Shown: piece after piece, positions 1 to 64,000 of the stretch
Layout: the number at the start of each line of letters is the position of its first letter
Numbering within the stretch: position 1 is the stretch's first letter
Source: Candidatus Poribacteria bacterium
GTDB lineage: Bacteria; Poribacteria; WGA-4E; UBA9662
Length of the DNA stretch: 64,000 bases
Direction: 5' to 3'
Assembly (NCBI GenBank): GCA_002709695.1
Contig: PAQF01000078.1
Coordinates: forward strand, 48,351-112,350
Translations under genes and position numbers: made by a program
Notes under the pieces: generated by a model
What the model saw: only the letters and a program-made list of their open reading frames with translations
Database searches by the model: none
Told to the model about the DNA's origin: nothing

Positions 1-2103
1 GCCGTCATCAAAAAGTTGTAATAATATATTGAAGACTTCAGCGTGTGCTTTTTCAATCTCGTCTAAAAGTACAACGGCATATGGTTTTCGTCGAATTGCT
101 TCGGTTAACTGTCCACCTTCGTCGTAACCTACGTATCCAGGTGGAGCTCCGATCAACTTTGAAACGGAGTGTTTCTCCATATATTCACTCATATCAATTC
201 TAATCATGGTGTTTTCATCATCAAACAAAAAAGTTGCTAAGGTTTTAGCAAGATGTGTTTTCCCAACACCAGTTGGTCCCATAAAAATGAGGGAACTGAT
301 TGGCCTGTTTTGATCCTGTAAACCAGCACGGGCTCTTCGTATGGCATTGGAGACGGTAGCTATTGCTTCGTTTTGACCAATGACATCTTCTTGGAGACGA
401 ATTTCCATCTGGATCAACTTTTGGATTTCTCCCTCTAACATTCTTGCAACAGGAATACCTGTCCATTTTGACACAACTTCAGCCACATCATTTTGATCAA
501 CTGTTTCCCTTAGGAGTTGACCTAACCCCTGTCTCTTTTCCAAACTTGACTTCGCATTTTCAAGTTGCAATTCCAAACTTGGCAACTCTCCATATAGTAT
601 TCGTGACGCCGAGGTCAGATCACCAGTACGTCTGGATTGCTCTTCTTGGATTTTCAGTGTTTCGATCTGCTCCATAATCTCACGTATACCTTGAAGTGTT
701 TCTTTCTCGTTATGCCACTTGGCTTTCAGTTGGTTGCGCTTTTCTTCGAGATCGGATTGTTCCGAAGTCAGTTGAATGAGTCTATTCTTTAAAGTTTCGT
801 CTTCTTCCTTATCAAGTGCTTGTCGCTCAATCTCAAGCTGAATGATTCTACGATCAACTTCATCAATTTCTTGTGGCACACTGTCAATCTCGATTCTTAA
901 ACGAGATGCTGCTTCATCGATTAGGTCTACTGCTTTATCTGGCAGGAAACGATCCGAGATGTAGCGGTTTGACAACGTAGCTGCTGAAACAACAGCGTTG
1001 TCCTGAATTTGAACACCGTGATGTGTCTCATAACGTTTCTTTAAACCGCGTAAGATCGTAATTGTCTCTTCAACGGACGGTTCGCTAACCATCACTGGCT
1101 GGAAACGTCTCTCCAGAGCTGCGTCTTTCTCCACGTGTTTGCGGTACTCATCAAGTGTGGAGGCACCGATACATCGTAGCTCACCTCTTGCGAGAGCAGG
1201 CTTAAGCATATTCGAGGCATCAATCGCTCCTTCTGCTGCTCCTGCTCCAACAATAGTGTGTAATTCATCAATGAATAGTATGACTCTGCCGTCAGCTTGC
1301 TCTATTTCTGTCAAGACCGCTTTTAACCGGTCTTCAAACTCACCACGATATTTTGCTCCCGCTAGCATTGCACCCAGATCAAGAGCAATTAGCTTCTTGT
1401 CTTTCAAGGTATCTGGAATGTCACCATTGACAATTCTCTGAGCTAGTCCTTCGACAATAGCTGTTTTACCAACGCCCGGTTTGCCGATTAACACCGGGTT
1501 GTTTTTACGTCGACGTGATAATACCTGTAAAATTCGGCGAACTTCATCATCACGGCCAATGATGGGATCAAGTTTTCCCGCTTGAGCAGTTAATGTTAAA
1601 TCTTGGCCAAAGCGTGTGAGGGCTTGATATTTCTCTTCGGCGTTTTGGTCAGTTACTTGTTGTCCTCCGCGGATACTAACAAGTGACTTAAGAATCTGAT
1701 CTTTGTTAACTCCATGGTCTCTAAGGATTTTGGAGGCTTGGCTTGTCTTTTCTTCTGCAATACCAATGAGAAGATGTTCGGTACTCAAGTATTCGTCTCT
1801 GAGGTAAGTTGCCTCTTTTAAGGCTAAGTCAAAAATGCGTTTTAGCGTTTTTGAAGCAACCTTGTCCTGGTTCGCACCCTGTACTTTTGGTGTATGCTCG
1901 AGTGCTTGAGTTAATTTTAGCCTTATTCTTTCGACATCGGCTCCAAGTTTCTGAAGAATTGGTTGGGTTACTCCGTCCTCTTGGGTTACTAATGATTCAA
2001 GTAGATGCTCTGGATTAATTTCTGGGCTTTGCATCTGGACAGCCAGGTCTTGTGCATTTTGTACGATTTTCTGTGCTTTTATTGTAAACTGATCGTATCT
2101 CAT
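1..2103 (-). CDS. clpB: ATP-dependent chaperone ClpB (AAA+ disaggregase); C-terminus runs off the window start
   Basis: Minus-strand translation starts [21 protein letters not shown]... (Clp N-domain). It contains two Walker A sites ([16 protein letters not shown]), a long coiled-coil middle domain and the D2 motif PEFLNR-like ...LLDEIEKAH.... An RBS-like GAAGGTGAAG lies upstream of the ATG at 2103. The +strand ORFs 1139..1441 and 1809..2018 are antisense artefacts inside it. Confidence 0.9.
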
Positions 2104-2454
2104 GATAGATACTTCACCTTCACTGTTATATTTTCAGTTTTGAAATAGCAAGTTCAATACCAATTTCTGAGAGCTGTTGATTTTAGCCAATTATAATCAG
2201 TTTAGGGAAACCCTAGTTTTACGCTAAGCCAATGGTTTGAATTCAGATATCTTGAAAAACGTTGATTTCATGACAAAAGTTATAGGTTTTTGTCAAATTG
2301 GCACGATTTAGGTGGAGATTGTGCTAATATTGACATTGAAGTAATTTGGTTTAATTTTAAGAGTGCGTTATCCCTATTGATTTTATCATCCTCTTGGTTT
2401 TCAGTTGAATGGTGTATATAATTGTGGTAGAATCCCCCGGATTTTGGGACTGGA

Positions 2455-3324
2455 TTGAACAGTATGGGCTTCATTAAGAGACTTTTTTATAAAACTGTTG
2501 AAACAGCAGCTTTAGAAAAAAAAGTGGATCAGAATGCGGATAAAGAATCAAATCCTTTCTTGGCAGATTTTCCTGAAGATACCAGTGAGAGGCAGAATGA
2601 ATCGGATTCTCTTCTGCAGGGTTCCACTGAAATTATACATGCCGATGAGCCAAATCCTGTTCTAGAAGAGTTCAGCGAAACAAGTCAAAGTTCCTCCTCT
2701 TTGGAAGGGGCAAATGAGCTTATTAGTGCAAACAATCTAAGTTTTGTTGACGGTATTGTTTCTGAGACATCTTTCGATCTTCCTATGGGTGAGTTTGATG
2801 ATGATGAAAATAGAATAGATATTGATAAAGTTTTGACAGCTGGTGGAATTGATCGTAATTGGCAGCTAGATAGTGGTGAGTACTCGGCTGAAAAAGTTAT
2901 GCAACTGATTGAAGAAGGTGTTCCGAAAGAAAGCCTCCCACCTGTTATCAAGGTTTCCGGAAAAAATGTTGAGGATATTGTTCAGGATGCTCTGCAAAAA
3001 CAGGGAATTTGTGAAGAGTTTGAAGAGAACTATAAGCAAGAACACCATATCCAACTTGAACAAACTGAAGCTGATATTGAACAGGTTGAGCTGGAAACCA
3101 ATCAAGAGATAGATCAGCTGAAGACAGAAATGGAAATGAGAGTTCAGGATCTTGAAGAAAATCGGCAGAATAGTTTAAATGAACTTTGTGCGAAGAAGCA
3201 GGCTTTAATTCATAAATTCAATCAAGATATCGTTGTTCTAGATAACTACGAGTCTAAGTGTGCAGAAGTGGTAGAATTTCTCAGGCACCCCGAAACGAAT
3301 GAATCAGAGCAATCGATTATTTAG
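2455..3324 (+). CDS. Hypothetical highly acidic coiled-coil protein. The N-terminus (MNSMGFIKRLF...) resembles the N-terminal amphipathic helix of the downstream PspA-like protein. The true start is possibly the ATG at 2464.
   Basis: 289-aa ORF, Asp/Glu-rich, with a predicted coiled coil in the C-terminal half (QLEQTEADIEQVELETNQEIDQLKTEMEMRVQDLEE). No recognisable enzymatic motif. Same strand as, and 33 nt upstream of, the PspA-like gene. Confidence 0.45.
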   Translation: MNSMGFIKRLFYKTVETAALEKKVDQNADKESNPFLADFPEDTSERQNESDSLLQGSTEIIHADEPNPVLEEFSETSQSSSSLEGANELISANNLSFVDGIVSETSFDLPMGEFDDDENRIDIDKVLTAGGIDRNWQLDSGEYSAEKVMQLIEEGVPKESLPPVIKVSGKNVEDIVQDALQKQGICEEFEENYKQEHHIQLEQTEADIEQVELETNQEIDQLKTEMEMRVQDLEENRQNSLNELCAKKQALIHKFNQDIVVLDNYESKCAEVVEFLRHPETNESEQSII

Positions 3325-3357
3325 CTTATTTCACAATATATCTGAGGAGGCAGGAAA

Positions 3358-4122
3358 ATGGGTTTTTTTTCATCAGTCCTTATTCGACTCAAGGGGTTTT
3401 TCCTTCAGGCAGGAGACGACATTGTTTCAGGAAGCACATCAAGTATTAAGGCTACTTATAGAACAATAGAAGAGCAAGAAATTAAACGTTATAATCAAAT
3501 GCTTGATGCTGTTTCTTCTCTTGCAAGACAAAGGTCACAAACAGAACAAGAAATCCAGAAAGATGAAGAGCAACTTAGCGAATTAGCACAGGAAATGGAA
3601 GGCGCGTTAGCTATTGCTGAGCGCGAACCTGAAAATCAGCAAGTACACGAGCAGGCCTACAACCGCGCTTTTACGAAAAAGGAAGAATTAGAAGCCCGTT
3701 TGGAACAACGCCGGAGTAAATTTGAGGAACTAGACCAAAAGGTTGAGAATTACAAAATCGAACTATCCAATTTTCAGGAACGAGTTCAGTCATTGAAACA
3801 AGAAGGTGATGAAGCTGTTGCTGATCTGATCAGTAGTGAGTCAATTGTTCGCATTGAACAAAGATTACAGGGGCTTTCAACAGAAGGTGCGGATCAGGCA
3901 TTAGACGCCGTTCGCCGTAAAGTCCAAGATACAAAGGCTAAAGCCCAAATCGCTTCTGAGATTGGGGGTACCGATGTTTCTCGCCAACGCGAACGCTATC
4001 GAACCGCAGCCAAGCAGAGTAGTGGAGCTAGTGAATTCTCAGAGAGATTGAAGCAAAGGCAGCAAGCAAAAACAGCGCAATCCCAAGCCGAAACAGCAGA
4101 GGAAAGAAAGTTAGGAGAATAG
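3358..4122 (+). CDS. PspA/IM30 (Vipp1)-like coiled-coil membrane-stress protein
   Basis: 254 aa with strong RBS GAGGAGG. The N-terminal amphipathic MGFFSSVLIRLKGFF is followed by a continuous Glu/Gln/Arg/Lys-rich coiled coil (LSELAQEMEGALAIAEREPENQQVHEQAYNRAFTKKEELEARLEQRR...). Length and layout match the PspA/ESCRT-III superfamily, but the family assignment rests on overall pattern, not an alignment. Confidence 0.5.
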   Translation: MGFFSSVLIRLKGFFLQAGDDIVSGSTSSIKATYRTIEEQEIKRYNQMLDAVSSLARQRSQTEQEIQKDEEQLSELAQEMEGALAIAEREPENQQVHEQAYNRAFTKKEELEARLEQRRSKFEELDQKVENYKIELSNFQERVQSLKQEGDEAVADLISSESIVRIEQRLQGLSTEGADQALDAVRRKVQDTKAKAQIASEIGGTDVSRQRERYRTAAKQSSGASEFSERLKQRQQAKTAQSQAETAEERKLGE

Positions 4123-4140
4123 GACAGGAGGAATACAGTA

Positions 4141-5703
4141 ATGGCAGAACAAAAATTGGCGCTTGGCCGAATCTTTATGGTGCTTGTTATTCTCATAGCT
4201 GTTATCGGTGGTCTTGCTTACAAATATGTGATTCCCGAACTTCAAGAGAACCAACAAGCGAAAAAATATGATCAAGCTAGTAGTGGTGGACGTTTTGAGA
4301 CAAATGTCACTGTTGCTGGTGATCCGTGGTCTGGTTATAGTCTTTTTCGTTCTGATCGATTCCGTACGGTTCTTTCCCAACTACAGATTGGTTATCGTTA
4401 TGATACTCAGGAAGATCTAGAGAAACGTTTTCAAGGGTTAGCAGATGGTAAATACGATTTTGTGGTTGCTACCATTGACGGTTATACGCTTAACGCCATC
4501 AATCTTAATTATCCAGGTGTTATTATCTTTTTAGTGGATGAATCCAATGGAGGAGATTCGATTGTTGCCAGTGCAAAAATACAAGCTCTCGATGATTTAG
4601 AAAATGCGAGGGTTTCCTACTCGGCTGGTTTTCCCAGTGAACATCTACTAGATGTTACGCTGACTCATTTTGATATTCTGGGTGTTAGACGTGAACCAGT
4701 GAATGAAGGACTTTCAGAGAAGTCGTATCAAATGTTACAACAGGGACGAGTAGAGGCCGCGGTTGTCTGGGAACCTGAAACATCGCGTGCTATTCAAGAT
4801 GGCTATACTCTACTGACTAGCACCAAGGACAGTGATGATATTATCATTGATGTTTGTATCGCTTCGCGCCAAATTGTCATGGAAAACCCTGAAGTGGTAC
4901 ACAAGGTAACTCGCGCCTATTTTAGGACACTTGATTATTACCAAAAACGAGAATCTGAGTTTGTCCAATATCTGGCTCGAGATGGAGGGGTTAACCAATC
5001 AGTAGCACAGAATATCATGAATGGTATAGACTTTGTCGATCTCAGAGAGAATCACCATCTCTGGTTTGGCATAGGTCAGAATGCCACTGACAAAATTGCA
5101 AAAGTTATTGAAGATACAATTAGTGTCCAACAATTTCATGATAAATTGATGACGGATCCATTTGCTAATAAGCCGGGAAGGGCATATTGGATAGTGAATA
5201 AGGATTTTCTCAGTCAATTGACACCAAATGCTGCTCCTCAAATAAAAGGTATGCCAGAAAAAAAGGTGGCTCCAACCCCAGTTGAGACTAAACGGAAATT
5301 TGCTAGGATGAAAGCCGAGGAGATTGAGAGTAAAACTCGGCGCATCGGTGAAATGAGAGTTGATCCTATCTACTTTGGTAGTGGGTCAGCGAAGTTAAGT
5401 CGTCAGTCGAGATTAGTTGTTGATAAGTTTGCCGAGACCCTTTTGCACTATCCAAATTACCGTTTGGTTTTGCATGGTTATTCATCTCCTACCGGTTCAT
5501 CTCAGATTAACATGGATCTGTCTAGAAAACGTGCTGGATCGATTGCTCGGTATTTGGTTCAAGAACATAGTGTTCAAGGTAGTCGGATTAATACTGTTGC
5601 TCATGGTGATAGGGAACCTCTTGAACGTAATCAAAATGAGACTTATGCTGATTGGTTGGAACGAAATCAACGGACTGAGTTTGTTTTGGTCAAAGATAGA
5701 TAG
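4141..5703 (+). CDS. Membrane-anchored periplasmic substrate-binding-like domain (NMT1/SsuA/TauA/PhnD-like) fused to a C-terminal OmpA/MotB-like peptidoglycan-binding domain
   Basis: N-terminal TM helix (IFMVLVILIAVIGGLAYKYV). The central region (DFVVATIDGYTLNAINLNYPGVIIFLVDESNGGDSIVAS...) resembles a periplasmic binding protein. The C-terminus RVDPIYFGSGSAKLS...YRLVLHGYSSPTGS...NMDLSRKRAGSIARYL...NRRTEFVLV is typical OmpA_C-like. RBS GGAGG. Confidence 0.6.
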   Translation: MAEQKLALGRIFMVLVILIAVIGGLAYKYVIPELQENQQAKKYDQASSGGRFETNVTVAGDPWSGYSLFRSDRFRTVLSQLQIGYRYDTQEDLEKRFQGLADGKYDFVVATIDGYTLNAINLNYPGVIIFLVDESNGGDSIVASAKIQALDDLENARVSYSAGFPSEHLLDVTLTHFDILGVRREPVNEGLSEKSYQMLQQGRVEAAVVWEPETSRAIQDGYTLLTSTKDSDDIIIDVCIASRQIVMENPEVVHKVTRAYFRTLDYYQKRESEFVQYLARDGGVNQSVAQNIMNGIDFVDLRENHHLWFGIGQNATDKIAKVIEDTISVQQFHDKLMTDPFANKPGRAYWIVNKDFLSQLTPNAAPQIKGMPEKKVAPTPVETKRKFARMKAEEIESKTRRIGEMRVDPIYFGSGSAKLSRQSRLVVDKFAETLLHYPNYRLVLHGYSSPTGSSQINMDLSRKRAGSIARYLVQEHSVQGSRINTVAHGDREPLERNQNETYADWLERNQRTEFVLVKDR

Positions 5704-5722
5704 AGTGTAAAGGAGGAAAAAA

Positions 5723-6715
5723 TTGAGACATAAATTACAAATGTATTTATCGTATCTTCTTGTTTACTGTTTCCTCGTGTTTGTTTGTAATCGAGTTATA
5801 TGCGCGGAGCCAGTTAAGGTTGGTGTTTCTATCTGGACAGGTTGGATGCCAATTTATTTAATGGAGGAGAAAGGATTCCTTAAAAAACGGTCGCAGGAAT
5901 ATGGGGTTGAGATTGAACTCAAGAAGTTTAAGGATTATCTTGCCTCTGTGCAGGCATTTACCGCTGGAGAATTGGATGCCTGCGCAATGACAATTATGGA
6001 TGCACTTCCACCCGCTGATGCAGGCATTGATGTTGCCGCTGTGCTTGTCAATGATTTCAGTAAAGGTGGAGATGGAATTCTAGTTCAATATGGTATTGAT
6101 GGTTCAAACTTTAAAGGGGTAGAGATACTACTTGAAGAATACTCAGTTTCACATTATTTACTTCTTCGTTATTTAGAGACAATTGGATTAACAGAAAAGG
6201 ATATCAAGGTGAAAAACACACCTGGTGATGATGCAGGTCGTGCTTTTCTATCAGGAAATGCTGAAGCGGTTGCTACGTGGAACCCACATCTTTTTTTGGC
6301 TGAGGATGCAGGACGTGGCTATGTTTTGTTCAATAGCAAGAAAATCCCCGGTGAAATCATCGACTTGGTAGTATTTAACAACAAACGTTTAAAGCAAAAC
6401 CCCAAAGCTGCTCAAGCTTTTGTCTCCGCTTGGTATGATGCCATGGACATGATTAAGGATTCTGAGACACGACAGGAAGCCATCAGTATTATGTCGGAGC
6501 TGGCTGGGACGAAACCTGCAGAATTCAGCAAAATGCTTGAAGGGACAGATTTGTTTTTTGATCCCCAACGTGCCGCCGCTTTCCTAAACAGTGAAGAAAT
6601 TCGAAAAACAGAGAAAAAAGTGGTCAAATTCGCGCAAAACCATGGACTTATCAACGATGAGGTTAAGCTCAGGTACGATGCAACGGTTATTCGAACTGTT
6701 CGTCTGGCCAAATGA
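5723..6715 (+). CDS. ABC transporter substrate-binding protein, NitT/TauT (nitrate/sulfonate/bicarbonate) family
   Basis: Probable TTG start 6 nt after AGGAGG (an alternative ATG is at 5741). Signal peptide/TM (LSYLLVYCFLVFVCNRVICA), followed by a binding-protein-like fold and SsuA/TauA-like length. It immediately precedes a cognate permease and ATPase. Confidence 0.65.
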   Translation: MRHKLQMYLSYLLVYCFLVFVCNRVICAEPVKVGVSIWTGWMPIYLMEEKGFLKKRSQEYGVEIELKKFKDYLASVQAFTAGELDACAMTIMDALPPADAGIDVAAVLVNDFSKGGDGILVQYGIDGSNFKGVEILLEEYSVSHYLLLRYLETIGLTEKDIKVKNTPGDDAGRAFLSGNAEAVATWNPHLFLAEDAGRGYVLFNSKKIPGEIIDLVVFNNKRLKQNPKAAQAFVSAWYDAMDMIKDSETRQEAISIMSELAGTKPAEFSKMLEGTDLFFDPQRAAAFLNSEEIRKTEKKVVKFAQNHGLINDEVKLRYDATVIRTVRLAK

Positions 6716-7533
6716 GCACTCGAAAATTATACCAGGTTGGCGCAGAAATTGATTCACGATTGTCATCAATTTTAGTGCTTTTGCCTATTGTTTTTGTTAT
6801 ATCGTTGTATTTCTATGGATCACATAAGCGGCATCAGGAAAACCCAAAAGATCGGATGATGCCGAATTTGGAGCAGATTCAATCGGGAATTGTCAAAACA
6901 GTTGAAGTTAACCGGAGGACCGGAGATCGGTGGCTCTGGAAGGATCTCAAATATAGTCTTCGGTTGATGGTTGTAAGTGTAACGATTACTGTTGGGTCTG
7001 CTGTGCTCGTTGGGTTGCATATGGCCTGTTTCTCAGCTATTGAAGCGTTGCATATGAAGTTTGTGCGCTTTGTCAGTTTCATCCCACCTCTAGCTCTGTT
7101 GCCCTTGATATTTATTTTTGTTGGCACCGACACACCAGCAAAAGTATTGCTCATCTTTTTAGGGACATATTTTATATTAGTAATGGATGTTTTTCTCGCT
7201 TGCAGGGATGTTCCGAAGAAGCTAATACAGAAAGCTTACACCATGGGGGCATCAACTGTAGAGGTTGTCTTCAAAGTCGTGTTAATGTACGCTTGGCCTA
7301 GAATCCTGAATAGTATTCGTTTTACACTTCGGCAGGCTTGGATATTTTTAATTGCTGCTGAGATGATTGCTTCTGAAGCTGGGTTAGGTTATCGTATTAT
7401 ATTGGTTCAGAGGCAGATCGGTGTCAATATCATTTTATGGTACATTTTTATTATTGGCACTATTGGTTTCATCTGTGATTTTATACTATTACAGGTTATT
7501 CAGAGGTATTATGCTTGGAGTTTGGAGAGATAG
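6712..7533 (+). CDS. ABC transporter permease, NitT/TauT family (SsuC/TauC-like)
   Basis: Multi-TM protein carrying an EAA-loop-like motif (ASEAGLGYRIILVQRQ). Overlaps the upstream SBP gene by 4 nt (ATGA). Confidence 0.8.
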   Translation: MSTRKLYQVGAEIDSRLSSILVLLPIVFVISLYFYGSHKRHQENPKDRMMPNLEQIQSGIVKTVEVNRRTGDRWLWKDLKYSLRLMVVSVTITVGSAVLVGLHMACFSAIEALHMKFVRFVSFIPPLALLPLIFIFVGTDTPAKVLLIFLGTYFILVMDVFLACRDVPKKLIQKAYTMGASTVEVVFKVVLMYAWPRILNSIRFTLRQAWIFLIAAEMIASEAGLGYRIILVQRQIGVNIILWYIFIIGTIGFICDFILLQVIQRYYAWSLER

Positions 7534-7537
7534 CATT

Positions 7538-8422
7538 ATGTCTGAATCCTTGTTGGCATTAGAGATCAAAGATCTGACACTTGTTTTTAAGGATCGGAAA
7601 GCGACAAAGGTTGTTCTGAGTGATGTTAATTTACAGGTCAAGCAAGGCGAATTTGTTGCTATTGTGGGGCCTAGCGGTTGTGGCAAATCGTCTTTATTGA
7701 ACTTGATTGCAGGATTCATTCAACCTACTTCAGGCCAAATTTTGGTCGATGGGGAGCCCATTGAGGGGCCTAATCGGAATATAGGAGTTGTGTTTCAGGA
7801 TTATACACTTTTTCCTTGGTTGACAGTTGTTGACAATGTAGCGTACGGTATGGAATTAGCAGAAATCGATTTTCTTATGAAATGGATTCGTCCCTTTCGT
7901 TTTCGGCAGTTGCACCGTGCTTTCAGAGAAAAAGCAGGCTTTTATCTTGAAGAGATGGGTTTGAAGGAAGCCCAACATAAGAAGCCCTACCAATTGTCAG
8001 GTGGAATGAAGCAAAGAGTAGCCATCGCCCAGGAGGTTATTCGAAAACCGTCGATTTTGCTTATGGATGAACCCTTTGGCGCCCTCGACCCACAGACACG
8101 AGAGGTTCTTCAGGTATTAATCCTAAAAATTCATGAACAGGAACGGAATACCATCTTTTTCGTAACGCACGATTTGGAAGAAGCCGTTTACGTTGCTGAA
8201 CGCGTTATTGTTCTCTCACAATATAAGCCAAATGGTAACAGTGAGGGTGCCACAATTGTCAAAGATGTCTGCGCCCCAGTATTTAAATCTACCGAGGTAA
8301 AACGAACAGATGACTTTGGGGGGCTAATCCAAGATATTCGAAGGTCAGGATTTGCACCGGATCAGAGGGATATTGTAAAAGCATTTGATCAGAGCTATCA
8401 AGACAAAGCAGATAGTCGGTAG
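7538..8422 (+). CDS. ABC transporter ATP-binding protein (SsuB/TauB-like)
   Basis: Walker A GPSGCGKSS, Q-loop, signature LSGGMKQRVAIAQ, Walker B LLMDEPFGALD. The listed ORF start at 7421 overlaps the permease. The ATG at 7538 (MSESLL...), 4 nt after the permease stop, is the likely start. Confidence 0.85.
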   Translation: MSESLLALEIKDLTLVFKDRKATKVVLSDVNLQVKQGEFVAIVGPSGCGKSSLLNLIAGFIQPTSGQILVDGEPIEGPNRNIGVVFQDYTLFPWLTVVDNVAYGMELAEIDFLMKWIRPFRFRQLHRAFREKAGFYLEEMGLKEAQHKKPYQLSGGMKQRVAIAQEVIRKPSILLMDEPFGALDPQTREVLQVLILKIHEQERNTIFFVTHDLEEAVYVAERVIVLSQYKPNGNSEGATIVKDVCAPVFKSTEVKRTDDFGGLIQDIRRSGFAPDQRDIVKAFDQSYQDKADSR

Positions 8423-8561
8423 ATTGTAACTGTTTTTACCTCTGATATTTCCCCAAATCCTATCTGAAACTCGAATTTGTAAGATACTCCGACGTCTTTC
8501 GCAATTTTATGCTGGTGGGATACTGTTTCAAGATCGGTGAGTTATAATTTAGATAACGACA

Positions 8562-9398
8562 ATGACCATGCAACAAGAGAATGATCTTTCGTACCAGAAA
8601 TTAACTTGGAATTTATTTAAAGAGTGCCTTTTTCAGCCTCTATTCTATGGTCCGTTGGCAACTGGGATTTTTTTAGCATTTATTGATAAGCCTGTTCTTT
8701 CACTAGGAGCATTTGTAGCTAGTGCTATATCGTTCTCGTACTATTTTCTTCTGGGCAAGGCACCGCGTAGGCGTATCCAACAGCAAATTGAGGAGCAGAT
8801 TCAACATAACAATGAGGAGAAAATTCGCTTAGATCAGGAGAGCCGATCGGAACTTCATCAGGAACTTGATGAGCGTGGTAGATCCCATTTCGAAAATTTG
8901 ATCAAATTGGAACAAATGCTTGATGAAAAACTAATGAATTTAGGCAATCAGTTAGTGGTCAGTCAGTTGGTAAAGATGTCTAAAGAGGTTACTTTGGAAT
9001 CCATCAAATCTTTGAGAAACCGGGTGATTTACACATCATTGTTAGAACAGTTCGATGTCCAAAAATTGCAGCGGGATCTGAGTGAGACAAAAAAAAAGTA
9101 TGAGGGTGAACGTGATGTCAACCTCAAGAGAGAATTTCGTGAAACAATACAGGCACTAACTAATGAGCTTAACCAACTTAAGAAGTTAGAGACTACGGTT
9201 GAGCAACTAGAACAGGACATCATTACTGCGCAATCTTCGCTTCGAGGTTCCATTCTTCTCGTATCGCAACCAAAGTCAGCTGACCATACATCACGTTTAG
9301 AGCAACAAGTTGCCAAACTACGAGACGAAGTCGAAGTGGCTAGAAAGGTTAATCAAGAATTGGCGCGTTTTGGTATTGATCCTTCGATGAAGGCTTAG
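8562..9398 (+). CDS. Hypothetical membrane protein: two N-terminal TM helices followed by a long coiled coil
   Basis: 278 aa. Hydrophobic segments PLATGIFLAFIDKPVLSLGAFVASAISFSYYFLLG, then heptad-like charged repeats to the C-terminus. No catalytic motif. Confidence 0.5.
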   Translation: MTMQQENDLSYQKLTWNLFKECLFQPLFYGPLATGIFLAFIDKPVLSLGAFVASAISFSYYFLLGKAPRRRIQQQIEEQIQHNNEEKIRLDQESRSELHQELDERGRSHFENLIKLEQMLDEKLMNLGNQLVVSQLVKMSKEVTLESIKSLRNRVIYTSLLEQFDVQKLQRDLSETKKKYEGERDVNLKREFRETIQALTNELNQLKKLETTVEQLEQDIITAQSSLRGSILLVSQPKSADHTSRLEQQVAKLRDEVEVARKVNQELARFGIDPSMKA

Positions 9399-9613
9399 TG
9401 GGATATAGAGTTTTTTTATTTAACGAATCGTTTCAATTTATTAACTTAAGCATTTTTCAGTCCACCTCAGTTAGGACCTTTTGACTTAAAAGCTCTGTCT
9501 AACCCCTTGTAGGCTAAGTAATTGCATAATCTTCGTACAGATGCCATAATATATAATTCTCTCTTTGGAAGGTTAACTTTCTTTAATTTTCAGGACAGAG
9601 CAGGCTGAAAAAA

Positions 9614-11332
9614 ATGAATTGGAAATCAGCACCGCAATTTCTCCAGACGATTATCCAGAAGTTCAATTCTGGGCAGAGCAATCAATTCATATTATACGGG
9701 AACGTGCGTGATTTGTATTCGTTAGGGAAAGACCAGTTCTATTTTTTGACTGACTGTCTAAAACGGTTAATGGACCCTCCTGAAGGTGATCAAAGGCGTG
9801 TCATTGTCTATTATGATTTAATCAGTGGGGTCCAGTTCCGGAATCAAGATGACTTGGTTCTTGTTGAGTCTATTTTGGGACAATCTGAACTTCAGAAGTA
9901 TATGCAGGATAGTGTCCAAAATCCACTGCAAGCATTGGTTTTCCTTCAGGAACTGAGCAAAATCAGTCTTCATGCCATCGACTCCGGAAAGCAAGGATGG
10001 GGTTTCATAATCAACCATGTTGAATCGTTGATTCACCGTCAAGAAGGTAATCATCTGAACGAAGTTGAGCAACGGAAAGCAATGATTTTCCATCAGTGGT
10101 TTACGGATCCGACTTTTGTTCGTGGACACCATTTAGCTATTCTGATTACACAAACGCTCGCAGAGCTAAATGAAATGGTGATTGAACTCCCTTTTGTCAC
10201 TGCCATCCAAGTGCCTCGACCAAATGATATACAGCGACAAAGATATCTTCGGTTTCTCAAAAAGCAACATCATGTTAGTTTGGGGTTGAGGGAAAAAGAT
10301 GCCGTTTTCTATACGGGCGGCTTGACCCTACAAGATTTGCAGAAGATGTTTATGCAAGCGAATCATACTGGTACGAAGCTAACTGCTGAAATGATATTTC
10401 AGCTTACGCAAGAAGTAATTGAAAAAGAACTTAGTGGGAATATTGAATTCCCAATTATTGATCATGATTTTTCCGATGTAATTGGGTCTAAAAAATTATT
10501 AGTAAAATTGGAGGAAATGAAGTCTTTCATTCTGAGTGGTAACTCTGACTTGATGCCAACCGGCATTCTCGTACCTGGCCCGAATGGTGTGGGTAAAACC
10601 TATATTTTCAAGGCGTTTGCTAAAGAATGTGGTTACTTGCCGGTAATCATTAAGAATGTCCGTGGTCAGTATGTTGGACAGACGGAAATGACATGGGAGA
10701 AAATTCGGTCAATTCTTGAAGTCATGGGAAATGTAATGGTGATTTATGACGAAGCCGACACAGAACTTGGAGGTCGGGGTGCTGGTACACATGATGTCGA
10801 TAAGCGGCTCTTTGGGGCAGTTTTGAGGATGATGAGTGACCTGAATAATCGTGGGAAAATCATCTGGATAATTATTACTGCTAGGCCTGATAAACTAGAA
10901 CCGGATATCAAACGAACCGGACGTGCAGGTGAGCACTTGTCTGTCTTTGACCCGGAAGGACAAGAACGTGAAGAATTTATCGATTTTGTCATGTCGAAAA
11001 TTGGATTATCATTCAATGATTTTCTTGAAGATCAAAAACAGCGGTTTTTGGATCATACTGCCAGTTATTCTCCAGCTGATTTTATTCAACTTTTAACCAA
11101 TTTGGAACGCAAAAAACATCTTATCTCTAGGAATCTAACAGCAGATGAAATTTTAGAAACTGGGTATGACTTTATTCCTGCGGATATTAGCTTGCAACGG
11201 CAACTACAGGAATTATTGGCATTTGTTGAATGTTCGTATCAAAGCCTAATTCCGGAAAAATATGCCCAGACAACTAAGCAAAAAGCTTACGCTCAGATTG
11301 GCGAGTTGAAAATTTTATTGGGTGAAAATTAG
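9614..11332 (+). CDS. AAA+ ATPase with a classical AAA C-terminal module and an N-terminal degenerate AAA-like domain
   Basis: C-terminal module: Walker A GPNGVGKT, Walker B VIYDEAD, sensor-1 IIITAR and Arg-finger region PDIKRTGRAGEH (FtsH/CDC48-clade-like). The N-terminal ~300 aa contain QFILYGNVRDLY, which resembles a Walker-A-less AAA core. Confidence 0.75.
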   Translation: MNWKSAPQFLQTIIQKFNSGQSNQFILYGNVRDLYSLGKDQFYFLTDCLKRLMDPPEGDQRRVIVYYDLISGVQFRNQDDLVLVESILGQSELQKYMQDSVQNPLQALVFLQELSKISLHAIDSGKQGWGFIINHVESLIHRQEGNHLNEVEQRKAMIFHQWFTDPTFVRGHHLAILITQTLAELNEMVIELPFVTAIQVPRPNDIQRQRYLRFLKKQHHVSLGLREKDAVFYTGGLTLQDLQKMFMQANHTGTKLTAEMIFQLTQEVIEKELSGNIEFPIIDHDFSDVIGSKKLLVKLEEMKSFILSGNSDLMPTGILVPGPNGVGKTYIFKAFAKECGYLPVIIKNVRGQYVGQTEMTWEKIRSILEVMGNVMVIYDEADTELGGRGAGTHDVDKRLFGAVLRMMSDLNNRGKIIWIIITARPDKLEPDIKRTGRAGEHLSVFDPEGQEREEFIDFVMSKIGLSFNDFLEDQKQRFLDHTASYSPADFIQLLTNLERKKHLISRNLTADEILETGYDFIPADISLQRQLQELLAFVECSYQSLIPEKYAQTTKQKAYAQIGELKILLGEN

Positions 11333-11654
11333 GCTTTGATTTTCCTTGATAATCTTGGGACTGGAGTCGACATTTTTTAAATTGATGATGAACTGGCCTA
11401 AAATTAAGAGGTGATGAATCTCATTAAAGAAGACAATACAGAGTATTGTACCCGTAGTATTTCCGCATGTATTGAGTTTTTCTTATTTTAGATTATAGGG
11501 ACGTTTTATTACTAAAGCAGACTCGAAAGTATCTATGATATCTGATCCATCCGAAAAAATTTAAATGGTTAAATCTAATGGCCTTGGTATATAAGGCCTT
11601 AAGTCAACATAACAATGTAGCCTTGATTTTGAGGGGAGATTTCAGGGATTTCTA

Positions 11655-13967
11655 ATGTTCAAGCCTCTCTTTATACTTGTCTTTGTCCTTTCAAGTGTGG
11701 GATTTGAAGTGGGTTCACAAATCCTAATTGATAGGGTTGATCAAAAAGTTCATGGTTTGTATTATAGTATCAATGATGAGATCTTTGCCGTTACTACCTC
11801 GAGTAGTGTGAACTTATATAATGCAAAAAAACGAAATAAGGTTTTCGAGATCAAACTTTCTAACAGGCCTAAACAAGTTACCTTTGAAGTACAGGAAAGT
11901 TGGATTGCGGTTCTCATGAGCACAAACACAGTAGACGTTTGGGATATTCGAGGTAAGAACAAAGTGTTCACTATTCAGGCCAAACAGATTGAAAAAGAAA
12001 TTGTAGACATCTGGTTTGTATCATCGGGATTGTGTGTTGGATTAATTGATGGAACACTTTTAAAATTTAATGTGGGTCAAACCGAACCGGAGCAAGTTAT
12101 CGGTGCGAATTACCATGATGTAGCAGGACTTCGCTTCAACCCAACAATTACGCATCAATTCGCAATTGTTCGCAATAACACAATCAGTCTCCACAATTTT
12201 AGAAAAACATTATGGGAGAATCTAGATGGGGCTGACATTGATATGGATAGGTTGGTATTCAATTCCTTGGGTGATCAAATAGCATTTGTTCGTAGTGATA
12301 TTGTGGAAGTGAGGGATTGTCAAACAGGTCATATTCTCAACCAGATAGAGTTCGATGACAAAATCGTAAGTTTTTGTTTCGCACGCCAACCTAATGTTGG
12401 TATTTCTGTATCCTCAAACAATATGATACAGATGTGGGATCTATCAGCTAATCGGGTAGCTAAGACATATCAATACAAACAAGTAAATTCTCCTATTCGA
12501 AATCTAGATTGTACGAAAAACGGCAGGCAATTTGCTTTTTCAACCGATGCAGGAGAAGTTTGGCTTGGTGGAGAAGTGCGAAGAATGAATATCGCAAAAC
12601 AAGTTAAACCGAAAAAAAAACAGGTCTTAGTTAGAAAACCGAAGGCCTTGGTATTGAAGGCAACTCCCTTACCGCCTTATGTCATCACAGTTGGAGAGAC
12701 TATTGAACTTCAGGTCGAATGTTCGCTGTCAGCAGTAATACAATTGTTTACATCAGTCGATAATGCTAGTTTTGATTCAACTTACAATCTGTTTCAGTGG
12801 ACACCTGATTTCTCTCAGGTAGGAGAGAAGGAAATAAGATTTTCGGCAGAAACAAAAGATGGTCGCTCTACTTTCCTGGATCTTGATATTGAGGTTCAGT
12901 CTATTAATATAGCGCCAATTTTCACCAAAATTGGCGCACTTGAAGTACAGAATAACTCAACACCAAAATTAAAAATTAATGAAGGAGAAGTACTTAATAC
13001 CAAGGTGCAAGCTGATGATCAAAATGGTGATTTGCTAACCTATACTGCGACAGGTTTGCCAAACGGTGCTCAAATGGAAGGAAATCGAATTCGATGGAAA
13101 CCATCGTTCGATTTTGTATCTGTTGCAGATCTCAAAACTGAAATCTTGGTTACGTTGATGGCTAGTGATGGCGAATTACATGCCAAACTTCCGATTACTA
13201 TTACTGTATATAACATGGATCAACCAACAGCAACACAACCTGAAGAAAAAATAACAGATGATATCCAAGTTGACCTGCGACCACCTGATCAAATGATTCG
13301 GATTCCCGAGAGGGATTTTGTGATTGGTATAGACAGTGGTATCTCAGAAGAACCGAGCAATGTAGTTTTCATGTTAGCATTTGATGTTGATCGGTTTGAA
13401 GTTACAAATGCTGATTATGCGAACTTTCTGAATAGTCGTCAACGTGTTATTGACACCGAGGGCAAAGTTTTGATTAATCTTGACTCTAAGACTACGAAGA
13501 TTAAGCAAATCAGCAATGGATATCAAGTTCAATTAGGTTTTGAAAGGCACCCGGTTGTAGGGGTGAGTTGGTATGGTGCGAAAGTTTATGCTGAGTGGGT
13601 AGGAAAACGTTTATTAACTGAGATTGAGTGGGAGTCAATTGCCAGAGGAAATGATCAGCGTCTCTTTCCTTGGGGTAACCAGTCGCCCAGAGAGAATGAA
13701 AATTTGCTAAATTATAGGTCGAAAGCCCCAGTGCCGGTTGGGAGTTATCCGAAAGGAGCAAATCCATGGGGTGTACATGATTTATCTGGAAACGTGGCAG
13801 AGTGGGTGATACCAAAGAAAGTTGATGGAGAACCGAAGATAGTCCGAGGAGGGTCATGGAAGAGTCTAAATCCTAGAAGTGTCAGAGCCACTGCACGGTT
13901 TCCTCTATTATCTGAGCAAATGATTTCTTGGGTTGGTTTCCGATGTGCACGTGATATTGAAAACTAA
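11655..13967 (+). CDS. Large secreted multidomain protein: signal peptide, beta-propeller-like repeats, Ig/cadherin-like region, C-terminal formylglycine-generating-enzyme (FGE/SUMF1, DUF323) domain
   Basis: N-terminal signal peptide MFKPLFILVFVLSSVGF. The C-terminal ~250 aa (HPVVGVSWYGAKVYAEWVGKRLLTEIEWE...WGVHDLSGNVAEWV...RGGSW...GFRCARD) match the FGE-sulfatase fold used by GldK/PorK/EgtB-type proteins. Confidence 0.7.
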   Translation: MFKPLFILVFVLSSVGFEVGSQILIDRVDQKVHGLYYSINDEIFAVTTSSSVNLYNAKKRNKVFEIKLSNRPKQVTFEVQESWIAVLMSTNTVDVWDIRGKNKVFTIQAKQIEKEIVDIWFVSSGLCVGLIDGTLLKFNVGQTEPEQVIGANYHDVAGLRFNPTITHQFAIVRNNTISLHNFRKTLWENLDGADIDMDRLVFNSLGDQIAFVRSDIVEVRDCQTGHILNQIEFDDKIVSFCFARQPNVGISVSSNNMIQMWDLSANRVAKTYQYKQVNSPIRNLDCTKNGRQFAFSTDAGEVWLGGEVRRMNIAKQVKPKKKQVLVRKPKALVLKATPLPPYVITVGETIELQVECSLSAVIQLFTSVDNASFDSTYNLFQWTPDFSQVGEKEIRFSAETKDGRSTFLDLDIEVQSINIAPIFTKIGALEVQNNSTPKLKINEGEVLNTKVQADDQNGDLLTYTATGLPNGAQMEGNRIRWKPSFDFVSVADLKTEILVTLMASDGELHAKLPITITVYNMDQPTATQPEEKITDDIQVDLRPPDQMIRIPERDFVIGIDSGISEEPSNVVFMLAFDVDRFEVTNADYANFLNSRQRVIDTEGKVLINLDSKTTKIKQISNGYQVQLGFERHPVVGVSWYGAKVYAEWVGKRLLTEIEWESIARGNDQRLFPWGNQSPRENENLLNYRSKAPVPVGSYPKGANPWGVHDLSGNVAEWVIPKKVDGEPKIVRGGSWKSLNPRSVRATARFPLLSEQMISWVGFRCARDIEN

Positions 13968-14042
13968 AGTGCTTTTCAAAACTGGCATTTCGGTGGCCAG
14001 ATGCTTGTAAAACAAAATTTTTAAAATTGATGGAGTATAAGT

Positions 14043-14840
14043 ATGATAAAAGTCATTGTTGATGGTGCTTGTGGTCGAATGGGTAAAATGTTAACTTCCC
14101 TAGTCACTAGACAACCAGATATGGAGCTTGTTGGGGCAACAGAGTATCCTTCACATCCGAAAATAGGTGTAGATGTTGGTGAGGTTGCTGGTATCGGTTC
14201 AATTGGAATCAAAATTGTGGAAGATCTAACAGCTGTTATTAATTATGGAGATGTCGTCATCGAGTTCACATCTCCTGAAGCTACGATCTCTAATTTCAAA
14301 AAAGTCGTTGATGCAGGAAAGTCTATGGTCATTGGCACAACTGGTTGTACAATTGACCAATTGACGGAAATCCGATTGTTAGCAGAACATGTTCCGTGTC
14401 TTATGTCGCCGAATATGAGTGTTGGGGTTAACGTTATGTTGAAAGCAATCGAGCTTGTGGCCAAAGCACTTGGTGATGAATATGATGTCGAAGTTATTGA
14501 AGCTCACCATAATCAGAAAGCAGACTCACCTAGTGGTACTGCTGTCCGTATCGCCGATGTGTTAGCAACGGCATTAGACCGAGACATTAATCAAGTTGGT
14601 GTTTACGGTCGTGAAGGGATAGTTGGAGCACGTCCCGAGAAAGAGATTGGTATTCATGCCATTCGTGGAGGTGACATTATTGGTGATCATACTGTTCTTT
14701 TCGCTGGAATTGGTGAAAGGGTAGAGGTTTCCCATAGGGCACAGAGCCGCGAGTCTTTTGCTAGTGGGGCAGTCCGAGCTGCACGGTGGATTATTAATGC
14801 ACCTAAAGGACTTCATGATATTAGTGAAGTTCTCTTCTAA
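14043..14840 (+). CDS. dapB: 4-hydroxy-tetrahydrodipicolinate reductase
   Basis: N-terminal Rossmann motif VDGACGRMG. Conserved HHNQKADSPSGTA substrate-binding motif. 265 aa. Confidence 0.85.
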   Translation: MIKVIVDGACGRMGKMLTSLVTRQPDMELVGATEYPSHPKIGVDVGEVAGIGSIGIKIVEDLTAVINYGDVVIEFTSPEATISNFKKVVDAGKSMVIGTTGCTIDQLTEIRLLAEHVPCLMSPNMSVGVNVMLKAIELVAKALGDEYDVEVIEAHHNQKADSPSGTAVRIADVLATALDRDINQVGVYGREGIVGARPEKEIGIHAIRGGDIIGDHTVLFAGIGERVEVSHRAQSRESFASGAVRAARWIINAPKGLHDISEVLF

Positions 14841-14879
14841 CACTTACAGGATTTTGTCAGCCTATAAGGGGGATATCTT

Positions 14880-15455
14880 GTGGATTTGCAAAAGAAAATT
14901 GACGGCTGGTTTGTGCCACTTTCTTGTAGCGAGAAGACTTTGAGTTCAGCTTATCAGGAACTTCAGAAGTTTGGTTTGAAACAAGAAGAAATTCCTTACA
15001 TTATACAGATTGTGGAAAACCCCAAATTCGATTTGCCAGGCGGTGATATTTTTCATGGGAAGACAGATATAGAAACACACGATTACCTTCACATTATTTT
15101 GGGTAGAGGAGTCCTTGCAAAAGATGAGGCTTTTGTTATTGGCTTTACTATGGGAAGCTCCAACCGTGTTACTTCGACTGAGGAAAGCCTCTATAGTTTT
15201 TTTGCTAAGTATTTATACCCCAAAGCATACCGTTTTACGGATGACGACCTACACGTTTTCAAAGATGCGGTGAAGCTTGGTTTTATTTCCGATTGTCAAT
15301 CTTTGGCCGAGGTGGACTACTCTTGTTATCTTCAGTATCCGTTGCAGGAGATACGAGAGGACTTGGGTATAGAAACCAACCTGTTACAAGCTTATTACGC
15401 TATTGAGAAACGACGATATCCGGATTCAGTAGAGAGCCAAAGGTTGCTCAGTTAG
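14880..15455 (+). CDS. Hypothetical protein (GTG start)
   Basis: 191-aa ORF with no overlap and no recognisable motif (contains HDYLHIILGRG). Same strand, 40 nt after dapB. Confidence 0.45.
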   Translation: MDLQKKIDGWFVPLSCSEKTLSSAYQELQKFGLKQEEIPYIIQIVENPKFDLPGGDIFHGKTDIETHDYLHIILGRGVLAKDEAFVIGFTMGSSNRVTSTEESLYSFFAKYLYPKAYRFTDDDLHVFKDAVKLGFISDCQSLAEVDYSCYLQYPLQEIREDLGIETNLLQAYYAIEKRRYPDSVESQRLLS

Positions 15456-15518
15456 GAATCATAGTACAGATATTCTTTCAGTTGACGGTTAAGTAATTCG
15501 ATCCAATCATTCCATTTC

Positions 15519-17396
15519 TTGTGCCATTTTGAATTTAAGGAGACCATTATGCCTTTAAAAAGGTTAATTATCGTTATTTTGCTGAGTGTGATGTGTTTTG
15601 TTTCGACTACCAATGCGCAACAGAATTTTTCAGATGAAATAGGGCCTACCCGGGTTAGAGTTGTTCAATCCCAAGATCCATTGTTAATTCCTTATATTAC
15701 TTGGGGGGGGGAATCGGCGTTATTTTATGCTAATGGAGGTTTATCGACTCAACCTAATTCAATCATGGCTAGTTTGGGATTAAATTTAAAGCTGGTTCCG
15801 GGTGATGACTTTATGCAGCAAGTCAGGGATTACTTAGCTGGTAGATCCCCAGTTCTACGCGGTACGTTTAGAATGATTGCTCAAGCTAGCGAAGTAATTG
15901 GACGCGATCCTAGGACACAGGGTGTTGTTTTTGGTCAGTTAACTTGGTCTGCTGGTGATCATTTTGTTGGCAGATCTAACATTAGAAAAATCTCTGACTT
16001 AAAGGGTAAAAAGATCGCTGTCCAAAAAGGGGGACCTCATGTTGGGATGTTGTATGATATGTTGTTGACGGCTAGACTTCCAAAGTCTGACCTGCAGATC
16101 ATATGGATGGATGAATTAACGGGAAAAAACAGCCCAGCGGAAAAGTTTAGGATAGACCCAACAGTCTCCGGTTGTTTTGTCATTACACCGGATATGCTTA
16201 GTTTGGTTGGTGATTATCACGCAATTGGTGATGGGACAGGAGGTACGGTTAAAAGCGCACGATTGGTGGTTAGTACAGCAACATTATCCCGTTCGATTGC
16301 AGATGTTTATGTATGCCGAAAAGATTATATTGATAAAAATAGTGTCGTCGTTGAAAAGTTTTTTGCTGGGTATTTAAAAGGTGCAGAAGAAGTTATTCGT
16401 CTGAAAAAAGATTATGAAGCCGGTGGTTCAAAAAAGTATATGGCTCTACTTCAAATGATGCAGGATATTTATGGGAAGTCAGTGTTACCAACGCTTGATG
16501 AAGATGCTCATGGGCTTATCGCTGATTGTGCGTTTGTTGGGCAACCTGGCAATATGGCGTTTTTTAATGATTCGACAAATGTTGTAACAGGATTTGAAGG
16601 GGTTAATAAAAATGGGCTGGATATGGCTATCAACTGGGGATTTGCTAGAAAGAGACACAACTTGATCAGTTCTAGCTTGGATTTCAAATCGCCAACTTTT
16701 ACAAACCTACTAACAACAACTGTTATGACTCCGATTCAAAGAAAGCGTTTCAAAGAAGAATCAGTTAGAGCTGAAATTGAAACATTTAGTGAAGAAGATA
16801 TTCTAGACGATAATACACTAATATCATTTACAATTCAGTTTGAAGCTAACCAGGACACGTTCAGTGAAACTCAGTATCGTGAAGAATTCGATCGCGTTAT
16901 TGAACTTACTTCTCGGTTTGGTAACGCGGCGGTAGCGATTAAAGGACATACTGATCCCTCAAAAGTTCTGTTTTCTTTGGTAAAAACTGGAATTAAAAGA
17001 GGAATTCTAAAGCGGACAGGAACAAGAGGAAGTTATGAGTATTTTATGAACGGTAGGTCCTTTAGTTTGGAAGACACATCCGAATTGATTCGGCTGATTC
17101 AACAAAAGAAATTTGATGACGGGAGTGATTTTGATGGACCATACCAAATAATGAGAGCTGGTCTGAAGTTGTCTGAGCAGAGGGGGGAGGCTGTCAAGAA
17201 AGCGATTCTTGCCTATGCGAGCAGAAAAAACGTAAGGATTGAAGCTGAACAGATTATTCCAGTAGGAGTTGGTATCAAAGAGCCTGTGATTGCTAAGCCA
17301 ACGAACTCGGTGGAAGCGGCAAAAAACCGGCGTGTGGAGTTTGCTTTAATTAAGATTTCTTCTGAGTCTGTTGCTGAGGCTGATTTTGATTTCTAA
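15519..17396 (+). CDS. Secreted substrate-binding-like domain fused to a C-terminal OmpA-like domain that carries a large insertion; paralogous in architecture to 4141..5703
   Basis: Signal peptide IVILLSVMCFVSTTNA. Binding-protein-like region (KKIAVQKGGPHVGMLYDMLL). C-terminus AVAIKGHTDPSKV...[~60 aa insert]...LSEQRGEAVKKAI...NRRVEFALI matches an OmpA_C-like motif. Contains a 9-G run at 15703..15711. Confidence 0.6.
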   Translation: MCHFEFKETIMPLKRLIIVILLSVMCFVSTTNAQQNFSDEIGPTRVRVVQSQDPLLIPYITWGGESALFYANGGLSTQPNSIMASLGLNLKLVPGDDFMQQVRDYLAGRSPVLRGTFRMIAQASEVIGRDPRTQGVVFGQLTWSAGDHFVGRSNIRKISDLKGKKIAVQKGGPHVGMLYDMLLTARLPKSDLQIIWMDELTGKNSPAEKFRIDPTVSGCFVITPDMLSLVGDYHAIGDGTGGTVKSARLVVSTATLSRSIADVYVCRKDYIDKNSVVVEKFFAGYLKGAEEVIRLKKDYEAGGSKKYMALLQMMQDIYGKSVLPTLDEDAHGLIADCAFVGQPGNMAFFNDSTNVVTGFEGVNKNGLDMAINWGFARKRHNLISSSLDFKSPTFTNLLTTTVMTPIQRKRFKEESVRAEIETFSEEDILDDNTLISFTIQFEANQDTFSETQYREEFDRVIELTSRFGNAAVAIKGHTDPSKVLFSLVKTGIKRGILKRTGTRGSYEYFMNGRSFSLEDTSELIRLIQQKKFDDGSDFDGPYQIMRAGLKLSEQRGEAVKKAILAYASRKNVRIEAEQIIPVGVGIKEPVIAKPTNSVEAAKNRRVEFALIKISSESVAEADFDF

Positions 17397-17438
17397 TAGG
17401 GCTTTAATTCCCATGTTTTTTTAAATAGGAACTGGGTT

Positions 17439-18392
17439 ATGCAGAACAAAAGCTTAAAAGCGTTTCTATTTGCTATCTTTGTTTTTCTTGTGCCTTTATC
17501 TGTGACTTTTTTATCTGCTGAGAATATACATACAGATAATATTGTTGTTGTTTTGGATGCATCGGGATCGATGCAAGAGGAATTCAGTAGCGATCCAACA
17601 CAAATAAGGATGGATGCAGCTAAAACAGCATTACAAGCAGTTTTAACAATGATTCACGACGGCACGAATGTTGGACTCCTCGTTTTTAGTGGTTCCAATG
17701 TGAATAAACATTGGGTTTATCCTCTTGGACCAAAGAACAATGAGGTTTTGGCTAAAGCTATTAATTTACCCCTTCCTGGGGGTAAAACGCCTCTGGGGGA
17801 ATACCTCAAAATTGGTGCTGATCGACTTCTTGAGCAACGGGAAAAACAGTATAATTATGGAAGTTATCGTCTATTAGTTGTGACAGATGGCGACGCAAGT
17901 GACCGTGATAAGGTTCAGTTGTATACACCAGAGATAATGCGTAGGCAAATTCGAATTGATGTGATCGGCGTAGACATGGAAAAAAATCATATGTTAGCTA
18001 CCGTTGTTGATAGTTATCGTCGAGCTGACAATCCGAAGCAATTAATAAAAGCAGTATCCGATGTTCTCGCTGAGGTTCCCAGTACTGGGATAGATACTGA
18101 AGGGGAGAATATGTTTGAACTAATATCACCGCTTACCGATGAAGTAGTTTTGTCTCTGATTAGTGAAATAACAAAAGTTCCAGGAAATCAACCCATTGGC
18201 ACCCAGTTGGTAACACCTGCACAGGCAACAGAGATGAGTGCGCCAACTCTAACAGTTAATACTGGTACTAGTCAGCCAAGTAGTAATCAAAAGTCCAACA
18301 TAGGATTTTTGATTATCATTATCGGTTTATTAGTAATAACATGGCTAATTTTTAAAAAAATCAAGCCAATGATAAGGCCTAGCATCAAATAG
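17439..18392 (+). CDS. von Willebrand factor type A (VWA) domain protein with signal peptide and C-terminal TM anchor
   Basis: MIDAS-like IVVVLDASGSM, later LVVTDGDASD. Ser/Thr-rich linker, then a hydrophobic C-terminal helix FLIIIIGLLVITWLIF. Confidence 0.7.
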   Translation: MQNKSLKAFLFAIFVFLVPLSVTFLSAENIHTDNIVVVLDASGSMQEEFSSDPTQIRMDAAKTALQAVLTMIHDGTNVGLLVFSGSNVNKHWVYPLGPKNNEVLAKAINLPLPGGKTPLGEYLKIGADRLLEQREKQYNYGSYRLLVVTDGDASDRDKVQLYTPEIMRRQIRIDVIGVDMEKNHMLATVVDSYRRADNPKQLIKAVSDVLAEVPSTGIDTEGENMFELISPLTDEVVLSLISEITKVPGNQPIGTQLVTPAQATEMSAPTLTVNTGTSQPSSNQKSNIGFLIIIIGLLVITWLIFKKIKPMIRPSIK

Positions 18393-18394
18393 AT

Positions 18395-19636
18395 GTGGCT
18401 AGAGGAACATGTAAAATGGATGTTCGAAGTGTTCTCAAATCAGAGTTAGAAGAGACTATTCATTTGAATTGTCTAGTATTCCGGCCGGATGGGCACACTC
18501 GATATCGGCAATATGTTGAGGACGATTGCTCCTACCAACTTGACCAGACTCGTGTAGTTGTTGTTGATAAACGTGTTGTTGCTACACTACGTATATGGGA
18601 ACGTCGGATGCGAATTGGTTCGTCTATTGTAACGATGGGTGGTATCGGTGGTGTATGTACCCACCCAGATTATCGAGGGTTGGGTTATGCAACTGAGTTG
18701 ATGAAGAACGCTGTCGAGTATATGCAGAACGCTAATTATGATATTGGAGTCCTTTTTTCTATTATTCCCGGTAAGTTTTATAGTAACCTTGGATGGGCTC
18801 CTTTAATCTTAGAAGGATTTCAAATTGTACCTCACCACGTAGGTACCTTTGAAGATACAAATTGGCGGGTTGAAAAATTTGATGAAGCTAGAGATCTGAA
18901 CCAAGTTGCTACACTTTATGACGAGTATAATCTATGTCATAGTGGAACTATTGTCCGACCTCGATCTTATTGGAATATGGCGCCATCTCGGATTAGAGAC
19001 GTTCTTCCTTCAATAGTAGTAAGGCATAAGGATATGTTAAGTGGATATCTCAACTTTCATATTGAAGACAAAAAAGCTCGAATACTCGAAGTTGCATTTG
19101 ATCGAGAAGATCCGACATCTTTATCCACTTTAGTCATGTATTTATTGAATATTTGTGATCAGCAACAGGTTGAGAAGATATATGGTTCGATCCCCTACCA
19201 ACACCCACTTGTTGATTTGGTAGTTGAAGGTTGTGCTGGAGATTTGTTTTTGATAGGAGATTCATCCATGATGTTGTATGTTGTCAATCTTCTGTCATTA
19301 CTGAGAAAACTGCTACCAGAATTGCAATCAAGGATTGATGCATCTGAGAATCAACTACAGCCTGTTTCCATTCGTATTGAAACTCGTGATCAACAAGCTG
19401 TTTTGCGTCTTCACGATTCAGGTATTCTTCAAATCTTCGATTTAGATGAAGAAGCTGTTTGTGTCAAACTACCGGATCGATTCTTTTGGCGTATGTTACT
19501 GGGAGAAGCAAGTTGGGATCAATTGGAACCAACACTCAAAGTTCATGGTTTTTCCGTTCCGCAGGAAGTTTCCACTCTCTTTTCGGTTCTGTTCCCTCAG
19601 AAAATAGTAGTTTTCTGGGGGCCAGATCACTATTAG
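18395..19636 (+). CDS. GNAT family N-acetyltransferase with Eis-like architecture (GNAT plus C-terminal SCP2-like region). The likely start is the ATG at 18416.
   Basis: Acetyl-CoA-binding motif GGIGGVCTHPDYRGLGYATELM. Eis-like length (~410 aa). The listed ORF begins at a GTG 3 nt after the VWA stop. The ATG at 18416 is preceded by GAGGAA. Confidence 0.6.
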   Translation: MARGTCKMDVRSVLKSELEETIHLNCLVFRPDGHTRYRQYVEDDCSYQLDQTRVVVVDKRVVATLRIWERRMRIGSSIVTMGGIGGVCTHPDYRGLGYATELMKNAVEYMQNANYDIGVLFSIIPGKFYSNLGWAPLILEGFQIVPHHVGTFEDTNWRVEKFDEARDLNQVATLYDEYNLCHSGTIVRPRSYWNMAPSRIRDVLPSIVVRHKDMLSGYLNFHIEDKKARILEVAFDREDPTSLSTLVMYLLNICDQQQVEKIYGSIPYQHPLVDLVVEGCAGDLFLIGDSSMMLYVVNLLSLLRKLLPELQSRIDASENQLQPVSIRIETRDQQAVLRLHDSGILQIFDLDEEAVCVKLPDRFFWRMLLGEASWDQLEPTLKVHGFSVPQEVSTLFSVLFPQKIVVFWGPDHY

Positions 19637-20201
19637 TCAGCTTGAGGAAATAGTGATGCACCTTCTGGTTTTTTATCCAAGCTTAAATAAGTTGTTATTA
19701 TAGAACTAAAGAGTAATTTAAAATCGATGCTGATTGCCCGTTGTTCATTTGTGTTGATATTACCAACTAGGTTTCTTCCGTAAAAACACGTCTATAGGCT
19801 TTTCTGTCAAAAAAGTTAAGCTGTCAGTCGATTTTTGTAACGATTCTCAAATGTTAAGATAGATGGTAGCTCAGATGATTTTGTGGTAGCATTTCTGTGT
19901 GTTAAACATTCAAGCGATTGTGATTCCATGCTGTTATCCTTTCTTTTCTTTCGTTTTAGATAATTTATATATGTAGGGAAAACTTTGTTTGGGTTTAGGG
20001 CTTAGTAGTGGCTAGCCGAAATTGATGGAAGGAAGTTACCTGCGCTAATCAGGGTGGCTCTTTGTCAATTTGTGGTAATTTGCTAGACTACTGTGGATAT
20101 GTAATTAGGGCAATTATGCTTGTCATGCGCAGCATAGTTTTCGCAACGAACAATCAAGTTCCTATGGGAATGATTTAACAAAACTATAGAAACAATCAGT
20201 A

Positions 20202-20615
20202 GTGAGTGATATAAAGCTAAAATCTGAAAGAGAACGGCCAGGGGTAATCATTTCATTTCTGCGCTCCCAAGTTTCGGCTGGGTTTGGTAATGGATTGGAC
20301 TTCGTGATCAGCTGTCTTTTTTACCAATTTGGACAATTAGCAGTAATTGCCACATTTTTAGGGGCTACAATAGGTGGAATAGTTCACTTTTTTTTTAGCA
20401 GATTCTGGGGTTTTAAAGCTGACCATATGCCGATACAAGGTCAAGCTGTTCGTTTTCTTATTGCTAACATCGGTGGTATTGGGTTAAACATGTTGGGTGT
20501 TTATCTTATTCATGACCTGTTACAGGTGCACTTTCCTGTTGCGCGTTTGGGGGTGTCTTTCTTTGTTGGTTTTTTTTTCAATTTTCCTGTGCAGCGATGG
20601 TATGTCTTTAGATAA
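20202..20615 (+). CDS. GtrA-family small membrane protein (polysaccharide-synthesis associated)
   Basis: 137 aa with four predicted TM helices. Conserved C-terminal ...PVQRWYVFR and central RF...G motifs typical of GtrA-like proteins. Confidence 0.55.
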   Translation: MSDIKLKSERERPGVIISFLRSQVSAGFGNGLDFVISCLFYQFGQLAVIATFLGATIGGIVHFFFSRFWGFKADHMPIQGQAVRFLIANIGGIGLNMLGVYLIHDLLQVHFPVARLGVSFFVGFFFNFPVQRWYVFR

Positions 20616-20708
20616 AAGTAGTTTGTAGACGTTACTAAGGGGGAAACCGAAATTCCACTCGAATTTCTATATACTGAACTTTATTGGAGTTGAACTCGAT
20701 TTCCAAGG

Positions 20709-22397
20709 CTACTCATCGGTAACGCAGCCTTCGGATGCTGACTTCACGTTTTTGATGTATTTATATAATGTTCCACGCTTGAATTTATACTCAGGGGCAA
20801 CCCATGCTTTACGACGATCTTCCAGTTCGCTATCGCTGATATGCAACCTAATTTCTTTGGCGGCAATGTCAATCGTAATTTGGTCTCCGTTTGTAACTAA
20901 GGCTATGTTACCTCCCACTTGAGCTTCTGGAGTAACATGCCCAATGATAAAGCCATGCGATCCTCCTGAAAAGCGGCCATCGGTTAACAAGGCTACGTCT
21001 TCACCTAAACCTGCTCCCATAATAGCCGATGTTGGTGTTAACATTTCAGGCATTCCCGGACCTCCCTTTGGTCCCTCATAACGAATGATTACCACGGAAC
21101 CTTTGAGGATTTCGTTTCTTTCTAGTGCTGATAACATCTCTTCCTCAGAGTCATAGACTTTGGCTGTTCCAATAAAGCTTAAACCTTCTTTCCCTGTTAT
21201 TTTAGCGACTGCACCGTCTGGTGCTAGATTTCCTCTTAAAATTTGGATGTGCCCACTTTCTTTTATTGGGTTTTCAAGTGAAAGAACTACATTTTGTCCT
21301 GTTTCTAATCCTGGTAGCTCGTTTAGATTATCGGCTAAAGTTTTGCCGGTAACGGTTAGACAACTGCCATCAATAAGGTCATTTTCGAGTAGGTATTTCA
21401 GAACAGCAGGGGTGCCTCCAACCTTATGTAAATCTTCCATAACGTACTGGCCGCTTGGCTTTAGGTCAGCTATGAAGGGAACTCTGTCACTTACTGCCTG
21501 AAAATCATCAATGCTGAGTGGTATATCTACAGCTTTGGCCATGGCAACCAAGTGCAAAACGGCATTTGTGGAACCTCCGAGTGCCATTACTAAAACCATC
21601 GCATTTTCAAAAGCAGCTCGGGTCATGATATCTTTTGGCTTAATATCTTTTTCTAGGAGTTGTAGGATAGCTTGACCTGCACGCAGGCATTCCTCTTCTT
21701 TCTCAACATCTTCAGCAGGGATAGAAGAGCTGTAGGGAAGACTCATTCCCATAGCTTCAATAGCTGAAGCCATGGTATTTGCTGTGTACATTCCTCCACA
21801 AGCACCAGCACCAGGACAAGACTTTTCGACAATTGATTGTCGTGTTTCATCACTAATGGATTTGGCAATGTATTGCCCGTAACTCTGAAAAGCCGAAACG
21901 ATATCCAGAGCGTCACCTTCTTCTGAGCAACCTGGTTTGATTGTTCCACCATAAATCATTAAAGATGGTCGGTTCAGACGCCCCATAGCAATTAAACAGC
22001 CTGGCATGTTTTTATCACAACCTGGCAAGGAAATGTTAGCATCGTACCATTGCGCACTCATAACTGTTTCTATCGAGTCTGCTATAATATCTCTTGATTG
22101 TAGCGAAAAACTCATGCCATCAGTTCCCATTGAAATACCATCGCTGACGCCAATGGTATTAAAACGCATGCCTACTAAGCCTGCTTTTTCGACACCTTCT
22201 TTTACTTTAGCGGCCAGATGATCAAGATGCATATTACAAGAGTTTCCTTCATACCAATTGCTTGAAATACCAACTTGGGGTTTATCCATGTCCTCCTTGG
22301 TAAGACCAGTGGCGTATAGCATTGCCTGACTTGCGCCTTGGGATCTAGGTTGGGTAATGTTCAAACTATACTGATTTAAAACTCTTTTGATTGCCAT
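20709..22397 (-). CDS. ilvD: Dihydroxy-acid dehydratase
   Basis: 562 aa. [18 protein letters not shown] Fe-S cluster motif and [12 protein letters not shown], full IlvD/EDD-family length. The internal +strand ORFs (21160..21501, 22006..22221) are antisense artefacts. Confidence 0.95.
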
Positions 22398-22818
22398 AGA
22401 TTTGATCCTTAACCTGATTGGAAATTGAGGGGATTTCTATACTTATATCTAATTATAATCACGTTGCTACTATACATGACACACGTTGAATTTACAACTC
22501 AAAAGAGCTTTGGAATTCTATTAGATAGATTGAAAAATCAAATAGAGATGAAGCTATTGGCATCAATTTATTCAATGTAGTTATCTTAGAATAATTGGGT
22601 GTCTTGGGTGGTAGGGAGAATGAAGTGGGTAAGCTAGTTATTTTGATTAAAATCTTTTCAGTTGTGGAAGGGGCCTCAGTAAAAATATATTTTGGACAAT
22701 ATTGATTGAATTGGCTTAACCCAAGGACATTAAAGGTAATTAGTTTCGGCACCAATCATTCAAAGGTCAAGGGTAGGAAAAATGGAGATACAAAAACATT
22801 GAGAAGAAAATAGTAAAC

Positions 22819-23400
22819 TTACAATTGAGAAGTTTCTATTTCAATGTGAATTTCTCCCTGTCTCAAAACTTTTGGTGGTGTTTTTATAAGATCAATTACG
22901 GTTGAAGATGTACCTGTATTAGTCGTTCCTCCATCAATTATTAAATCAACAAGATTACCCAGTTCTCCTTCTATTTCTGATTTCGACGTAGCAGGTGCTT
23001 TGTCAGATTTATTAGCGCTGGTGGTTGCAATAGGGCCAAAACGCTGTAATATTTTCAATGCTATAGGGTGGTCGGGCATCCGAAGGCCCACAGTATTTCC
23101 TCCGGCTGTAATTGGGGCAGGTAAGCCTTTTGCTTCAACAATTAACGTTAATGCTCCAGGCCAAAATTGTGTGGTCAATTGAAAAAAAAACTCAGGTAGA
23201 TTCTGCGCAATATTTTCAACGTCTTGATAGCATCCAACTAGAATGGGTATTGGTTTGTTTTTAGGACGACCTTTAATGGTATAAAGTTTTTGAATAGCTG
23301 CAGATTGAAAAGGATCGGCTCCGATTCCATAAACTGTGTCAGTTGGGAAAGCAATCACACCACCTTTTTTTAGCGTGTCGACGGCCTTTTTGATACTCAT
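22819..23400 (-). CDS. tsaC: L-threonylcarbamoyladenylate synthase (YrdC/Sua5 family)
   Basis: 193 aa. GGVIAFPTDTVYGIGADP YrdC signature. Overlaps tsaD by 4 nt. Confidence 0.8.
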   Translation of the reverse strand: MSIKKAVDTLKKGGVIAFPTDTVYGIGADPFQSAAIQKLYTIKGRPKNKPIPILVGCYQDVENIAQNLPEFFFQLTTQFWPGALTLIVEAKGLPAPITAGGNTVGLRMPDHPIALKILQRFGPIATTSANKSDKAPATSKSEIEGELGNLVDLIIDGGTTNTGTSSTVIDLIKTPPKVLRQGEIHIEIETSQL

Positions 23401-24404
23401 TGTCCTAGATCCGAATTTGCTGATGCGTTGAGGTCTAGCTTATCACGTTGTCCCTGCTGATACTTTTGGTAAGCAATTCCCGCAACCATAGCAGCATTGT
23501 CAGTACAAAGTTTAATAGAAGGATGAAAAACGTGCATATTATGTTCATCAGCAGTTTTTCGTAAGTTGTGTCGCAGGCGACTGTTAGCAGCTACACCTCC
23601 GGTTAGGTTGATTGATTTTACCTGATATTCTTGAGCTGCCCGAATCGTTTTTTTGACTAAGACATCAACGACAGCAGCCTGAAAGCTGGCGGCTATGTTT
23701 TCTAATGGTGGCAAATTCCCTGCGGCCTGTGCTTTCTCCACAAAATAACGAACGGATGTTTTTAAGCCGCTGAAACTGAAATTGTAGTCATCTCTGTTAA
23801 TCAACGGCCGTGGGAAATCAATGGCTTTTTCATCTCCTTTCTTTGCCATGTCGTCAATGATGCGTCCACCGGGAAAACCTAATCCCAAGTATTGAGCGAC
23901 TTTATCGTAAGCCTCACCGGCTGCATCGTCAATTGTGCTTCCGAGGATTTTATATGTCCAACCTTTATTAACTTTAAGAAGTAATGTATGTCCACCCGAG
24001 ACAGTCAGGCAAATGTGAGGAAATGTTAACTCGTCATGTTGCATGAAATTGGCGTAGACGTGACCTTCAACATGGTTTATCCCAATAAGTGGCAGGTTGT
24101 GACAGAAGGCAAGTGACTTTGCCGCGGAAACCCCGATAAGTAAAGCCCCAATTAGTCCTGGACGGTTGGTTACAGCAATTGCCTCTAGATCCTGAAATGA
24201 AACTTCTGATTCAGCTAGAGCATGATCTATAATGTAGTTTATAGATTCGACATGTTTCCGCGAGGCTAGTTCTGGGACAATGCCTCCATATTTTTCGTGT
24301 AGGTCAAATTGAGATGAGATAACGTTGGACAAAATATGCTTACCGTCTTCGACAACGGCAACAGAGGTATCATCGCAACTTGTGTCGATACCAAGGATTT
24401 TCAT
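23397..24404 (-). CDS. tsaD: tRNA N6-adenosine threonylcarbamoyltransferase (Kae1/Gcp/TsaD)
   Basis: MKILGIDTSCDDTSVAVV..., HxxGH metal site (INHVEGH), 335 aa. Confidence 0.9.
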   Translation of the reverse strand: MKILGIDTSCDDTSVAVVEDGKHILSNVISSQFDLHEKYGGIVPELASRKHVESINYIIDHALAESEVSFQDLEAIAVTNRPGLIGALLIGVSAAKSLAFCHNLPLIGINHVEGHVYANFMQHDELTFPHICLTVSGGHTLLLKVNKGWTYKILGSTIDDAAGEAYDKVAQYLGLGFPGGRIIDDMAKKGDEKAIDFPRPLINRDDYNFSFSGLKTSVRYFVEKAQAAGNLPPLENIAASFQAAVVDVLVKKTIRAAQEYQVKSINLTGGVAANSRLRHNLRKTADEHNMHVFHPSIKLCTDNAAMVAGIAYQKYQQGQRDKLDLNASANSDLGQ

Positions 24405-26179
24405 TGGAAAGCCTGTCCTGATATCTGTGGCATTATGGCACTTACCACTGTATACAAATCTTTTAAATCAACCAATGAAACAAAGAATCGTAACTTTATT
24501 GTGTTATTGTTATTGAATATGCTTGTGCCAACAGAGTATGTTTGTGGCATATTGGCGAACATAACCGACATTATTCCAACATTGGGATTACCACTCGAAG
24601 CGATTAATTGTATAACTTGATTTATCAGTGTTACTGGAGATAAGGCCAGTATCATATCCCCGCCAGCATCTAGCTTATCCATTATCCGAGTGTACCCATC
24701 ACTTTGATCAAAGCCATTTTCAAACCCAAGGATTCTATCAATCATTGACTTGATTGACGATGAAGTGCCTGCAGCGGATGCAACTAAAAAACCATTGGCT
24801 ATTCCGTAGTAGTAATAATAGCTATCTGGCATCAGGTTCTGTAATTCAGGAGGCATAAAATCAGATACGTCAGGATTCAAATCCGAATCCAACATACTAG
24901 TCAATAGGTTGTTGTAGTTAAATTTTCTTATCTCAACACCTTCATAGACTTCTGTGGCATTATTGGTGCTAGCAGTATATGTATCGGATACCCCAACTGC
25001 TTGTAGAAACGCATCCAATTTTTTGAGTTGTTCTTCTAGTGATGTTATTATTTTTGTTTCGTCACTGACTTTAAAAACAAATGTCTGATCTGGTACAAAA
25101 CTACCACTCAAATTCATTGTCATTCCTATCGTACCATCAACAAAGTGCAGGAATTCTTCTACACTCTGTTCAAGGTCCTCAAACAATAGTTGGACGTCTT
25201 TAGCTTCCGGGTTATCAGGTTGCAGTGAGTTTACTTGGGCCAACTGCCTCATCCCAAAGTTTGAGAGATATTTATAAAGTTCCGCAGTTGCCCCTACATT
25301 TAAACTAGATTGTTCCGGCAAAAACTTGAGGATTTCAGAAAAATCATTTTTTTGGGAACTGAAAAGGTTGCCGATCTTACTATCAGGGACAAATTGTATG
25401 GCTGGAGTGATTAAAAACTCTCCGGTATTGTGTTGAATAGTCAGGGTTACTGATTGGATCTGATCAAAAAAATCGAAAATTGAACTCATATTACCAACTG
25501 TTGGCAACAATGGTATTCCTGCTAGTTCTGAGGAATCTGGTAATAAAGGGCGATCAACAAACCCAACCAAGTCATTGGAAGCATCATCTAAGTCGAAACT
25601 GTTAGCGAAACTATGTTTCTCCAGAATTGAGGTTGCCTTCTTTTGGTATACATCAATAGTTTTTTCACAGATCTCATGGTGCTCAGAATATATCATCACA
25701 TCATCTAGAAAAGAGAAGCAAGCGGATTCCTCTACGGTTTTAAGATAATTTACCCCATTATAATCGATTGACTGCATTTCACCTGATTCGGTTTCAATCA
25801 TTTGTAAAACGGTCTCTTGATCAGCAATACGTACTGCAGCTGAAAGTACTGGCTCAGTTGCAGAAGGAATTTGATGAATGTAAAGAGCAAAATCCTGTTC
25901 TAGGTCAAATCCATACCTTTCCAAATCTGCGAGACTTTCAAATCCACCCTCAAATATATCAGATAATACGTTAGCAACAATGTCTTGGTTAGGAGCAGTT
26001 GCTGGATTCATCTCAGAAATCAAGTCATTAGCTTCTTTGTTTAGATCCTTAAGCGAATGAGCATATACAAGGCCAATGGTGTCATGAGGAATGATATTTA
26101 GGCTAGTACGAATTCCCCCTACAGCCAAAATTGATATTAGCAAGGTCCCTGTAAGAGCAAGTATGGTGAATCTTTTCAT
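24401..26179 (-). CDS. Hypothetical secreted protein (signal peptide), co-transcribed with tsaD (4-nt overlap)
   Basis: 592 aa. N-terminal signal peptide MKRFTILALTGTLLISILAVGG. No catalytic motifs. Contains a YYYYYG stretch. Confidence 0.5.
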   Translation of the reverse strand: MKRFTILALTGTLLISILAVGGIRTSLNIIPHDTIGLVYAHSLKDLNKEANDLISEMNPATAPNQDIVANVLSDIFEGGFESLADLERYGFDLEQDFALYIHQIPSATEPVLSAAVRIADQETVLQMIETESGEMQSIDYNGVNYLKTVEESACFSFLDDVMIYSEHHEICEKTIDVYQKKATSILEKHSFANSFDLDDASNDLVGFVDRPLLPDSSELAGIPLLPTVGNMSSIFDFFDQIQSVTLTIQHNTGEFLITPAIQFVPDSKIGNLFSSQKNDFSEILKFLPEQSSLNVGATAELYKYLSNFGMRQLAQVNSLQPDNPEAKDVQLLFEDLEQSVEEFLHFVDGTIGMTMNLSGSFVPDQTFVFKVSDETKIITSLEEQLKKLDAFLQAVGVSDTYTASTNNATEVYEGVEIRKFNYNNLLTSMLDSDLNPDVSDFMPPELQNLMPDSYYYYYGIANGFLVASAAGTSSSIKSMIDRILGFENGFDQSDGYTRIMDKLDAGGDMILALSPVTLINQVIQLIASSGNPNVGIMSVMFANMPQTYSVGTSIFNNNNTIKLRFFVSLVDLKDLYTVVSAIMPQISGQAFQ

Positions 26180-26191
26180 GATAAGCTCCGA

Positions 26192-27163
26192 TTACTCTGA
26201 ATTTTTTCCCACTTTTGATGAAAATTCATCAATTTCTCGATTTGATGTTAGTACACCTATTTCAATTTCGTAGTGTCGGCGTCCCCCTGGCTCTAGGTAA
26301 TCCAGTGTACCGCGTTGGCGTTCTTTTTTGCGTCCATCGACCCAGCAATTTGCGGGTTCTAATCCAACCACATATCCGCGTTCATCCATCATTTTCCATT
26401 GAATGAATTTGGGGAGTTGTGTCTTATGGTATTTCACATAGAGTCCAATACCATGTCCGTTATTAAAGGACTTGTTGACAATCGCAACGTAAACATGGTT
26501 ATCTTGATCAGCTGCCATTTCGTGGTAGAAGACCTGTTCTGCAAAACCAGCGGTCGGGGGTTGGCATTTGTTGTAATGATCTAATTCTTCTTCAGCTTGG
26601 CTATCACGTGGAATGATCTTCGTCGAGCTACTGATGAATTCAGCCTCATCATCGACAATTGGGAACCCCACGTTAATGTGGAACAAGTACATCAAAGGGC
26701 TCTCCTTATAATCGATGTTTTCTATCACATCTTCAATATGTAGTTTCGTCGCTCCTAACTCAGTTGAAATCCGTCGTGTTCGGAGAAGATGTGGTCCCAG
26801 AGCCTTTATTTCAGAGACTTTTCCTTGTGCCCACATGATATATCTATTACCTTCCCATCGGCTATCAACCCATATGTTATCAGCTGGTAAGTAAGCAACT
26901 TGTCCATGGAGACCTAGTTGCTCTCCTTGATCTTCTTCAGGATTACCAAGATGCGTCATCCCACATGTTGTTAGCAATCCGCCTGCAAAACCTTGTAGCC
27001 ATTCCGATCCTTCCGGATCATAATATGCAGGTGCAATATCTCCTGTTCCTGAGCGCCAACACAAAGGAATTCCTTGGTATTCAGCATAGGAAATGTCCAT
27101 GCCACGATCGGGAAGTATTGTGTAATTGAAGCCAGAACCTGTGTGGAAATCAACAGCTTGCAC
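26192..27163 (-). CDS. Aldose-1-epimerase-like (galactose mutarotase fold) family protein
   Basis: 323 aa with ...GLHGQ..., beta-sandwich-like composition and mutarotase-like spacing of conserved His/Glu. Assignment is by pattern only. Confidence 0.4.
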   Translation of the reverse strand: MQAVDFHTGSGFNYTILPDRGMDISYAEYQGIPLCWRSGTGDIAPAYYDPEGSEWLQGFAGGLLTTCGMTHLGNPEEDQGEQLGLHGQVAYLPADNIWVDSRWEGNRYIMWAQGKVSEIKALGPHLLRTRRISTELGATKLHIEDVIENIDYKESPLMYLFHINVGFPIVDDEAEFISSSTKIIPRDSQAEEELDHYNKCQPPTAGFAEQVFYHEMAADQDNHVYVAIVNKSFNNGHGIGLYVKYHKTQLPKFIQWKMMDERGYVVGLEPANCWVDGRKKERQRGTLDYLEPGGRRHYEIEIGVLTSNREIDEFSSKVGKNSE

Positions 27164-27370
27164 ACCTTTTTGTTTTCCTGTTGAAAGTTCGTATTGTTTA
27201 ATTTTAGCTATTTGGGAAATGTCACCAACTCGTCGGAGTAGTTGGGCCTTATCATAATCCTTTTGGTATAATCTAATGGTTTTCCTCCCTTGTTTCTTGG
27301 GACATTCTAAACTATATTATAGCACGCAATCAGATAATGGATCAATCGTTGTCCGTTGTTGGGAAAACAC

Positions 27371-28504
27371 TCAAAACCTGACAGTCGAGGCAAAAGAGTG
27401 AGTAGCTTGATCAAAAGGTTGATCCCGGAAACGTCCTTGCAGTGAGTATTCCCATCTTGAACTACCTAAACCGAGGCTTAAACCAAGTGAACAAACACCA
27501 ACGCCATTGATCCGGCTCAAACCGTTTCGCAAGGCGACATTTCCAGAAAACCCACGATTCCACGATTTCACTAACTCCCAACCAAAAGCAAAGTCTAACC
27601 CACGGTGCCTTGGTACACGCCACACATCTAGCCCAGTAGTTAGCCACTTAAGAATTTTGGTGTTTGCCCCAATACCAATTTTCGTTGGTAATCGTTCCAC
27701 GAACTTACGTTGTAGTAGATTTCGTATCACTAAGCCGGTTAATATCTTACGTTTCCCTATCAGATCTATATTAAAACGGTGCTGATAACCGAGATCTAAA
27801 TCAAAATTGGATCTCTCTAAATCTTGACTAACTTCGTCAGATTGCTCAATGTATTGGCCCAAATCTGCTAAGTTTAAACTATCGATAATCGCGGGAATTA
27901 GTGCGCGAGGGTCATTAACGTTAATGTCGCTCGCGTGTTGCGCGTCCAAAGCCAATCCTACGAATACCTGACCTTTTTTTGCGTGCTGAGTAATCCGGTT
28001 TAAGCGAATCCCAAGTTGCGATCGACCCATTTTTTTACTATATCCTACATACCATCCGGATTGTAAAAGTTGATTGTATTCAGTTATAGAAAGTGTTTTA
28101 GCAAGAAACCTTTGTTCATCAACCAAGTACTCAGACCTAGTATTTTCCAGCGAAAATGTGGCTTTGTTTCTGAGTTCTGATAAATACCCAATGCTGAAGC
28201 CGTTCCCCTGAAAAGACCGAGAGTATGTGATTGATGGACTTAAATGAAGTTCCAATTGATCCGAAAATTGAAATTCTGGGACTGCAGGTAGCGGGGTATA
28301 ATGAAAATTAGAAAGCGTGACTCCTGCAGATAAATTGTTTCCTTCTACATCGACTAGCCCTGCTGGATTACCGAAAGCTGAAGCATCCGATGCATTTGTT
28401 GCAATCATGACACCACCCATTCCAATAATCCTTAGATTTTCGTTTGCTAAGGTGAAGCCGCAAATAAAAAAGAGAATGAGTGACGGGATTTTTGATTGCT
28501 TCAA
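27371..28504 (-). CDS. Outer-membrane beta-barrel protein, FadL/TodX/PorV-like
   Basis: Signal peptide. N-terminal LRIIGMGGVMIATNASDASAFGNPAGL resembles the FadL/PorV hatch motif. Alternating amphipathic strands. Ends in an aromatic residue (VRF). Confidence 0.45.
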   Translation of the reverse strand: MKQSKIPSLILFFICGFTLANENLRIIGMGGVMIATNASDASAFGNPAGLVDVEGNNLSAGVTLSNFHYTPLPAVPEFQFSDQLELHLSPSITYSRSFQGNGFSIGYLSELRNKATFSLENTRSEYLVDEQRFLAKTLSITEYNQLLQSGWYVGYSKKMGRSQLGIRLNRITQHAKKGQVFVGLALDAQHASDINVNDPRALIPAIIDSLNLADLGQYIEQSDEVSQDLERSNFDLDLGYQHRFNIDLIGKRKILTGLVIRNLLQRKFVERLPTKIGIGANTKILKWLTTGLDVWRVPRHRGLDFAFGWELVKSWNRGFSGNVALRNGLSRINGVGVCSLGLSLGLGSSRWEYSLQGRFRDQPFDQATHSFASTVRF

Positions 28505-28505
28505 A

Positions 28506-29417
28506 TTAGAATCTCAAGTCGTTGATTGTCACTGAGAAAACTGAGGTTGATGATCCATATTTTCCATTGACGTAGGCATAATCAATGCGAAAGTTATTAA
28601 ACTGATAACCGAAACCCATAGTAGGGCCACGTGAAATCCCATGGGTGAAACGATAACCGAATTGTACGTTTACGTTTTGAATTAAGTATTCTAACCCAAT
28701 TAGAGGCGCTCCGTTAGCATAATCGATAGCGAGTGTTCCACGTGACATTTTCTTGGAAAGCAACCCAAGTTTGAACGCAATCCCAATGCCCAATTCATGG
28801 TTTAATGTTTCGTGATAAGATGTGGCTTCCGCGTTCTTTAATTTCTGTCGATTGTAATTGACGTGCGAGATTAGGTTTGGTAGGTTAAAACCGATTGCCA
28901 CTTGATCTTCCTGCATTGTATAAAGAACTCCAATATCAAGTGCAATGCCGCGACCTGATCCAACTCGGATTTCGTCTATACTAGCTGATGATGAAAGAAA
29001 CTCACAATTCAGGCCAATCTGGAAAGTTTCCCAGATTTTTTGAGCTATTGCTATATTCAATATGAGTTCTTGATACAGTTCTTCTAAATCGCTTGAGCTA
29101 AGCAAGCCAAACCCAATCCCATGATTCGGTTGAATTGGAATCGCCAGCGAAATGAAACTGTAGTTGACAAGGTCATGGATTTCGAAATAATTTAACCCCA
29201 ATTCTGGGCGGTTTAAGCCAACTAAGCCGGAGGGGTTCCATGTAATTGCGTTGGCTCCCGTGGCTAAAGCAGTATACGAACCTCCCATTCCCATTGGTCG
29301 TGCAGAAATTCCCACATTTTCAAAAGCAGCATCAAGATAAGTCTGTGAGAAGAAGATCAGGAAGATTATAGAAATAAATGGGCTTCGATTTGTATCTGTT
29401 TTCAGTTGAGTCGCCAT
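28506..29417 (-). CDS. Outer-membrane beta-barrel protein, FadL/TodX/PorV-like (second paralog, 1-nt gap from the previous gene)
   Basis: Signal peptide. ARPMGMGGSYTALATGANAITWNPSGL N-terminal motif. C-terminal ...INDLRF. Confidence 0.45.
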   Translation of the reverse strand: MATQLKTDTNRSPFISIIFLIFFSQTYLDAAFENVGISARPMGMGGSYTALATGANAITWNPSGLVGLNRPELGLNYFEIHDLVNYSFISLAIPIQPNHGIGFGLLSSSDLEELYQELILNIAIAQKIWETFQIGLNCEFLSSSASIDEIRVGSGRGIALDIGVLYTMQEDQVAIGFNLPNLISHVNYNRQKLKNAEATSYHETLNHELGIGIAFKLGLLSKKMSRGTLAIDYANGAPLIGLEYLIQNVNVQFGYRFTHGISRGPTMGFGYQFNNFRIDYAYVNGKYGSSTSVFSVTINDLRF

Positions 29418-29578
29418 TTTTAGCTCAATTTAGATGTGGTAAGCTCGATGGTAAATCTACTAAATTATAAATTCGATCTATAATGAATCGCAAGCTAAGC
29501 TACAATTCGTTCTTGACAAGCTAGCACTTAACTATATATTATGATGGCTTAGTTTGGAATTATGTTTGTAAATTTTAT

Positions 29579-29872
29579 GTGAAGGATTATATGTCACAGT
29601 TCCGGCAAAAGATACTTGTTCTTTACTTACACACACCGAATTTGGACAGTCATGTTGTTGCTTGGTCAGAGTATGATGGTACAGGCAAATCCCATGCTAC
29701 GACAGGAGATAGCGATCAGCCACCATATAATTCTGTTCTTTCTGCTATGAAGGATGGTTGGCGGGTAGTACAATTTCCACAGCAATTCCCTGCCCACCCA
29801 GGTATGGAATACCAGACTGCATATCTCAGGTTTGAATACATCCTTGAAAAAATGGAGAAGATTGATGATTAA
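29579..29872 (+). CDS. Hypothetical small protein (97 aa), translationally coupled to the downstream PhyH-like gene
   Basis: The ORF's stop TAA overlaps the ATG of the next gene (ATGATTAA at 29865..29872). No motif recognised. Existence is uncertain. Confidence 0.3.
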   Translation: MKDYMSQFRQKILVLYLHTPNLDSHVVAWSEYDGTGKSHATTGDSDQPPYNSVLSAMKDGWRVVQFPQQFPAHPGMEYQTAYLRFEYILEKMEKIDD

Positions 29873-30680
29873 CAACGACTATCTCTTAGATTCTAAACAG
29901 ATGGCTGATTTCGTTGCTGATGGTTTTTTACGATTTGATGAACTTGTTCCTAAAGAGTTAAACGAAACTGCTCATAAGGCTATGGAAGATAGGACCATTC
30001 AAGGTGGCAGAGCAGGTCTGCCATTTAGCCAAATATGGACTCAAGATTCTCCAATGCGCAGGATCTTCGATATGCCTGAAGTCCAAGGGATTGTCCATAG
30101 TATGGTTGGGCCAGACCCCTTGTACGATCACCAAGCTATTCATATTGTTAATGCTGGAAATCATAGCGGGCAGATTTGGCATGGAGATGCTATTATTGAC
30201 ACACGCATGCATTTTGACATTCAATTTTTTTATTTTTCTCATGATACACCGCGTGAAATGGGTGGAACTATGATATTACCGGGTAGTCACTATAGGCGGA
30301 TTTGTGAGACAGACATCGCACGATATCAGAATTTCTTGGGACAACTACCTGCTGTTTGTAAAGCTGGCACAATTATGGTAGTCCACCATGGTATGTGGCA
30401 TTGTGCCCAACCGAATTTGACTGACCAGACGCGATATATGTTTAAACTGAGGCTGAATCCAACAGTGCGTCAGGTACGACTCTGGAACACAGATGACGTT
30501 GATGACCCTTCCATTCCCAGTCTGTTAAGCAAAAATCACAAATGGTATGGGAATGATGTCCGCCTTGAATTTGTCAACCGAATTAAATTCTGGCGGTTTT
30601 TAACAGGTAATGAACAGTTTGACATGGGATATTGGTTGTCCCGTTTGGAAAATACGCCCGACAATATCGCTGTTGCGTAG
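29865..30680 (+). CDS. Phytanoyl-CoA dioxygenase (PhyH) family Fe(II)/2-oxoglutarate-dependent oxygenase
   Basis: HxD...H facial triad candidates (IWHGDAIID ... HHGMWHCAQPN) and PhyH-like length. The start is moved to the ATG at 29865 (MINNDYLL), not the listed 29832, which overlaps the upstream ORF. Confidence 0.6.
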   Translation: MINNDYLLDSKQMADFVADGFLRFDELVPKELNETAHKAMEDRTIQGGRAGLPFSQIWTQDSPMRRIFDMPEVQGIVHSMVGPDPLYDHQAIHIVNAGNHSGQIWHGDAIIDTRMHFDIQFFYFSHDTPREMGGTMILPGSHYRRICETDIARYQNFLGQLPAVCKAGTIMVVHHGMWHCAQPNLTDQTRYMFKLRLNPTVRQVRLWNTDDVDDPSIPSLLSKNHKWYGNDVRLEFVNRIKFWRFLTGNEQFDMGYWLSRLENTPDNIAVA

Positions 30681-31035
30681 AATTCAGTCAATCTTTGGAA
30701 GATAAATGTATCGTGAACAAACAATCATAATGGAACGTAATCGATTTTTTGTTAATGGATGTGTCATACATGTTAAATCTTTAGAAAAACACGTGGAACC
30801 TCAAAGAAACAAAATAGATTTGACTCCAGGGCAAGCAGGTGGTAGTTAAATTTGGTTCGGGCTGTAATTTGGGAATGTCATTTGAAATCTATTCCCTGAT
30901 TTTGAAAATTGGCATTTTTCCGTTGAATATGAAAGTATTATCTTTAAAGTCTGGGTGTTTTTATTAGAAAGTGAATTGTCGTTTGCCATTGTTTTTGCGA
31001 TACTGACGTGACGGTTTTTGTGCAAATCTGAATTG

Positions 31036-31317
31036 ATGAATAATATTGCTAAGTTTTTGATAAATGGAACACTCGATCTCCACACGTTCCATCCAAGCGA
31101 TGTAAAAGCTCTCGTTCCTGATTACTTGATCGAGTGCAAAAAAATTGGAATATATGATGTTCGTATTATTCACGGAAAAGGAACGGGGGTATTGAGAGGA
31201 ATTGTTCACTCAGTACTATCGGAGCTAAGCTATGTTGCCCATTTTCAGCTCGCAGGTGAAAGTGAAGGCGCTTGGGGAGCTACTTTGGTTACTCTCAAGC
31301 GAATAGCTTCGCCATGA
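31036..31317 (+). CDS. Smr (small MutS-related) domain protein, standalone
   Basis: LDLHTF...DVRIIHGKGTGVLRGIV matches the Smr motif (LDLHG...HGKG). About 93 aa from the ATG at 31036. Confidence 0.55.
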   Translation: MNNIAKFLINGTLDLHTFHPSDVKALVPDYLIECKKIGIYDVRIIHGKGTGVLRGIVHSVLSELSYVAHFQLAGESEGAWGATLVTLKRIASP

Positions 31318-31475
31318 TACTCGTTTAATTATTGTTTGTTTTGGTTTTGAGATTTGGTGTGTCCATGTTTGCTTATAAAGGTGATGATATGTTATAATCG
31401 GCGATTGGGCTCGAGAGAAGTCGGATTTTGATTGAATCTAACTTATTGCAAGGAAAAAATTACAAGGAAAAAAAC

Positions 31476-32537
31476 ATGACACGATTAAAAGTCGCGCGTT
31501 ATACGCTAGCTATTTTGCTATTAGCTCCGCTAGTTAGTATGTCACAGACTGCTGTTTTGGTTGATCCGTCTGTTGTAGAGTCGCCAGCTGTGGGTGCGGA
31601 TCTAGAGGTAGGTATCAAAATTAGCCAAGGTAGTAATGTTGCTGGATATCAGTTCACACTAGAATTTGACAATACTGCTCTTGAGTATATTACTATTGTT
31701 AATGCGAATTTTTTGCCGGCGGGAGCATTTGCAATTCCGCCGAAGGTTAATGGAGGCAAAGTCACTTTAGCTGCAACTTCATTGGCAGGAGGAACAAGCG
31801 GCGATGGAACGTTGGCTAAAGCAACTTTTAAAATTCTTAAAAAATCGGATTCTGCACTTAAGCTTTCGGGTGTTAAGCTCTCAGATCCAGATGCGAACGC
31901 GATTACATCGAAATCTATAAATGGTAAGGTGGCAGCGGAACTTGCGTCTGTTATAACCAAACGACCGTTCGGAGGTCAGTCTCTAAAACTTAGTGCTCAG
32001 GTTACCAAAGCGGGTTCTCCAGTGACTGCACTGAAGGCTGTTTCTCAGGATGCAGGTATTGCTAAGGCAGGAACATTCATAGAGTATCAAGTAAAGTTCT
32101 CAAATTTGAGCGCTTTGAAAGTCGGCGGTGTTTACGTTCATACCTCCGACGGCCAAGTCATTGGTCCCTCGGATCCCGCTAAGGGAATGCGTTTGCAAGC
32201 TGATGAAGATGGTGGTTGGATCCATAGTAGGTTATCTTTAACCCCTGTTGAAGGTAAGCAAATTGCTGCTATTACCGTTGGAACCAAAGTTGATTCGGCT
32301 CCAGCTGGTCTATTCAGCATGTTTATTGACAACATACAGATGACTGATGGAAATAAAACGTTACAACCTATATGGCTTTCTTCTGCTAATGCAGGAGATA
32401 CAGTAGCAGCTGAGCCTTACGGTGATCTGGTTGGTGTTGAAAGTCTTGATGTTGGTGTTAGTGATGATGTAAAGATTGCTGTTGAACCAAAGAACAAGGT
32501 TGTCACAATTTGGGGGAAAATCAAGAGTGTGAAGTAG
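31476..32537 (+). CDS. Secreted protein with a cohesin-like / Ig-like beta-sandwich region
   Basis: Signal peptide MTRLKVARYTLAILLLAPLVSMSQT. LEVGIKISQGSNVAGYQFTLEFDNTALEYI resembles cohesin-type domains. Weak assignment. Confidence 0.35.
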   Translation: MTRLKVARYTLAILLLAPLVSMSQTAVLVDPSVVESPAVGADLEVGIKISQGSNVAGYQFTLEFDNTALEYITIVNANFLPAGAFAIPPKVNGGKVTLAATSLAGGTSGDGTLAKATFKILKKSDSALKLSGVKLSDPDANAITSKSINGKVAAELASVITKRPFGGQSLKLSAQVTKAGSPVTALKAVSQDAGIAKAGTFIEYQVKFSNLSALKVGGVYVHTSDGQVIGPSDPAKGMRLQADEDGGWIHSRLSLTPVEGKQIAAITVGTKVDSAPAGLFSMFIDNIQMTDGNKTLQPIWLSSANAGDTVAAEPYGDLVGVESLDVGVSDDVKIAVEPKNKVVTIWGKIKSVK

Positions 32538-32714
32538 TTTCTGATTTTGAAGTAACCCTTTAAACTGCATGAAAAATCCTAGTCTGCTAAACGATTGGGA
32601 TTTTTTTTTGATCTGATTTTAGCTTTGGGTCAATCTCCTCTTGACACGATATCCGGCCTTTGCTATGATATTTGGGCTTTCTAATTGTCTTTCCTGCCTA
32701 ATATAAGGATAACT

Positions 32715-34655
32715 ATGAAGATCTCAAAATTCCTGGTCCTCTTATTGGTTTTGGCTACCATGCCGATTGTGTCTGTGGCTGATAAAGCCTTTAGACATGT
32801 CTCTGGAAATGTTGATGTTTCAGTTACAGATTTCGGATCATTTACAGCATTTAGAGGAGGAGGGTTTGCTGATAATTTCGAGTATCCTAAAGGAAGCGGT
32901 AAATACTATCTTCAACAGTTTTCCGAAATCTGGATTGGCGATGCAAAGGGGAACGTTGCAACAGCTTGGAACTTAACTAACAAGGGCGTTGCCCCTCTTT
33001 CAGGGAACTGGCGTACAACGGAGACGGGGGAGGTTACGCTGGATCCCAAGCCAGACGGGCGGCAAATTGTAAATGCGCAGTATGATTCACATCGTATAAA
33101 AGGGTTTCCACTTGACTTGCTTGTTGATCAACAAAGTTTTTCATGGTCGAGCAAAAATTATCCGGAATACGATGATTTTCTGATTTTGAAGTTAACAATT
33201 ACAAATCCTAGTGCGGTGAATCTCAAGGGTATTTATGTTGCTCTTAGTACGAATTGGAATGTAGATGGTGAGGATATGAAAAAAGGACAACTGAGTACCG
33301 ACATGATGGATTGGAACGCAGAAAATCGTATGCTCTTTGCCTTTGATGCTGATAGTAAGGATGGTCTAGATCCTGTTCATGTTGGTACATCGCTAATTAG
33401 TGGGAATGTGGCTGCTCACCAAATCTATACTTTTAGAAATATTAAAGGGCAAGTAGATGTTGGTGTGTTTAATGACGCGAATCGGTCACTCTTTATGTCG
33501 AACCCTAATTTCTTGGTTGCTAAGCGGATTGGAGGTCGATCCAGAGCAGATTTAATCAAATTCAAGTTTCCACCATGGGATTATATTGGAATCTTGTCGT
33601 CGGGGCCACATACTATCCGAGCGGGCAAATCCATTTCGGTTACGTTTGCATTGGTTGCTGGTAAGAGTTTATCAGAGCTAAAACAGAATGCTAGTAATGC
33701 CAAAAGGATTGCATATGCTTCGCCTGACATTACGGCAAAGGTTGTCAAAGGAGGTGTGGAAATTGCCTGGGAGAAACCGATTAGCTTTGTTGGAGGGTAT
33801 CAATTATTTCGTAGAATCGAAGGAGATGAAATATTTGAACAGATCGGTCCTCGTATTATAGAAGGTGCTGTTTTCCCTGATACAGATGTTCAATATGGCG
33901 TTGAATATACATATAGAGTCTCAGCCGTTGATTATAAAGGTACACCAATAGAGTCTTATTCCAAAGAAGTAACAGTCATGCCTGATTTTATTCCCGATCC
34001 ACCGGTTGGGATGACTGGAGAATTTACTACAGAAGGTAACTACTTTCTATTAAGATTGCCTGAACCCACTCAGAAAATCAGTCAGTATATCATATACCGT
34101 AACCATACCGGAGAACCGCCTTGGACACCAATAGCCAAAGTTAAGCCAGATACAAAGAATTTTACCGACACGAATATCTACCCGGAGTACCAGTATTTTT
34201 ATGCATTAGCGGGAACTAATCGATCTGGTGATATTGGCGATATTGCTGTAATGCTAGACCCTGAGACTGAGGAACCTATCAGTTTGGAGATTGTTGCGGC
34301 GCCAAAATCTACTGCTAAGCTGGATTTGAAGGAGGTTATCGTTTATCCAAATCCATTTCAGATCAGCCGGCATGAGACCATGGTCTTTGATCATTTAACT
34401 GCTCGTGCAATGATTTATATCTATGATGGGTCAGGTGCTTTGGTTCAGCAATTAGAACACATTGATAAAAGTCCCCGCCTAGAATGGGATCTTAGGAATT
34501 GGGGTGGTGTGCCTTTATCATCCGGAGTTTATATCTATTATATCGAGGACATTGGTTCTGTAAAGACTCATGATCTAGATAATGACGAATTACTACCTCA
34601 CCCTTGGCAAATTGAAAAACATACACATACTGGCAAGTTTGTTGTAATTAACTAG
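32715..34655 (+). CDS. Secreted protein carrying a type IX secretion system C-terminal sorting domain (T9SS CTD, type A)
   Basis: Signal peptide MKISKFLVLLLVLATMPIVSVA. The C-terminal ~100 aa (VYPNPFQISRHETMVF...IYIYDGSGALVQQL...WDLRNWGGVPLSSGVYIYYIED...GKFVVIN) match the T9SS CTD consensus. Confidence 0.6.
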   Translation: MKISKFLVLLLVLATMPIVSVADKAFRHVSGNVDVSVTDFGSFTAFRGGGFADNFEYPKGSGKYYLQQFSEIWIGDAKGNVATAWNLTNKGVAPLSGNWRTTETGEVTLDPKPDGRQIVNAQYDSHRIKGFPLDLLVDQQSFSWSSKNYPEYDDFLILKLTITNPSAVNLKGIYVALSTNWNVDGEDMKKGQLSTDMMDWNAENRMLFAFDADSKDGLDPVHVGTSLISGNVAAHQIYTFRNIKGQVDVGVFNDANRSLFMSNPNFLVAKRIGGRSRADLIKFKFPPWDYIGILSSGPHTIRAGKSISVTFALVAGKSLSELKQNASNAKRIAYASPDITAKVVKGGVEIAWEKPISFVGGYQLFRRIEGDEIFEQIGPRIIEGAVFPDTDVQYGVEYTYRVSAVDYKGTPIESYSKEVTVMPDFIPDPPVGMTGEFTTEGNYFLLRLPEPTQKISQYIIYRNHTGEPPWTPIAKVKPDTKNFTDTNIYPEYQYFYALAGTNRSGDIGDIAVMLDPETEEPISLEIVAAPKSTAKLDLKEVIVYPNPFQISRHETMVFDHLTARAMIYIYDGSGALVQQLEHIDKSPRLEWDLRNWGGVPLSSGVYIYYIEDIGSVKTHDLDNDELLPHPWQIEKHTHTGKFVVIN

Positions 34656-34715
34656 GAACAGAATTTTTATCTTTGCTTGACAATCTAGGTAGTGACCGAT
34701 ATAATTGCAGGCTAT

Positions 34716-34798
34716 GCCCCTGTGGTGGAATTGGTATACACGGCAGGTTGAGGGCCTGTGTCTTCTTAGGCGTGCTGGTTCGAGTCCAGTCGGGGGCA
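34716..34798 (+). tRNA. tRNA-Leu (anticodon GAG), type II with long variable arm; no encoded CCA
   Basis: Folded manually. Acceptor GCCCCUG/CGGGGGC with an A discriminator. Anticodon stem GCAGG/CCUGU, loop UUGAGGG (GAG, G37). Variable arm ~14 nt. T-arm GCUGG-UUCGAGU-CCAGU. Confidence 0.8.
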
Positions 34799-34838
34799 CT
34801 CTTAGGATGTTGAAGGGTTGATTAGCCTTTTTTAATAT

Positions 34839-36629
34839 CTACTTTTTAAGTGCATAAATCTGGTAGGTTTGGTTGATTACGTTTTCAGCTTTTGCTTCAA
34901 AAACAAGATCGTAATTATGATCCTGCTTTGTAATACTGACCAAATATGGTATCCCTCCTGCAGCTCGAACTTGCGTGGCTAATTTTTGCAAATCCCTATC
35001 TACTATTTTTTGTTTGGCGTCTCTTGTGGTTGTTTGATAAACTGAGCGATCTGCGTAAAACATAAGATAGAAGTGGGTTCCATGGTCTGGATGATCTAAA
35101 AAGAAACATGCATTTTGAGGGAAATCAGTTCTGATTTTTTTGCCAATTGTTTGATACAGTGGGTGATTTACATTTTTGTTGGTCACAGCAATTGAGGAAT
35201 CAATATATCCTTGTGCGTATAAGATTGAGATTCCTAGCACAGAAAAACGGAGGGAAAGCCACAACCATTTTTGCCATCTGAATCGATGGGTAAGTTGACG
35301 ACAAAGAAACAGACCTCCCAAAATAATTCCGAATACCAAGAGTTGTTTTATAATCCAAAAGTTCGTTTCAAGGTATGGTGCCAATTTATTGAGTTTATCA
35401 AACTGGTCTCGGCCTTTAACTAAACTTGTTCCTCCTTTTATAATTGTGGTTGATAGTGTTAGTGCGAACCAAGATGCTGTGTACACCCAGTCATTTTTTC
35501 GCCATGATTTGCTTATGATTACTGATAGGCAAATGACTATCGCAGGGGTTGCAATCATTGTTGCAGATGGTGTTTTAGTTAAAGCGTAAGAATGTGGCAC
35601 GATTACGCCAACTACCCAAGCTGAAATGAAGAATTCCCCAAAGGACCGATTTTTGAATGTTGTAAAGATAAGGCATAAAACAGCGCCAATCACAATAGTA
35701 TAAATGATTGGGTAGAACTGGATCATGTAGTCAAAAATTGGTCGATCCCAAGTTGCCCCCCAGCTTTCTACGTCTGTAGATAAGTGATCCAAGACACGCT
35801 TATGTTCCCATATATATTCCTTAGGATGCTTAATTAGGCAGTAAGCTGTCCATGGTGTTACCGTTAGGATTGAGGACAATAACTGTACAATAATATCACG
35901 CAGTTTAATTCGTTCAGCTGGCAAATTTAGAATTTTGGTCCACCCAGCACCCCATATGACAATGGCGATACCAAATGTGATCAAAGCTAAGTAGCTTTTT
36001 GACAGATAAGCCAATCCTTGGGCAATACCACACAGGATGTATAACTTCAATGCACCACTTCGAATTGCTTGAATGAGCAACCAACATGATACTTCAACCC
36101 AGAATAAAAGTGCGATATCAATGTGGTCAGAGTAATTGTACCCATGGATTGAGCCAAATAGGAACGGGTTAAAGCCTTGTAGGAAAGCGGCTATTAGACC
36201 AGCTCGGCGGTCGAACAGATCGGTAGCAATTCGATACGTTATCCAAATGGCTATTGTTGCCAAGATAGCAGATGGTAATCGTAGAGCAAGGGTATTAACA
36301 CCTAATGCCCAATATGAAATAGCAATCTTCCACATAGCTAGTGGAGGTTTGTGCAACCAGATGTGATTCGCACCCCATCCTTTATAATCGTATGGAAGCC
36401 ATGGTTGGTCGTAGAGGGTAAAAGTGAGAGGGTGTTTAAGCAAGTTACGAGCAACGATTGCATGGAACCCTTCGTCCCAGTAGTGTATTGCAGTATGGCC
36501 GAGATTTCGTAGGATAGCTAGGAAGGAGGCTAACAAAACCCAAAATATTGCAAATTTTGCGTCAATACATTTGCTAACCCACTTATGATTGACAAAACAC
36601 TTGATGAGATTAGAAGTGAGCTTAATCAA
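34839..36629 (-). CDS. Glycosyltransferase family 39 (ArnT/PMT-like, GT-C fold) integral membrane protein
   Basis: 596 aa, >10 TM helices. N-terminal WDEGFHAIVARNLL...LHKPPL motif characteristic of the ArnT/PMT family. Confidence 0.7.
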   Translation of the reverse strand: MIKLTSNLIKCFVNHKWVSKCIDAKFAIFWVLLASFLAILRNLGHTAIHYWDEGFHAIVARNLLKHPLTFTLYDQPWLPYDYKGWGANHIWLHKPPLAMWKIAISYWALGVNTLALRLPSAILATIAIWITYRIATDLFDRRAGLIAAFLQGFNPFLFGSIHGYNYSDHIDIALLFWVEVSCWLLIQAIRSGALKLYILCGIAQGLAYLSKSYLALITFGIAIVIWGAGWTKILNLPAERIKLRDIIVQLLSSILTVTPWTAYCLIKHPKEYIWEHKRVLDHLSTDVESWGATWDRPIFDYMIQFYPIIYTIVIGAVLCLIFTTFKNRSFGEFFISAWVVGVIVPHSYALTKTPSATMIATPAIVICLSVIISKSWRKNDWVYTASWFALTLSTTIIKGGTSLVKGRDQFDKLNKLAPYLETNFWIIKQLLVFGIILGGLFLCRQLTHRFRWQKWLWLSLRFSVLGISILYAQGYIDSSIAVTNKNVNHPLYQTIGKKIRTDFPQNACFFLDHPDHGTHFYLMFYADRSVYQTTTRDAKQKIVDRDLQKLATQVRAAGGIPYLVSITKQDHNYDLVFEAKAENVINQTYQIYALKK

Positions 36630-36634
36630 TTCGT

Positions 36635-37804
36635 TTATGTGGTTTGTAGAATTTCCGTCAGAGTAGATATAAAGCGTTGGTTTTCTTCGGTAGTCCCAAT
36701 TGTAACGCGGATCGAGTTAGGGAATCCATAACCGGCTACGGGTCTAACAATCACACCTTTTTGTAATAATAAATCTGCTATTTTTTGACCGGAGCTATCA
36801 AAGTGAACTAGAATAAAGTTTCCTTCTGATGGTACGTAGTCGAGTCCTATACCATCGAAAAAATGGTATAGTTGAGTTTTCCCTTTTTCGTTAAGTTCTC
36901 GACTTTCTTTTACATGTTGATGATCCTTTAATGCTGCTTGAGCAGCGACCTGGGCCAGCGTATTACAGTTGAATGGTTGCCTAACTCGATTCATCAAGTC
37001 AATTATGGTTGGTGTTGATATACCGTAACCAATTCTTAGCCCTGCCAAACCATAGATTTTAGCAAACGTACGGGTGATAAGAATATTTTCTTTCTCATTA
37101 AGAATGTAATTGATGGTTTCTGGGTAATCTGGTCGGTCTATGTATTCACAATATGCTTCATCAAAAACGATTAGGATGTGTTTTGGAACCTGTTCCACCA
37201 GTTGTTCAACTTGGTCTTTGGTGACCATTGTGCCGGTTGGATTGTTCGGATTTGCCACAAAAATTACCTTTGTCCGATTAGTTATAGCATCTGCCATTGC
37301 TCCAAGGTCTTGATCAAAATTCAGCATTGGGATGATCACCGATTTGGCGCCACAAATCTTGGAAACAAGTTGGTAAACAACAAAGGCACTCTCTGAGAAT
37401 ATCACTTCGTTATTTGCCGAGATAAAAGTTTCACCGACAATTTGTAGGATTTCGTTAGAACCATTCCCCAAGATGAGATTTTTAGGTGAAACACTGAGAT
37501 GTTTAGCAAGATCCTGTTTTAGGTAATAGGTATTGCCGTCAGGGTACAAGTTAACGTTGAGCATCGCTTCTTTCATAGAGGCTATAGCTAGTGGCGATGG
37601 TCCTAGTGGATTCTCGTTAGAAGCGAGCTTGATAATGTTGTCTATACCAAGTGTACGTTGTACTTCTTCGATTGGTTTCCCACCTTGGTATGGCTGGATT
37701 TCGTCGATTCCTGTTTTGGGTTTCATCTTTTGGTCTTTGCCAACTTTTTGTACACTCAATACTGAGTTCAAAGTATCACGGATGATTGTAGGAGTCAAGC
37801 TCAA
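36635..37804 (-). CDS. hisC: Histidinol-phosphate aminotransferase
   Basis: KLASNENPLGPSP and the PLP-lysine region ...TFAKIYGLAGLRIGYG (class-II aminotransferase). The start may instead be an internal ATG (~37726). Confidence 0.8.
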   Translation of the reverse strand: MSLTPTIIRDTLNSVLSVQKVGKDQKMKPKTGIDEIQPYQGGKPIEEVQRTLGIDNIIKLASNENPLGPSPLAIASMKEAMLNVNLYPDGNTYYLKQDLAKHLSVSPKNLILGNGSNEILQIVGETFISANNEVIFSESAFVVYQLVSKICGAKSVIIPMLNFDQDLGAMADAITNRTKVIFVANPNNPTGTMVTKDQVEQLVEQVPKHILIVFDEAYCEYIDRPDYPETINYILNEKENILITRTFAKIYGLAGLRIGYGISTPTIIDLMNRVRQPFNCNTLAQVAAQAALKDHQHVKESRELNEKGKTQLYHFFDGIGLDYVPSEGNFILVHFDSSGQKIADLLLQKGVIVRPVAGYGFPNSIRVTIGTTEENQRFISTLTEILQTT

Positions 37805-37896
37805 ATGATTCGATTAAAGATGAAATGGATATGAATGAATTGATGTGCTATAATGATTTCGACAATCTATGAATCTAAAATTAAAAGGGGATTCAA

Positions 37897-38877
37897 GTGG
37901 ATAACTCAGGAGTATTTGATGGTCTAGAACCTTATATTTCGAAGTTTGATCCCAAATCGACTTCAAAATTGGTCTTTTGGCTGATCATCGTGCTTATTTC
38001 TTTGATTGCTGTTTCAACCTGTTTCTACACAGTGAAAGCTGATGAACAGGCTATAATTTTACGTTTTGGTAAGCATGTCGATACTACCTCTCCAGGTTTA
38101 CATTTTAAATTACCATTTGGCATTGACAGGAAATTTGCGGTTCCAGTTAAACAAATATTCAAAGAGGAATTTGGGTTTCGCACACGTAGTGCTGGAGTAC
38201 GGACACAATATGATCCTAATGATCAATCACAGGAATCACTCTTGCTCACGGGAGACCTCAATATTGCTGACGTTGAGTGGGTAGTCCAATTTCAAATAAT
38301 TGACCCACTGAAGTATCTATTTCAAATACGAAGGCCTGTGGCCGCACTACGTGACCTGAGTGAATCAGTAACAAGTTTGGTTGTTGGTGACCGTACGGTT
38401 ACTGAAGTGCTAACTGAGGGGCGAACCGAAACTCAAAACAAAGTGGAAGAACTATTAAAAACGAAATTAGCGGAATACAATACAGGCTTGAAAGTTGTCA
38501 AGGTTATCCTACAAGAAATCAATCCTCCTGAAACAGTAAAGCCTGCTTTTAATGCAGTCAATGAAGCAAAGCAGGAAAAGGAAAAGCTCATTAATGATGC
38601 TCTAAGGGATTATAACCAAGTTGTTCCGAAGGCGTCAGGAACTGCAAAAAAGCTAATTTCTGAAGCTGAAGGTTATGCGCTTCAACGAGTCAACGAAGCC
38701 AAAGGAGATGCCGACCGATTCGATTCGATTCGGAGGCAATATGACAAAGCTAAAGAAGTAACAAGAAAAAGACTCTATTTGGAAACAATGAGTGAAATAC
38801 TACCTAGTGTCGAAGAAGTTTATATTCTTGATGGTAAGTCTAACCAACCAATTCCAATCCTACAACTTGCAAAATGA
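37897..38877 (+). CDS. hflK: HflK (SPFH/band-7 membrane protease modulator)
   Basis: N-terminal TM. YTVKADEQAIILRFGKH...GLHFKLPF SPFH signature. Paired with the hflC-like gene. Confidence 0.8.
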   Translation: MDNSGVFDGLEPYISKFDPKSTSKLVFWLIIVLISLIAVSTCFYTVKADEQAIILRFGKHVDTTSPGLHFKLPFGIDRKFAVPVKQIFKEEFGFRTRSAGVRTQYDPNDQSQESLLLTGDLNIADVEWVVQFQIIDPLKYLFQIRRPVAALRDLSESVTSLVVGDRTVTEVLTEGRTETQNKVEELLKTKLAEYNTGLKVVKVILQEINPPETVKPAFNAVNEAKQEKEKLINDALRDYNQVVPKASGTAKKLISEAEGYALQRVNEAKGDADRFDSIRRQYDKAKEVTRKRLYLETMSEILPSVEEVYILDGKSNQPIPILQLAK

Positions 38878-38891
38878 AAGGGGAATCTTAA

Positions 38892-39842
38892 GTGAATAAT
38901 CAGACTTTGATCATTCTTGGCCTTGTTGTTGCTATTGTGGTTTCCGTTTCTAGTAGTGTTTTTTATGTTGTTCGTGAAGACGAACAGGTTGTCATTACTC
39001 AGTTTGGTAAGCCTATTGGGCAAACTGAAACAACTGCCGGACTAAAAGTTAAAGTTCCATTTATTCAAAAGATCGACCGATTCGATAAGCGAATTTTAGA
39101 ATGGGACGGGCTAGCTAATGAAGTGCCGACCAAGGACAAAAGGTTTATTTGGTTAGATACTACAGCACGTTGGCGTATCGTAGATGCCTTAAAGTTTTTT
39201 CAGTCACTTAAAACGCAGCAGAATGCTCAATCACGTCTTGATGATATTCTTAATTCTGCGGCGCGTGATTTGGTAACAGGTAATAAGCTAGTTGAAGTGG
39301 TTCGGAATTCGAATCGTATTCTAAACCTAGATAACCTGAATGTAGAAGAAGAGCAAACCACTGAGCAGATTGAAAAAATTGAAGTTGGGAGAGGTAAAAT
39401 CGCCCAATTGATTCTGGAAAAAGCACGAACGAATTTGTCTGAAGAATTTGGTATAGAGATTGTTGACGTTCAGATAAAGCGGATTAATTACGTTGATGAA
39501 GTCCGCCAAAAAGTCTTCCTAAGAATGATTTCGGAACGCCAACGAATTGCTTCGAAATATAAGTCAGAAGGCGAAGGTGAAGCTGCTAATATTGAGGGAC
39601 AAAAACAAAAAGAGTTACAACGAATTCAGTCTGATGCATACAAAACCGCAGAGCAGATTAAAGGTCAAGCTGACGCGGAAGCTATCGAGATCTATGCTGA
39701 AGCTCATAGTAAAGATCCTGAGTTCTTTGCCTTTATAGAATCTCTTGAGACTTATCGGAAGACGATTGGCGACACGGAGAACACCAAGCTTTTTCTGACA
39801 ACTGATAGTGATCTATACAAATATTTTAAGAAAATCGATTGA
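38892..39842 (+). CDS. hflC: HflC (SPFH/band-7 family), GTG start
   Basis: N-terminal TM. YVVREDEQVVITQFGKP...GLKVKVPF. 14 nt after hflK. Confidence 0.8.
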   Translation: MNNQTLIILGLVVAIVVSVSSSVFYVVREDEQVVITQFGKPIGQTETTAGLKVKVPFIQKIDRFDKRILEWDGLANEVPTKDKRFIWLDTTARWRIVDALKFFQSLKTQQNAQSRLDDILNSAARDLVTGNKLVEVVRNSNRILNLDNLNVEEEQTTEQIEKIEVGRGKIAQLILEKARTNLSEEFGIEIVDVQIKRINYVDEVRQKVFLRMISERQRIASKYKSEGEGEAANIEGQKQKELQRIQSDAYKTAEQIKGQADAEAIEIYAEAHSKDPEFFAFIESLETYRKTIGDTENTKLFLTTDSDLYKYFKKID

Positions 39843-39881
39843 TTTTAAAACAAGAAATAATTCTACTAGGCGTGTGCCAAT

Positions 39882-39914
39882 ATAACTATTGCAAATTTAA
39901 GTTGCAATAGTTAT
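39882..39914 (+). terminator. Hairpin (13-bp stem, 7-nt loop) followed by a T-rich tract, 40 nt downstream of hflC; candidate intrinsic terminator
   Basis: TAACTATTGCAA-atttaag-TTGCAATAGTTA is a perfect inverted repeat, followed by TTTATTG. The stem is AT-rich, so stability is modest. Confidence 0.35.
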
Positions 39915-40356
39915 TTATTGAAGCTATAGGACGGCTAGACATAAAGGGGCTTTCTACACACACATGCCAAATAGGAGGTCTAAAACCTTCAGAGGATTTA
40001 GGAATCCCAGTTCCTTCCTAGCGTTCTAATAATCTTTATCGTTTTGGGCTTAGTAATGTTCTTTGTTTTTTCAAATTGTTGTGTTGGCTAGAGTTGGCTA
40101 CGTAGCATAGAAAAAAGTACTTTTTGATCTCAGCTCTTTGTTAAGTAAGCTGGTGCTATTTTGCGATGGTGCTTGGGACAGTTGATTATATAGGGTTCGG
40201 GTCAGGTTATACTTGAGTTTTGAATGTCACTAGTTTAACATTCAGGAATATCTAACCTTTTTATATTTATTAAAGAAAATAGCATAATAAAGTTGCAGGG
40301 TGTGCCTGCTTATGATACCATTGGTGTATCATTGGTGACCGCTTTATTATAAAGAT

Positions 40357-41355
40357 ATGAGACAAGGGCATTTAGTCGATCGTTTTAACCGTATTGCTAC
40401 GAATCTTCGTGTTTCTGTAACGGATATTTGTAATCTACGGTGTACATATTGCATGTCAGAAGACATGCAGTTCATTGATGAATCTAAGATCATGACGTTT
40501 GATGAAATCGAACAGCTCATCCGAGTTGCTGTCAGTCTTGGTGTGGACAAGGTTCGGATTACTGGAGGAGAACCGCTCGTTCGACGCGGTTTATCTGATT
40601 TAATATCAAAGGTTATAAAAATTGATGGTATCAAAGATGTTAGTCTAACAACCAATGGTATAGGTTTGGCGAAGCAGGCGCAAGCTCTATATGATGTGGG
40701 ACTGCGCCGCATCAATGTTAGTCTTGATACTCTGAGTAAAGCGAAATTTCAGCAAATAACGCGTCGAGAGGCACTGGCAAAAGTTTTAGAGGGACTCGAA
40801 GAAGCAAAACGGTGTGGTTTTGATCCCATTAAGATTAATGCAGTTGCGATGCGCGGATTTACCGAAGAGGAAGTTGTAAATTTGGTTTCGTTTGCACGTG
40901 AGAATTCTTACGAAATGCGCTTTATCGAGTTTATGCCCCTTGATGCAGATGACATTTGGGGACGAAACATGTTTGTACCCAAAAAAGAGTTAGTAGATAA
41001 AATCACGAAGCTTTATCCTCTTGAGCCTGTTAAGAGTAGTTCCAAGTTAAAACACGAGACGGCAAAACACTATCAATTTAAGGATGGCTTGGGAAAAGTA
41101 GGATTTATTTCTTCGGTCAGTGAACCTTTTTGTGATGATTGTAACCGTGTTCGTTTGACTGCAGATGGCAAGTTTCGGAACTGCCTGTTTGCAACTGACG
41201 AAACAGATTTATTAACGGAACTTCGTAAAGGAGCTTCTAACGAAGTGATTGCTAAAATGATGATTGAATCAGTTGCTAATAAGGAAGCTGGACATCTGAT
41301 TAACTCAGTTGATTTTGTTAAGCCAGAGCGTAATATGTCAATGATTGGTGGATAA
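40357..41355 (+). CDS. moaA: GTP 3',8-cyclase (molybdenum cofactor biosynthesis protein A), radical SAM
   Basis: CNLRCTYCM radical-SAM motif near the N-terminus. C-terminal second cluster motif CDDCNRVRLTADG. 332 aa. Confidence 0.9.
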   Translation: MRQGHLVDRFNRIATNLRVSVTDICNLRCTYCMSEDMQFIDESKIMTFDEIEQLIRVAVSLGVDKVRITGGEPLVRRGLSDLISKVIKIDGIKDVSLTTNGIGLAKQAQALYDVGLRRINVSLDTLSKAKFQQITRREALAKVLEGLEEAKRCGFDPIKINAVAMRGFTEEEVVNLVSFARENSYEMRFIEFMPLDADDIWGRNMFVPKKELVDKITKLYPLEPVKSSSKLKHETAKHYQFKDGLGKVGFISSVSEPFCDDCNRVRLTADGKFRNCLFATDETDLLTELRKGASNEVIAKMMIESVANKEAGHLINSVDFVKPERNMSMIGG

Positions 41356-41431
41356 GAGGTAAATTAGAAATTAAAGTTTTTGCCATGCAGATGCGATATC
41401 AATAAAAAGTAAGGAAAGCTATTTAAATTAA

Positions 41432-42256
41432 ATGAGTGATAATTTAGTTATTAATAATTTGCGTGTAAATGTCGCAGGAGGGGAAATCCTAAAAGGTCTT
41501 TCTCTATCAGTGAAATCTGGTGAAATTCACGCGCTAATGGGGCCAAATGGTTGCGGCAAAAGCACGCTTGCTAACGCTTTGATGGGGCACCCGAATTATA
41601 ATGTTGATTCTGGTAGTGTAACCCTTAATGAGATCGATGTCCTTGAACTTGGACCAGATGAGCGTGCAAAGTTAGGCCTGTTTTTAGCTTTTCAATACCC
41701 TACAGCAATTCCTGGGGTAACCTTAGCAAATTTTCTTCGGATGGCGGTTAGTGCTGTACGAATTGTCGATGGTAATGATGCTGCTACGACGTCGCTGGTA
41801 CCAATGCGTGAGTTTCGAAAAGAACTGCGTGGAAAGATGGAGGAGCTTGGTGTTGATGATTCGTTTGCACGTCGTTATCTCAATGATGGTCTTTCCGGAG
41901 GAGAGAAAAAGCGAGCAGAGGTCTTACAACTTGCTATGCTCGAACCAAAAATTGCGATTCTTGACGAAACTGATTCTGGGCTTGATATTGATGCGATAAA
42001 GGTGGTAGGGGAAAGTGTCAATCAGCTTGTAGGTCCGAATCTAGGCGTATTAATTATTACGCATTATCCAAGACTTTTGAATTATATAAAACCCCATTTT
42101 GTTCATGTTATTTTGGATGGCAGGATCGTTGAATCTGGTGGTTGGGAGCTTGCAGAGAGACTTGAAGCAGAAGGGTATGATGCTATACGCGAAAAACATG
42201 GTGTTGAATTCGTACAACAAACAGATCCGAAACTCGATGCTCCAATTCAAATATAA
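41432..42256 (+). CDS. sufC: Fe-S cluster assembly ATPase SufC
   Basis: Walker A GPNGCGKST, signature LSGGEKKR, Walker B ILDETDSGLD. Followed by sufB and sufD. Confidence 0.9.
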   Translation: MSDNLVINNLRVNVAGGEILKGLSLSVKSGEIHALMGPNGCGKSTLANALMGHPNYNVDSGSVTLNEIDVLELGPDERAKLGLFLAFQYPTAIPGVTLANFLRMAVSAVRIVDGNDAATTSLVPMREFRKELRGKMEELGVDDSFARRYLNDGLSGGEKKRAEVLQLAMLEPKIAILDETDSGLDIDAIKVVGESVNQLVGPNLGVLIITHYPRLLNYIKPHFVHVILDGRIVESGGWELAERLEAEGYDAIREKHGVEFVQQTDPKLDAPIQI

Positions 42257-42280
42257 GATCTGAATGCAAAGAAGGTAAAA

Positions 42281-43684
42281 ATGTCAATAAATAAGGCTGA
42301 AGTTGGTATTGGTGACTACAAATACGGTTTTCACGACGACGTGGCACCAGTTTTCAAATCTCGCAAAGGTTTGGACAGTGAGATTATTAACCAAATATCT
42401 GAAATGAAATCTGAACCGGATTGGATGCGTGAATTCCGGCTCGAAGCGTATGAAATTTTTAAGGCGAAGTCTGATGTTAATTGGGGCGGGCATCTCGCCG
42501 CACTCGATTTTAATGACATATACTACTACGTAAAAGCCTCGGATCGTCCTGAGCGTAATTGGGAAGATGTACCGGAAGATATCAAGAAAACCTTTGATCG
42601 TCTAGGGATTCCTGAAGCTGAAAGGAAGTTTCTTGCCGGTGTTGGAGCTCAGTATGATTCCGAAGTCGTTTACCATAGTGCACGGGAAGAGCTTGAGAAA
42701 ATAGGTGTTCTCTTTCTCGATACAGATACCGCACTAAAAGAACACCCTGATCTGTTCCGAGAGTATTTTGGGACAGTCATACCATCTTTGGATAATAAGT
42801 TTGCAGCTCTGAATAGTGCTGTGTGGAGTGGCGGTAGCTTCATATATGTACCTCCCGGAGTGAAAGTTGACTATCCACTCCAAGCATATTTTCGAATTAA
42901 CACCGAGAATATGGGCCAATTTGAACGGACATTGATCGTTGTTGATGAAGGGGCAGAAGTTCATTATGTCGAAGGGTGCACCGCACCAACCTATTCGAGT
43001 GAATCTTTGCACAGTGCAGTCGTCGAAATCGTTTGCAAACCGCACTCACGTGTTCGTTATACGACCATTCAAAATTGGGCCGGTAATGTCTATAATCTAG
43101 TAACAAAACGTGCTATGGCATACGAAGGTGCCACCATGGAATGGGTCGATGGTAATCTTGGTAGTAAGTTGACTATGAAATATCCAAGTGTCTATATGGT
43201 TGAAGAAGGGGCCCATGGTGAGATACTCTCGATTGCCTTTTCTGGAGCTAATCAGCACCAAGATGCTGGTGGGAAAGTAGTACATCTCGCCCCAAATACT
43301 ACTTCACGAATTATTTCTAAATCAATAAGTAAGAATGGTGGTCGCTCAAGTTATCGAGGGTTGTTAAAGGTTGCCAAAAATGCAACTGGCTGCAAATCGA
43401 ATGTCGTTTGCGATGCGCTTATGCTAGATTCTGACTCTCGTTCTGATACTTATCCATATATAGAAGTTGATACTGCGGATGTTACCGTTGAGCATGAGGC
43501 TCGTGTTAGCAAAATTGGTGAAGAGCAACTCTTTTATCTTATGAGTCGCGGACTTTCTGAGGAGGATGCCTCAACGATGATTGTGAATGGATTTATCGAA
43601 CCACTTGTTAAAGAACTTCCAATGGAATATGCCGTAGAGATGAACCGATTAATTCAATTACAAATGGAAGGCTCTATTGGTTAA
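42281..43684 (+). CDS. sufB: Fe-S cluster assembly protein SufB
   Basis: 467 aa. Conserved SufB C-terminal beta-helix region (...[39 protein letters not shown]...). Confidence 0.9.
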
Positions 43685-43734
43685 CTTGTGCTGTTAAGAT
43701 TAAGAAGGCTACTGGGCTGGGAGCAAATCAAGTT

Positions 43735-45039
43735 ATGACATCTGGTTTTACTCGTGAATCTGTTGCTCAGATTTCTGAGTTTCAAAACGAACCTCCTTGG
43801 ATGCTCGAGAGAAGAATTCAAGCTTTTCAAATTTTTGAACAGCTCCCGCTTCCAAAAACGAACGACGAAAGTTGGCGCCGAACTGACATTCGAGGGCTGA
43901 ATCTCGAACAATTTCAACTGGTTACTTCGAATAAATCGCAAACTAATGGTAGATACTCTGAGCTTTTCTCTGGTGTAGAAGAGCAAGAAAATTCTGGATT
44001 AATTGTTCAGAACGATGTATCTGTGATTCATTCTACACTTTCAGATTTCCTTATTAATAAAGGAGTATATTTTTCTGGATTCAAGACAGCACTGGATGAA
44101 CGACCGGATCTTCTCGAAAACTATCTATGTCAGACAATTCAATCAACAGAAAATAAATTTAATGCAATGCATAACGCATTTTTACAAAGTGGTTATGTGT
44201 TATATGTACCCAAAGGAGTAGTAATTGATTTTCCTTTGCGGGTTATTGTTTCATTGTCTGGCGAATCAACCGCTGATTTTTCGCATACATTGATTATTGC
44301 TGACGATGAAAGTCAAGTAACTATACTTGAAGAACATCTTTCAGTTGATCAACAAGGACAGGGTTTACATTGTGGTGGTGTTGAAATATTTCTTGGTCGA
44401 AATGCTTTTGTCAATTATGCCCAAGTTCAGAATTGGAACAAAAAAGTCTGGAATTTCTCAACGCAAAGGGCTAAGCTCGAACGCGGTGCTAACCTGCGTT
44501 GGATTACTACGTCATTAGGAAGTCGCTTGAGTAAGTTAGATCAATTGGTTGAAATGAATGGAGAAGGGAGCCATGCTGATCTTTTAGGGCTAACTGCGAC
44601 ACATGCACGCCAACATATTGATATTCATACTTATCAGAAACATGCTGTTTCAAACAGTACAAGCAATTTACTATATCGGAACGTCTTAAAAGATCGATCC
44701 AGAACGGTTTGGCGAGGTATGATTGAAGTTGATAAAGGCGCACAAAAGATCGATTCTTACCAACAAAATGACAATTTGATTTTGAGCAAGCGAGCCCGTG
44801 CCGATACAATTCCAGGGTTAGAGATCTTGGCAGATGATGTTCGTTGTACTCATGGAGCAACGGCTGGAAAAATCGATCAAGAACAGGTGTTCTACTTGAT
44901 GAGCCGAGGTTTGTCTTATAACCAAGCTGAACAGACAATTGTTAATGGCTTTTTTGAATCAGTTTTACAGCGAATTCCACTAGAATATTTACGTAACCAA
45001 TTACAAAAATCAATTGTAGGTAAACTGCAATTGAATTAA
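43735..45039 (+). CDS. sufD: Fe-S cluster assembly protein SufD
   Basis: 434 aa SufB/SufD-family paralog (…[28 protein letters not shown]…) directly after sufB. Confidence 0.8.
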   Translation: MTSGFTRESVAQISEFQNEPPWMLERRIQAFQIFEQLPLPKTNDESWRRTDIRGLNLEQFQLVTSNKSQTNGRYSELFSGVEEQENSGLIVQNDVSVIHSTLSDFLINKGVYFSGFKTALDERPDLLENYLCQTIQSTENKFNAMHNAFLQSGYVLYVPKGVVIDFPLRVIVSLSGESTADFSHTLIIADDESQVTILEEHLSVDQQGQGLHCGGVEIFLGRNAFVNYAQVQNWNKKVWNFSTQRAKLERGANLRWITTSLGSRLSKLDQLVEMNGEGSHADLLGLTATHARQHIDIHTYQKHAVSNSTSNLLYRNVLKDRSRTVWRGMIEVDKGAQKIDSYQQNDNLILSKRARADTIPGLEILADDVRCTHGATAGKIDQEQVFYLMSRGLSYNQAEQTIVNGFFESVLQRIPLEYLRNQLQKSIVGKLQLN

Positions 45040-45068
45040 TTATTTCCAAAATCTAAGGAGAAAATAAG

Positions 45069-45431
45069 ATGAACCAGCCGAAAATTACTGGATATATGAA
45101 GCCTACCTGTGGATGGAGTCAAGGTGTACGAGCTGTTCTACAGAAATACAACTTGGAATATGAAGATCGAGATATCATAAACAACCCAAATAATTATCAA
45201 GAAATGGTTGAAAAAACTGGTCAGCCGTACCAACCATGTGTTCAAGTTGGTGATGTGATTTTAGCCGATGTGAGCGGGGAAGAAGTCGAGTCCTATCTCC
45301 TTCAGGAAGAAATCGTTAAACCCATTGAGACTGATTTAGATGTAGCTACAGATCGCGGATGTTCCGATGAAGAACATGCTGCTATGCGTGCTGAAGCTGC
45401 TACGCAATGGACCAACTTTTCCTCTGAGTAG
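45069..45431 (+). CDS. Glutaredoxin-like thioredoxin-fold protein (C-G-W-S motif)
   Basis: 120 aa. KPTCGWSQG near the N-terminus resembles a monothiol/CxxS glutaredoxin-like active site. Located in the suf cluster. Confidence 0.45.
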   Translation: MNQPKITGYMKPTCGWSQGVRAVLQKYNLEYEDRDIINNPNNYQEMVEKTGQPYQPCVQVGDVILADVSGEEVESYLLQEEIVKPIETDLDVATDRGCSDEEHAAMRAEAATQWTNFSSE

Positions 45432-45524
45432 TACGCTAATTTATCTTCTTTGGTCGATGTAAAAGAAATAGAAATTAGAGTGTGTCAGTTTTTGGCTTTT
45501 TTGAGGTTAATATAGAATTATTCA

Positions 45525-45836
45525 ATGAGTGATTTTTTTAGAGTTGCTAAGACAAGTGAGATTCCAAAAGGGGGAAAGAAACTGGTTGAAGTTGATTTTT
45601 TACCAGTTGCAATTTTCAATATCGGTGGTGAGTACTATGCCATAGAAGATGTTTGTACTCATGATGGAGGACCGCTTGCTGAAGGTGAATTAGAGAACGA
45701 AGAGATCGTATGTCCTAGGCATGGAGCGCGCTTCAATGTTAAGACAGGACAAGCTCTATGTATGCCTGCATTCGAAGACGTAGAATGCTATGAAGTTAAG
45801 ATTGAAAATGACAAAATTTACGTTAGTGTTGATTGA
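45525..45836 (+). CDS. Rieske [2Fe-2S] ferredoxin-like protein
   Basis: CTHDGGPL...CPRHGARF (CxH...CxxH Rieske motif). 103 aa. Confidence 0.7.
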   Translation: MSDFFRVAKTSEIPKGGKKLVEVDFLPVAIFNIGGEYYAIEDVCTHDGGPLAEGELENEEIVCPRHGARFNVKTGQALCMPAFEDVECYEVKIENDKIYVSVD

Positions 45837-45842
45837 AGTGAA

Positions 45843-46157
45843 ATGAAGGGAATAACTATGGTTACTGAAGAAATTGTTCTCGAACAGATAAAGCAAATTA
45901 TAGATCCAGATATTGGCCTAAACATCGTGGATATGGGATTAATTTATGGTGTGGACATCAACGATGATATTGTAAATATTACTATGACTTTAACTAGTCC
46001 AGGCTGTCCTGCAGCTCCACAATTGTTGAATGGATCGCAAACTGTTGTTCAACAATTAGATGGTGTCGAAGAAGTGAATGTCAATGTTGTGTGGACTCCA
46101 CCGTGGGATCCAGAAATGATGAGCGAGGAAGCAAAAGACGAACTTGGAATTTTTTAA
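45843..46157 (+). CDS. DUF59/MIP18-family (SufT-like) Fe-S assembly protein
   Basis: IIDPDIGLNIVDMGLIYGV...TMTLTSPGCPAAP is the DUF59 signature. Last gene of the suf block. Confidence 0.7.
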   Translation: MKGITMVTEEIVLEQIKQIIDPDIGLNIVDMGLIYGVDINDDIVNITMTLTSPGCPAAPQLLNGSQTVVQQLDGVEEVNVNVVWTPPWDPEMMSEEAKDELGIF

Positions 46158-46173
46158 TAGGAATGAGTATTAG

Positions 46174-47817
46174 TCATCGAACTGTAATTCGTACAGTCCC
46201 TTCGTATGGGGTGATTGGCGCTAATATGAGTCGAGCAACTTTGCTATCATTCTTTACTTGGAAAATCTTGTGTTCCATCCTCCCTCCTTCTATTTGAATT
46301 CGATCCTTGTCGTTTTCGATGATAGCTAGTTCTTCAGAAAGAAAGACAGTGTCAGTTTCTCTTAGATCCCAATTGCAATCTCCAACAAATAAAGTGCCGA
46401 TCTTCCTTATACCAAGTTCGATAATGAGTGGAATGCCTACCCATCCTTCAGTTGTAAAGTTCAATTCAAAACCATCCTTAATTCGATCAATTTCTATGAA
46501 GATCCTTAAATTCAAGGCAACCACTTCACGTCTTTTAGATTTGGGTCGGAATACACACTGGATGGTCTCACTCTCAGCTAAATAAGTTTTTCGATCAATG
46601 GCAAGACCTGTCATCAGCACGTGACGAAATCCTTGGTAAACACTGCTCATTGACATACTATCGATAGCTATGCTGTGGTTATGAAGCGAGAAAAAGTTAC
46701 TCTGATTGCCTATGATAGTTGTGCTTGTTTTTCCCGAACGAATGAATGCGATATTCGATTTCTGGTAAAATCTCTCATATTGATCGTTCATAGGTAATCG
46801 ATTGATCCAATCGTTGTCAATCTCCAACTCTGTTTCAAGAAATTGTCCAATATTAGATGTGACAAACAAACGCGAATTATTACCGAGTTGAAAGTTAGGA
46901 TTGGGATGATTTAAGTACGGTCTAATTATCCCATTATCAAAACGGCTAAGGTATGCATTTAGCGTCAAATCACCAGCTGTAGCATATAAGCCATTTTGGT
47001 CCACAATCGACATTTTTTTCCAGACGGCATAGCCGGAAGGAAGCCCATTTTCAAAACCTGATTCTGAGAATCCTGTGGTGGCTTCACCGTTTGATCGAAA
47101 TGTATACAGTAAAAAATTGAGGTTCCGCCGCACAAAATCTAATAAGTCAAGTTGGCCCAAACGTTCAGCAAAACTTAAGATTGCAGCATTAACAATCATG
47201 TTTGAGGTTGAACTTCGGTCTGGGTAAAGGCCATCGGCACTAATTTCGATTCCATCTTGGATGTACGATCTCGCTTTTCTATTAATTTCTGGGTCATCGA
47301 AGAGGTAATCGTACTCAAGAAGGGCTTCAGCAATTAGAAATTGGTGATGATTTAGCAGAACAGGCTCATTTTGAACTCCATTTACGGCTTTATCCAAAAA
47401 GTCTTTTACCTGATCAGAAAAATCGTTATTAACAGTTGGGTCTCGTACTAGCCATTTATATGTACGTAATAATGCCAACATAGAAACTGCGGTACTTGGC
47501 AGGGAAATTTCGGGTTCGCAGTAAAAACCTCTAACTGTACCATCTTGGTTTTGTGACCTAAGCAAGAATTTGATGGTGAGTTCCATTCGATCGAAGAGAT
47601 CTTCCCTATAGTGGTAATGAGAGTCTGAGTTGACGTAGAGTTGTGCTAGAATGGATAAAATATTTGCTGCGGCCCATGGTTCGCAAACTAATTTCTCAGG
47701 ACAACGAAACCCTCCAGAATCGGAGTTAGACTCTTCTAACACTTGGCTGTGTAGCACGCAACCAGCATAAATTTCGGCGAGGTCAAGAATGGATTTGTAA
47801 TTGGCTCTCGTTGTCAT
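46174..47817 (-). CDS. Hypothetical protein, possibly alpha/alpha-toroid (heparinase II/III- or glycoside-hydrolase-like) fold
   Basis: 547-aa ORF with no signal peptide. Rich in aromatic residues. No catalytic motif recognised with confidence. Confidence 0.35.
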   Translation of the reverse strand: MTTRANYKSILDLAEIYAGCVLHSQVLEESNSDSGGFRCPEKLVCEPWAAANILSILAQLYVNSDSHYHYREDLFDRMELTIKFLLRSQNQDGTVRGFYCEPEISLPSTAVSMLALLRTYKWLVRDPTVNNDFSDQVKDFLDKAVNGVQNEPVLLNHHQFLIAEALLEYDYLFDDPEINRKARSYIQDGIEISADGLYPDRSSTSNMIVNAAILSFAERLGQLDLLDFVRRNLNFLLYTFRSNGEATTGFSESGFENGLPSGYAVWKKMSIVDQNGLYATAGDLTLNAYLSRFDNGIIRPYLNHPNPNFQLGNNSRLFVTSNIGQFLETELEIDNDWINRLPMNDQYERFYQKSNIAFIRSGKTSTTIIGNQSNFFSLHNHSIAIDSMSMSSVYQGFRHVLMTGLAIDRKTYLAESETIQCVFRPKSKRREVVALNLRIFIEIDRIKDGFELNFTTEGWVGIPLIIELGIRKIGTLFVGDCNWDLRETDTVFLSEELAIIENDKDRIQIEGGRMEHKIFQVKNDSKVARLILAPITPYEGTVRITVR

Positions 47818-47872
47818 TGATTTTAGTTTTCAATTTCTATGCTTAACTATGTGGGTCTTAGAGTCTGTTTTT

Positions 47873-49360
47873 TTATGGCAAGTTCGTGATTTTTAAAAAC
47901 TGGTTGTATGCTTGGTCCCATTTTGCGTGATTTGTTGGCTCAAAATAAATAAGTTCTGATGATTCGGCGATAATTTCTCTGCCTTCTGTTATGGACCCAA
48001 TGGTACCGCTAGAAACCATCTGCACTAATAGATTGCCAATAGAAGTTGCCTCTACTGGTCCCGCAAGAACCTGACGCTTTGTTGCGTCTGCAGTAAATTG
48101 ACAGAGGAGTTTATTTTGAGTTCCTCCACCAATGATGTGAATAGTATTGATGGTTTCTCCTTTGATAAATTCAAGCTTTTCGAGTACCCATCGGTATTTA
48201 AGTGCAAGGCTTTCAAGAGCAGTACGTGCTATTTCTCCTTTTGTTAATGGCAAATTTTGGTTTGTTCGTTTACAGAAATCCACAATTCGTTTCGGCATGT
48301 CACCAGAGGCTAGGAACGAATGATGATCCGGATCTATTAAAGCTTTAAAGGGGTCAGCTTGAGCTACAATTTGTGAAATCTCATCGTATGATATCTGTTG
48401 CCCTGAACGTGACCATGTCCGGCGACATTCCTGAACAAGCCATAATCCCATGATATTTTTAAGAAAACGGAAGGTATTGTTTACACCGCCTTCATTGGTG
48501 AAATTTAGATCAAGGGCTTGTTTAGTTATAATTGGTTTGTCAACTTCAATACCCATGAGAGACCAAGTTCCTGAACTGATATAAGCCCAACTTTCATGGC
48601 GCACAGGAATTGCAGCTACTGCTGATCCTGTATCATGACACGCAGGAGCAATTACTTGTGTAGGCTGGAGACCAGTCTCATCAGTAATAGATGAGAGAGT
48701 TGGTCCGATGTTTGTGCCAGGCTGAATAATCTTTGGGAAAATGCTCAGCGGAATATTTAAAACTTCGCATAGATCAGACGACCAATTTTCTTGTCGAGGA
48801 TTATATAACTGCGTGGTTGTCGCGTTGGTAAATTCCGAAAATTTCTGACCCGTTAGCCAGAAATTGATCAAATCTGGAATTGTTAAAAATGTCTCCGCGA
48901 ACCGAAGAAGAGGTGAATCAGTAAGTACCATAGAATAGAGCTGATAAATCGTGTTGATTTCCAAGAACTGGCAACCGCTAAGTTCAAATACTGATGATCT
49001 TGGCATTAGATCAAACACTTTCTCCAACACACTTGCGGTTCGTGCATCTCGATAATGAAAAGGCAGGCCTATTAAGTGGTCGCTTTTGTCAACTAAACCA
49101 AAATCGACGCCCCATGTATCAACGCCAATCGATTCGATGTTAGAACCGTTCCTTGCACATATAGAAAGTGTATTTTTAATTTCTCTCCATATCCCAATGA
49201 TGTCCCAGTGTAAATTATCGAGAATGCGAATCCCACCATTTGGAAAGCGATGAAGAACCTCTAGTTTGATCTGTTTCCCATCAAAGCAACCTAATATTCC
49301 ACGACCACTTTCAGCACCTAGATCAAAGGCAAGAAAATCTTTGCTTTTTTTCATTTCCAT
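47873..49360 (-). CDS. FGGY-family carbohydrate kinase, rhamnulokinase-like
   Basis: N-terminal AFDLGAESGRGILG...HRFPNG closely follows the RhaB N-terminus pattern. FGGY C-terminal glycine-rich motif HIIGGGTQN. Confidence 0.7.
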   Translation of the reverse strand: MEMKKSKDFLAFDLGAESGRGILGCFDGKQIKLEVLHRFPNGGIRILDNLHWDIIGIWREIKNTLSICARNGSNIESIGVDTWGVDFGLVDKSDHLIGLPFHYRDARTASVLEKVFDLMPRSSVFELSGCQFLEINTIYQLYSMVLTDSPLLRFAETFLTIPDLINFWLTGQKFSEFTNATTTQLYNPRQENWSSDLCEVLNIPLSIFPKIIQPGTNIGPTLSSITDETGLQPTQVIAPACHDTGSAVAAIPVRHESWAYISSGTWSLMGIEVDKPIITKQALDLNFTNEGGVNNTFRFLKNIMGLWLVQECRRTWSRSGQQISYDEISQIVAQADPFKALIDPDHHSFLASGDMPKRIVDFCKRTNQNLPLTKGEIARTALESLALKYRWVLEKLEFIKGETINTIHIIGGGTQNKLLCQFTADATKRQVLAGPVEATSIGNLLVQMVSSGTIGSITEGREIIAESSELIYFEPTNHAKWDQAYNQFLKITNLP

Positions 49361-49556
49361 TTTTCTTGAAGATTATAAAATATTTTTTAGGTGTTAGATA
49401 ATATAGTTTAATAACCAATTTTTTGTGACAATCTGTTTGTTCAGTAAATGATACTTTTGCACAAAAACATCTATATGAGAACTTCAAAATTATTGACACA
49501 AGTAAGATTATAACACTTTCAACCCGTCTGAAACAGTGATTTTTCCGGTTTATATA

Positions 49557-50399
49557 TTATATGTGAACGACAAATTCGCACCCTTTCTGAAACCAATCAC
49601 GTAGGATTGTTTCCTCAGAATAAGTTCGTTTGGCCGTTATTCCTTTTGCCTTCGATAAATCAATGGTTTCACTGATAATGTGGTCCCCAAAAAAACCAGC
49701 TTCTTTGGCTACATTGCCATCAGGGAAAACAATTTTCGAATTTCCATGTGAAGAGCCAGACGAATACATATCAGTAGGATTAGCGGGTGTGTTGGCCATG
49801 ACGAGATAAATACCATTTTCAGTAGCTCTTGATATCGGCATAGCAGCGTAGGCAGAAAGCTTATTTTCTTTTACTAGACTCGCTTCAGAAGAGCAGAAAA
49901 AGCAAATCTGTGCACCCATTGCAGCTGGGAGTTTAACAAGTTCCGGATAACGCACGTCGTGACAGATGATAAAACAGCAATCGACATCTGCCAAGCGCAC
50001 AATTGGCAATTTCTCACGATTGTTAACGCACCATTTCTCACCAGCAAGGAAGGTTTTGGCATATCTATATTTTAATTGGCCATTCCAATCAAAGATTGCT
50101 AAATCATTATACCAATTTCCGTTTTGATAACTTGCTGATCCCACAATAACATTAATATGATATTTTTTGCAGGCTTCACTTATGGAAGATTCTGCTTTTG
50201 CAAAAGTAGTTGGTAACATCCTCTCCCAATACTCGGAACGACAGCAATAGCCGAACAAACACCCTTCCGGAAAAGCTATAATGTCAGCCTTGTCTTCCGC
50301 ACATAATTCGATGAAATTTATTACTTTCGATACATTTTCTTCCACCTTGTCACTAGATAATAATTGACAAGCTGCGACTCTGACTGTCTTCTCGGACAT
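49557..50399 (-). CDS. Carbon-nitrogen hydrolase (nitrilase superfamily)
   Basis: E-K-C triad context: VRVAACQ...AFPEG (Glu), ...AKTF... (Lys), CCFIICHDVRYPE (Cys). 280 aa. Confidence 0.7.
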   Translation of the reverse strand: MSEKTVRVAACQLLSSDKVEENVSKVINFIELCAEDKADIIAFPEGCLFGYCCRSEYWERMLPTTFAKAESSISEACKKYHINVIVGSASYQNGNWYNDLAIFDWNGQLKYRYAKTFLAGEKWCVNNREKLPIVRLADVDCCFIICHDVRYPELVKLPAAMGAQICFFCSSEASLVKENKLSAYAAMPISRATENGIYLVMANTPANPTDMYSSGSSHGNSKIVFPDGNVAKEAGFFGDHIISETIDLSKAKGITAKRTYSEETILRDWFQKGCEFVVHI

Positions 50400-50443
50400 A
50401 ATAATATTCCTTGTAAGAGTATCGGCAATACAAATCTTGGAGA

Positions 50444-52828
50444 TTAGTATAAAATCCTAATTTGAGGAGAATTTGAGCTAAGAAGGTAAAATTGATTAGT
50501 ATACTGATTATAACTAATAGATTTAGGGAGGTTCCCACTTGTGATATTAATATCCTCGTGTACTATTTTTAACGGCATTTCAATAATTCGGACTCGCCCA
50601 CTGTAATCAAGGACAAATGCTAATTCACGGTTATTTCGTTCTCGACGAACAGACACACCTTTCGGTGCAACACCAATTTTGCGGGAAATAATTTTTCTGT
50701 GCGTTACCATATCAACGATACTTAGGTCATCCGAAAGTGTATTGACAATATAAAGATATTGTCCGTTTTTTGCTGTAGCAACAACATTTGGAGCGCCTCC
50801 TACAACAATATCCATGATATGGTTTTGGCTACGAACGTCAATGACTGAAATACTATTACTCCCTACACAGGCAACATAGAGATAGTCCTCATTTGGGGAT
50901 AGCACCAGCCCTGCTGGCTGTTTACCGACAGCAATACTATGTACACGCATCGGTATTGATAGGTCCACTACTGCTATTTTATGTTCCCGTTGCAAACTCG
51001 CGTACATGGTAGTCCCATCCTCAGAAACAATACAATCAACTGGATAATCACCAACTGTAAATTGATGTACTTCTTGGTTAAGAGTTGTGTCAATGACTGA
51101 TACTTGATCCAGATCTGATATAGTAACGTAGACCTCTGGCTTCACGGGATTGGCTGCTATGCCAAGATGATGGCAATCGGATGAGCTACATTCCAAGATT
51201 ATCTGACCAATCGTATTATGTGTATGAGGGTCAATTACAAGAATCTGATTGCTGTTTTCGCTTGTTACATACGAACTTTGATTGGTATGGACAACTTGAG
51301 TTGGTTCGTCAATTCGATCACGAATTTCTATCCTCCTTTGTGGAAGCGGGCTAAGCTCAACTCTAAGGAATGCAAATGCCTGTCTAGTTTTGGTAGTTTC
51401 CAAACGACTCAAGTATCCATCTGCAGTAACTTGAAGAGAATAGGTTCCTTCTTGATCATAGGATAGCATGAAGTTTCCACTTGAGTCAGATAAAGTCTTG
51501 GTCTTATGTCTTATTGTTTTTAAACGGACTCTATTGATTGGTAAACCGTCATAGGCATTACTAACTGTTCCTGTGATACTTCCTAGTTTAACTGCTCGGA
51601 TTGGTAATTTTAAATTTCCTCCGTTACCAGTAAAACCAATATTAATTATGTACTGATTTGCATCCAACTGAGACCTAAAAATTCGAACACTTACATCTTG
51701 TGTTTGCCCTTGGTTTATTATGCCACTGTTAGGTGTCAACTGTATCCAGCCCTCTGGTGATTTTGCTGACCAAGACAAAATTCCTTTTCCTATGTTTTTT
51801 ATTTTGATTTGCTGTGATTCTGAAAAAACTCCAAAATCGATTTCTGAGACTGAGAAATCCATGACAGCCTGTGTAACGTTAGCAACAATTTTGACGGTCT
51901 TGCGCCCAGCATTAGTTCCGCTTACAGTAATAATCGTATTATATTGGCCTGGTTCTAGAATAATTCGATTAATTTGTAGGATAGCAGTCGAAGTTTTCGT
52001 GGTAACCTTTCCTAATCGTGGTTTAATTTCTAACCACTCAGCTCCTCCACCAATTTGCCAATCCAAGACTCCTGTACCTGCATTACGAATTTCGATTGTT
52101 TGGAAAATATCATTAGGACCAAAAGTAATTGACTGTGGGGCAATAAATAATTTTGGCGCTTCCGGAATATCTAATGTTACTCGAACAACAATAGAAGGGC
52201 TTTCTTCTGATTCAATAGTAATTATTGCACTGTATGCACCCGGAGAAAGTTTACGGTCCACATGTACATTGATGACTTGATCCTGTTTGGCTTCAATGGT
52301 GCCATCTTTTGTATTTAAGGTGACCCAGTCTTGATTAACAACTGCTTCCCATTTCAAAATGGCATTTCCGGTGTTGCTAATTTGAAGTGGTAGATCTACA
52401 GCTCTTTTGCCGAAGTTCATCAGTGTTTTTGAAACACTTAAAATGGGAACGACAAAGTTGATTTGCTCAATATCTGATTGCTCACTTTCATTTTCTTTGT
52501 CATCACCGGAAGTTACTAAATAAAAATAAGTTCGATCTGCTGTAACACCTTGATCAAAATATTGTAAGCGAATTGAGTTTCCCAAGAGAATATAATGCCC
52601 ATTTCGTTCCGTAGCACGATAAATTTTGTAACGAATTACAACGCCTGCCAGATCTTCTGCTAGTTCCCAAGTAAGATTTATACCCTGATTTATTATCGTT
52701 GCTTTTAGATTATGGGGTATGGGAAGTATAACCGTTTCCTCGCTAGACTCCTCGCAATTTAGTGATAAGAAAAAGGTGAAACAAAACATAACAATAACAG
52801 CTTTGTTCATCAAGGCTTGGGAATTCAT
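50444..52828 (-). CDS. Large secreted multidomain protein: signal peptide, several Ig/fibronectin-like beta-sandwich domains, carboxypeptidase-regulatory-like domain, C-terminal YVTN-type beta-propeller repeats
   Basis: Signal peptide MNSQALMNKAVIVMFCFTFFLSLNC (possible lipoprotein Cys). Repeated ...SVIDT.../...YVTISDLDQVSVIDT... motifs typical of YVTN/NHL propellers. Confidence 0.5.
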   Translation of the reverse strand: MNSQALMNKAVIVMFCFTFFLSLNCEESSEETVILPIPHNLKATIINQGINLTWELAEDLAGVVIRYKIYRATERNGHYILLGNSIRLQYFDQGVTADRTYFYLVTSGDDKENESEQSDIEQINFVVPILSVSKTLMNFGKRAVDLPLQISNTGNAILKWEAVVNQDWVTLNTKDGTIEAKQDQVINVHVDRKLSPGAYSAIITIESEESPSIVVRVTLDIPEAPKLFIAPQSITFGPNDIFQTIEIRNAGTGVLDWQIGGGAEWLEIKPRLGKVTTKTSTAILQINRIILEPGQYNTIITVSGTNAGRKTVKIVANVTQAVMDFSVSEIDFGVFSESQQIKIKNIGKGILSWSAKSPEGWIQLTPNSGIINQGQTQDVSVRIFRSQLDANQYIINIGFTGNGGNLKLPIRAVKLGSITGTVSNAYDGLPINRVRLKTIRHKTKTLSDSSGNFMLSYDQEGTYSLQVTADGYLSRLETTKTRQAFAFLRVELSPLPQRRIEIRDRIDEPTQVVHTNQSSYVTSENSNQILVIDPHTHNTIGQIILECSSSDCHHLGIAANPVKPEVYVTISDLDQVSVIDTTLNQEVHQFTVGDYPVDCIVSEDGTTMYASLQREHKIAVVDLSIPMRVHSIAVGKQPAGLVLSPNEDYLYVACVGSNSISVIDVRSQNHIMDIVVGGAPNVVATAKNGQYLYIVNTLSDDLSIVDMVTHRKIISRKIGVAPKGVSVRRERNNRELAFVLDYSGRVRIIEMPLKIVHEDINITSGNLPKSISYNQYTNQFYLLSSNSPQIRILY

Positions 52829-52935
52829 ATTATGGTTGAATATATGGGCGGTTCTAAAAATTGAGATAATCCAAATTCGTGCTTGAATTTGGTTGGTGGA
52901 GTTACTTCAGTTTTCTAACTAACGTTGAGTTATCT

Positions 52936-53769
52936 TTATTCTGGATTAAGACGGTTATTAACCTGATCTTGCGTTGGGATATTGGTAAGTCCCTTTCCTT
53001 CTACTGCAAATGAAGCGACACAATGTGCAAAATTTAAAGCACTTATTGGTGAACCTGTCTCATAATAGTTGATCAGGAATGCAGCTGCAAACACATCACC
53101 AGCACCTGTTGGATCTACCTCTTTTGCCGAATAGGCGGGAGATTCTATAATCTGGTTGTTTTCATAAAGTGTTGCACCATTTTTGCCTTTGGTTAACACC
53201 ACAATTTTAGCCCATTGAATATACATATTTAAATCCTTGGGATTCGCAAGGATGTCCTCATCACTTAAAACGAGAATATCTGTATGTGTTAAAATCATCT
53301 CTGCCATGTCCCAACGTTTGGGGCGAACTTGGCGACTGATATTCCACTGACGCATCCATCCCTGCGGGGTTACTCCAATTAGGGAATTCTTAAAACAGTG
53401 TATCAATTCAGAGTCGATCTCATTAGCAATCGGGCACAAATAAACGATGCCAGTGTTTTGCAATTCAGTTGGTATATGACTGAGTTGTAACTTGCCACCG
53501 ATTCCAAGAATTATTTGGTGGCGTTTGCCATGCTGGTCATATTGATTATCAAAGATTGTTGTTTCTATAGAATCATGATATGTGATATTGATTTGATTTA
53601 AGATAGGGTCTTGTCGATTAAAATCCTTGGCAACTGAGGTTACCGCATATGTGTCTAAGCCAAGGTTTCGGGCAGTGACGGCAGAATAAGCCGCACCACC
53701 TCCAATTGTGTATCCATTTGGTGTTACGTCTTGGCAAAAATGTCCAATGGCTAAAAAATCAGATGGCAT
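52936..53769 (-). CDS. PfkB-family carbohydrate kinase (ribokinase/KDG-kinase-like)
   Basis: N-terminal GGAAYSAV.. and C-terminal DPTGAGDVFAAAFL anion-hole motif. Confidence 0.75.
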   Translation of the reverse strand: MPSDFLAIGHFCQDVTPNGYTIGGGAAYSAVTARNLGLDTYAVTSVAKDFNRQDPILNQINITYHDSIETTIFDNQYDQHGKRHQIILGIGGKLQLSHIPTELQNTGIVYLCPIANEIDSELIHCFKNSLIGVTPQGWMRQWNISRQVRPKRWDMAEMILTHTDILVLSDEDILANPKDLNMYIQWAKIVVLTKGKNGATLYENNQIIESPAYSAKEVDPTGAGDVFAAAFLINYYETGSPISALNFAHCVASFAVEGKGLTNIPTQDQVNNRLNPE

Positions 53770-54008
53770 TTGATTTCTTTCTCGTTAATTTTAATAGCAA
53801 TTAGTATAGGTTGTGGACTAGCATTAAATCTACTAATTTTCAAAATTGATTAATTGAAGATAATTTTGTGTGGGTATAGGGAACTGTATATTCGGAGAAA
53901 GTCAAGATTAAGATCAAGCTGCAACCTTTTACTATCTAAGGTAATGAGTTTCTACTTCTTTGACTTTGAAGTCTGTCTCAACATATCTGTTTGTTTTGCA
54001 TACTTAAT

Positions 54009-55139
54009 TTATTGGGAAACAAATCCGTTTTGCTCGACTTGCTGATTGAAGATTTCCTGATCTAAACTCAAACCAAATCCGGCAGCCTTTGGGACATTTA
54101 CGAACCCATCTGTTATCTTATAAGCAGAGTCATCTATACCGAAAATAGATGCTTGATCCCACTCTACAAACTCAAACAGCTGAATACCCGCGGCAAGATG
54201 ACAAGATACAAAATTACCGTAATATCCTCCATAGTGATGTGGCGCGGATCTTACGTTCCATTGATCCAGTTGTGAACCAAGTTTTAGCCAAGGCATGAAA
54301 CCATATCCAAAGATATCGTATTGGATTACATCGACTAATCCATTACGAGCCCAATCTAGTAGGTTTGGTGCAGCTGATCCTTCGCCATCTGCAATTAATG
54401 TTTGTAACCCTTCCTTCTGGAGCCAATTCTTTAGGTTTTCATAGAGTTTAGGGTCTTCGTGAAAGGCTTCTTCTATCCAATGGATATGAGCTTCTGCCGT
54501 TTCAGCTAGTACCTGTTTAGTCAAATTCAAATTATATCCATTATTTGCATCCAACAAAATTTTAGCTTGAGGGCCAATAGTGTTTCGGACTGCATTAACC
54601 ACCATGATGTCACGTGTGGTTCCGCTTTCCAACACCATATGCATAGCACCTCTTCCAACCTTAATTTTAAAATTTCTATGTCCATACTTACGTCCTGCTA
54701 TGGCTTCTGATGCGATTAGATCAGCAGCTTCTTTGTGATCTGTAAGATGGAGATCATCAATGTAAAGTGATGTATCATAGCAAGGTACAGTAAATACATC
54801 TTCATCACAAGTACTTGGATTTAACAACGAATAAATTGGTTTATTGGCAAGTTGACCAACTAAATCCCAGATTGGGTATTCAATCCAATGGAATTGCCTT
54901 TTAACACCATTTTCTAGGTCAAATATATCCTCTATATGAAATCCTATAAGTGATTGTGCTTGTTCTTTGCTAATGTTAGCCCGACCAAATCCAATAGCAC
55001 CATTTTCAGCAAAGATAGCGGCAATCGGTGGTTTGACGTGGATACCATGCTCACCCAATCTTGAATTACATCCAGCTTTACGTGGTCTTTTGCCGTGTAA
55101 TTGGGCCCACTTAATACATTTAATTTTTGTTTTTGGCAT
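54009..55139 (-). CDS. Enolase-superfamily (mandelate racemase / sugar-acid dehydratase-like) enzyme
   Basis: 376 aa. Metal-ligand spacing ...KILLDANNGY...IEEAF.... MR/MLE-like capping domain. Substrate unknown. Confidence 0.55.
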   Translation of the reverse strand: MPKTKIKCIKWAQLHGKRPRKAGCNSRLGEHGIHVKPPIAAIFAENGAIGFGRANISKEQAQSLIGFHIEDIFDLENGVKRQFHWIEYPIWDLVGQLANKPIYSLLNPSTCDEDVFTVPCYDTSLYIDDLHLTDHKEAADLIASEAIAGRKYGHRNFKIKVGRGAMHMVLESGTTRDIMVVNAVRNTIGPQAKILLDANNGYNLNLTKQVLAETAEAHIHWIEEAFHEDPKLYENLKNWLQKEGLQTLIADGEGSAAPNLLDWARNGLVDVIQYDIFGYGFMPWLKLGSQLDQWNVRSAPHHYGGYYGNFVSCHLAAGIQLFEFVEWDQASIFGIDDSAYKITDGFVNVPKAAGFGLSLDQEIFNQQVEQNGFVSQ

Positions 55140-55280
55140 GTTTTTCAGTTATGTTTGCATTTATTCTGTTGTAGTAGATAATGATTGTATTGTATTAGGG
55201 AACAAAAGACTGTGAAACTTGACAAAGCCTTCAGAAAAACCTGAAGGCTTTGTGTATAAAAGCATTTGTACTATTTCTTC

Positions 55281-56246
55281 TTAAAGGTCCACCGCTTTGC
55301 CGGTTTGAAATGATGTGCTAGCAGCTAGCATCAAACGAAGTGTCTTTAGAGCATCACTGTACGGAGATAGTATTTCTGATCTATCACCAGTTTTGACAGC
55401 ATCAATGAACACGCGGTCTCTATCTTGGCCTCCAGAACCATCCAGTTCTTCCTCTTGACCATCCTTCCTACGAATGGTATTTGATCCACCAATAGTAGCA
55501 ACAACCCCGCGGCAAAAGACCTCAAGATAAACTCTCCCCCAAGACTCCATCGCACATGAAGAAACGATATTGGCAACAGCACCGCTTTCAAACTCAATAT
55601 TTACCATGCTAATATCATCAACATCATAATTAGGAATATCTGTCATACTACCACTTGCCGCAACACCATGTACCAACTTTGCATCTCCTAATACAAAACG
55701 AGCGAGATCAAATATGTGAGTTGTTTGTTCGACGTGCTGACCGCCTGATTGGGCTCTTACACGCCACCATGGAACACCTGGCATTCCTCCCATCCAATAT
55801 CCTAATGCTCCAAGGATTTGTGCTTCCTTCTCAAGTTCCGATTTGGCATGTTGTGCATTTCCTCCATAGCGCCAATGGTAACCAACACTCGTAACCACAT
55901 CGCTTTTTTCTACATGATCATTGATGATAATCGCAGTATCTAGCTCGCAGGCAATTGGCTTTTCGATAAACATAGCGATCTCTTTTTGACATGCTATTAT
56001 TTCTTGTGGACCATGTGCGAATGGTGGAGTGCAAATGTATACGGCATCAAGTTCCTCTGAATCGTACATTTGTTGATAATCCGTGTAAGCGTTTCCTCCG
56101 AATTCTTCAGCACGTTGCTTTGCACGGTCTTCAGAGACATCACACATAGCGACGAATTTAACGTCATCAAAGTTCTTCAAATTATTCATGTGGGCACCAG
56201 CCATGCCTCCAGTACCAATAAATCCTAATCTTACTTCTTCTGCCAT
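55281..56246 (-). CDS. Gfo/Idh/MocA-family NAD(P)-dependent oxidoreductase
   Basis: Rossmann LGFIGTGGMAGAHM. The start is moved to the ATG at 56246 (MAEEVRLGF), preceded by GGGAGGAAAAA. The listed 56321 start lacks an RBS. Confidence 0.75.
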   Translation of the reverse strand: MAEEVRLGFIGTGGMAGAHMNNLKNFDDVKFVAMCDVSEDRAKQRAEEFGGNAYTDYQQMYDSEELDAVYICTPPFAHGPQEIIACQKEIAMFIEKPIACELDTAIIINDHVEKSDVVTSVGYHWRYGGNAQHAKSELEKEAQILGALGYWMGGMPGVPWWRVRAQSGGQHVEQTTHIFDLARFVLGDAKLVHGVAASGSMTDIPNYDVDDISMVNIEFESGAVANIVSSCAMESWGRVYLEVFCRGVVATIGGSNTIRRKDGQEEELDGSGGQDRDRVFIDAVKTGDRSEILSPYSDALKTLRLMLAASTSFQTGKAVDL

Positions 56247-56608
56247 TTTTCCTCCCAAACAAAATAGGATGGTTAATATAAACTCAAAATGAGGACACGC
56301 AATTCGGCAGAAAGATACCAAGTTATGCCGAAAAGAAATTTGTCCTTACTCATTACTTGTAAAAATTGACTTACTATAACCATAATTTTATATCGTCAGA
56401 GAAAATAATTAAACCTTTTTGTGATTTGTTGATTGTGCAAAACAGCAAAGTTGGTTTTAGGCTGATAGGTATCAAAGTGTAAACTGATGAAAAAAAATTG
56501 AAAACGGATACATATTTAGATAAGCTAGTAATATCCAAAGGGAATCTTACAGATGACTTTAAATTCCCGAAGAGGCTGATTACTCCCAATTTTCTCTTGG
56601 AGGAAGCA

Positions 56609-57367
56609 ATGAGCAAACGGGTTGCTATTGTTACAGGCGCTGCAAGTGGTATCGGGAAGGCAATTGCTAAAGCACTTGCACGAAATAATGTTAAGGTGAT
56701 TATCGCCGACTTAGACGACGACGGGGGAAAAATCGTAGCTGAATCTATTGGTGGTTATTTTGTATTGACCGATTTGTCTCAGCGAATTGATTGTCAAACC
56801 TTGGTAGATTACACACTAACACATCACGATCGGATTGACATTCTAGTAAATAATGCAGGATTTCAACACGTCAATCCTATTGAAAAATTTCCCGAAGATA
56901 CTTGGGAGAAAATGTTATCTGTAATGTTGACAGCCCCGTTTCTATTGACCAAGTACGTTTGGCCAATAATGAAGAAAAATAGTTGGGGGAGGATTGTCAA
57001 CATTGCGTCTATCCATAGTCGCGTTGCTTCTCCATTCAAAAGTGGTTATGTTACAGCGAAGCATGGTCTTATTGGACTTACACGTACTGCAGCACTAGAG
57101 GGGGGTGCGTATGGTATCACCGTCAATGCTTTATGTCCAGCTTACGTCCAAACACCTCTAGTTGAAAATCAGATTGCTGAACAAACCATTATTCATGATC
57201 TATCAAAACAGGAAGTAATTAAACAGATGATGTTGGAGCCAGCCGCTATCAAACGGCTTATTAGTCCTGAGGAAGTAGCTGCTCTTGTTGTGTTCTTGTG
57301 CTCCGAGACCGCAAGTGCTATAACTGGTTCAGATTGGGCAATCGATTTAGGCTGGACAGCACGCTAG
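56609..57367 (+). CDS. Short-chain dehydrogenase/reductase (3-hydroxybutyrate dehydrogenase-like SDR)
   Basis: TGAASGIGKAIA cofactor motif, NNAG, and S...YVTAKHG catalytic triad. The start is moved to the ATG at 56609 after GGAGGAAGCA. Confidence 0.8.
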   Translation: MSKRVAIVTGAASGIGKAIAKALARNNVKVIIADLDDDGGKIVAESIGGYFVLTDLSQRIDCQTLVDYTLTHHDRIDILVNNAGFQHVNPIEKFPEDTWEKMLSVMLTAPFLLTKYVWPIMKKNSWGRIVNIASIHSRVASPFKSGYVTAKHGLIGLTRTAALEGGAYGITVNALCPAYVQTPLVENQIAEQTIIHDLSKQEVIKQMMLEPAAIKRLISPEEVAALVVFLCSETASAITGSDWAIDLGWTAR

Positions 57368-57521
57368 TTTTCGAAAATAATAGTTGATGGATTCGAATCA
57401 TTTTTTGATTTCACTTTATTCCTGACTAACAGTGAAGGGGAAAACTCATGTTATGTCTTACCTTTTACCTTTCTTAATTAACTTGTTTTCTAATTCTCTA
57501 AAATGAGGTGTTTGGTATTTT

Positions 57522-58355
57522 ATGTCCTCAGATGTCGTAGTCTTAAATCAGGTTGTTAAGCATTTTTATCGAAAAAAACGTCTTCCAAGAAATAGGGACC
57601 TTAGTGGCATTCAGCAATTTGCTTCCTCATTCAAAAATTACAAAGAAGTTGTCAAAGCTGTCGATGGAATTTCCTTTCAAGTAAAATCAGGTCAAATCTA
57701 TGGTATCTTAGGAGCTAATGGGTCCGGAAAATCAACACTTATACGTTTAATTTCTACCTTATTGTTGCCTGATAGTGGGCAAGTAAATGTTTTTGGATAT
57801 GACGTAGTTAAAAACAGTTATCTAGTTCGGCAAATGATTAACCGTGTTTCGGTGGAAGCCGCTTTTTTCAAAAGGCTTTCAGCTGAAGAAAACCTTGTGT
57901 ACACAGCTAGGCTTTATGGTATTCCGGTTATGGAGGCACGTCGCAAAGCCGAACATATACTGAACAAACTAGGTTTTGATTCTAAGCGAATGCACGAGGG
58001 AATGGAAGATCTCTCACGTGGGATGCAACAGAAGGTTGCTATTGCACGGGCTTTGTTGACCTCGCCTATGCTTTTGTTATTGGATGAACCTACAACCGGC
58101 CTTGATCCTACATCTAAACGTGATGTTCAGAGCTTTATCAATGATGTCCGGCATCAACAAGATACTGTTGTTCTGTTAACCACACACGATATGGTAGAAG
58201 CAGAAAAACTGTGTGACCAAATTGCAATTATTGATAATGGTAAAATTATTTGTGAAGGAACTGTCAAAGAGCTTAAGTTGCTCATTTCTCAAACCGAGGT
58301 AACGTTGGAGGATGTCTTCATTCAGCTGACCGGCAAAACCTTGAGTGAGGAGTAA
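57522..58355 (+). CDS. ABC transporter ATP-binding protein (ABC-2 exporter type)
   Basis: Walker A GANGSGKST, signature LSRGMQQKVAIARAL, Walker B LLLDEPTTGLD. Confidence 0.85.
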   Translation: MSSDVVVLNQVVKHFYRKKRLPRNRDLSGIQQFASSFKNYKEVVKAVDGISFQVKSGQIYGILGANGSGKSTLIRLISTLLLPDSGQVNVFGYDVVKNSYLVRQMINRVSVEAAFFKRLSAEENLVYTARLYGIPVMEARRKAEHILNKLGFDSKRMHEGMEDLSRGMQQKVAIARALLTSPMLLLLDEPTTGLDPTSKRDVQSFINDVRHQQDTVVLLTTHDMVEAEKLCDQIAIIDNGKIICEGTVKELKLLISQTEVTLEDVFIQLTGKTLSEE

Positions 58356-58358
58356 ATT

Positions 58359-59165
58359 ATGTTGAATTTAGCGCGTGAGGTGATGGTATCTTATGCATTT
58401 ATCGAACGCAATTTTAACTTACTCAAGCGTTACCTAAATTGGGAAATTTTGTTTTTTACTTATTCGATTGTTAATGCCTTAACTATTGGATTGATCATGG
58501 TCGAACGTGGGTCAAGTGAAGATGTATTATACTTGGTTATCGGGGCTTTAATTTGGGGGTTTCTGTCAATTATGATGAGAGAGGTCAGCGACGCCATTAC
58601 TTGGGAACGCTGGGAAGGTACAATTGAATATACTTTTATTGCCCCAATTCATCGTGTAACGCATCTTGTAGGATCCTGCCTATTTGCCATTCTCTACGGG
58701 TTATTGAGGACAGGCGTTGTTTTATCTATCATGCCACTGTTTTTTGGTAACTATGTTGATTTGAGTAACTCTAACTGGCTAACGATGATGTGTGTTATTA
58801 CTATTTCTAGTCTTTCATTTATTGGTATTGGTTTGATGGCCGCAATTTTTCCCCTGTTGTCTCCTGAAAAAGGACAAGCAGCGACTGGTATACTGCAGTC
58901 GATTCTACTCTTAATTTCAGGTGTGTATTATGAAATTGATGTTCTACCAGTGTGGCTCCAACCTTTCTCTAAGATTTCACCTGCGACTTATACTTTAAGA
59001 TCAATTCGTGCCGCAATGTTGGATAATGCGTCTATTGCTAGTCAGAAGCAAAATTTGCTGTTATTGTTGATTATAGGATTAATTACTATACCATTTGGAT
59101 TCTATATTTTTCATCAAGGTGAAAAATACGCTAAGCGTGTCGGAAGATTAAAGCGAAGTGGCTAA
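58359..59165 (+). CDS. ABC-2 family transporter permease
   Basis: Six predicted TM helices. 4 nt after the ATPase gene. 268 aa. Confidence 0.65.
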   Translation: MLNLAREVMVSYAFIERNFNLLKRYLNWEILFFTYSIVNALTIGLIMVERGSSEDVLYLVIGALIWGFLSIMMREVSDAITWERWEGTIEYTFIAPIHRVTHLVGSCLFAILYGLLRTGVVLSIMPLFFGNYVDLSNSNWLTMMCVITISSLSFIGIGLMAAIFPLLSPEKGQAATGILQSILLLISGVYYEIDVLPVWLQPFSKISPATYTLRSIRAAMLDNASIASQKQNLLLLLIIGLITIPFGFYIFHQGEKYAKRVGRLKRSG

Positions 59166-59448
59166 TAACTTGCTAATTACAACACAGCAGTAAGTAACTT
59201 GCTTTAGTTAAGCGATAGATGTATATCTATGAAATTAAACATTGGTGGTTGAATCTGTTCTGGATTCAGGAAGCTGAACTCTTTAATTATTTTTAAGTAC
59301 ATGTTGGGCGTTGTTCCGATTTCTTCAAAACAGTTTTTCACATCTGGTTATATGATTTTTGTGTGATGTGTAACTAAGATTTGGAACTCTCCGTTAGCTG
59401 TTACATATTACAATTGTATCGGTTACTTTTCAAATCAAAGGAAATATT

Positions 59449-59598
59449 ATGTGGTTGCTTATTGACCAAGCATCAATCCGTTTAGGGATAAGTCGGAGGA
59501 CAATTCAGCGTAAGGTATCACAACAAACTATCAGGTCCAAAAAGGATGGCAATCGCCGGTATGTATGGATTGATCCTATGTTTCTTAGAAAAAATTAA
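59449..59598 (+). CDS. Small (49 aa) helix-turn-helix DNA-binding protein, excisionase/AlpA/MerR-like HTH_17; not in the supplied ORF track (<60 aa)
   Basis: MWLLIDQASIRLGISRRTIQRKVSQQTI... is the classic HTH_17 pattern (..LL...EAA..LGVS..TI.R.). RBS-like AAAGGAAAT upstream. Confidence 0.4.
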   Translation: MWLLIDQASIRLGISRRTIQRKVSQQTIRSKKDGNRRYVWIDPMFLRKN

Positions 59599-59700
59599 TT
59601 TTTTTGTGCTCTAAAGAATTTTTTCCGTTCAATATCACTGAGTGTAAAGAAAAATGAGGATAATAAGTATCCGATTTTATGATTTGATACCTACTAATTA

Positions 59701-60279
59701 TTACTGCTGTGATGCATATTCTTTGACTGCTTTTAGTGCTTTAGGAGTACCTATTCTTTTTAATGTCTTAGCTATTGCAGAACAAATGCCCACGTCTTGA
59801 CCTTGGTGTAGCAATTGTATCAGAGCAGGCACGGCATCCTTTGATCCTATTTTGCCTAATGCTTCTATGGAACGGCTACGAACAAATCCTTCCGCGTCCT
59901 GCAATAATTTTATCAAAGCAGGTACGGCATCTTTGGTTCCTATGATGCCCAATGTTCTTGCCGTATTACCTCGAATACCTATATCTTTATCCTGCAATAG
60001 TTGTATTAAATCGGGTGTGCTATTTTCTATGGCCTTGACTGCGTCAGGTGTTCCTATTTTCTTGAGTGTCTCTGCTGAGTCAAGAAAAACCCAATTGTTT
60101 CCATTTTGTAATGATTGGGTAAGAACTGGTACCGCCCCTTTGCCTCTAAATCCTATTTTGCCTAGTTTCCATATTGCATTAACACGAACTGCTGGATTGT
60201 CGTGTTTCAACTTTTTAATTAGTTCTTCAGTTTGACATCCACTTATCCAGATACTAGCTGAACTGATAAGTAAGAACAT
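59701..60279 (-). CDS. HEAT-repeat (PBS-lyase HEAT-like) protein with N-terminal lipoprotein-like signal
   Basis: About five tandem repeats of ~31 aa, (AR/EA)LGKIGTKDAVPALIKLLQD-like. N-terminal MFLLISSASIWISGC. Confidence 0.6.
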   Translation of the reverse strand: MFLLISSASIWISGCQTEELIKKLKHDNPAVRVNAIWKLGKIGFRGKGAVPVLTQSLQNGNNWVFLDSAETLKKIGTPDAVKAIENSTPDLIQLLQDKDIGIRGNTARTLGIIGTKDAVPALIKLLQDAEGFVRSRSIEALGKIGSKDAVPALIQLLHQGQDVGICSAIAKTLKRIGTPKALKAVKEYASQQ

Positions 60280-60455
60280 TTTAAAGTTTCTTGTTTGAAA
60301 TTTACAATCAATTTTCCAAGATAGCTATTGCCATTAGTAAGAACCTTTTTATCCATGTATGTATCAGTTTGGTAAACGTTTGTTATTTTCGTTCCTCATT
60401 TCTGGGTTTTATTTGGGATTTTTCTTGTTGTGTTGTGTATGTTATGCGTATTATG

Positions 60456-60494
60456 TTAAATCATGGTTAAGATAATATCTTAACCATGATTTAA
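60456..60494. repeat. Perfect 39-nt palindrome (19-bp arms around a single central A) in a divergent promoter region
   Basis: TTAAATCATGGTTAAGATA-A-TATCTTAACCATGATTTAA. Every position was checked against its reverse complement. Confidence 0.9.
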
Positions 60495-61015
60495 CAAACA
60501 AAGAAAACGAAAAGTCCAAGTACAGTAATATTTTCGCTGTCGCTTCGGTCATTTCGCAACCATGATCATTTCAATATGTGGGATTATCGGGCAGATGATC
60601 TTCCTTTATCTTGTTAACTTAGTTCGTTTTCCATATTTAATATAAGGTTGTTGAATATGCAGTTGATTTTGTGCTAAAGACATAAACAGTAACATCATAT
60701 TATACTATGATGATGGGTAACTCTCATTAATACAGCCAACTGGTTACAGGCTAATTTGGTACAAGCCTGAATAGAGATCAAGAATCGTTCATCCAATTTA
60801 CCATGGTCATAGTATAATATGACTGTAGAGTATCATATAAGATAGGCTTCCGTTCTCGAAATTCACTTGTTATTAAAAAGGTGATTTCCTATATGAAGAA
60901 TGTGTACTCTCTATAACAAGTTTTAAATGGATTCCTCGTCTTTGTTGTGATATTGTTTGGCTTATATTCCGTTTCATAAATAAACGCGTAGAAAAATAAG
61001 GAAAGGATCTTCACC

Positions 61016-62836
61016 ATGGTAGACAATTCTGATAATTTCCGTCCAGCACCGCCTTTGCAGAATCTCAATACAATAAGACAGTTTCCAGAGTATAACAAAC
61101 AAGACTGGAATGAATTTTCAGAATATATTTACAATCATATCTTGGTTAGCACCGGACAGTATCCGAAGTTGGAAAGCACTCCACTTAGAGCTAAAATCTT
61201 TGGAAAAATTGATAGGGAAGATTACATGATTGAAAAGGTGTACTTTGAATCTTATCCAGGATTCTTCTGTACAGGTAATCTTTATCGTCCTAAAGGCAAA
61301 AATCCTCCTTTCCCTGCTATCGTTAGTCCACATGGTCACTGGGCGCGCGGGCGTCTAGAAAACACGGAACTTGGATCTATTCCTAGTCGTTGTATCAACT
61401 TCGCAAAGCAAGGGTATATCGTTTTTTCATATGATATGGTAGGTTACAACGATAGTGGTAACCAGGTAGAACATAGGCAATTTAATGTGGGAACTCAAGG
61501 CGAAATCTGGGGCATTAGCTTGATGGGATTACAATTACAAAATGGTATTCGTGCTATAGATTTTCTCCAAGATTTGCCTGATGTTGACTCGGATAGGATA
61601 GGTTGTACAGGGGCATCTGGAGGTGGTACACAGACTTTCATGTTAATGGCAGTTGATCAGCGAATTCAAATTGCAGCTCCAGTTAACATGATATCCGCTC
61701 ATATGCAGGGTGGTTGTTTATGCGAAAACTCTCCAAATTTGCGAATTGATTTCAGTAATATAGAAATTGGAGCGATGATGGCTCCTAGGCCTCTATTATT
61801 AGTATCGGCAACTGGTGACTGGACAAAAGATACTCCGGATGTTGAGTATCCCGCTATTCTGTCGATATACCAACACTTTGAGGCAACCGAAAAAGTGCGT
61901 CAAGTACAAATCGATGCCGATCATAATTATAATAAAGCTAGTCGAGAAGCTGTATATGAGTGGTTTGGGGAATGGTTTTTGGATAAATCTGAGCCAGTTG
62001 AATTGAGAGAGCAACTCTCCGAAATCGAATCGGATGAAGATCTGCTGGTATTTCATTATCGGTCAGTTCCCTATCATGCACTTAGCATGGATCAACTGAC
62101 GGAGTCACTCGTTCAAAGTGCCAAATTTGGTATTGAATCGAGAAAACCAACGAATGCATCCGAGCTTAGGTCTTACCAAAAAGAAATGGGAAAAGGACTG
62201 TATCATGCACTCGCACTTCAGCCATCGCAAGATTCTTCTGAAGACCTCATGCAGAAATTGAGCAACTCAGGTAATGTGAAGGAAGCTACTTTAATTGTTT
62301 ACCAGCAAGGTGAGCTTGAAACTTTGAAAAGTCAACTGGTTGACATAGGCCACTCTGTGTTTGCTCTACAACTACGGCCCTCCATCCGGCAAGTAGAGGA
62401 CCGATTTTTCACAACTTACAATCGAACGGATCAAGCATTATGGATACAAGATATTCTGCTAGCACTAGATAAAATGGAAAAGTGTTTACCTCAAGCAATC
62501 CATAACCTTGTTGGCATAAACGGTGGAGGAATATTTGCCATGTTGGCTGCGGGGTTCTCAAAGGCAAATCGTGTTGTTATTGATGTGGAAGAGTTCAATA
62601 CCGAAACAGACGATGATTTTGTGGAAAAACTACCAATCCCGAGTATTCGTCGTGTAGGGGGGTTCCGTACGGCTGGAGCGCTAATTGCTCCAAGATCGTT
62701 GTTGATTTTCAACACTGGGAGCCAATTTCCAACTACCTGGATTTCTGATATTTATCGCGCTGTTGAGAAACCGGATCTACTAAGCATTTCCGAAAGTGGA
62801 GAAGTTAATATTGCTGATTGGTTCAGTTTAGACTAA
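61016..62836 (+). CDS. Alpha/beta-hydrolase (acetyl-xylan-esterase / dienelactone-hydrolase-like) with a long C-terminal extension
   Basis: Nucleophile elbow GCTGASGGGTQTF. 606 aa. No signal peptide evident. Confidence 0.5.
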   Translation: MVDNSDNFRPAPPLQNLNTIRQFPEYNKQDWNEFSEYIYNHILVSTGQYPKLESTPLRAKIFGKIDREDYMIEKVYFESYPGFFCTGNLYRPKGKNPPFPAIVSPHGHWARGRLENTELGSIPSRCINFAKQGYIVFSYDMVGYNDSGNQVEHRQFNVGTQGEIWGISLMGLQLQNGIRAIDFLQDLPDVDSDRIGCTGASGGGTQTFMLMAVDQRIQIAAPVNMISAHMQGGCLCENSPNLRIDFSNIEIGAMMAPRPLLLVSATGDWTKDTPDVEYPAILSIYQHFEATEKVRQVQIDADHNYNKASREAVYEWFGEWFLDKSEPVELREQLSEIESDEDLLVFHYRSVPYHALSMDQLTESLVQSAKFGIESRKPTNASELRSYQKEMGKGLYHALALQPSQDSSEDLMQKLSNSGNVKEATLIVYQQGELETLKSQLVDIGHSVFALQLRPSIRQVEDRFFTTYNRTDQALWIQDILLALDKMEKCLPQAIHNLVGINGGGIFAMLAAGFSKANRVVIDVEEFNTETDDDFVEKLPIPSIRRVGGFRTAGALIAPRSLLIFNTGSQFPTTWISDIYRAVEKPDLLSISESGEVNIADWFSLD

Positions 62837-63168
62837 ATCTTGTAAATTCCTAGAATAACAAATTTAGCATCCTCAGCCAATTCTGTAATCTGTTGGTTTC
62901 TGTCTACTACAATTAGTTTCTTGTTTAAACTTTGATGGTGCTGATAGGGTTTGTTGATTTTTTGTTGAATTGGTGGCTATGGTATATGGTAAGTCGTTTG
63001 AACTGGTGGAATAATGTTATTTTAATCAAAATTTGTTTATCCTAGGGTTGAGGTAGTATCATAGTTTATGGAATATGTGTTCACATAGATAGATACTACT
63101 GGGCTCTGAGGTTAGTAAGGGTTGATATAACATAAAATGCAATTCATCTAACATACAAGGAAAAATTC

Positions 63169-64000
63169 ATGACTAACGAAAATGCTAAGCGAAATACCCG
63201 AATACCTGTCGTATGTTCTTTATTATTATTTGCCTTGATAAACCTGAGTGCTTTTAGTGCAAAAACATTAGATTGGGCTAATTCCATTGAGAAGGGAATG
63301 CAAGAGGCCAAAAGGGCTAATAAGCCAATTATGGTCGATTTTTATATAGATTACTGAGGGGCGTGTGATCGGCTGGATGCCGAAACGTTTACAGATAAAA
63401 ATGTCATCGAATTATCAAAAAAGTTTGTGGTCTTAAAGGTCAACCCTCAAGATACAGATCATCCTGAAAATGCAGAGATGGTAAGGAAATATGGTATTAC
63501 ATATTATCCTACTATTGCGTTCTTTAGTCCAGATAGGCACTTAATCAGTTCTAATACCGGGTATATTCCACCTGGTCAATTCTCTGAATTAATGAAGAAA
63601 ACACTTAAAGAGGAAAAGGAATTAGAGAGTTTAAGAGCAAAAGTCCAAAAAAATCCGGACAATCTCAAGGCAAATGTCAGCTTGGCGATGATCTACATCA
63701 AACGAGGTAATCTCGCAAAAGGACGAACTTTAGTCAACACAATATCGGCACTGGATCCTAAGAACCAATCCAAATTCTTTAAAAAAGTTTATGCGCAAAT
63801 GGCTCTAGTCAATGTAAATCAGAGTAATATTAAAGACGGCCAGGCTTTGCTCGATAAAGCGTCGGATCTTGATCTAAAAGACGAGTCTGCGTACTTACCC
63901 AAACTCCATGTGAATTTTGGTCTTTTTTACGGTCAGAATGGCCAAAGTAATAAAAATTATCTGCAAAAAGCGGAGGAGCATTTCAAAGCTGTTACTAGGA
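63169..64000 (+). CDS. Candidate selenoprotein: signal peptide, thioredoxin-fold domain with U-G-A-C redox motif (in-frame TGA at 63355..63357), then TPR-like repeats; runs off the window end
   Basis: A 62-aa ORF ends ...KPIMVDFYIDY-TGA. The same frame continues uninterrupted from 63358 to the window end: GACDRLDAETFTDKNVIELSKKFVVLKVNPQD...YGITYYPTIAFF.... This is the canonical thioredoxin-like layout (FYADWCGPC...KV..D...G..G.PT..F) with Sec replacing the first Cys. A SECIS-like hairpin lies at 63358..63390. Confidence 0.5.

Follow-up and report, generated by a model that had tools for sequence, protein, structure and literature searches.

The window analysed here, a 64-kb stretch of Candidatus Poribacteria DNA, carries the following features:

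2405..2433, + strand, promoter-like site TTGAAT-17-TAGAAT with extended-10 TG, ~30 nt upstream of the P1 gene (consensus scan)
2464..3324, + strand, P1, putative acidic PspA partner, 286 aa
3358..4122, + strand, divergent PspA/Vipp1-like protein, 254 aa, predicted ESCRT-III superfamily member
4141..5703, + strand, SBP-OmpA, predicted TM anchor, NMT1/SsuA-like domain and OmpA-like domain
5723..6715, + strand, free SBP, secreted, NMT1_2, TIGR03427-like
6712..7533, + strand, ABC importer permease, BPD_transp_1, TauC/SsuC-like
7538..8422, + strand, ABC ATPase, NitT/TauT-type, ABC_tran
8562..9398, + strand, TMcc, 278-aa 2-TM coiled-coil protein
9614..11332, + strand, two-domain classical AAA ATPase, PF00004
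15519..17396, + strand, SBPOmpA2, secreted, NMT1-like and OmpA-like
17439..18392, + strand, periplasmic vWA protein, VWA domain

The initial annotation treated the first six of these genes as one operon. Their spacing on recomputation is as it had claimed (P1 to PspA 33, PspA to SBP-OmpA 18, SBP-OmpA to SBP 19, SBP to permease -4 and permease to ATPase 4 nt), and Pfam and NCBIfam profile searches bear out the domain content it gave to those after P1. Its six-gene limit does not hold: the unit runs on through TMcc and the two-domain AAA ATPase, both conserved with the six genes, which open a cluster of eight genes on one strand (2464-11332). Gaps of 139 nt before the TMcc gene and 215 nt before the AAA gene suggest that these two may have promoters of their own. 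For the P1 gene the ATG at 2464 (MGFIKRLF...) is the likeliest start, rather than the TTG at 2455; the ABC ATPase gene begins at the ATG at 7538, downstream of the GTG at 7421 in the open reading frame list. The promoter-like site ahead of P1 is weak evidence, since such sites are no more numerous across the region than in shuffled sequence. The SBPOmpA2 and vWA genes (15519-18392) are displaced components, ~4 kb downstream of the eight-gene cluster. Housekeeping genes (Clp, DapB, IlvD, TsaD) are neighbours.

The hub gene of the cluster is SBP-OmpA, whose product is predicted to be anchored in the inner membrane and to carry both a solute-binding fold and a peptidoglycan-binding domain of the OmpA type. 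It has a single N-terminal TM segment (residues 6-24), an NMT1-like domain (19.6 bits, cutoff 20.5; SsuA_fam E 1.3e-11) and a C-terminal OmpA-like part of the peptidoglycan-binding type (62.7 bits); its LS..R motif is invariant in the 18 homologues compared. Metagenomes hold 239 relatives. A 2-TM coiled-coil protein and a NitT/TauT-type ABC importer are its genomic partners, joined in most cases by SBPOmpA2 and a periplasmic vWA protein. SBPOmpA2 matches NMT1 (25.6 bits), weakly OmpA, and an HMM of the L027 and L028 proteins (220 bits), while the vWA protein (VWA 48 bits) has a signal peptide, the MIDAS motif DASGS and a C-terminal TM anchor, with TM-like segments at 8-26 and 287-305. In the importer, the permease (BPD_transp_1, 52.2 bits) has 5 hydrophobic segments, the ATPase (ABC_tran, 132 bits) is closest to the NCBIfam models SaoA, TauB and NtrCD, and the free SBP (NMT1_2, 78.9 bits) is 56% identical to those of L027 and L028. 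The importer belongs to the same three-component NitT/TauT class as that of TIGR03427, a putative urea ABC transporter SBP. However, the SBPs of TelA-type loci (described below) pass the TIGR03427 equivalog cutoff with 486-495 bits, whereas the window's SBP, at 276 bits, lies below it (333.9). The model is named for a metabolic, urea carboxylase context, but neither a urea or guanidine carboxylase gene nor a riboswitch was found near the window's importer genes.

The 3358-4122 protein is predicted to be a divergent PspA/Vipp1 protein of the ESCRT-III superfamily, as the initial annotation had proposed. Its PF04012 (PspA_IM30) score of 21.4 bits is below the gathering score of 33.9, but model positions 40-218 of 220 align colinearly. 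The top 8 matches of its family profile in the PDB are all Vipp1/PspA (best E 1.7e-4, residues 21-215), and so are, exclusively, the top 10 Foldseek matches in the PDB (E ~3e-3) of its AF2 model, a hairpin of 27-89/91-157 with block-mean pLDDT 74-95 (overall 63.6). The N-terminus, MGFFSSVLIRLKGFFL, is alpha0-like and amphipathic, the C-terminal peptide E.R.LG is conserved, 8 of 12 cluster relatives have precomputed PF04012 matches, and a bona fide PspA (62-63 bits) holds the equivalent position in L027 and L028. Could the protein be a mere generic coiled coil, no ESCRT-III component, that resembles PspA through composition bias? The sub-cutoff single-sequence score, weak SMC/Rad50 coiled-coil matches, the Foldseek E-values and overall pLDDT, and an hhalign probability of only 3% against two canonical cluster PspAs would fit, but this is highly improbable given the colinear match over nearly the entire PF04012 model and the alignment to solved Vipp1, the uniform top ranks in both searches, the relatives' matches, the family's alpha0 N-terminus and hairpin of expected length, and the PspA in the equivalent place.

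P1 appears to be a lineage-conserved partner forming a conserved dyad with PspA. Homologues immediately precede the PspA-like gene in L008, L010, L019-L022, L025 and, in a short form, L004. The acidic character given to it earlier agrees with a computed pI of 4.2 (66 D+E against 24 K+R). An N-terminal amphipathic helix, MGFIKRLFY, is followed by a linker of variable, acidic sequence and then by a C-terminal domain (~160 residues) that is conserved and has invariant Cys, His and Tyr positions; P1 has no match in Pfam, NCBIfam or the PDB. The two proteins had been suggested to be paralogous or co-assembling: paralogy is not detectable (hhalign probability 1.9%), while co-assembly is plausible, since in another lineage (L080, L110) the partner's N-terminal motif is almost identical to that of its PspA.

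TMcc has a hydrophobic hairpin (~residues 25-65) followed by a long helical or coiled-coil part, predicted to be cytoplasmic. Its family is rare: a search of 1.84 billion proteins gave 10 representatives at E<=1e-3. It is nonetheless conserved 3' of the ABC genes or of SBP-OmpA in L019, L021, L023, L027 and L028, and in 50 of the 80 metagenomic loci examined, the best 80 of the 239 SBP-OmpA relatives. In the AAA ATPase (PF00004 66 bits, residues 318-442), the N-terminal domain is degenerate, with FILYGNVRD replacing Walker A, and the C-terminal domain is predicted to be active and CDC48/VAT-like; the best PDB matches are VAT/p97, and alignment of the two halves (hhalign probability 79%, E 1.5e-5) points to an internal duplication. 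Orthologues adjoin PspA in L027, L074, L080 and L110. Since some TelA-type loci contain classical AAA genes as well, PspA need not be the specific target of the ATPase.

The gene arrangement is not due to chance. Full synteny is found in three Poribacteria loci, and variants occur in one Riflebacteria MAG and metagenomic contigs. The Riflebacteria locus L027 reads AAA-PspA-SBPOmpA2-VWA-SBPOmpA-SBP-perm-ATPase-TMcc, L028 and L036 have this layout without the AAA gene, L074 reads SBP-perm-ATPase-PspA-AAA-SBPOmpA2-VWA-SBPOmpA-2TM, L080 and L110 read partner-PspA-SBPOmpA-2TM-AAA, and L038 reads VWA-SBPOmpA-TMcc-PspA, with PspA in the TelA slot. PspA and SBP-OmpA are thus linked in at least five gene orders, in several lineages and with divergent PspA subfamilies, which supports the initial annotation on the point of conservation in relatives. 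In L025, L010, L080 and L110 the linkage exists without ABC genes; the importer is PspA's least constant partner, and SBP-OmpA, the 2-TM protein and the AAA ATPase are more constant.

A census of the best 80 of the 239 SBP-OmpA relatives in metagenomic loci, made with HMMs purpose-built for this analysis, places the window in a wider frame. The dominant layout is SBPOmpA2-vWA-SBPOmpA-2TMcc-TelA-SBP-permease-ATPase; vWA is present in 63/80 loci, and in 25 of the 27 that are fully covered SBPOmpA2 immediately precedes vWA and SBP-OmpA. TelA (PF05816, toxic anion resistance; 235-245 bits) occurs in 37/80, PspA in 12/80 and both in 0/80, with no further PspA in these loci even at E<=1 and no recurrent family among 72 unlabelled neighbouring ORFs. 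The SBP-OmpA, SBPOmpA2, vWA, TMcc and ABC genes of TelA loci are homologous to the window's, but the window has PspA, P1 and the AAA ATPase in TelA's place, and a profile search found no TelA in its whole 64 kb. The cytoplasmic-face component is therefore TelA in most loci or a PspA-family protein, as in the window, and never both in the loci surveyed; a CDC48-like ATPase whose first AAA domain is inactive is a common addition in the PspA versions. TelA and PspA have no detectable homology (hhalign probability 0.5-2%), and no solved TelA structure was found for comparison.

The operon type is already known from comparative genomics and belongs to this larger cross-phylum envelope cluster. Table S3 of Ravi et al. 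2024 (mSystems 9:e00847-23, PMC11237479) lists OGG56892.1 from Candidatus Handelsmanbacteria with the order X-PspA-PBPB+OmpA-TM(s)-ABC ATPase-TM+Snf7-inactiveAAA+AAA, so that the window, with the same gene content and order, is a new Poribacteria member of it, and the initial annotation's view that PspA does not occur alongside solute importers has been superseded. The published logic is likewise ATP-dependent membrane remodelling tied to solute transport, with OmpA binding peptidoglycan. The window differs in its additional free SBP gene and in a PspA of a divergent subfamily below the Pfam cutoff; the 'X' slot can here be defined as the conserved acidic partner P1. The 'SIG+TM+Snf7' gene is the positional equivalent of TMcc, but a Snf7 relationship, sought for the window's TMcc, could not be confirmed. 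TelA and vWA, absent from the text of Ravi et al., are the commoner context of the SBP-OmpA/TM/ABC core in our census. What goes beyond that work is the dominant TelA layout, the TelA/PspA exclusion and the inconstancy of the importer.

Classical Psp/Lia systems (E. coli pspF-pspABCDE, B. subtilis liaIH) likewise encode, next to membrane-protein partners, an effector of the PspA family whose N-terminal helix is amphipathic, plus an AAA+ protein in E. coli. That protein is an enhancer-binding protein, however, whereas the window's is a CDC48-like ATPase of the classical AAA clade whose first domain is dead, and the window's PspA is accompanied by periplasmic binding proteins tethered to the cell wall and by an importer; no PspB, PspC, LiaI, Toastrack or PspF-type sigma54 activator was found among the 9 genes scanned (2455-13967). 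In archaea and eukaryotes, ESCRT-III with Vps4/CdvC also pairs a superfamily protein with an AAA ATPase of the classical clade. According to a 2025 review (PMC7619361), a Vps4-like regulator is seemingly absent in bacteria, which makes the PspA and AAA pairing a candidate analogue. Vps4 combines MIT and AAA, however, and the window's protein a dead AAA and an AAA, with no MIT domain detected; it scores 25.9 bits against the CdvC model (cutoff 650), and its best structural relatives are VAT, p97 and AFG2.

Together, domain content and gene neighbourhood suggest that the window cluster is probably the PspA-containing form of a widely distributed envelope module, with a mechanism that joins tether, importer and scaffold. 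SBP-OmpA, with vWA and SBPOmpA2 where present, would anchor the inner membrane to the cell wall and either bind or sense a small solute, whose import would fall to the ABC system. TMcc would act as relay across the membrane and recruit the cytoplasmic scaffold, and PspA, assisted by P1 with its similar amphipathic helix, would polymerise on the membrane and stabilise or remodel it. The AAA ATPase could then remodel or disassemble the polymer, as Vps4 does with ESCRT-III. Of the envelope module wired to uptake that was first proposed, the PspA-SBP-OmpA linkage stands; the six-gene extent and the view of PspA as apart from importers need correction, and paralogy is not supported.

Could the cluster instead be two independent neighbours, a P1-PspA stress dyad and an uncoupled uptake operon for a small N or S compound (SBP-OmpA, SBP, permease, ATPase)? 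In the CAZOAL01 MAG (PspA 72% identical) P1-PspA lies on contig 23 (L022) and SBPOmpA-ABC-TMcc-AAA on contig 75 (L023), so the single-operon fusion is lineage-specific. P1-PspA also stands alone among unrelated neighbours in L004 and L008, as it does in L022, and a PspA-like gene without P1 in L013, so the window's fusion could be recent; TnpB/Cas12f-like genes near relatives' loci suggest shuffling, and the free SBP is close to a model with a metabolic name. This reading is nevertheless unlikely, because divergent PspA subfamilies adjoin SBP-OmpA in at least five gene orders, four loci keep that linkage without ABC genes, and PspA and TelA exclude each other (both in none of the best 80 of 239) and can occupy the same slot (L038).

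TelA and TerY-like vWA domains are classic parts of tellurite- and phage-resistance loci, and PspA was first defined through its induction upon phage infection. Both speak for an island of Ter/TelA-like or Zorya-like defence against phage or toxic compounds, in which a peptidoglycan-anchored MotB-like sensor would trigger a membrane-acting PspA/TelA effector and the AAA ATPase, as do weak PADLOC matches of the OmpA part to ZorB (E 2e-5) and of the AAA ATPase to IetA (E 4e-7) and TRIP13 (E 4e-6). We consider this very unlikely: these matches are generic and domain-level, P1, PspA, TMcc, vWA, SBPOmpA2 and TelA have none, typical defence effectors such as a nuclease or toxin are absent, the neighbours are the housekeeping genes named above, and the dedicated importer and highly conserved SBP suit a physiological role better.

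Six same-strand open reading frames lie where the initial annotation had placed an operon joining a PspA-like protein to a solute importer, and their recomputed spacings are 33, 18, 19, -4 and 4 nt, the genes for the free substrate-binding protein (SBP) and the permease overlapping (-4 nt) and those for the permease and the ATPase abutting (4 nt). Gene 1 most likely starts at ATG 2464 (MGFIKRLF) rather than at TTG 2455; the ATPase gene starts at ATG 7538. The limit of six genes does not hold: the unit is larger, with same-strand genes for a two-TM coiled-coil protein (TMcc) and a two-domain AAA ATPase coming next. About 4 kb beyond the AAA gene, after genes for a WD40/FGE-sulfatase protein and DapB and an ORF of 191 aa, stand genes for a second binding-protein/OmpA protein (SBPOmpA2) and a von Willebrand factor A-type protein (vWA). 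In most related loci this pair is found directly upstream of the gene for the binding-protein/OmpA fusion (SBP-OmpA); in the window it is separated from the cluster.

Genes of the window cluster and the SBPOmpA2-vWA pair (window positions, strand, product)
2464-3324, +, P1, acidic protein; no family in Pfam or NCBIfam
3358-4122, +, PspA-like protein; PspA_IM30 21.4 bits
4141-5703, +, SBP-OmpA; N-terminal TM segment, NMT1/SsuA-like domain, OmpA 62.7 bits
5723-6715, +, free SBP; NMT1_2 78.9 bits
6712-7533, +, permease; BPD_transp_1 52.2 bits
7538-8422, +, ATPase; ABC_tran 132 bits
8562-9398, +, TMcc, 278 aa; hydrophobic hairpin and long helical part
9614-11332, +, AAA ATPase, 572 aa; CDC48/VAT-like C-terminal domain
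15519-17396, +, SBPOmpA2, 625 aa; secreted, NMT1-like and OmpA-like
17439-18392, +, vWA, 317 aa; periplasmic, MIDAS motif DASGS, C-terminal TM anchor

Pfam and NCBIfam scores bear out both a TM-anchored binding-like domain fused to OmpA and a separate importer. The fusion matches OmpA (62.7 bits), SsuA_fam (E 1.3e-11) and NMT1 (19.6 bits) and carries a TM segment at 6-24, and the NitT/TauT-class trio of SBP, permease and ATPase is complete, all three (78.9, 52.2 and 132 bits) scoring above their cutoffs. No RNA element that could point to the solute, such as a riboswitch, was found in window positions 1-20000, where a single Histone3 match was at chance level, or in 8 related loci.

The arrangement itself is already in the literature. 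Ravi et al. 2024 (PMC11237479) describe an operon type of the form PspA - PBPB+OmpA - ABC - TM+Snf7 - inactiveAAA+AAA, for which they propose ATP-dependent membrane remodelling tied to solute transport. The window order of P1, PspA, SBP-OmpA, SBP, permease, ATPase, TMcc and AAA matches that of OGG56892.1 from Candidatus Handelsmanbacteria (Table S3, PMC11237479), so the premise that PspA proteins keep apart from solute importers is out of date. The window shares with this type both the protein that combines a dead AAA domain with an active one and the TM-bearing fusion of a solute-binding domain to OmpA. The published TM helical protein is given a divergent Snf7 domain, an assignment that was not reproduced for the window TMcc. 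The window is therefore one more case of an operon type that was published from computation only. It contributes an example from Poribacteria and, in P1, a partner family that can be defined; the kind of system is not new.

Three Poribacteria loci whose PspA proteins are about 90% identical retain the whole order from P1 to AAA. At greater distance from the window the gene arrangement is modular. In the metagenome-assembled genome CAZOAL01 (PspA 72% identical), contig 23 carries P1-PspA among unrelated neighbours and contig 75 carries SBP-OmpA-SBP-permease-ATPase-TMcc-AAA. Loci L025 and L010 (60-64% identical) have P1-PspA-SBP-OmpA followed by Uma2, with the ABC genes absent; two others have P1-PspA alone (L008, L004), and L013 has the PspA-like gene without a P1 gene. 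More distant loci, across phyla, show further orders.

Gene orders at distant PspA-bearing loci
L027 (Riflebacteria): AAA-PspA-SBPOmpA2-vWA-SBP-OmpA-SBP-permease-ATPase-TMcc
L028 and L036: the L027 order minus the AAA gene
L074: SBP-permease-ATPase-PspA-AAA-SBPOmpA2-vWA-SBP-OmpA-2TM
L080 and L110: partner-PspA-SBP-OmpA-2TM-AAA, ABC genes absent
L038: vWA-SBP-OmpA-TMcc-PspA

From these orders the recurrent partners of PspA emerge as SBP-OmpA, the two-TM protein and the AAA ATPase, with the importer optional. The initial interpretation, an envelope or membrane module wired to an uptake system, is thus partly supported: the association stands, in a larger unit for which the importer is not obligatory. 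Because its two halves are unlinked in CAZOAL01, the most serious rival is that two modules merely happen to be adjacent, which we score lower than a single envelope machine. A defence island scored lower as well, the PADLOC matches being generic only, to MotB and AAA domains.

Is protein 2, the PspA-like protein, a PspA at all? Its match to PF04012 is sub-threshold (21.4 bits, E 2.2e-4, below the gathering score of 33.9) and spans model positions 40-218 of 220. It has only 12 close homologues among 5.8 billion clusters, 8 of which carry a precomputed PF04012 match. When a profile built from 11 family members was run against the full set of PDB sequences, its top 8 matches were Vipp1/PspA, the best at E 1.7e-4 and colinear (residues 21-215 against 16-200), and the single sequence also places Vipp1 first. 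The AF2 model (mean pLDDT 63.6) predicts helices at 3-12, 27-89, 91-157, 160-172 and 178-202, with block-mean pLDDT of 74-95 for the hairpin 27-89/91-157 and low values for the remainder. It matches the ESCRT-III plan of an N-terminal amphipathic alpha0, a long alpha1/alpha2-3 hairpin and shorter helices after it, and Vipp1/PspA structures fill the first 10 places in a Foldseek search of the PDB (probability 0.75-1.0, E 3.5e-3 to 0.1). The profile and fold searches thus place protein 2 inside the PspA/ESCRT-III superfamily, as first annotated, and on these sequence and model grounds it is accepted as a divergent PspA/Vipp1-family protein; a coiled coil outside PspA, which the sub-threshold PF04012 score might suggest, scored lower.

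By their sequences the window PspA and those of L027 and L028 belong to divergent subfamilies. The latter are canonical (62-63 bits) and have no BLAST similarity to the window protein, and hhalign aligns the two groups at only 3% probability, over the N-terminal 74 columns. The window also differs from classical Psp/Lia systems in that PspB/PspC, LiaI/LiaF and a PspF-type regulator are all absent from the 9 genes scanned at 2455-13967. The C-terminus of the PspA-like family, disordered in the model, is strongly conserved (E248, R250, L252 and G253, '..ERRKLGE') and could, by analogy with the MIM motif, be a docking peptide. The most distant homologue of the window subfamily (44% identity), at L001 7464-8793 in Candidatus Coatesbacteria, overlaps the end of a PAP2 phosphatase gene by 8 nt, with P1, SBP-OmpA and ABC genes absent nearby.

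P1, with a pI of 4.2, has homologues throughout Poribacteria-type relatives, where they are encoded just ahead of the PspA-like gene. Members of the family share an N-terminal helix of the form M-x-F-[IFL]-K-x-[LF]-[FL]-Y and a conserved domain at the C-terminus, joined by an acidic linker that varies; the family profile retrieved nothing meaningful from the PDB. The initial annotation had offered two explanations for the similar starts of P1 and PspA, paralogy or co-assembly. Paralogy is not detectable (hhalign probability 1.9%), and a shared membrane- or partner-targeting N-terminus gains support from L080 (522-1998) and L110 (7539-8988), where '..WKKVKGLFWQ.GD' opens the protein upstream of PspA and '..FWNFVKGLFWQGQ' the PspA itself. 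The two motifs are near-identical (WKKVKGLFWQ in the partner, FWNFVKGLFWQ in PspA), and an acidic low-complexity linker comes next in the partner. A similar start (MSSIFKKIKSAF and an acidic linker) is seen at L109 7196-7882, upstream of a distant SBP-OmpA/ABC operon without PspA. About 4 kb from the P1-PspA pair of L007, positions 5328-6626 encode a DUF2089 zinc-ribbon protein and a 293-aa SHOCT-like/Sigma54_activat AAA protein, the second of which could be a PspF-like regulator of the dyad. Cas12f1/TnpB-like genes lie near the PspA-like gene in relatives (L004 8954-10483; L014 1394-2095, with Cas6 also present in L014), as would fit a shuffling of the P1-PspA dyad by mobile elements.

In the cluster AAA protein PF00004 matches residues 318-442 only, and residues 1-290 alone match nothing in Pfam or the PDB. 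Profile-profile alignment by hhalign nevertheless aligns the N half to the C half (153 columns, probability 79%, E 1.5e-5), and the N half has GNVRD at the Walker A position; the protein therefore has an inactive AAA domain followed by an active one. It differs from Vps4/CdvC, scoring 25.9 bits with the CdvC model against a cutoff of 650, and its N-terminal region is a degenerate AAA domain, not MIT. An iterated AAA HMM drifted onto Clp-type and other AAA proteins, and the tally of the cluster AAA was limited to orthologues with high scores. For TMcc, none of 11 family members matches PF03357 (Snf7) at E<=1, alignment to PspA profiles by hhalign has 0.1% probability, and ESCRT-III proteins are absent from the PDB matches of its profile and from the top 50 fold matches of its low-confidence AF2 model (pLDDT 60.7). 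The family is tiny in the databases: 10 representatives were all that an exhaustive HMMER search turned up, which limited the depth of its alignment.

The new lead lies in what takes the place of PspA elsewhere. An alignment of 18 SBP-OmpA sequences, used to scan metagenomes, recovered 239 relatives, and the loci of the best 80 of the 239 were annotated with custom HMMs. Their dominant layout is SBPOmpA2 > vWA > SBP-OmpA > TMcc > a protein of about 400 aa > SBP > permease > ATPase, and the protein of about 400 aa is TelA (PF05816, 235-245 bits). Among the best 80 of 239, TelA occurs in 37 and PspA in 12, both in 0 and neither in 31, with vWA in 63, SBPOmpA2 in 52 and TMcc in 50. For the 27 of these loci that have enough flank, the counts are TelA 16, PspA 4, both 0, neither 7, vWA 25, SBPOmpA2 25 and TMcc 20. 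Relaxing the PspA HMMs to E<=1 added no match among the best 80 of 239 loci, and Pfam searches of 72 unlabelled neighbouring ORFs gave no recurrent family.

This widespread TelA-type cluster can be written SBPOmpA2-vWA-SBP-OmpA-2TM coiled coil-TelA-SBP(TIGR03427)-permease-ATPase (loci L039, L040, L042-L044, L049, L051-L054, L060-L064, L068-L070, L072, L073, L075, L078, L083, L088, L089, L091, L093-L096, L098, L100, L103-L105, L107 and L108). The window has homologues of its SBPOmpA2, vWA, SBP-OmpA, TMcc and ABC components and lacks TelA, for which an HMM search of the six-frame translation of the whole window gave no match. The SBPs also differ: TIGR03427 (putative urea ABC transporter SBP, an equivalog model) is the best NCBIfam match of the window SBP at 276.2 bits, below the cutoff of 333.9, whereas those of L039, L062 and L100 score 486-495 bits, above it. 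No homology of TelA to PspA or TMcc was detectable (hhalign probability <=2.2%), and TelA has no solved structure. TelA and vWA are unmentioned in Ravi et al. (PMC11237479), and searches of the full-text-searchable literature found no account of a TelA-vWA-OmpA-ABC cluster, an earlier account in 2012 work on Ter systems being possible. Beside TelA-type clusters there recurs a distinct classical AAA protein of about 500-540 aa (PF00004 at the C-terminus, 100-114 bits), usually divergently oriented; further copies are at L061, L091 and L094.

Distinct classical AAA genes beside TelA-type clusters
L039, 5867-7393, -
L088, 5170-6738, -
L104, 2520-4133, +

Topology predictions assign SBP-OmpA, SBPOmpA2, vWA and the free SBP to the periplasm, and the helical part of TMcc, PspA, P1 and the AAA ATPase to the cytoplasm. 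The most economical model that we infer has four steps. A periplasmic, cell-wall-tethered assembly would bind or sense a small solute that the ABC system would import; the two-TM protein would connect that assembly with the cytoplasmic side of the membrane; a scaffold (PspA with P1 in the window, TelA in the majority of lineages) would stabilise or remodel the membrane; and the dead-AAA+AAA ATPase would turn over the PspA polymer, as Vps4 does for ESCRT-III. The proposed machine, widespread and apparently undescribed, may comprise two peptidoglycan-tethered solute-binding-fold proteins, a periplasmic vWA protein, a two-TM coiled-coil adaptor and an ABC importer. Could TelA and PspA-family proteins be its interchangeable cytoplasmic effectors, with the AAA protein as a Vps4 counterpart and P1 as a co-polymerising or capping subunit? 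Taken jointly, we consider this a tentative proposal that is rather unlikely to be right in all its parts.

If it were right, TelA, whose function has long been obscure, would be functionally analogous to PspA in serving as a scaffold that stabilises the membrane, and the alternation of the two gives a testable hypothesis on TelA function. The dead-AAA+AAA protein would be the long-sought bacterial Vps4 counterpart for a PspA polymer, and P1, with its alpha0-like helix, a co-polymerising or capping subunit. A 2025 review (PMC7619361) states that a Vps4-like ATPase appears to be absent from bacteria, and the cluster bears on the recruitment and disassembly of ESCRT-III-like polymers (PspA, Vipp1) in bacteria. 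Since it encodes PspA together with an AAA ATPase of the classical type, a dedicated adaptor in the membrane and a periplasmic protein tethered to the cell wall, it offers a compact candidate system in which to study ATP-driven PspA dynamics and any ties of membrane repair to the cell wall and solute uptake.

Three further genes of the window flank these components. A partial Clp-type AAA+ chaperone gene (1-2133, -) is divergent from gene 1, a position conserved in close Poribacteria relatives; the protein is about 860 aa in relatives, and Clp_N is present in L017. Directly after the AAA gene, and syntenic among close relatives, 11655-13967 (+) encodes a 770-aa secreted protein with a WD40 beta-propeller, an Ig-like He_PIG region and a C-terminal FGE-sulfatase (formylglycine-generating-enzyme-like) domain. 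A 413-aa GNAT acetyltransferase gene (18395-19636, +; Acetyltransf_9, 79.5 bits) begins 3 nt past the vWA stop codon and may be co-transcribed with SBPOmpA2-vWA.

Follow-up and report, generated by a model that had tools for sequence, protein, structure and literature searches.

A binding protein-OmpA fusion in a Poribacteria gene cluster with PspA-like and AAA+ proteins, a candidate wall-associated receptor lacking the canonical peptidoglycan-binding aspartate

Operons that run from PspA through a protein with a periplasmic binding-protein and an OmpA domain (PBP+OmpA), a permease and an ABC ATPase to TM-Snf7 and AAA+ components have been described computationally (Ravi et al. 2024, mSystems, PMC11237479). 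It was inferred there that OmpA binds the wall and the PBP domain the transported solute, and the AAA+ component was reported to contain two classical AAA domains, the N-terminal one inactive and the C-terminal one active. In the example given for a “SIG+PBPB+OmpA” neighbourhood, OGG56892.1 from Candidatus Handelsmanbacteria, the fusion-type protein is the sole binding protein of the transporter. Neighbourhoods of vWA, GTPase and OmpA-family genes have separately been proposed to form a membrane-remodelling system (Makarova and Koonin 2010, PMC2875224). In RefSeq/PGAP, the product name [quoted passage not shown] is in use, e.g., for WP_176703827.1 (Vibrio alfacsensis pSEA2) and WP_126605897.1 (V. 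penaeicida plasmid); our literature search returned nothing specific on this name or on TelA/vWA/OmpA combinations. The family is known already as a large one with a RefSeq product name, and its placement in PspA-AAA+ operons has been published.

The window, i.e., the whole stretch of 64,000 nt analysed here (contig PAQF01000078.1 of Candidatus Poribacteria bacterium, GCA_002709695.1), carries a gene of this kind on the plus strand at 4141–5703, with an ATG at 4141, a stop codon ending at 5703 and a product of 520 aa. The AF2 model of the protein has a mean pLDDT of 87.9 and a pTM of 0.82. An N-terminal hydrophobic segment (4171–4233, aa 11–31, IFMVLVILIAVIGGLAYKYVI) is followed by a type II periplasmic binding-protein domain of the TauA/SsuA class (4300–5220, aa 54–360), a flexible linker modelled at low confidence that joins both periplasmic domains (5221–5313, aa 361–391), and an OmpA_C-like domain (5314–5700, aa 392–520). 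The linker has no predicted secondary structure and a pLDDT <50 at aa 363–375, and the segment 353–410 measures 40–63 aa across the family. The initial annotation, made from the sequence alone, had proposed this combination of a hydrophobic N-terminus, a binding domain and an OmpA-like domain, and the open reading frame, Pfam, AF2 and fold matches all agree with it; the C-terminal motif that it quoted as NRRTEFVLV actually reads NQRTEFVLV. It had also considered the fusion unusual. This view did not hold, as 1,461 representatives of 50%-identity clusters match at E ≤ 1e-30, the best 150 of them nearly all full-length (about 490–570 aa), and a family so large and already named makes the architecture not unusual. 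The domain fusion itself is thus ordinary, and the interest lies in the function of the whole module.

The hydrophobic core comprises aa 11–27 (IFMVLVILIAVIGGLAY), and AF2 draws a single helix over aa 2–46. The segment may be a signal anchor or a cleavable signal peptide: the “TM anchor” of the initial annotation is right in that the hydrophobic segment exists, but its hydropathy fits a cleaved signal peptide equally well, and hydropathy and charge statistics did not separate the N-terminus from the signal peptides of neighbouring proteins, which are clearly cleavable. With cleavage by the Sec route, the mature protein would be soluble and singly tethered, held by the OmpA-like domain alone. 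We regard this topological variant as somewhat doubtful, yet worth keeping in view. Ravi et al. annotated the N-terminus of the PBP+OmpA protein type as “SIG”, the core ends in the small residues G25-L26-A27, and its hydropathy does not exceed that of the cleavable peptides nearby. On the other hand, the core consists of 17 uncharged, very hydrophobic residues, the modelled helix runs on to residue 46, and a cleavage motif of small residues is missing from several relatives (e.g., P0034 and P0031). Furthermore, the distance from the core to the equivalent of W63 has a median of 33 residues across the family, placing the core about 25 residues ahead of the first strand of the binding domain, which differs from the second binding protein of the cluster (SBP2, see below).

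An N-terminal TM helix together with a C-terminal OmpA-like domain is also compatible with a MotB/PomB/ZorB-like stator subunit that couples ion flow to work, and weak matches to the MotB-type families NF006541 and NF006508 and to ZorB of PADLOC (E 2e-5) were obtained. However, these matches are confined to the OmpA domain, and a binding domain of about 300 residues sits between it and the helix. As aa 11–31 contain no acidic residue, and no MotA/ExbB/TolQ/ZorA-type gene occurs among the cluster genes scanned, both the TM aspartate and the channel partner are missing and the stator reading is effectively refuted.

By sequence alone, the central domain is weakly NMT1/SsuA-like and stays below the curated family cut-offs (PF09084: 19.6 bits vs 20.5; PF13379: 17.7 vs 24.7; TIGR01728: 44 vs 163, E 1.3e-11). 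The best PDB match of the AF2 model in Foldseek was TauA (6ssy, E 3.4e-17, TM 0.79 normalised to the target), with SsuA and ThiY/Thi5-type class II binding proteins among the further matches, and the family profile matched SsuA (E 4e-13) and TauA (E 3e-9). The type II binding-protein fold proposed initially is therefore borne out, and it comes with a conserved pocket. Among 171 family members, W63, Y66, D139, S166, W210 and D237 are conserved, with D139, W210 and D237 reaching 96–99%, and the acidic or aromatic character at W63, Y66, D139, W210 and D237 is held in 97–100%. In a profile alignment, D139, W210 and D237 fall on Glu106, Trp176 and Asp205 of TauA, which are ligand contacts either mutationally validated or observed in structures, whereas the sulfonate-binding Gln30 of TauA is not conserved and the matching region reads D61-P62-W63. 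The spacing of W63/Y66/D139/W210/D237 (3/73/71/27) is close to that of the guanidine site of GimA (Sll1080; W59, W62, D135, F205, D233; Kd 97 nM), which gives 3/73/70/28 when positions are taken from the residue numbers of the GimA paper. This GimA-like spacing, together with the alignment of three of the residues with amine-binding residues of TauA, appears to be a new observation at the sequence level. From the two aspartates and three aromatics we infer that the cleft would bind a small cation, most likely of the guanidinium or amine type, as in GimA and TauA.

A PstS-type phosphate-binding identity was considered and rejected, as no PstS family was among the Pfam matches or the 25 NCBIfam matches listed, and the folds matched were those of TauA, SsuA and ThiY. 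The binding domain resembles NMT1/TauA and not PstS, which leaves the “phosphate” of the RefSeq product name without support in this family. Among cyanobacteria, relatives from this binding-domain subfamily are lipoproteins that lack an OmpA domain.

The assignment of the C-terminal domain is firm: PF00691 scored 62.7 bits, well above its cut-off of 27.2 (E 4.2e-17, aa 411–501), and a profile search of the PDB matched about 70 OmpA_C-like chains (best E 1e-28), as the initial annotation had anticipated. In AbOmpA, diaminopimelate is contacted by Asp271 of the GHTD motif and, through its carboxylate, by Arg286 of the LSxxRA motif. An ungapped alignment of the motif region to GHTD/GYTD...LSxxRA of 5wtp and Rv0899 places Ser449 (codon 5485–5487) where the canonical peptidoglycan-binding aspartate would be, whereas R464 aligns with the arginine of LSxxRA. 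Of the Asp/Arg pair expected for an OmpA-type wall anchor, one half is thus kept and the other replaced. Across the 171 family members, the arginine is present in 170, while the position of Ser449, which lies within a conserved G-[HY]-[ST]-S-P motif, is held by D (69), S (57), G (23), A (10) or N (7). The canonical aspartate is missing from all PspA/VWA-linked members of the family. This replacement by Ser449, with loss of the aspartate in every PspA/VWA-linked relative and retention of Arg464, appears to be new. Since the aspartate is absent, canonical diaminopimelate recognition cannot be assumed, and peptidoglycan binding by the domain is an assumption made here.

All further genes of the cluster lie on the plus strand as well. 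The fusion gene had been described as first in the transporter operon, which is correct for the transporter genes, but two closely spaced genes lie ahead of it on the same strand. The more distant one encodes an acidic protein of 289 aa without a Pfam family (X, 2455–3324), homologues of which precede the PspA gene in other loci, too (L001–L003, L048, L050 and L054); the operon probably starts here. The second one, 34 nt downstream of X and 19 nt upstream of the fusion gene, encodes a PspA/Vipp1-like protein of the ESCRT-III superfamily (3358–4122, 254 aa). PF04012 scored only 21 bits on this protein itself, which is weak and below the cut-off, but homologues with 58–98% identity carry the domain. 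All eight PDB matches of its profile were Vipp1/PspA (best E 2e-4), as were the 12 best fold matches of its weak model (pLDDT 61). A PspA profile built from phyla other than Poribacteria did not retrieve the protein, so that the assignment rests on its own homologues and on the PDB and fold matches.

Downstream of the fusion gene, the second, conventional binding protein noted initially is indeed present. SBP2 (5723–6715) is a secreted protein of the NitT/TauT family (TIGR03427, 276 bits vs a cut-off of 334; PF13379, 79 bits) that shares 20% identity with the binding domain of the fusion and has the same pocket signature (W38, W41, D117, W186, D214). It is followed by a TauC/SsuC-like ABC importer permease (6712–7533; PF00528; NCBIfam TauC/SaoP/SsuC) and a TauB/SaoA-like ABC ATPase (7538–8422, start approximate; PF00005, 131 bits; NF040729 and NF008421). 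The order fusion-SBP2-permease-ATPase is tight, with gaps of ≤20 nt or overlaps. Next comes a coiled-coil protein with two predicted TM segments and no family match (Y, 8562–9398), in the position of “TM+Snf7” of Ravi et al. No signal of Y toward PspA or Snf7 was found in Pfam, the PDB or hhalign, where the 2TM alignment matched the PspA alignment with a probability of 1%, and pairwise BLASTP among the coiled-coil neighbours from different phyla gave no match. The gene at 9614–11332 encodes a classical, CDC48/VCP-like AAA+ ATPase (PF00004, 66 bits; TIGR01243; VCP-like ATPase in the PDB, E 6e-28) with a single recognisable AAA domain at aa 318–442 of 572, preceded by about 300 aa without a family match.

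Further downstream, a longer paralogue of the fusion protein (15519–17396, 625 aa) combines a cleavable-looking signal peptide with an NMT1-like domain (PF09084, 25.6 bits) and a split OmpA-like domain that gives a partial OmpA match. This paralogue keeps the canonical aspartate (GHTD) and the arginine. Among 16 aligned paralogues, most, including that of the window, retain the aspartate within G[HN][STA]D, and LSxxR is present in all. The adjacent gene (17439–18392) encodes a VWA-domain protein (PF00092, E 2e-12) that has a signal peptide, keeps its MIDAS motif intact (DASGS) and carries a TM segment at the C-terminus. A scan for promoters and terminators performed no better than on shuffled sequence. 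A minus-strand “AAA” match upstream (1–2133), caught by an over-broad iterated profile, is an unrelated ClpB/ClpA-type chaperone, and assignment to a known defence system was dismissed because the PADLOC matches were at the domain level only.

Related loci were sought with an alignment of the 13 closest sequences. In 38 related loci, the most frequent neighbours of the fusion gene were the longer paralogue (27 of 38) and the VWA gene (24), followed by the AAA+ (17), ATPase (16) and permease (14) genes. Across phyla, the paralogue and VWA are thus the steadiest neighbours, ahead of the transporter; in most phyla the paralogue comes immediately before the VWA and fusion genes, and in most related loci, as on the Vibrio plasmids, VWA sits between the paralogue and the fusion gene. 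That the longer, Asp-keeping paralogue and then VWA are the commonest neighbours, represented in the window by the pair at 15519–18392, appears not to have been reported before. In 14 loci a homologue of Y comes after the fusion gene or after the transporter. PspA is the gene next upstream of the fusion in the window and in L047, L048 and L054, whereas in L050 and L007 it lies two or three genes ahead of it. The transporter-only context of the initial annotation was therefore too narrow, given the cluster of PspA-like, 2TM coiled-coil and AAA+ genes and the steadier paralogue and VWA.

The transporter itself is not a universal neighbour in the family. L048 and L054 read X-PspA-fusion-2TM-AAA+, with no ABC transporter within 9 kb, several Verrucomicrobiota loci consist of the paralogue-VWA-fusion triad alone, and in L005 the fusion gene is solitary; therefore transport cannot be the universal role of the fusion protein, with the caveat that many transporter-less loci end at contig edges. 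These loci bring in a reading in which the fusion protein is a sensor or scaffold and no transporter subunit. Together with the Asp-bearing paralogue and VWA it would bridge the inner membrane and peptidoglycan, report on the ligand or on the state of the wall, and position or regulate PspA, the 2TM protein and AAA+, while any transporter uses SBP2. The ranking of paralogue and VWA above permease and ATPase fits this idea, as do the transporter-free L048 and L054 and the separate conventional binding protein in the window and on the Vibrio plasmids, and an aspartate lost in the fusion and kept in the paired paralogue would suit a heteromeric anchor. However, the cytoplasmic stub of the fusion protein measures about 10 residues, so that transmembrane signalling would need a partner. 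In L047 and L052, moreover, which have the transporter only, the fusion protein is clearly its sole binding protein and the pocket is equally conserved, and the truncation by contig ends weakens the count of transporter-less loci. We hold this reading to be rather unlikely, although it is one to reckon with.

The opposite view takes the fusion protein as an ordinary, redundant importer binding protein with a wall-binding tag, to which PspA, AAA+ and VWA are functionally unrelated neighbours. Tethered binding proteins, whether lipoproteins or TM-anchored, are common in other lineages; the cyanobacterial lipoproteins mentioned above belong to the same subfamily, and the tight packing of fusion, SBP2, permease and ATPase would be explained as well. 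Yet the linkage of PspA, AAA+, paralogue and VWA recurs with rearranged gene order in Poribacteria, Riflebacteria, Cloacimonadota, Sumerlaeota, Verrucomicrobiota and Acidobacteriota and on Vibrio plasmids, which would be hard to obtain by chance, and the PspA/AAA+ linkage was found independently by Ravi et al. We consider such a purely incidental neighbourhood quite improbable.

The reading that we prefer, at a probability of roughly 50%, is that the fusion protein is the wall-associated, tethered periplasmic receptor of a conserved PspA-type envelope module, binding a small cation on behalf of the NitT/TauT importer next to it. The N-terminal hydrophobic helix exports or anchors the protein, and its TauA/SsuA-class cleft, nearly invariant in about 170 relatives, would bind a small cation, the likeliest being of the guanidinium or amine type. 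The OmpA-like domain, on its linker of about 30 residues, may hold the protein at the peptidoglycan; because its own canonical aspartate is lost, this hold may require partnership with the Asp-bearing paralogue encoded nearby. The liganded domain would then serve the NitT/TauT-type ABC importer, alone in some lineages and with a free binding protein here. The unit is predicted to work with membrane-stress proteins of the PspA type (elsewhere the TelA type), the 2TM coiled-coil protein and the classical AAA+ ATPase. Through such a module, the uptake or sensing of solutes at the wall might be tied to how the inner membrane is maintained or remodelled. As a receptor, the protein would match the published computational inference (Ravi et al. 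2024, PMC11237479). The wall-anchored receptor, scaffold or tether by the ABC importer that had been suggested initially is compatible with all findings and near that inference, although the canonical OmpA aspartate on which such an anchor would normally draw is absent.

A bolder extension, which we put forward as speculation and consider improbable, envisages a heteromeric wall anchor of which the fusion protein is one half. Joined by the Asp-bearing paralogue and VWA, it would form a ligand-gated, guanidinium- or amine-sensing bridge between peptidoglycan and inner membrane that recruits or regulates an ESCRT-III-like machine of PspA or TelA, the 2TM coiled-coil protein and a Vps4-like AAA+. 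If true, the state of the wall or of a solute would be coupled across the envelope to ATP-driven membrane remodelling, which is undescribed in bacteria. Three details make the module testable, namely the aspartate systematically lost in this protein but kept by a paralogue that looks obligate, the partner VWA, and the GimA/TauA-like cation pocket.

Compared with described OmpA_C-like anchors (Pal, YiaD, PA0833, the C-domain of AbOmpA, MotB), the domain has the PF00691 score, the arginine of LSxxRA, the C-terminal NxRxE and the alpha/beta order in common, but the equivalent of Asp271 is Ser449 and the partner is a binding protein instead of a beta-barrel, a lipid anchor or a stator helix. With TauA, SsuA and GimA the fusion protein shares the fold, the pocket positions (aligned for TauA, similarly spaced for GimA) and the TauC/SsuC-like permease and TauB-like ATPase alongside; they differ in being soluble or lipid-anchored and in lacking an OmpA domain, and the fusion scores below the curated cut-offs of their families. 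The neighbourhoods of Makarova and Koonin resemble the present ones in their vWA and OmpA-domain proteins and in the membrane remodelling proposed for both, and one Opitutia locus (L017) has DO-GTPase2 and a GAP1-N2 protein, but the surroundings of the fusion gene yielded no FtsZ-like gene, and we treat the link as a lead.

The closest counterparts are the operons of Ravi et al., with which the window agrees in domain architecture and gene order, including a membrane-anchored coiled-coil protein followed by AAA+. In the window, SBP2 is added between fusion and permease and the acidic protein upstream of PspA; their paper (PMC11237479) makes no mention of the paralogue-VWA pair, the loss of the OmpA aspartate or the cation-type pocket. 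The homologues on the Vibrio plasmids are full-length, with 29–30% identity over 91–98% of the query (E 1e-54 to 6e-59), and in that of pSEA2, which we examined, the OmpA aspartate is replaced as well (GHTS). Both plasmids share the long paralogue, VWA, a 2TM coiled-coil protein, a TIGR03427-type binding protein, permease and ATPase as neighbours; the 2TM protein downstream of the fusion gene is similar to Y, although the Y profile did not retrieve it. In contrast to the window, TelA (PF05816) stands in the place of PspA, and an adjacent AAA+ gene is lacking. Since these Vibrio are cultivable, their plasmids offer an experimental entry point to the module. Reviews describe bacteria as having no Vps4-like regulator of PspA polymers, whereas in the clusters analysed here PspA-type proteins are accompanied by a classical AAA+ ATPase as well as by periplasmic components associated with the wall.

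The open reading frame lies where the initial annotation had placed it, running on the + strand from an ATG at 4141 to a stop at 5703 and encoding 520 aa; its C-terminal motif had been quoted as NRRTEFVLV and reads NQRTEFVLV. Pfam detected an OmpA domain at aa 411–501 (62.7 bits vs a cut-off of 27.2, E 4e-17) and sub-threshold NMT1 signals in the central region (19.6 vs 20.5 bits), and NCBIfam returned an SsuA_fam match (E 1e-11). The AlphaFold2 model, computed with 28 homologues as input, was confident (mean pLDDT 87.9, pTM 0.82) and comprises a single long helix (aa 2–46), a two-lobe alpha/beta domain (aa 54–360), a low-confidence linker (about aa 361–391) and an alpha/beta domain (aa 392–519). 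Its top solved-structure match was TauA (E 3.4e-17, TM 0.79 normalised to the target), with further matches to SsuA, ThiY and Thi5. All four belong to the class II binding proteins of the NMT1/NitT-TauT group, so the type II binding-protein fold suggested for the centre is borne out.

A profile built on this domain could be aligned with TauA (E 3e-9) as well as SsuA (E 4e-13). In the TauA alignment, D139 corresponds to Glu106, mutation of which abolishes taurine binding, W210 to Trp176, D237 to the amine-selecting Asp205, and the P165-S166 loop to Thr132-Thr133. These positions are 96–100% conserved among 171 relatives, and aromatic residues are conserved at 63 and 66 as well. The sulfonate-binding Gln30 of TauA has no counterpart, the region reading D61-P62-W63. 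GimA (Sll1080) binds guanidine with a Kd of 97 nM and reportedly uses W59, W62, F205, D135 and D233 to do so (PMC12704784). By published residue numbers, its pocket spacing (3/73/70/28) is nearly identical to those of W63/Y66/D139/W210/D237 in the fusion protein (3/73/71/27) and of W38/W41/D117/W186/D214 (3/76/69/28) in SBP2, the conventional binding protein encoded next to it. Residue numbers and the TauA alignment together suggest that the pocket is intact and would take a small cation of guanidinium or amine type. Three Cyanobium/Synechococcus genomes and one MAG labelled Sulfopaludibacter (loci L043–L046, about 7650–8960) encode members of this binding-domain subfamily, with its DESxGGD, xYPP and LDV motifs, as lipoproteins (with lipobox) lacking the OmpA domain, each adjoining a divergent ClpC-like gene; therefore, tethering of this subfamily seems to differ between lineages.

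At the N terminus lies an uncharged hydrophobic core of 17 residues, IFMVLVILIAVIGGLAY. From there a charged helical segment, about 25 residues long, leads into the binding domain's first strand; a small-residue cleavage motif is missing altogether from several relatives. These features favour an uncleaved signal anchor and thus the membrane anchor proposed initially, which we consider fairly probable from the sequence and the model. Against it, G25-L26-A27 could be cleaved, simple statistics did not tell anchor from cleaved signal peptide, and Ravi et al. annotated this protein type as “SIG” (PMC11237479). A cleaved variant tethered to the wall only, compatible with the receptor, scaffold and redundant-protein readings below, is therefore possible, if doubtful. 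A MotB-like stator was rejected as highly improbable, since the helix carries no acidic residue and no channel partner was found among the cluster genes scanned.

Diaminopimelate is bound by Asp271 and Arg286 in the OmpA of A. baumannii (PMC5974059). Alignments with OmpA_C domains of solved structure, which run without gaps through the motif region, place R464 of the fusion protein at the LSxxRA arginine and Ser449 at the Asp of GHTD/GYTD. Hence, of the peptidoglycan-binding pair expected earlier, the Arg is present but the Asp is lost; the OmpA_C domain is genuine, yet canonical diaminopimelate recognition cannot be assumed. Among 171 full-length family members, 170 keep the Arg, and the Asp position is occupied by D (69), S (57), G (23), A (10) or N (7). 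This split is not random: wherever PspA, AAA+ or VWA genes are linked to a family member, its Asp is absent (Poribacteria, Cloacimonadota, Riflebacteria, Sumerlaeota, Verrucomicrobiota and, on plasmids, the Vibrio homologue examined), and the three examined members that retain GNTD are transporter-only or solitary.

The architecture, previously regarded as unusual, turned out not to be so. A word-indexed search found 35 relatives, all of about 510–550 aa and with an OmpA domain, and an exhaustive profile search 1,461 cluster representatives (50% identity) at E ≤ 1e-30, the best 150 of which were nearly all full-length matches of about 490–570 aa. With one genome per species, full-length relatives came from Candidatus Poribacteria (88–90% identity), Cloacimonadota, Riflebacteria, Sumerlaeota, Verrucomicrobiota and Acidobacteriota; the high identity to Poribacteria makes a pelagic poribacterial origin of the window most likely. 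In tblastn searches against plasmids, large Vibrio plasmids carried full-length homologues (29–30% identity, E down to 6e-59), for which RefSeq has the name [quoted passage not shown]; the modelled fold does not support “phosphate”.

As noted initially, a second, conventional binding protein follows the fusion gene (SBP2, 5723–6715; TIGR03427-like, 276 bits), and then a TauC/SsuC-like permease (6712–7533) and a TauB-like ATPase (about 7538–8422), with gaps of at most 20 nt or overlaps throughout. The fusion gene is not the first of its operon, as had been assumed, because two same-strand genes precede it with gaps of 34 and 19 nt. The nearer one (3358–4122, 19 nt upstream) encodes a PspA/Vipp1-like protein: Pfam matches the protein itself weakly (21 bits), PF04012 is present in its homologues, 8 of 8 PDB matches of its family profile are Vipp1/PspA (best E 2e-4), and so are the 12 best fold matches of its low-confidence model (pLDDT 61). 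Behind the transporter genes stand a 2TM coiled-coil protein (8562–9398) and a classical CDC48-like AAA+ ATPase (9614–11332). A divergently encoded ClpB/ClpA-type double-AAA chaperone gene (1–2133, − strand), syntenic in loci L001–L003, had matched as the cluster AAA+ through an over-broad iterated profile and was dropped as probably unrelated.

In most related loci, a longer paralogue and then a VWA-domain protein stand directly ahead of the fusion gene. In the paralogue (about 540–670 aa), a signal peptide and an NMT1-like domain are joined to an OmpA-like domain that an insertion of 25–75 aa interrupts; the canonical Asp (G[HN][STA]D) is kept in most of 16 aligned paralogues, the window's included, and the Arg in all 16. 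In the window, the pair is shifted about 4 kb downstream, as a 625-aa paralogue (15519–17396, +; PF09084 25.6 bits; cleavable-looking signal peptide; split OmpA-like domain with GHTD...LSEQRG...NRRVEF) and a VWA protein (17439–18392, +) with signal peptide, intact DASGS MIDAS motif and C-terminal TM; in most other phyla and on Vibrio plasmids it is directly upstream of the fusion gene. Between the AAA+ gene and this pair, as in L001 and L003, lies a gene for a secreted 770-aa protein (11655–13967, +) with a WD40-type beta-propeller, a region that is Ig-like (He_PIG) and, at the C terminus, an FGE-sulfatase (formylglycine-generating-enzyme-like) domain.

On large plasmids of Vibrio alfacsensis (pSEA2, 229933–249342) and V. 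penaeicida, the whole module is present in the order ATPase, paralogue, VWA, fusion, 2TM protein, TelA (PF05816, 171 bits), TIGR03427-type binding protein and permease; thus, a TelA-type stress protein takes the place of PspA. PRTRC and RctB genes adjoin the module there. These copies indicate a mobile module and offer cultivable Vibrio species as an experimental entry point. PADLOC recognised no part of it as a known defence system.

At 38 loci with an Asp-less fusion, many cut by contig ends, the paralogue was nearby in 27, VWA in 24, PspA in 18, AAA+ in 17, the ABC ATPase in 16, and the permease and the 2TM protein in 14 each. The gene set is modular. Two loci (L047, L052) have a coiled-coil protein, fusion, permease and ATPase, the fusion being the sole binding protein; in L005 the fusion gene is solitary. 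Two others (L048, L054) have X (the acidic protein encoded at 2455–3324 in the window), PspA, fusion, 2TM and AAA+ genes with the transporter absent. Such transporter-free loci, and the paralogue-VWA pair as foremost neighbours, speak for a sensor or scaffold devoid of any transport role, which we nevertheless find rather unlikely. That it is an ordinary, redundant binding protein whose neighbours are there by coincidence is distinctly less plausible, because the linkage recurs in at least seven lineages in differing gene orders. We favour, at a probability of about one half, a tethered, wall-associated receptor that would bind a small cation and, once loaded, serve the adjacent NitT/TauT importer, within a conserved envelope module whose partners would be PspA/TelA-type membrane-stress proteins, the 2TM coiled-coil protein, the AAA+ ATPase, the VWA protein and the Asp-bearing paralogue. 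The most far-reaching reading, in which a ligand-gated bridge from wall to membrane would control a bacterial ESCRT-III-like/AAA+ machine, appears unlikely.

Further genes were observed beside the module. The next gene in L048 (13337–15520) has a product of 727 aa, in which a TerB-like region was weakly matched at the C terminus (23 bits); this is another tellurite/stress-type domain. L050 carries an FHA-GAF-sigma54 activator (16233–18170; bacterial enhancer-binding protein of the PspF-like class), a possible regulator, about 1.9 kb downstream of the cluster and 5.6 kb from the fusion gene, past two opposite-strand SBP_bac_5 genes. In an Opitutia MAG (L017, 10593–16187), a 243-aa coiled-coil protein separates the fusion gene from downstream genes for a DO-GTPase2 (PF19993) and a 1,260-aa GAP1-N2 (PF20013) protein. 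This set is reminiscent of the neighbourhoods with vWA, GTPase and OmpA described by Makarova and Koonin (2010), and of the link between DO-GTPases and PSP systems in Ravi et al.

The gene order of the window matches the operon order of Ravi et al., who proposed that the OmpA domain touches peptidoglycan and the PBP domain binds a trafficked solute (PMC11237479). Their Snf7 assignment of the 2TM protein was not reproduced here, and their main text mentions neither VWA nor the paralogue. Both the architecture and the operon type have thus been named and published before; the window contributes a member from Poribacteria. Apparently new here are the lost Asp alongside a paralogue that keeps it, VWA as a partner, TelA in place of PspA on Vibrio plasmids and the predicted GimA-like pocket, which amount to a modest, testable extension of a known system.

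Follow-up and report, generated by a model that had tools for sequence, protein, structure and literature searches.

The closest described relative of this locus is a PspA-linked operon type reported from a computational survey (Ravi et al. 2024, mSystems, PMC11237479), which combines PspA, PBPb+OmpA, a permease, an ABC ATPase, TM+Snf7 and an inactive-AAA+AAA protein. Table S3 of that study gives the order X, PspA, PBPB+OmpA, TM(s), ABC-ATPase, TM+Snf7 and inactive-AAA+AAA, with OGG56892.1 (Candidatus Handelsmanbacteria) and AEY64320.1/AEY64321.1 (Clostridium sp. BNL1100) as examples. Two other systems pair the same kinds of proteins. The ESCRT-III/Vps4 machinery of eukaryotes, with CdvB/CdvC in archaea, likewise encodes an ESCRT-III-superfamily protein together with a classical-clade AAA protein bearing an aromatic pore loop, and the classical Psp system of Proteobacteria (PspF-PspABC), which is tied to membrane stress, also joins a PspA-family effector to an AAA+ protein. 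According to a recent review, a Vps4-like ATPase appears to be absent from bacteria (PMC7619361), and we found no paper in the literature testing the dyad formed by a PspA-like protein and an AAA ATPase.

The window, a stretch of 64,000 nucleotides from a Candidatus Poribacteria contig, carries between positions 2455 and 11332 the same gene content and order as the published operon (Table 1), a match by domain architecture and order. Both have a two-AAA ATPase whose N-terminal copy is inactive and a PspA-family gene nearby; in the window this gene shares the strand of the ATPase and lies 5.5 kb upstream of it. The ABC ATPase, permease and PBPb+OmpA of the long published form correspond to window positions 4141-8422, and the same families are found in a metagenome locus (L069) and partly in a Sumerlaeota locus (L055). 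The minimal form, PspA plus AAA, likewise occurs here in Desulfobacterota. By contrast, the window has an extra stand-alone substrate-binding protein (SBP), and its set is interrupted by FGE770, dapB and h191. The system falls within an already described, experimentally uncharacterised operon type. The view of the sequence-only reading that its AAA-FGE pairing is not a described system does not hold for the actual system, which Ravi et al. report. As L069 shows, the set further includes a second PBPb-OmpA paralogue and a VWA protein; we found no mention of them in Ravi et al., and the nine-gene composition that includes them extends the published description as we found it.

Table 1. Features of the locus, in window positions.
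Feature	Position	Strand	Description
Acidic coiled-coil protein	2455..3324	+	289 aa; ends 33 nt before the PspA-like gene
PspA-like protein	3358..4122	+	254 aa, soluble; PspA/IM30-like (ESCRT-III superfamily); PF04012 and Vipp1/PspA profile matches
PBPb-OmpA fusion	4141..5703	+	520 aa; PBPb (NMT1/SsuA-type) + OmpA-like peptidoglycan-binding; membrane-anchored, periplasmic
SBP	5723..6715 (gene-caller start 5741)	+	NitT/TauT-type ABC substrate-binding protein, periplasmic; Pfam NMT1_2, E 7e-22
ABC permease	6712..7533	+	Pfam BPD_transp_1, E 8e-14; L069 homolog 153 bits
ABC ATPase	7511..8422	+	303 aa from called start; Pfam ABC_tran, E 3e-38; L069 homolog 264 bits
CC278	8562..9398	+	2TM hairpin + cytoplasmic coiled coil; hydrophobic hairpin ~27-65, then KAPRRR
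Tandem AAA ATPase	9614..11332	+	572 aa; degenerate D1 + active-type classical AAA D2
Promoter-like site	11376-11404		In the 322-nt gap between ATPase and FGE770
FGE770	11655..13967	+	770 aa; secreted beta-propeller + Ig-like + non-catalytic FGE fold
DapB	14043-14840		Interrupts the system in the window
h191	14880-15455		191-aa ORF; interrupts the system in the window
Second PBPb-OmpA paralogue	15519..17396 (gene-caller start 15549)	+	625 aa; secreted PBPb (NMT1) + OmpA-like; Pfam NMT1, weak OmpA
VWA protein	17439..18392	+	317 aa; secreted, C-terminal TM anchor; Pfam VWA, E 2e-12

The window PspA-like protein matches PF04012 at E 2e-4 with 21.4 bits, under the Pfam gathering cut-off of 33.9 bits. 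However, all members of its family (24/24) match PF04012 at E<=0.01, the best at 6e-13, and a family profile run against the PDB has Vipp1/PspA structures as its top hits (8qfv over positions 6-214, ~200 residues, at E 3.6e-7). Because the window protein falls below the cut-off yet its whole family matches and the profile retrieves Vipp1/PspA, these searches indicate a divergent PspA/IM30 subfamily and not a canonical member. At its N-terminus the protein carries a conserved amphipathic segment, MGFFSSVLIRLKGFF, and it ends in the tail ERKLGE, K-E-R-x-L-G being conserved at the extreme C-terminus. Its gene, the key partner of the ATPase, lies outside the interval singled out by the sequence-only reading and was overlooked there. 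The classical Psp system differs in having PspB and PspC, both missing here, and the window PspA-like protein itself scores below the Pfam gathering threshold for PspA_IM30; its AAA+ protein, PspF, is an HTH-bearing sigma54 activator of the NtrC type, whereas the window ATPase is a classical-clade tandem AAA protein.

This ATPase belongs to a family of ~580-aa proteins. In its first module (D1), LYGNxxD stands where the P-loop GxxGxGK[ST] is expected and the Walker B acidic pair is absent, while D2 carries Walker A (GPNGVGKT), Walker B (DEAD), a YVG pore loop and Arg fingers R434/R437. Throughout the family, the D2 Walker A and B motifs, pore loop and Arg fingers are invariant, and GNxxD replaces the P-loop of D1. 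D2 matches Pfam AAA and VAT/p97, and the AF2 model aligns across both modules to Pex1, Rix7 and Pex6. Motifs and model together indicate a dead D1 and an active classical AAA D2, and the earlier proposal that the N-domain is a degenerate AAA-like domain is upheld. Type II tandem AAA unfoldases with a degenerate D1 (Pex1/Pex6, Rix7, p97/VAT) are among the closest known systems, but the window ATPase has no double-psi-barrel N-domain, is far shorter and shares 14-17% identity with them. Membership in CDC48/p97/VAT was rejected on the missing barrel, the length of 572 aa and the NCBIfam CDC48 score (TIGR01243, 73 bits from D2 only; cut-off 802). Vps4/CdvC was likewise rejected: the protein has no MIT domain, an AAA-like alpha/beta domain fills its N-terminal half, so that it is not a single cassette, CdvC scores 25.9 bits (cut-off 650), and Vps4 is missing from the top 60 PDB sequence hits.

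The neighbourhood of this ATPase is conserved across Poribacteria, Desulfobacterota (as the dyad), Sumerlaeota and a metagenome lineage. A PspA-like gene is present in 41 ATPase loci overall, and also in the cultured Desulfomonile tiedjei (CP003360), where it is directly upstream. It lies directly upstream, ending <=400 nt away, in 34 of the 49 loci with enough upstream sequence, which do not amount to 34 independent events because a single order-level group (Desulfomonilaceae/Syntrophales) supplies most of the dyad loci, and in it the downstream housekeeping genes (TsaD, PRTase, K+ channel) are equally syntenic. An adjacent PspA-like gene is missing in several lineages (L009, L060, L062 and L019/L030/L035), a TPR-kinase standing in its place in the last three. 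In L069, one contiguous block contains counterparts of nine window genes: two PBPb-OmpA, VWA, 2TM coiled-coil, PspA-like, SBP, permease, ABC ATPase and AAA. This block has no homolog of FGE770, DapB or the 191-aa ORF, and we therefore regard these three as interrupting the system in the window. On this evidence the window system probably comprises the same nine genes.

The 520-aa PBPb-OmpA protein has a hydrophobic N-terminal anchor (1-34), Pfam OmpA at 411-501 (E 4e-17), NMT1 at 131-268 and NCBIfam SsuA_fam at 96-291, and its homologs adjoin the ATPase in L055 and L069. The SBP scores 276 bits against NCBIfam TIGR03427, under the cut-off, and has a 227-bit homolog in the L069 block. For the 625-aa paralogue, a homolog adjoins the ATPase in L055 (315 bits) and another belongs to the L069 block (235 bits); this protein is part of the conserved system, set apart from the rest in the window. 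The VWA protein, with a signal-like segment (4-30) and a TM segment (284-312), has in L069/L070 a homolog (82 bits) with a PBPb-OmpA gene on either side, and is a probable component. CC278 belongs to a family of just 10 representative clusters among 1.84e9 proteins, and its AF2 model is all-helical with a pLDDT of 60.7. Although it holds the slot of the "SIG+TM+Snf7" gene in the published operon, neither the sequence methods (Pfam, profile search of the PDB, and hhalign with probabilities of 2% and 0.4%) nor Foldseek with the low-confidence model revealed any similarity to PspA or Snf7. Members of its family adjoin the ATPase in L062, L055 (E 1.5e-7) and L069; this adjacency in Poribacteria, Sumerlaeota and the metagenome locus supports the proposed functional link of the membrane coiled-coil protein to the ATPase. 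In the window CC278 is flanked by gaps of 139 and 215 nt, which weigh against assuming co-transcription.

Taken together, the explanation we favour, with fair though not strong confidence, is a PspA-centred system of nine genes in which the ATPase would remodel a PspA-like polymer and FGE770 would be a bystander. By analogy with Vps4, the system probably uses ATP to remodel a membrane polymer of the PspA-like protein. The ATPase would form a hexamer in which ATP hydrolysis by D2 and the YVG pore loop pull out or unfold polymer subunits, disassembling or remodelling the polymer as Vps4 does ESCRT-III; the conserved C-terminal K-E-R-x-L-G tail is a candidate recognition element, the 2TM coiled-coil protein may nucleate or anchor the polymer, and the periplasmic PBPb-OmpA and VWA proteins, with the transporter, would link the upkeep of the membrane to a signal from a solute or from the cell wall. 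The proposed logic, predicted here from the genes, is that of ESCRT-III/Vps4, namely ATP-driven subunit extraction that remodels a membrane-bound polymer. The parts differ: the polymer would be of PspA/Vipp1 type rather than Snf7 type, ESCRT-I/II genes are absent, and the ATPase, unlike Vps4, has two AAA modules, the first apparently dead, no MIT domain, and a closer resemblance to CDC48/VAT. The D2 sensor-1 residue, Ala and not Asn, counts against this explanation. More tentatively, and with somewhat less than even confidence, the ATPase may be the bacterial counterpart of Vps4, disassembling a 2TM-anchored PspA-type polymer under periplasmic control by peptidoglycan-tethered solute-binding and VWA proteins and an ABC transporter. 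Such a trans-envelope, ATP-driven membrane-remodelling machine would contradict the review statement on bacteria (PMC7619361). The dyad, so far a computational prediction, makes the disassembly of bacterial ESCRT-III-type polymers (PspA, Vipp1) directly testable, and the nine-gene form suggests that the sensing of solutes or of the cell wall in the periplasm is tied to remodelling of the cytoplasmic membrane.

The PspA-like protein might instead be a stress-protective co-resident and not the substrate, the ATPase acting as a CDC48-like segregase or assembly chaperone for a trans-envelope transporter complex of PBPb-OmpA, VWA, permease and 2TM proteins. Consistent with such a role, D2 most resembles VAT/p97/CDC48 and FtsH-type domains and not Vps4, L009 and L062 retain CC278 and the transporter with no adjacent PspA-like gene, and the neighbours of the ATPase in L055 are a CC278-family protein and both PBPb-OmpA paralogues, with no PspA-like gene in the visible part. 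However, the L055 contig ends just upstream of the ATPase and a PspA-like gene could lie beyond it, and the commonest arrangement, the Desulfobacterota dyad, consists of the PspA-like and AAA genes with no PBPb-OmpA, VWA or 2TM genes. We consider this alternative unlikely. A further reading of the ATPase, as an unrelated AAA protein of housekeeping type whose neighbourhoods are accidents of lineage synteny, is very unlikely: the Desulfomonilaceae ATPase is always followed by the TsaD, phosphoribosyltransferase and K+ channel genes, plainly of the housekeeping kind, and some lineages show unrelated neighbours, but PspA-like, CC278-family, PBPb-OmpA and NitT/TauT ABC genes recur in differing orders in at least four distant lineages (the window, L055, L069 and Desulfobacterota), to which the literature adds Handelsmanbacteria and Clostridium.

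The sequence-only reading had proposed that CC278, the ATPase and FGE770 form a three-gene envelope module in which a cytoplasmic motor goes with an extracytoplasmic FGE-fold protein. The three ORFs, confirmed here together with their motifs, are consecutive and on one strand, no terminator is predicted on the + strand between ATPase and FGE770, and Poribacteria relatives, with FGE770 homologs of 72-95% identity, show the same adjacency. This adjacency is uninformative because the region is collinear throughout, dapB and a GNAT gene included, in these closely related marine Poribacteria, to which the ATPase-FGE770 order is confined. FGE770 lies downstream of the ATPase in 1 of the 49 loci with >=3 kb of downstream sequence and is not found there in the 74%-identical relative (L009/L063/L064), in L060, in L062 or in other phyla; the L069 system is contiguous without it; its full-length architecture is restricted to one clade (homologs in marine Poribacteria only, >=72% identity); and a gap with a promoter-like site separates it from the ATPase. 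Synteny thus largely refutes the module, which we regard as scarcely credible in its original form. What survives is its first two members, which in our preferred explanation are, with reasonable confidence, components of the conserved PspA-centred system, FGE770 being a lineage-specific neighbour. The AAA-FGE pairing appears to be an accident of local gene order.

As for FGE770 itself, its loop GGSWKSLNPRS--VRATAR, aligned to the catalytic GGSYMCHRSYCYRYRC loop (human C336/C341), has Ser in place of both Cys, as do the Poribacteria homologs P0144-P0146. The proposed check of the Cys pair hence came out against a catalytic formylglycine-generating enzyme (FGE/SUMF1), and this assignment was rejected. 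The best PDB match is SUMF2/pFGE (1y4j, E 3e-19). PorK/GldK and GldJ were also rejected (66 bits for GldK and 24-27 bits for GldJ, against NCBIfam equivalog cut-offs of 350 and 458); the signal segment has no lipobox Cys, and no T9SS genes were found among the neighbours. The score is far under the EgtB cut-off as well. FGE770 shares with SUMF2/pFGE and PorK/GldK an FGE-sulfatase fold that lacks both catalytic Cys, but unlike them it has an N-terminal beta-propeller and Ig-like architecture. More probably than otherwise, it is a secreted binding protein of non-catalytic FGE fold that is separate from the system and was inserted, together with dapB, into the locus in one Poribacteria clade.

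An anti-phage role of the ATPase can be given almost no weight, since its weak PADLOC matches (IetA, E 4e-7, 27.9 bits; TRIP13, E 4e-6) span the generic AAA module only, the partner effectors (IetS protease, HORMA, CD-NTase) are absent, and the locus, with a transporter, a PspA-like gene and housekeeping genes as neighbours, is stably syntenic and not island-like.

Finally, the 289-aa coiled-coil protein gave no significant match in family searches and has homologs in Poribacteria loci L007/L008 only; its membership in the system is uncertain. In the Handelsmanbacteria operon, unassigned "X(s)" genes precede PspA (Ravi et al. 2024, PMC11237479).

The three consecutive ORFs that the sequence-only reading had grouped as an envelope module, namely a coiled-coil protein with two transmembrane segments (CC278, 278 aa), a tandem AAA ATPase and a secreted FGE-domain protein (FGE770, 770 aa), lie at exactly the positions it gave, with the motifs it quoted present in the translation. 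Since all three have conserved homologs, the observation stands. The source is a marine Candidatus Poribacteria, and ocean metagenomes carry the same region on contigs of 110-187 kb.

Coordinates of the features discussed, in the window and in related loci
Feature	Sequence	Positions	Strand
ClpB-type disaggregase gene	window	~1-2100	-
Acidic coiled-coil ORF (up_289)	window	2455-3324	
PspA-like gene	window	3358-4122	
PBPb-OmpA paralogue OmpA520	window	4141-5703	
SBP, permease and ABC ATPase genes	window	5723-8422	
CC278	window	8562-9398	
Tandem AAA ATPase	window	9614-11332	
FGE770	window	11655-13967	
191-aa ORF (h191)	window	14880-15455	
PBPb-OmpA paralogue NMT625	window	15519-17396	
VWA protein (VWA317)	window	17439-18392	
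tRNA	window	34716-34798	+
NMT625/VWA homologs	L069	3887-7968	
278-aa coiled-coil protein	L056	8628-9464	
TPR-kinase gene	L019	7656-9926	
TPR-kinase gene	L030	7300-9603	
TPR-kinase gene	L035	3256-5529	
P0136, CC278-family relative	L071	2845-3579	
P0136, CC278-family relative	L072	3315-4049	

To survey synteny, the ORFs of 53 loci from GTDB genomes and of further metagenome loci were searched with the window proteins and family profiles. The commonest neighbour of the ATPase was a homolog of a 254-aa window ORF outside the flagged finding. In 34 of the 49 loci with enough upstream sequence, no more than 400 nt separate the end of this gene from the ATPase that follows it. The gene is also found upstream of the ATPase in the complete genome of the cultured Desulfomonile tiedjei DSM 6799 (CP003360.1), where it encodes 248 aa and the ATPase gene 580 aa. 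The window protein itself matches Pfam PspA_IM30 under the gathering score (E 2e-4); all 24 aligned family members match this model, with a best E of 6e-13, and the top solved structures for the family profile are Synechocystis Vipp1 and PspA (~200 positions, E 3.6e-7). An amphipathic N-terminal segment, MGFFGKLWAxIRGFF, is kept from Poribacteria to Desulfobacterota. Judged from these profile matches, we conclude that the recurrent upstream partner of the ATPase is PspA-like. The extreme C-terminal tail, K-E-R-[DENK]-L-G, is kept across phyla (homologs in L007-L057) and absent from the PspA-like protein of metagenome locus L069; this tail may be a motif that the ATPase recognises. In three Desulfomonilales loci, the position directly upstream of the ATPase is taken not by a PspA-like gene but by one for a TPR and Ser/Thr protein kinase of 756-767 aa, which itself follows a multi-4Fe-4S protein gene.

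The window arrangement of PspA-like gene and ATPase corresponds to a published one. Ravi et al. 2024 (PMC11237479) report bacterial PspA alongside a protein whose first of two AAA+ domains is inactive; their longer operons also encode an ABC ATPase, a permease, a PBPb+OmpA protein and a divergent Snf7 protein anchored in the membrane. The gene order of window 2455-11332 is the same as that of their Handelsmanbacteria example, X -> PspA -> PBPB+OmpA -> TM(s) -> ABC-ATPase -> TM+Snf7 -> inactive-AAA+AAA (PMC11237479). By architecture and gene order, the feature is thus a member of this computationally described PspA-associated AAA system, for which ATP-dependent membrane remodelling, likened to Snf7/Vps4, was proposed (PMC11237479). 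According to a 2025 review, bacteria appear to lack a Vps4-like ATPase (PMC7619361), and our literature search found no experimental work on the PspA-like and AAA pair.

The window slightly extends the parts list of the described system. L069 carries a single same-strand block with homologs of nine window genes (NMT625, VWA317, OmpA520, CC278, PspA-like, SBP, permease, ABC ATPase and AAA), in which no break separates the NMT625/VWA homologs from the PspA-like/AAA system, and no homolog of FGE770, DapB, the 191-aa ORF or up_289 is found in this block. In the window, FGE770, DapB and the 191-aa ORF (11655-15455) therefore interrupt a conserved system. In the Sumerlaeota locus L055, the ATPase is likewise flanked by a CC278-family gene and both PBPb-OmpA paralogues. 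We found no mention of a second PBPb-OmpA paralogue or of a VWA protein in the published operon description (Ravi et al. 2024). In the window, the 625-aa PBPb-OmpA protein and the VWA protein, which has a C-terminal transmembrane anchor, lie downstream of FGE770 and dapB (15519-18392).

The ATPase, identical in sequence to NCBI protein CMK22_19320, belongs to a ~580-aa family conserved over its full length; its relatives from Desulfomonilaceae, Syntrophales and Coatesbacteria are 42-47% identical to it, those from Sumerlaeota and one other bin 34-35%. Its classical AAA module (D2) spans residues 318-442 of 572 (Pfam, NCBIfam) and keeps invariant the Walker A GxNGVGKT, the Walker B DEAD, the pore-loop YVG and two SRH arginines in the family alignment. 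The AAA-like N-domain of the sequence-only reading was borne out: hhalign between N- and C-domain profiles stayed weak, though in register (probability 11%), and structure comparison settled the internal duplication. We propose that the ATPase hexamer would pull subunits out of a membrane-bound PspA-like polymer via D2 and its YVG pore loop, that CC278 may anchor this polymer, and that envelope input would come from the ABC transporter together with the PBPb-OmpA and VWA proteins in the periplasm. The main rival to such extraction is that the ATPase would act on the membrane complex itself, as a CDC48-like segregase or chaperone. At D2 sensor-1, an invariant Ala at residue 423 (ITARPD) stands in place of the Asn of classical AAA proteins (ATNRPD), and Thr422 just before it is invariant too.

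Bystander synteny of the ATPase is less likely. The loci pairing it with a PspA-like gene are drawn mostly from one order-level group, where downstream housekeeping genes are equally syntenic, and so are not independent events; a functional role for that Desulfobacterota downstream block (TsaD, PRTase, K+ channel, GATase) was rejected as housekeeping lineage synteny. On the other side, CC278-family genes adjoin the ATPase in the Poribacteria relatives L062 and L064, in L055 (E 1.5e-7) and in L069, which demonstrates that the link between CC278 and the ATPase is real and cross-phylum. A defence role for the ATPase is also less likely and was rejected, since PADLOC gave generic AAA matches only.

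The CC278 family is tiny (10 representative clusters in 1.84 billion proteins), and its window member consists of a hydrophobic hairpin (~27-65), KAPRRR and long helices. Homology to Snf7/PspA gained no support from Pfam on eight members and six distant members, from PDB searches with a single sequence and two profiles, from hhalign alignments to the PspA-like profile (probabilities of 2% and 0.4%), or from Foldseek of a low-confidence AF2 model (pLDDT 60.7) against the PDB, with no match at E<0.1. With all four negative or uninformative, a Snf7/ESCRT-III fold is unsupported. The sole hint of this type is a sub-threshold Pfam match (E 0.014) of one distant relative, P0136, to Rv2743c/PspM, the mycobacterial PspA membrane partner. 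P0136 stands alone without the ATPase, between maf and a phosphodiesterase gene. L056 comes from a bin labelled Saccharibacteria, and its ATPase is 35% identical. Two genes upstream of that ATPase, with a weak Band-7-like ORF nearby, lies the gene for a 278-aa protein that combines a coiled coil with a single hydrophobic segment at the N-terminus; this protein matches the PspA-like profile over its full length (hhalign probability 70%, E 4e-5).

The three-gene module of the sequence-only reading is partly supported: it kept its CC278/ATPase half, whose members adjoin across phyla, and lost FGE770, which is confined to one Poribacteria clade; as a whole it is less likely. Of the 49 loci that extend 3 kb or more beyond the ATPase, one has FGE770 downstream of it, and this order occurs only in the closest Poribacteria clade, where dapB, a GNAT gene and all else are also collinear. 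It does not follow the 74%-identical ATPase (L009/L063/L064, with pterin-4a dehydratase instead), those of the 63% and 59% relatives (L060, L062), or that of any other phylum. The protein comprises a signal-like N-terminus, a WD40-type propeller (matches ~30-320), Ig-like repeats (weak match) and an FGE-sulfatase domain at 545-766 (Pfam, NCBIfam), a full-length architecture seen in this clade only. The loop carrying the two catalytic Cys of SUMF1 reads GGSWKSLNPRS..VRATAR, with Ser at both positions, as in its Poribacteria homologs, so the catalytic Cys pair is not retained; the closest structural relative is non-catalytic SUMF2. Scores against PorK/GldK, GldJ and EgtB fall far under their cut-offs, and identity as a catalytic FGE, EgtB or PorK was rejected. 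Most simply, FGE770 would be a lineage-specific secreted binding protein.

Promoter and terminator scans did not exceed shuffled expectation and gave no firm operon boundaries, and Rfam at gathering thresholds identified no RNA element in the intergenic gaps, a tRNA being its sole match in the 64-kb window. The 191-aa ORF, conserved in Poribacteria relatives, has a weak Coq4-like match under the cut-off (E 0.004). At the window edge, an 860-aa ClpB-type disaggregase (Clp_N, two AAA, ClpB_D2-small) is encoded upstream of, and divergently from, up_289, an acidic coiled-coil ORF of 289 aa located before the PspA-like gene.

Follow-up and report, generated by a model that had tools for sequence, protein, structure and literature searches.

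Is the TGA codon that interrupts an exported thioredoxin-like reading frame in a Candidatus Poribacteria genome a stop signal, a lesion, or a codon for selenocysteine (Sec)? Among bacterial selenoproteins, the most frequent theme is a thioredoxin fold with Sec in place of the first Cys of CxxC, which is where the TGA in question lies. The analysis was performed on a stretch of 64,000 nucleotides (the window; positions are counted from its first letter), at the 3' end of which the gene is located. With a probability of about 0.88, this gene, which belongs to a marine (pelagic/deep-water) representative of Ca. Poribacteria, is a selenoprotein gene in which UGA codon 63 is read as Sec, the product being an exported thioredoxin-TPR oxidoreductase. 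The features on which this reading is based are compiled in the table.

Table. Features of the predicted selenoprotein gene, with positions in the window
Feature	Position	Strand	Basis
Shine-Dalgarno-like AAGGA	63157..63161	+	read from sequence, 7 nt 5' of start codon
Predicted selenoprotein CDS	63169..64000	+	translation; 277/337 codons inside window
Predicted Sec-type signal peptide, ~residues 1-30	63169..63258	+	hydrophobicity and charge count
Thioredoxin-fold domain, Thioredoxin_7, residues 35-121	63271..63531	+	PF13899 1.3e-15, PF13098 1e-14
UGA codon 63, predicted Sec, first position of U-G-A-C redox motif	63355..63357	+	conservation, Cys alignment
Extended hairpin of window sequence, lower stem 63359-63364 / 63385-63390	63359..63390	+	MFE fold
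TGT codon 66, resolving Cys of UxxC motif	63364..63366	+	Cys invariant, 66/66 unique sequences
SECIS core hairpin, conserved	63369..63383	+	fold, pairing counts, synonymous-site freezing, Sec-vs-Cys control
SECIS core parts	UCGGC 63369-63373; loop UGGAU 63374-63378; GCCGA 63379-63383	+
cis-Pro motif YYPT, Pro114	63508-63510	+	inside thioredoxin-fold domain
TPR-repeat domain, from ~residue 148, on past window end	63610..64000	+	TPR_19 1.2e-6

Reading frame and gene annotation

An earlier, sequence-only reading of the window had described an ORF from ATG 63169 to the TGA of codon 63, followed by an open frame, and all three elements were found again at these places. The frame of the ATG remains open from the TGA to position 64000. 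The first ATG, GTG or TTG in frame 3' of the TGA is GTG 63427, which is located within the thioredoxin domain, in agreement with the claim that a nearby downstream start is lacking. The AAGGA motif in front of the ATG is a putative ribosome-binding site. Read through the TGA, the product contains KPIMVDFYIDY-U-GAC-DRLDAETF and, further downstream, YYPTIAFF. The gene extends 182 nt beyond the end of the window to a TAG stop, and the full ORF of 337 codons was obtained from contigs L100-L103. These contigs stem from four independent metagenome assemblies, exhibit 0-3 mismatches to the window over 2,985 nt, and carry the same allele.

TGA has its ordinary stop role in this genome, ending 7 of the 44 long ORFs in the window, and the genes adjoining the selenoprotein gene are translated normally with table 11. 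Altogether, 13 candidates for a TGA between long frames were present in the window. The 12 besides the codon-63 TGA were rejected as selenoprotein genes, some being overlaps with real genes on the opposite strand and others two neighbouring genes that share a frame by chance (Rieske, 45525-45836, with DUF59, 45843-46157; 30839-31011 with the Smr gene). Coding support over the junction of a TGA-split ORF pair was found at the codon-63 locus only.

Public gene calls split the gene at the TGA in all 23 metagenome loci for which calls were shown, and one public call was mistranslated with code 4. Because calls are truncated at the TGA, the database protein entries seen lack the active-site half.

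Conservation of the UGA and of a downstream hairpin

TGA was present at the codon in all 81 orthologous loci. These comprised 23 of 23 related metagenome loci (19/19 metagenome loci plus 4/4 near-identical contigs) and 58 of 58 loci from 56 species-level genomes, 53 labelled Poribacteria. Protein identity among the orthologs ranges from ~33 to 96 %, with conservation on both sides of the TGA (KPIMxDFYxxx upstream, xxC(K/D)(R/L)LDA(E/D)TF downstream), and in none of the 81 loci was TGC or TGT found at the codon. Complete poribacterial chromosomes with the gene include OZ242335.1, OZ244042.1, and OY764061.1. The aligned codon is TGC or TGT in 22 more distant homologs, affiliated with Planctomycetota, Armatimonadota, Ignavibacteria, Zixibacteria, KSB1 and others. 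There it encodes the first Cys of WCxxC, as had been anticipated from the window alone. Full-length Cys forms comprising signal peptide, WCxxC and TPR exist (P0023, P0025, P0041-43), and no homolog was found in which a complete Cys motif follows a start 3' of the TGA.

The core hairpin is positioned 12-27 nt 3' of the TGA and consists of the stem CGGC/GCCG and the loop UGGAU; the additional pair U63369-A63383 is formed in only about one quarter of the orthologs. For the window sequence, the extended hairpin is the predicted MFE fold, at -11.4 kcal/mol. Compared to shuffled sequences its z-score is -1.64, with an equally good fold in 11 of 200 shuffles. Since the single-sequence fold is not beyond chance by itself, the reality of the hairpin rests on the comparative evidence.

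Codon usage over the hairpin is nearly invariant: codons +5 to +9 are Arg CGG in 61/61, Leu CTG in 66/66, Asp GAT in 63/65, Ala GCC in 60/66, and Glu GAA in 41/41 sequences, compared to a relative codon entropy of ~0.5-1.0 at most degenerate codons flanking the hairpin. Within their own codon families in the window, CGG, CTG, and GCC have shares of 11.6 %, 9.0 %, and 16.5 %, respectively. The hairpin is under strong nucleotide-level selection: its synonymous sites are extremely conserved, and the codons kept there are rare ones. For part of the 5' arm, the conserved K-R-L-D peptide imposes a further constraint. In the inner stem, 98.7 % of cells are paired. Stem pair 17-27 is G-C in 52, U-A in 5, and G-U in 1 sequence and is broken in none, and at stem pair 15-29, 15 sequences have U-A and 3 have G-C. 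The covariation probably amounts to very few independent events; the five sequences with U-A at pair 17-27 represent one clade. RNAalifold with 58 sequences kept no more than 3 bp, and the covariation term was tiny. The Sec and Cys genes served as a control for one another: the hairpin was found at its position in 55 of 59 Sec genes versus 0 of 22 Cys genes, with a mean MFE of -13.1 versus -8.1 kcal/mol. In the Cys-form locus L078, AAGCGGCTGGAC is kept and the 3' arm is absent.

The lower stem was paired in 72 % of cells when 10 sequences were used and was dropped by RNAalifold with 58 sequences. Of the registers 5-10/31-36, 10-12/31-33, and 10-15/34-39, none was kept across the 58 sequences. 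As no lower-stem register holds, the apical hairpin alone was retained as SECIS. The hairpin originally proposed thus stands in its inner stem and UGGAU loop, which are conserved across the family, and its outer stem proved to be specific to the window sequence. The published bSECIS model (PMC13188914) gives a loop of 3-9 nt, a stem of at least 4 bp, a G in the first two loop positions, a distance of 16-37 nt from the UGA, and an MFE of at most -7.5 kcal/mol. Upon folding, a loop of 5 nt, a stem of 4-5 bp, a G at loop position 2, and a UGA spacing of 16 nt were obtained, which together with the MFE given above lie within these limits and confirm the bacterial SECIS geometry claimed before.

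Genes for Sec synthesis and insertion were searched around the locus. ARAGORN and Rfam detected only tRNA-Leu and no tRNA-Sec in the 64-kb window, ARAGORN revealed no tRNA-Sec at 60 poribacterial loci (~1.2 Mb of flanks), and Pfam searches of 52 window ORFs (44 with 150 aa or more and 8 shorter) revealed no SelA, SelB, or SelD; at this coverage the negative outcome carries no weight either way. COGs for SelA, SelB, and SelD are listed for Ca. Poribacteria WGA-3G and the poribacterial bins 70 and 44 (PMC5649159, Table S4), and Sec-type group 4 hydrogenases are described from Poribacteria MAGs (PMC13582414). One of the TGA orthologs (L043) is located on a WGA-3G contig. The pelagic clade of the window is placed outside the genomes with published sel COG calls.

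Predicted protein and alternative readings

The N-terminus contains three K/R residues followed by an 11-residue hydrophobic core, VVCSLLLFALI (mean Kyte-Doolittle 3.13), consistent with the signal-peptide-like N-terminus noted earlier. Cleavage may occur between AFS and A, and the layout is common to Sec-form and Cys-form homologs. Pfam scoring was carried out with Cys written at the TGA position. Thioredoxin_7 (57.7 bits) and Thioredoxin_2 (55.1 bits) passed their gathering thresholds of 27 each, as did TPR_19 (29.1 bits, cut-off 25), so that both the thioredoxin-like active-site neighbourhood and the TPR fusion of the sequence-only reading were recovered. The closest solved chains by sequence are 2kuc_A (5e-14) and DsbD-gamma (~1e-8). 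The U column aligns with the first Cys of WCGPC/WCGHC in solved thioredoxin-fold structures (2kuc, PDI), and U63-G-A-C66 and Y-Y-P114-T align with WCGPC and YPT of 2kuc. In the AlphaFold model of ortholog P0009, the TPR half is all-helical with pLDDT > 90. The thioredoxin half is of low confidence (pLDDT 46-70), because database entries lack the active-site half; the Sec position starts helix 50-59, where pLDDT is < 50. As the model is confident only in its TPR half, Foldseek searches with it returned generic TPR proteins, and YbbN with the low score given below.

Termination at the TGA would yield a 62-residue exported peptide and a separate downstream gene starting from an internal GTG or ATG, and all automatic gene calls indeed split the locus into 59-62 aa and 230-268 aa. 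However, the two pieces share one frame in every case, parted by the TGA alone, and joined they make up one thioredoxin fold, inside which the called starts fall at differing places ('MVLKVNP' 24 codons and 'MCERLD' 2 codons 3' of the TGA). The downstream piece alone is devoid of signal peptide and active site, and the Cys-form homologs are single continuous proteins; two separate genes are therefore regarded as very improbable. Pseudogene disruption or a sequencing error was named by the sequence-only reading itself as an explanation that would overturn it; in a normal Cys gene a single TGY-to-TGA change, whether by decay, sequencing, or assembly, would suffice in the one sequence then at hand. 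Against this stand the 81 of 81 TGA loci from independent samples, assemblers, and species, the identical allele in four independent assemblies, the strong amino-acid conservation flanking the codon, and the lack of TGC or TGT in any ortholog, which leave a negligible chance of error or decay.

A genome-wide sense meaning of TGA, as Trp (code 4) or Gly (code 25), might be suspected from the public protein P0009, in which W occupies the codon-63 position. The DNA of P0009 has TGA there, table 11 translation does not give P0009, and the W results from the application of code 4 to a short contig by the gene caller. Moreover, TGA terminates window genes such as the Rieske gene, codon 63 aligns with Cys and not with Trp or Gly in homologs, and no second in-frame TGA with coding support across the junction is present in the window, so that a changed code has practically no probability. 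Insertion of Cys, by the same SECIS/SelB route and a tRNA(ReC)/SelC*-type tRNA, would result in an ordinary CxxC protein. Cys decoding of UGA in this SECIS-dependent manner has been documented (Vargas-Rodriguez 2018, cited in PMC13582414), tRNA(ReC) was found in 13-17 % of the genomes analysed in PMC13582414, and the DNA examined here reads the same for Sec and for Cys insertion. On the other hand, no tRNA(ReC) is reported from Poribacteria in the literature examined, and SelA and SelD, which serve Sec synthesis alone, are annotated in three poribacterial genomes. Maintenance of a costly recoding signal over 56 species is also hard to explain when TGC or TGT, one base away, encodes Cys, and Cys insertion is considered quite unlikely.

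Reading of UGA as Sec is thus the preferred explanation, and the earlier interpretation as a Sec-containing periplasmic thiol-disulfide oxidoreductase fused to TPR repeats is supported by the domains, the conserved UGA, and the hairpin. The scheme proposed for Sec insertion, SelB binding, export, redox direction, and clients is as follows. As the UGA enters the A site, the hairpin, with G at loop positions 2-3, would recruit SelB-GTP and Sec-tRNA(Sec); codon 63 would be translated as Sec and translation would proceed to the TAG, giving a 337-residue protein. The signal peptide would carry the protein across the cytoplasmic membrane. In the mature DsbD-gamma/Thioredoxin_7-type domain the attacking residue would be the Sec of U-G-A-C, and this should make the first residue of the motif a stronger nucleophile. 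The TPR domain probably holds client proteins, and periplasmic thiol-disulfide reductase or isomerase activity is the most likely role of the protein.

Relation to known systems

With this gene Poribacteria, which do not figure in the 2026 selenoproteome review, gain a well-supported selenoprotein, and the finding implies that Sec decoding is maintained phylum-wide, both in symbionts of sponges and in free-living lineages of deep water. With a 4-bp GC stem and a UGGAU loop at the minimum spacing of 16 nt, it also provides a very small, clean SECIS example, and the SECIS of the family could help to define the needs of non-enterobacterial SelB. The general picture is unchanged: it is a solid but unsurprising new case of a common selenoprotein type, the UxxC thioredoxin-fold oxidoreductases. 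A more tentative proposal, given slightly less than even odds, is that exported Thioredoxin_7-TPR proteins with UxxC constitute an uncatalogued family, the Sec form of which has been fixed since the base of Ca. Poribacteria, because every sampled species has TGA and none Cys. If so, the family could be among the proteins that keep the Sec-decoding trait in a largely aerobic, sponge-associated, and pelagic phylum, and could work as a periplasmic 'chaperedoxin'-like reductase with the TPR arm holding clients.

The nearest published class comprises the UxxC 'thiol:disulfide interchange protein'/'Trx-like' selenoproteins, PF13098/PF00085 (Kryukov & Gladyshev 2004; Zhang & Gladyshev 2008, as listed in PMC13188914). 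Shared with this class are the thioredoxin fold, Sec in place of the first Cys of CxxC, a SECIS hairpin directly after the UGA, and far more numerous Cys-form homologs; the likeness to the class, for which the inventory gives WP_011366075.1 as reference protein, was drawn from the inventory listing and the PF13098 score. The poribacterial protein differs in its C-terminal TPR domain and signal peptide and in being confined to Poribacteria, where it is fixed as the Sec form. Neither 'TPR' nor 'tetratricopeptide' occurs in the 2026 inventory (PMC13188914) or the GOS paper, and the literature search for thioredoxin-TPR bacterial selenoproteins or Poribacteria selenoproteins yielded only the hydrogenase paper PMC13582414.

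Membership in the NCBIfam selenoprotein families was rejected, since scores were far below the cut-offs: TsoB NF045694, 70.8 versus 805; Trx7/PDZ NF041199, 33.4 versus 300; VPGUxxT NF041383, 18.7 versus 275; and PDO_seleno_TRX TIGR02187, 15.6 versus 185 bits. TsoB and Trx7/PDZ, which among NCBIfam families match the thioredoxin domain best, likewise possess a Sec-bearing Thioredoxin_7/DsbD-gamma-type domain, but its partner is PDZ or rhodanese plus the DsbD membrane part instead of TPR. In the published inventory (PMC13188914) their motifs are CxxU (Trx7/PDZ) and UxxxxU (TsoB), compared to UxxC here.

DsbD-gamma and the Bacteroides Thioredoxin_7-type disulfide isomerase 2kuc, which are thioredoxin domains of periplasmic reductive pathways, resemble the poribacterial protein in the WCxxC-type motif, K-V/L-D, and the cis-Pro YP(T/A). 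Both use Cys where the poribacterial protein has Sec, and DsbD-gamma is anchored to an electron conduit in the membrane, whereas the poribacterial protein is soluble with a TPR tail. Identity with DsbD (NF001419) was rejected at 62.4 versus 330 bits, as only the gamma domain (profile positions 458-572) was matched, and dsbD/ccdA was not found as a conserved neighbour in the neighbourhoods of the examined loci.

The order of domains, thioredoxin followed by TPR, is that of the E. coli 'chaperedoxin' YbbN/CnoX (3qou), the only solved protein found with this arrangement. Foldseek alignment to 3qou gave a TM of 0.20, an rmsd of 22 A, and 15 % identity over 260 columns, a superposition that is a weak test because the thioredoxin half of the model is of low confidence; these values did not assign the protein to CnoX/YbbN, and 3qou was absent from the sequence matches at E <= 1e-3. 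The likeness is one of architecture and not of shown whole-protein homology. CnoX is cytoplasmic and has an SxxC motif. Unlike CnoX, which has neither, the poribacterial protein combines the shared domain order with a predicted signal peptide and Sec.

In-frame TGA and its homologs

The gene under study was confirmed on the sequence to run from the ATG at 63169 to a TGA at 63355-63357 (codon 63), with the frame open beyond it to the window end. The signal-peptide-like N-terminus described in the sequence-only reading comprises three basic residues and, after them, a highly hydrophobic 11-mer (mean Kyte-Doolittle 3.13). Conceptual read-through of the window gave KPIMVDFYIDY-U-GAC-DRLDAETF...YYPTIAFF. 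On near-identical metagenome contigs, the complete ORF has 337 codons and ends in a TAG 182 nt past the window end; TAG was the true stop in every family member examined. The window allele was found in four independent metagenome assemblies (0-3 mismatches over 2,985 nt), with TGA as codon 63.

An initial protein search returned 14 relatives, 13 of them gene calls truncated downstream of the TGA position. The single full-length relative, database protein P0009 (87-935 of L001, a short Logan contig), has W at the Sec position; since the DNA of L001 has TGA, this W is an artefact of a gene caller using genetic code 4. The aligned codon was TGA in all 19 metagenome loci fetched, with conserved peptide on either side. 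One scan of species-representative genomes yielded 80 loci, 58 orthologous and 22 more distantly homologous. TGA was present in 58/58 orthologous loci, spread over 56 genomes; 53 of these bear the label Candidatus Poribacteria and the other 3 'uncultured bacterium'. The distant homologs had TGC or TGT in 22/22 loci at the aligned codon, and originated from Planctomycetales, Isosphaeraceae, Armatimonadetes, Ignavibacteria, Zixibacteria, KSB1, Latescibacterota, others, and one poribacterial paralog. An exhaustive HMMER search collected 17,158 relatives at E <= 1e-3, including full-length Cys-form proteins that share the layout of signal peptide, WCxxC and TPR (P0023, P0025, P0041-43). The Cys expected at the TGA site was found in homologs. 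The TGA is conserved across the family and is no accident; the Sec-form family is fixed across the phylum Poribacteria and split by public gene calls.

Two diverged TGA-containing copies were located on separate contigs in MAG NP41, PBXZ01 (L048, L052), and likewise in SRP338948_co1_166 (L061, L077), representing either paralogs or a strain mixture in the bin.

RNA hairpin downstream of the TGA

The hairpin drawn from the window sequence, with outer and inner stem, is the fold of lowest predicted free energy for 63355-63400 (-11.4 kcal/mol), but its outer stem was not retained: three candidate lower stems, this one included, were tried and none was conserved across the family. Comparative support was required because the single-sequence z was only -1.64 against dinucleotide shuffles, 11/200 of which folded equally well. 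Among 66 unique sequences, five codons 12-27 nt past the TGA were nearly frozen at synonymous sites (Arg CGG 61/61, Leu CTG 66/66, Asp GAT 63/65, Ala GCC 60/66, Glu GAA 41/41); relative codon entropy was ~0.5-1.0 at most flanking degenerate codons. By window codon counts, frozen codons are rare in the genome (CGG 11.6 % of Arg, CTG 9.0 % of Leu, GCC 16.5 % of Ala).

The conserved bases build a stem C(G/U)GC / GC(C/A)G enclosing the loop UGGAU, and 98.7 % of inner-stem cells were paired overall. The second stem pair was intact in every sequence: 52 have G-C there, 5 have U-A and 1 has G-U. In the U-A state, replacement of Arg by Leu goes together with a synonymous change from GCC to GCA. At the flanking pair 15-29, 15 sequences have U-A and 3 have G-C. 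Independent compensatory events are few, because all five sequences with U-A belong to a single clade; the 5' arm is also constrained in part by the conserved K-R-L-D peptide, and RNAalifold (58 sequences) retained just 3 bp. In three orthologs, L031 (10184-10231), L032 and L034, a C.A mismatch (codons GCC-ACT) replaces the C-G pair that closes the stem, and extra pairs G15-C29 and A14-U30 below it keep the hairpin in shifted form.

The bacterial SECIS model specifies a loop of 3-9 nt, a stem of >= 4 bp, G in the first two loop positions, a distance of 16-37 nt from the UGA and an MFE of at most -7.5 (PMC13188914). The proposed SECIS geometry agrees with it in loop (5 nt, G at position 2), stem (4-5 bp) and spacing (16 nt). 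As a control, the hairpin was present at the same position in 55/59 Sec-form versus 0/22 Cys-form genes, with mean 48-nt MFEs of -13.1 versus -8.1 kcal/mol.

Genomic surroundings

Window GC is 39.9 %, and poribacteria-typical gene content includes a WD40-FGE-sulfatase fusion, PhyH, GFO_IDH_MocA, HEAT repeats, and cohesin and BACON proteins; the latter two, as listed in the table, look like cell-surface or glycan-related proteins. The window is most closely related to marine metagenome contigs, those of Tara Oceans among them, and to MAGs of pelagic Poribacteria (NP41 and OC6_3000m, for example).

Features of the window
Feature	Position	Strand	Remark
Shine-Dalgarno-like AAGGA	7 nt upstream of ATG 63169	+	read from sequence
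WD40 beta-propeller + FGE-sulfatase (sulfatase-modifying-factor) fusion	11655-13967	+	770 aa
Cohesin-domain protein	31428-32537	+	369 aa
tRNA-Leu(GAG)	34716-34799	+	sole RNA gene detected
SUF iron-sulfur assembly cluster (sufC, sufB, sufD)	within 41432-46157	+
Glutaredoxin-like protein	45069-45431	+	CGWS (CxxS) motif; downstream of sufCBD
Small Rieske ferredoxin	45525-45836	+	ends in TGA
FeS_assembly_P/DUF59 protein	45843-46157	+
BACON_2, CarboxypepD_reg, beta-propeller protein	50444-52828	-	794 aa
Ten ORFs without Pfam match at E <= 1e-5	2455-3324, 3358-4122, 8562-9398, 14880-15455, 15519-17396, 24401-26179, 27371-28504, 28506-29417, 32685-34655, 46174-47817		191-656 aa

Sponge-clade orthologs are placed after rnpA-yidC-jag-mnmE; pelagic-clade orthologs have an AXE1/S15-like hydrolase before and a CheR-type methyltransferase after them. 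No redox partner gene was conserved near the orthologs, and the neighbours were uninformative on function; redox direction and clients of the proposed selenoprotein are inferred. About 4 kb downstream of a sponge-clade ortholog, L002 carries an IS605 OrfB / Cas12f-like TnpB gene (14993-16312, minus strand), which the syntenic locus L003 lacks. Two tandem CobW-family GTPase genes lie beyond the window, ~7 kb downstream of the selenoprotein gene (~19846-21821, plus strand, of the near-identical contigs L100-L102). A CobW-related selenoprotein family is known (PMC13188914); the two genes were rejected as a TGA-split selenoprotein, being in differing frames with no splitting TGA.

Decoding and comparison with known selenoproteins

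The data are best explained, at a probability of roughly 0.88, by a SelB/SECIS-dependent selenoprotein gene whose product is a predicted exported DsbD-gamma/Thioredoxin_7-type thioredoxin domain, with Sec in UxxC, fused to a TPR domain. UGA codon 63 would be decoded as Sec, the read-through product exported, and Sec would act as the attacking residue of the UxxC motif.

Genome-wide reassignment of TGA is contradicted by its use as terminator of 7/44 long window ORFs, for example in the Rieske-ferredoxin gene, which is followed by the separate DUF59 gene. Two adjacent genes are contradicted by TGA conservation in orthologs and the continuous full-length Cys-form homologs, and a pseudogene or sequencing error by TGA in all orthologous loci and in the four assemblies. 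Decoding of UGA 63 as Cys through tRNA(ReC) is unlikely, because SelA and SelD are annotated in Poribacteria and a costly recoding signal would have been retained although a one-base change would make recoding needless.

Neither tRNA-Sec nor a SelA/SelB/SelD domain was detected within the 64-kb window, and no tRNA-Sec in 60 poribacterial loci scanned around orthologs; absence of tRNA-Sec from such small samples is expected. COG1921 (SelA), COG3276 (SelB) and COG0709 (SelD) have values of 2, 1, 1 in Ca. Poribacteria WGA-3G (Table S4, Slaby et al. 2017, PMC5649159), 2, 1, 1 in bin70 and 4, 1, 2 in bin44, both bins being classified as Poribacteria (PMC5649159). A WGA-3G contig (L043) carries a TGA ortholog. 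Sec-type group 4 [NiFeSe] hydrogenases were reported in Poribacteria MAGs (2026 study, PMC13582414). Sec machinery is thus supported at phylum level, from published data on other Poribacteria genomes.

With Cys written at codon 63, the proposed thioredoxin-like fold was recovered above Pfam gathering thresholds by Thioredoxin_7 (57.7 bits), Thioredoxin_2 (55.1), Thioredoxin (41.9) and DUF255/Thioredox_DsbH (36.5), as were the TPR repeats by TPR_19 (29.1 bits). Among solved structures, the nearest chains by sequence are those of a Bacteroides Thioredoxin_7-type disulfide isomerase, 2kuc (5e-14), and of DsbD-gamma. In the AlphaFold model of ortholog P0009, the TPR half is all-helical (pLDDT > 90) and matches TPR proteins; the thioredoxin half is modelled with low confidence, since database entries are cut at the TGA.

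The protein belongs to no NCBIfam selenoprotein-specific family and scores far below their cut-offs, the best partial match being TsoB (70.8 bits, cut-off 805), with Trx7/PDZ at 33.4 bits (cut-off 300). The terms 'TPR' and 'Poribacteria' are both absent from the 2026 selenoprotein inventory (PMC13188914), and no thioredoxin-TPR bacterial selenoprotein was found in the literature searched; the family is well supported and probably uncatalogued. Among bacterial selenoproteins, the UxxC thioredoxin-fold type is the commonest and includes Trx, Grx, 'thiol:disulfide interchange protein' (PF13098), Trx-like, DsbA-like and DsbG-like proteins (PMC13188914; PMC2398784). The poribacterial protein is of this kind and passes PF13098.
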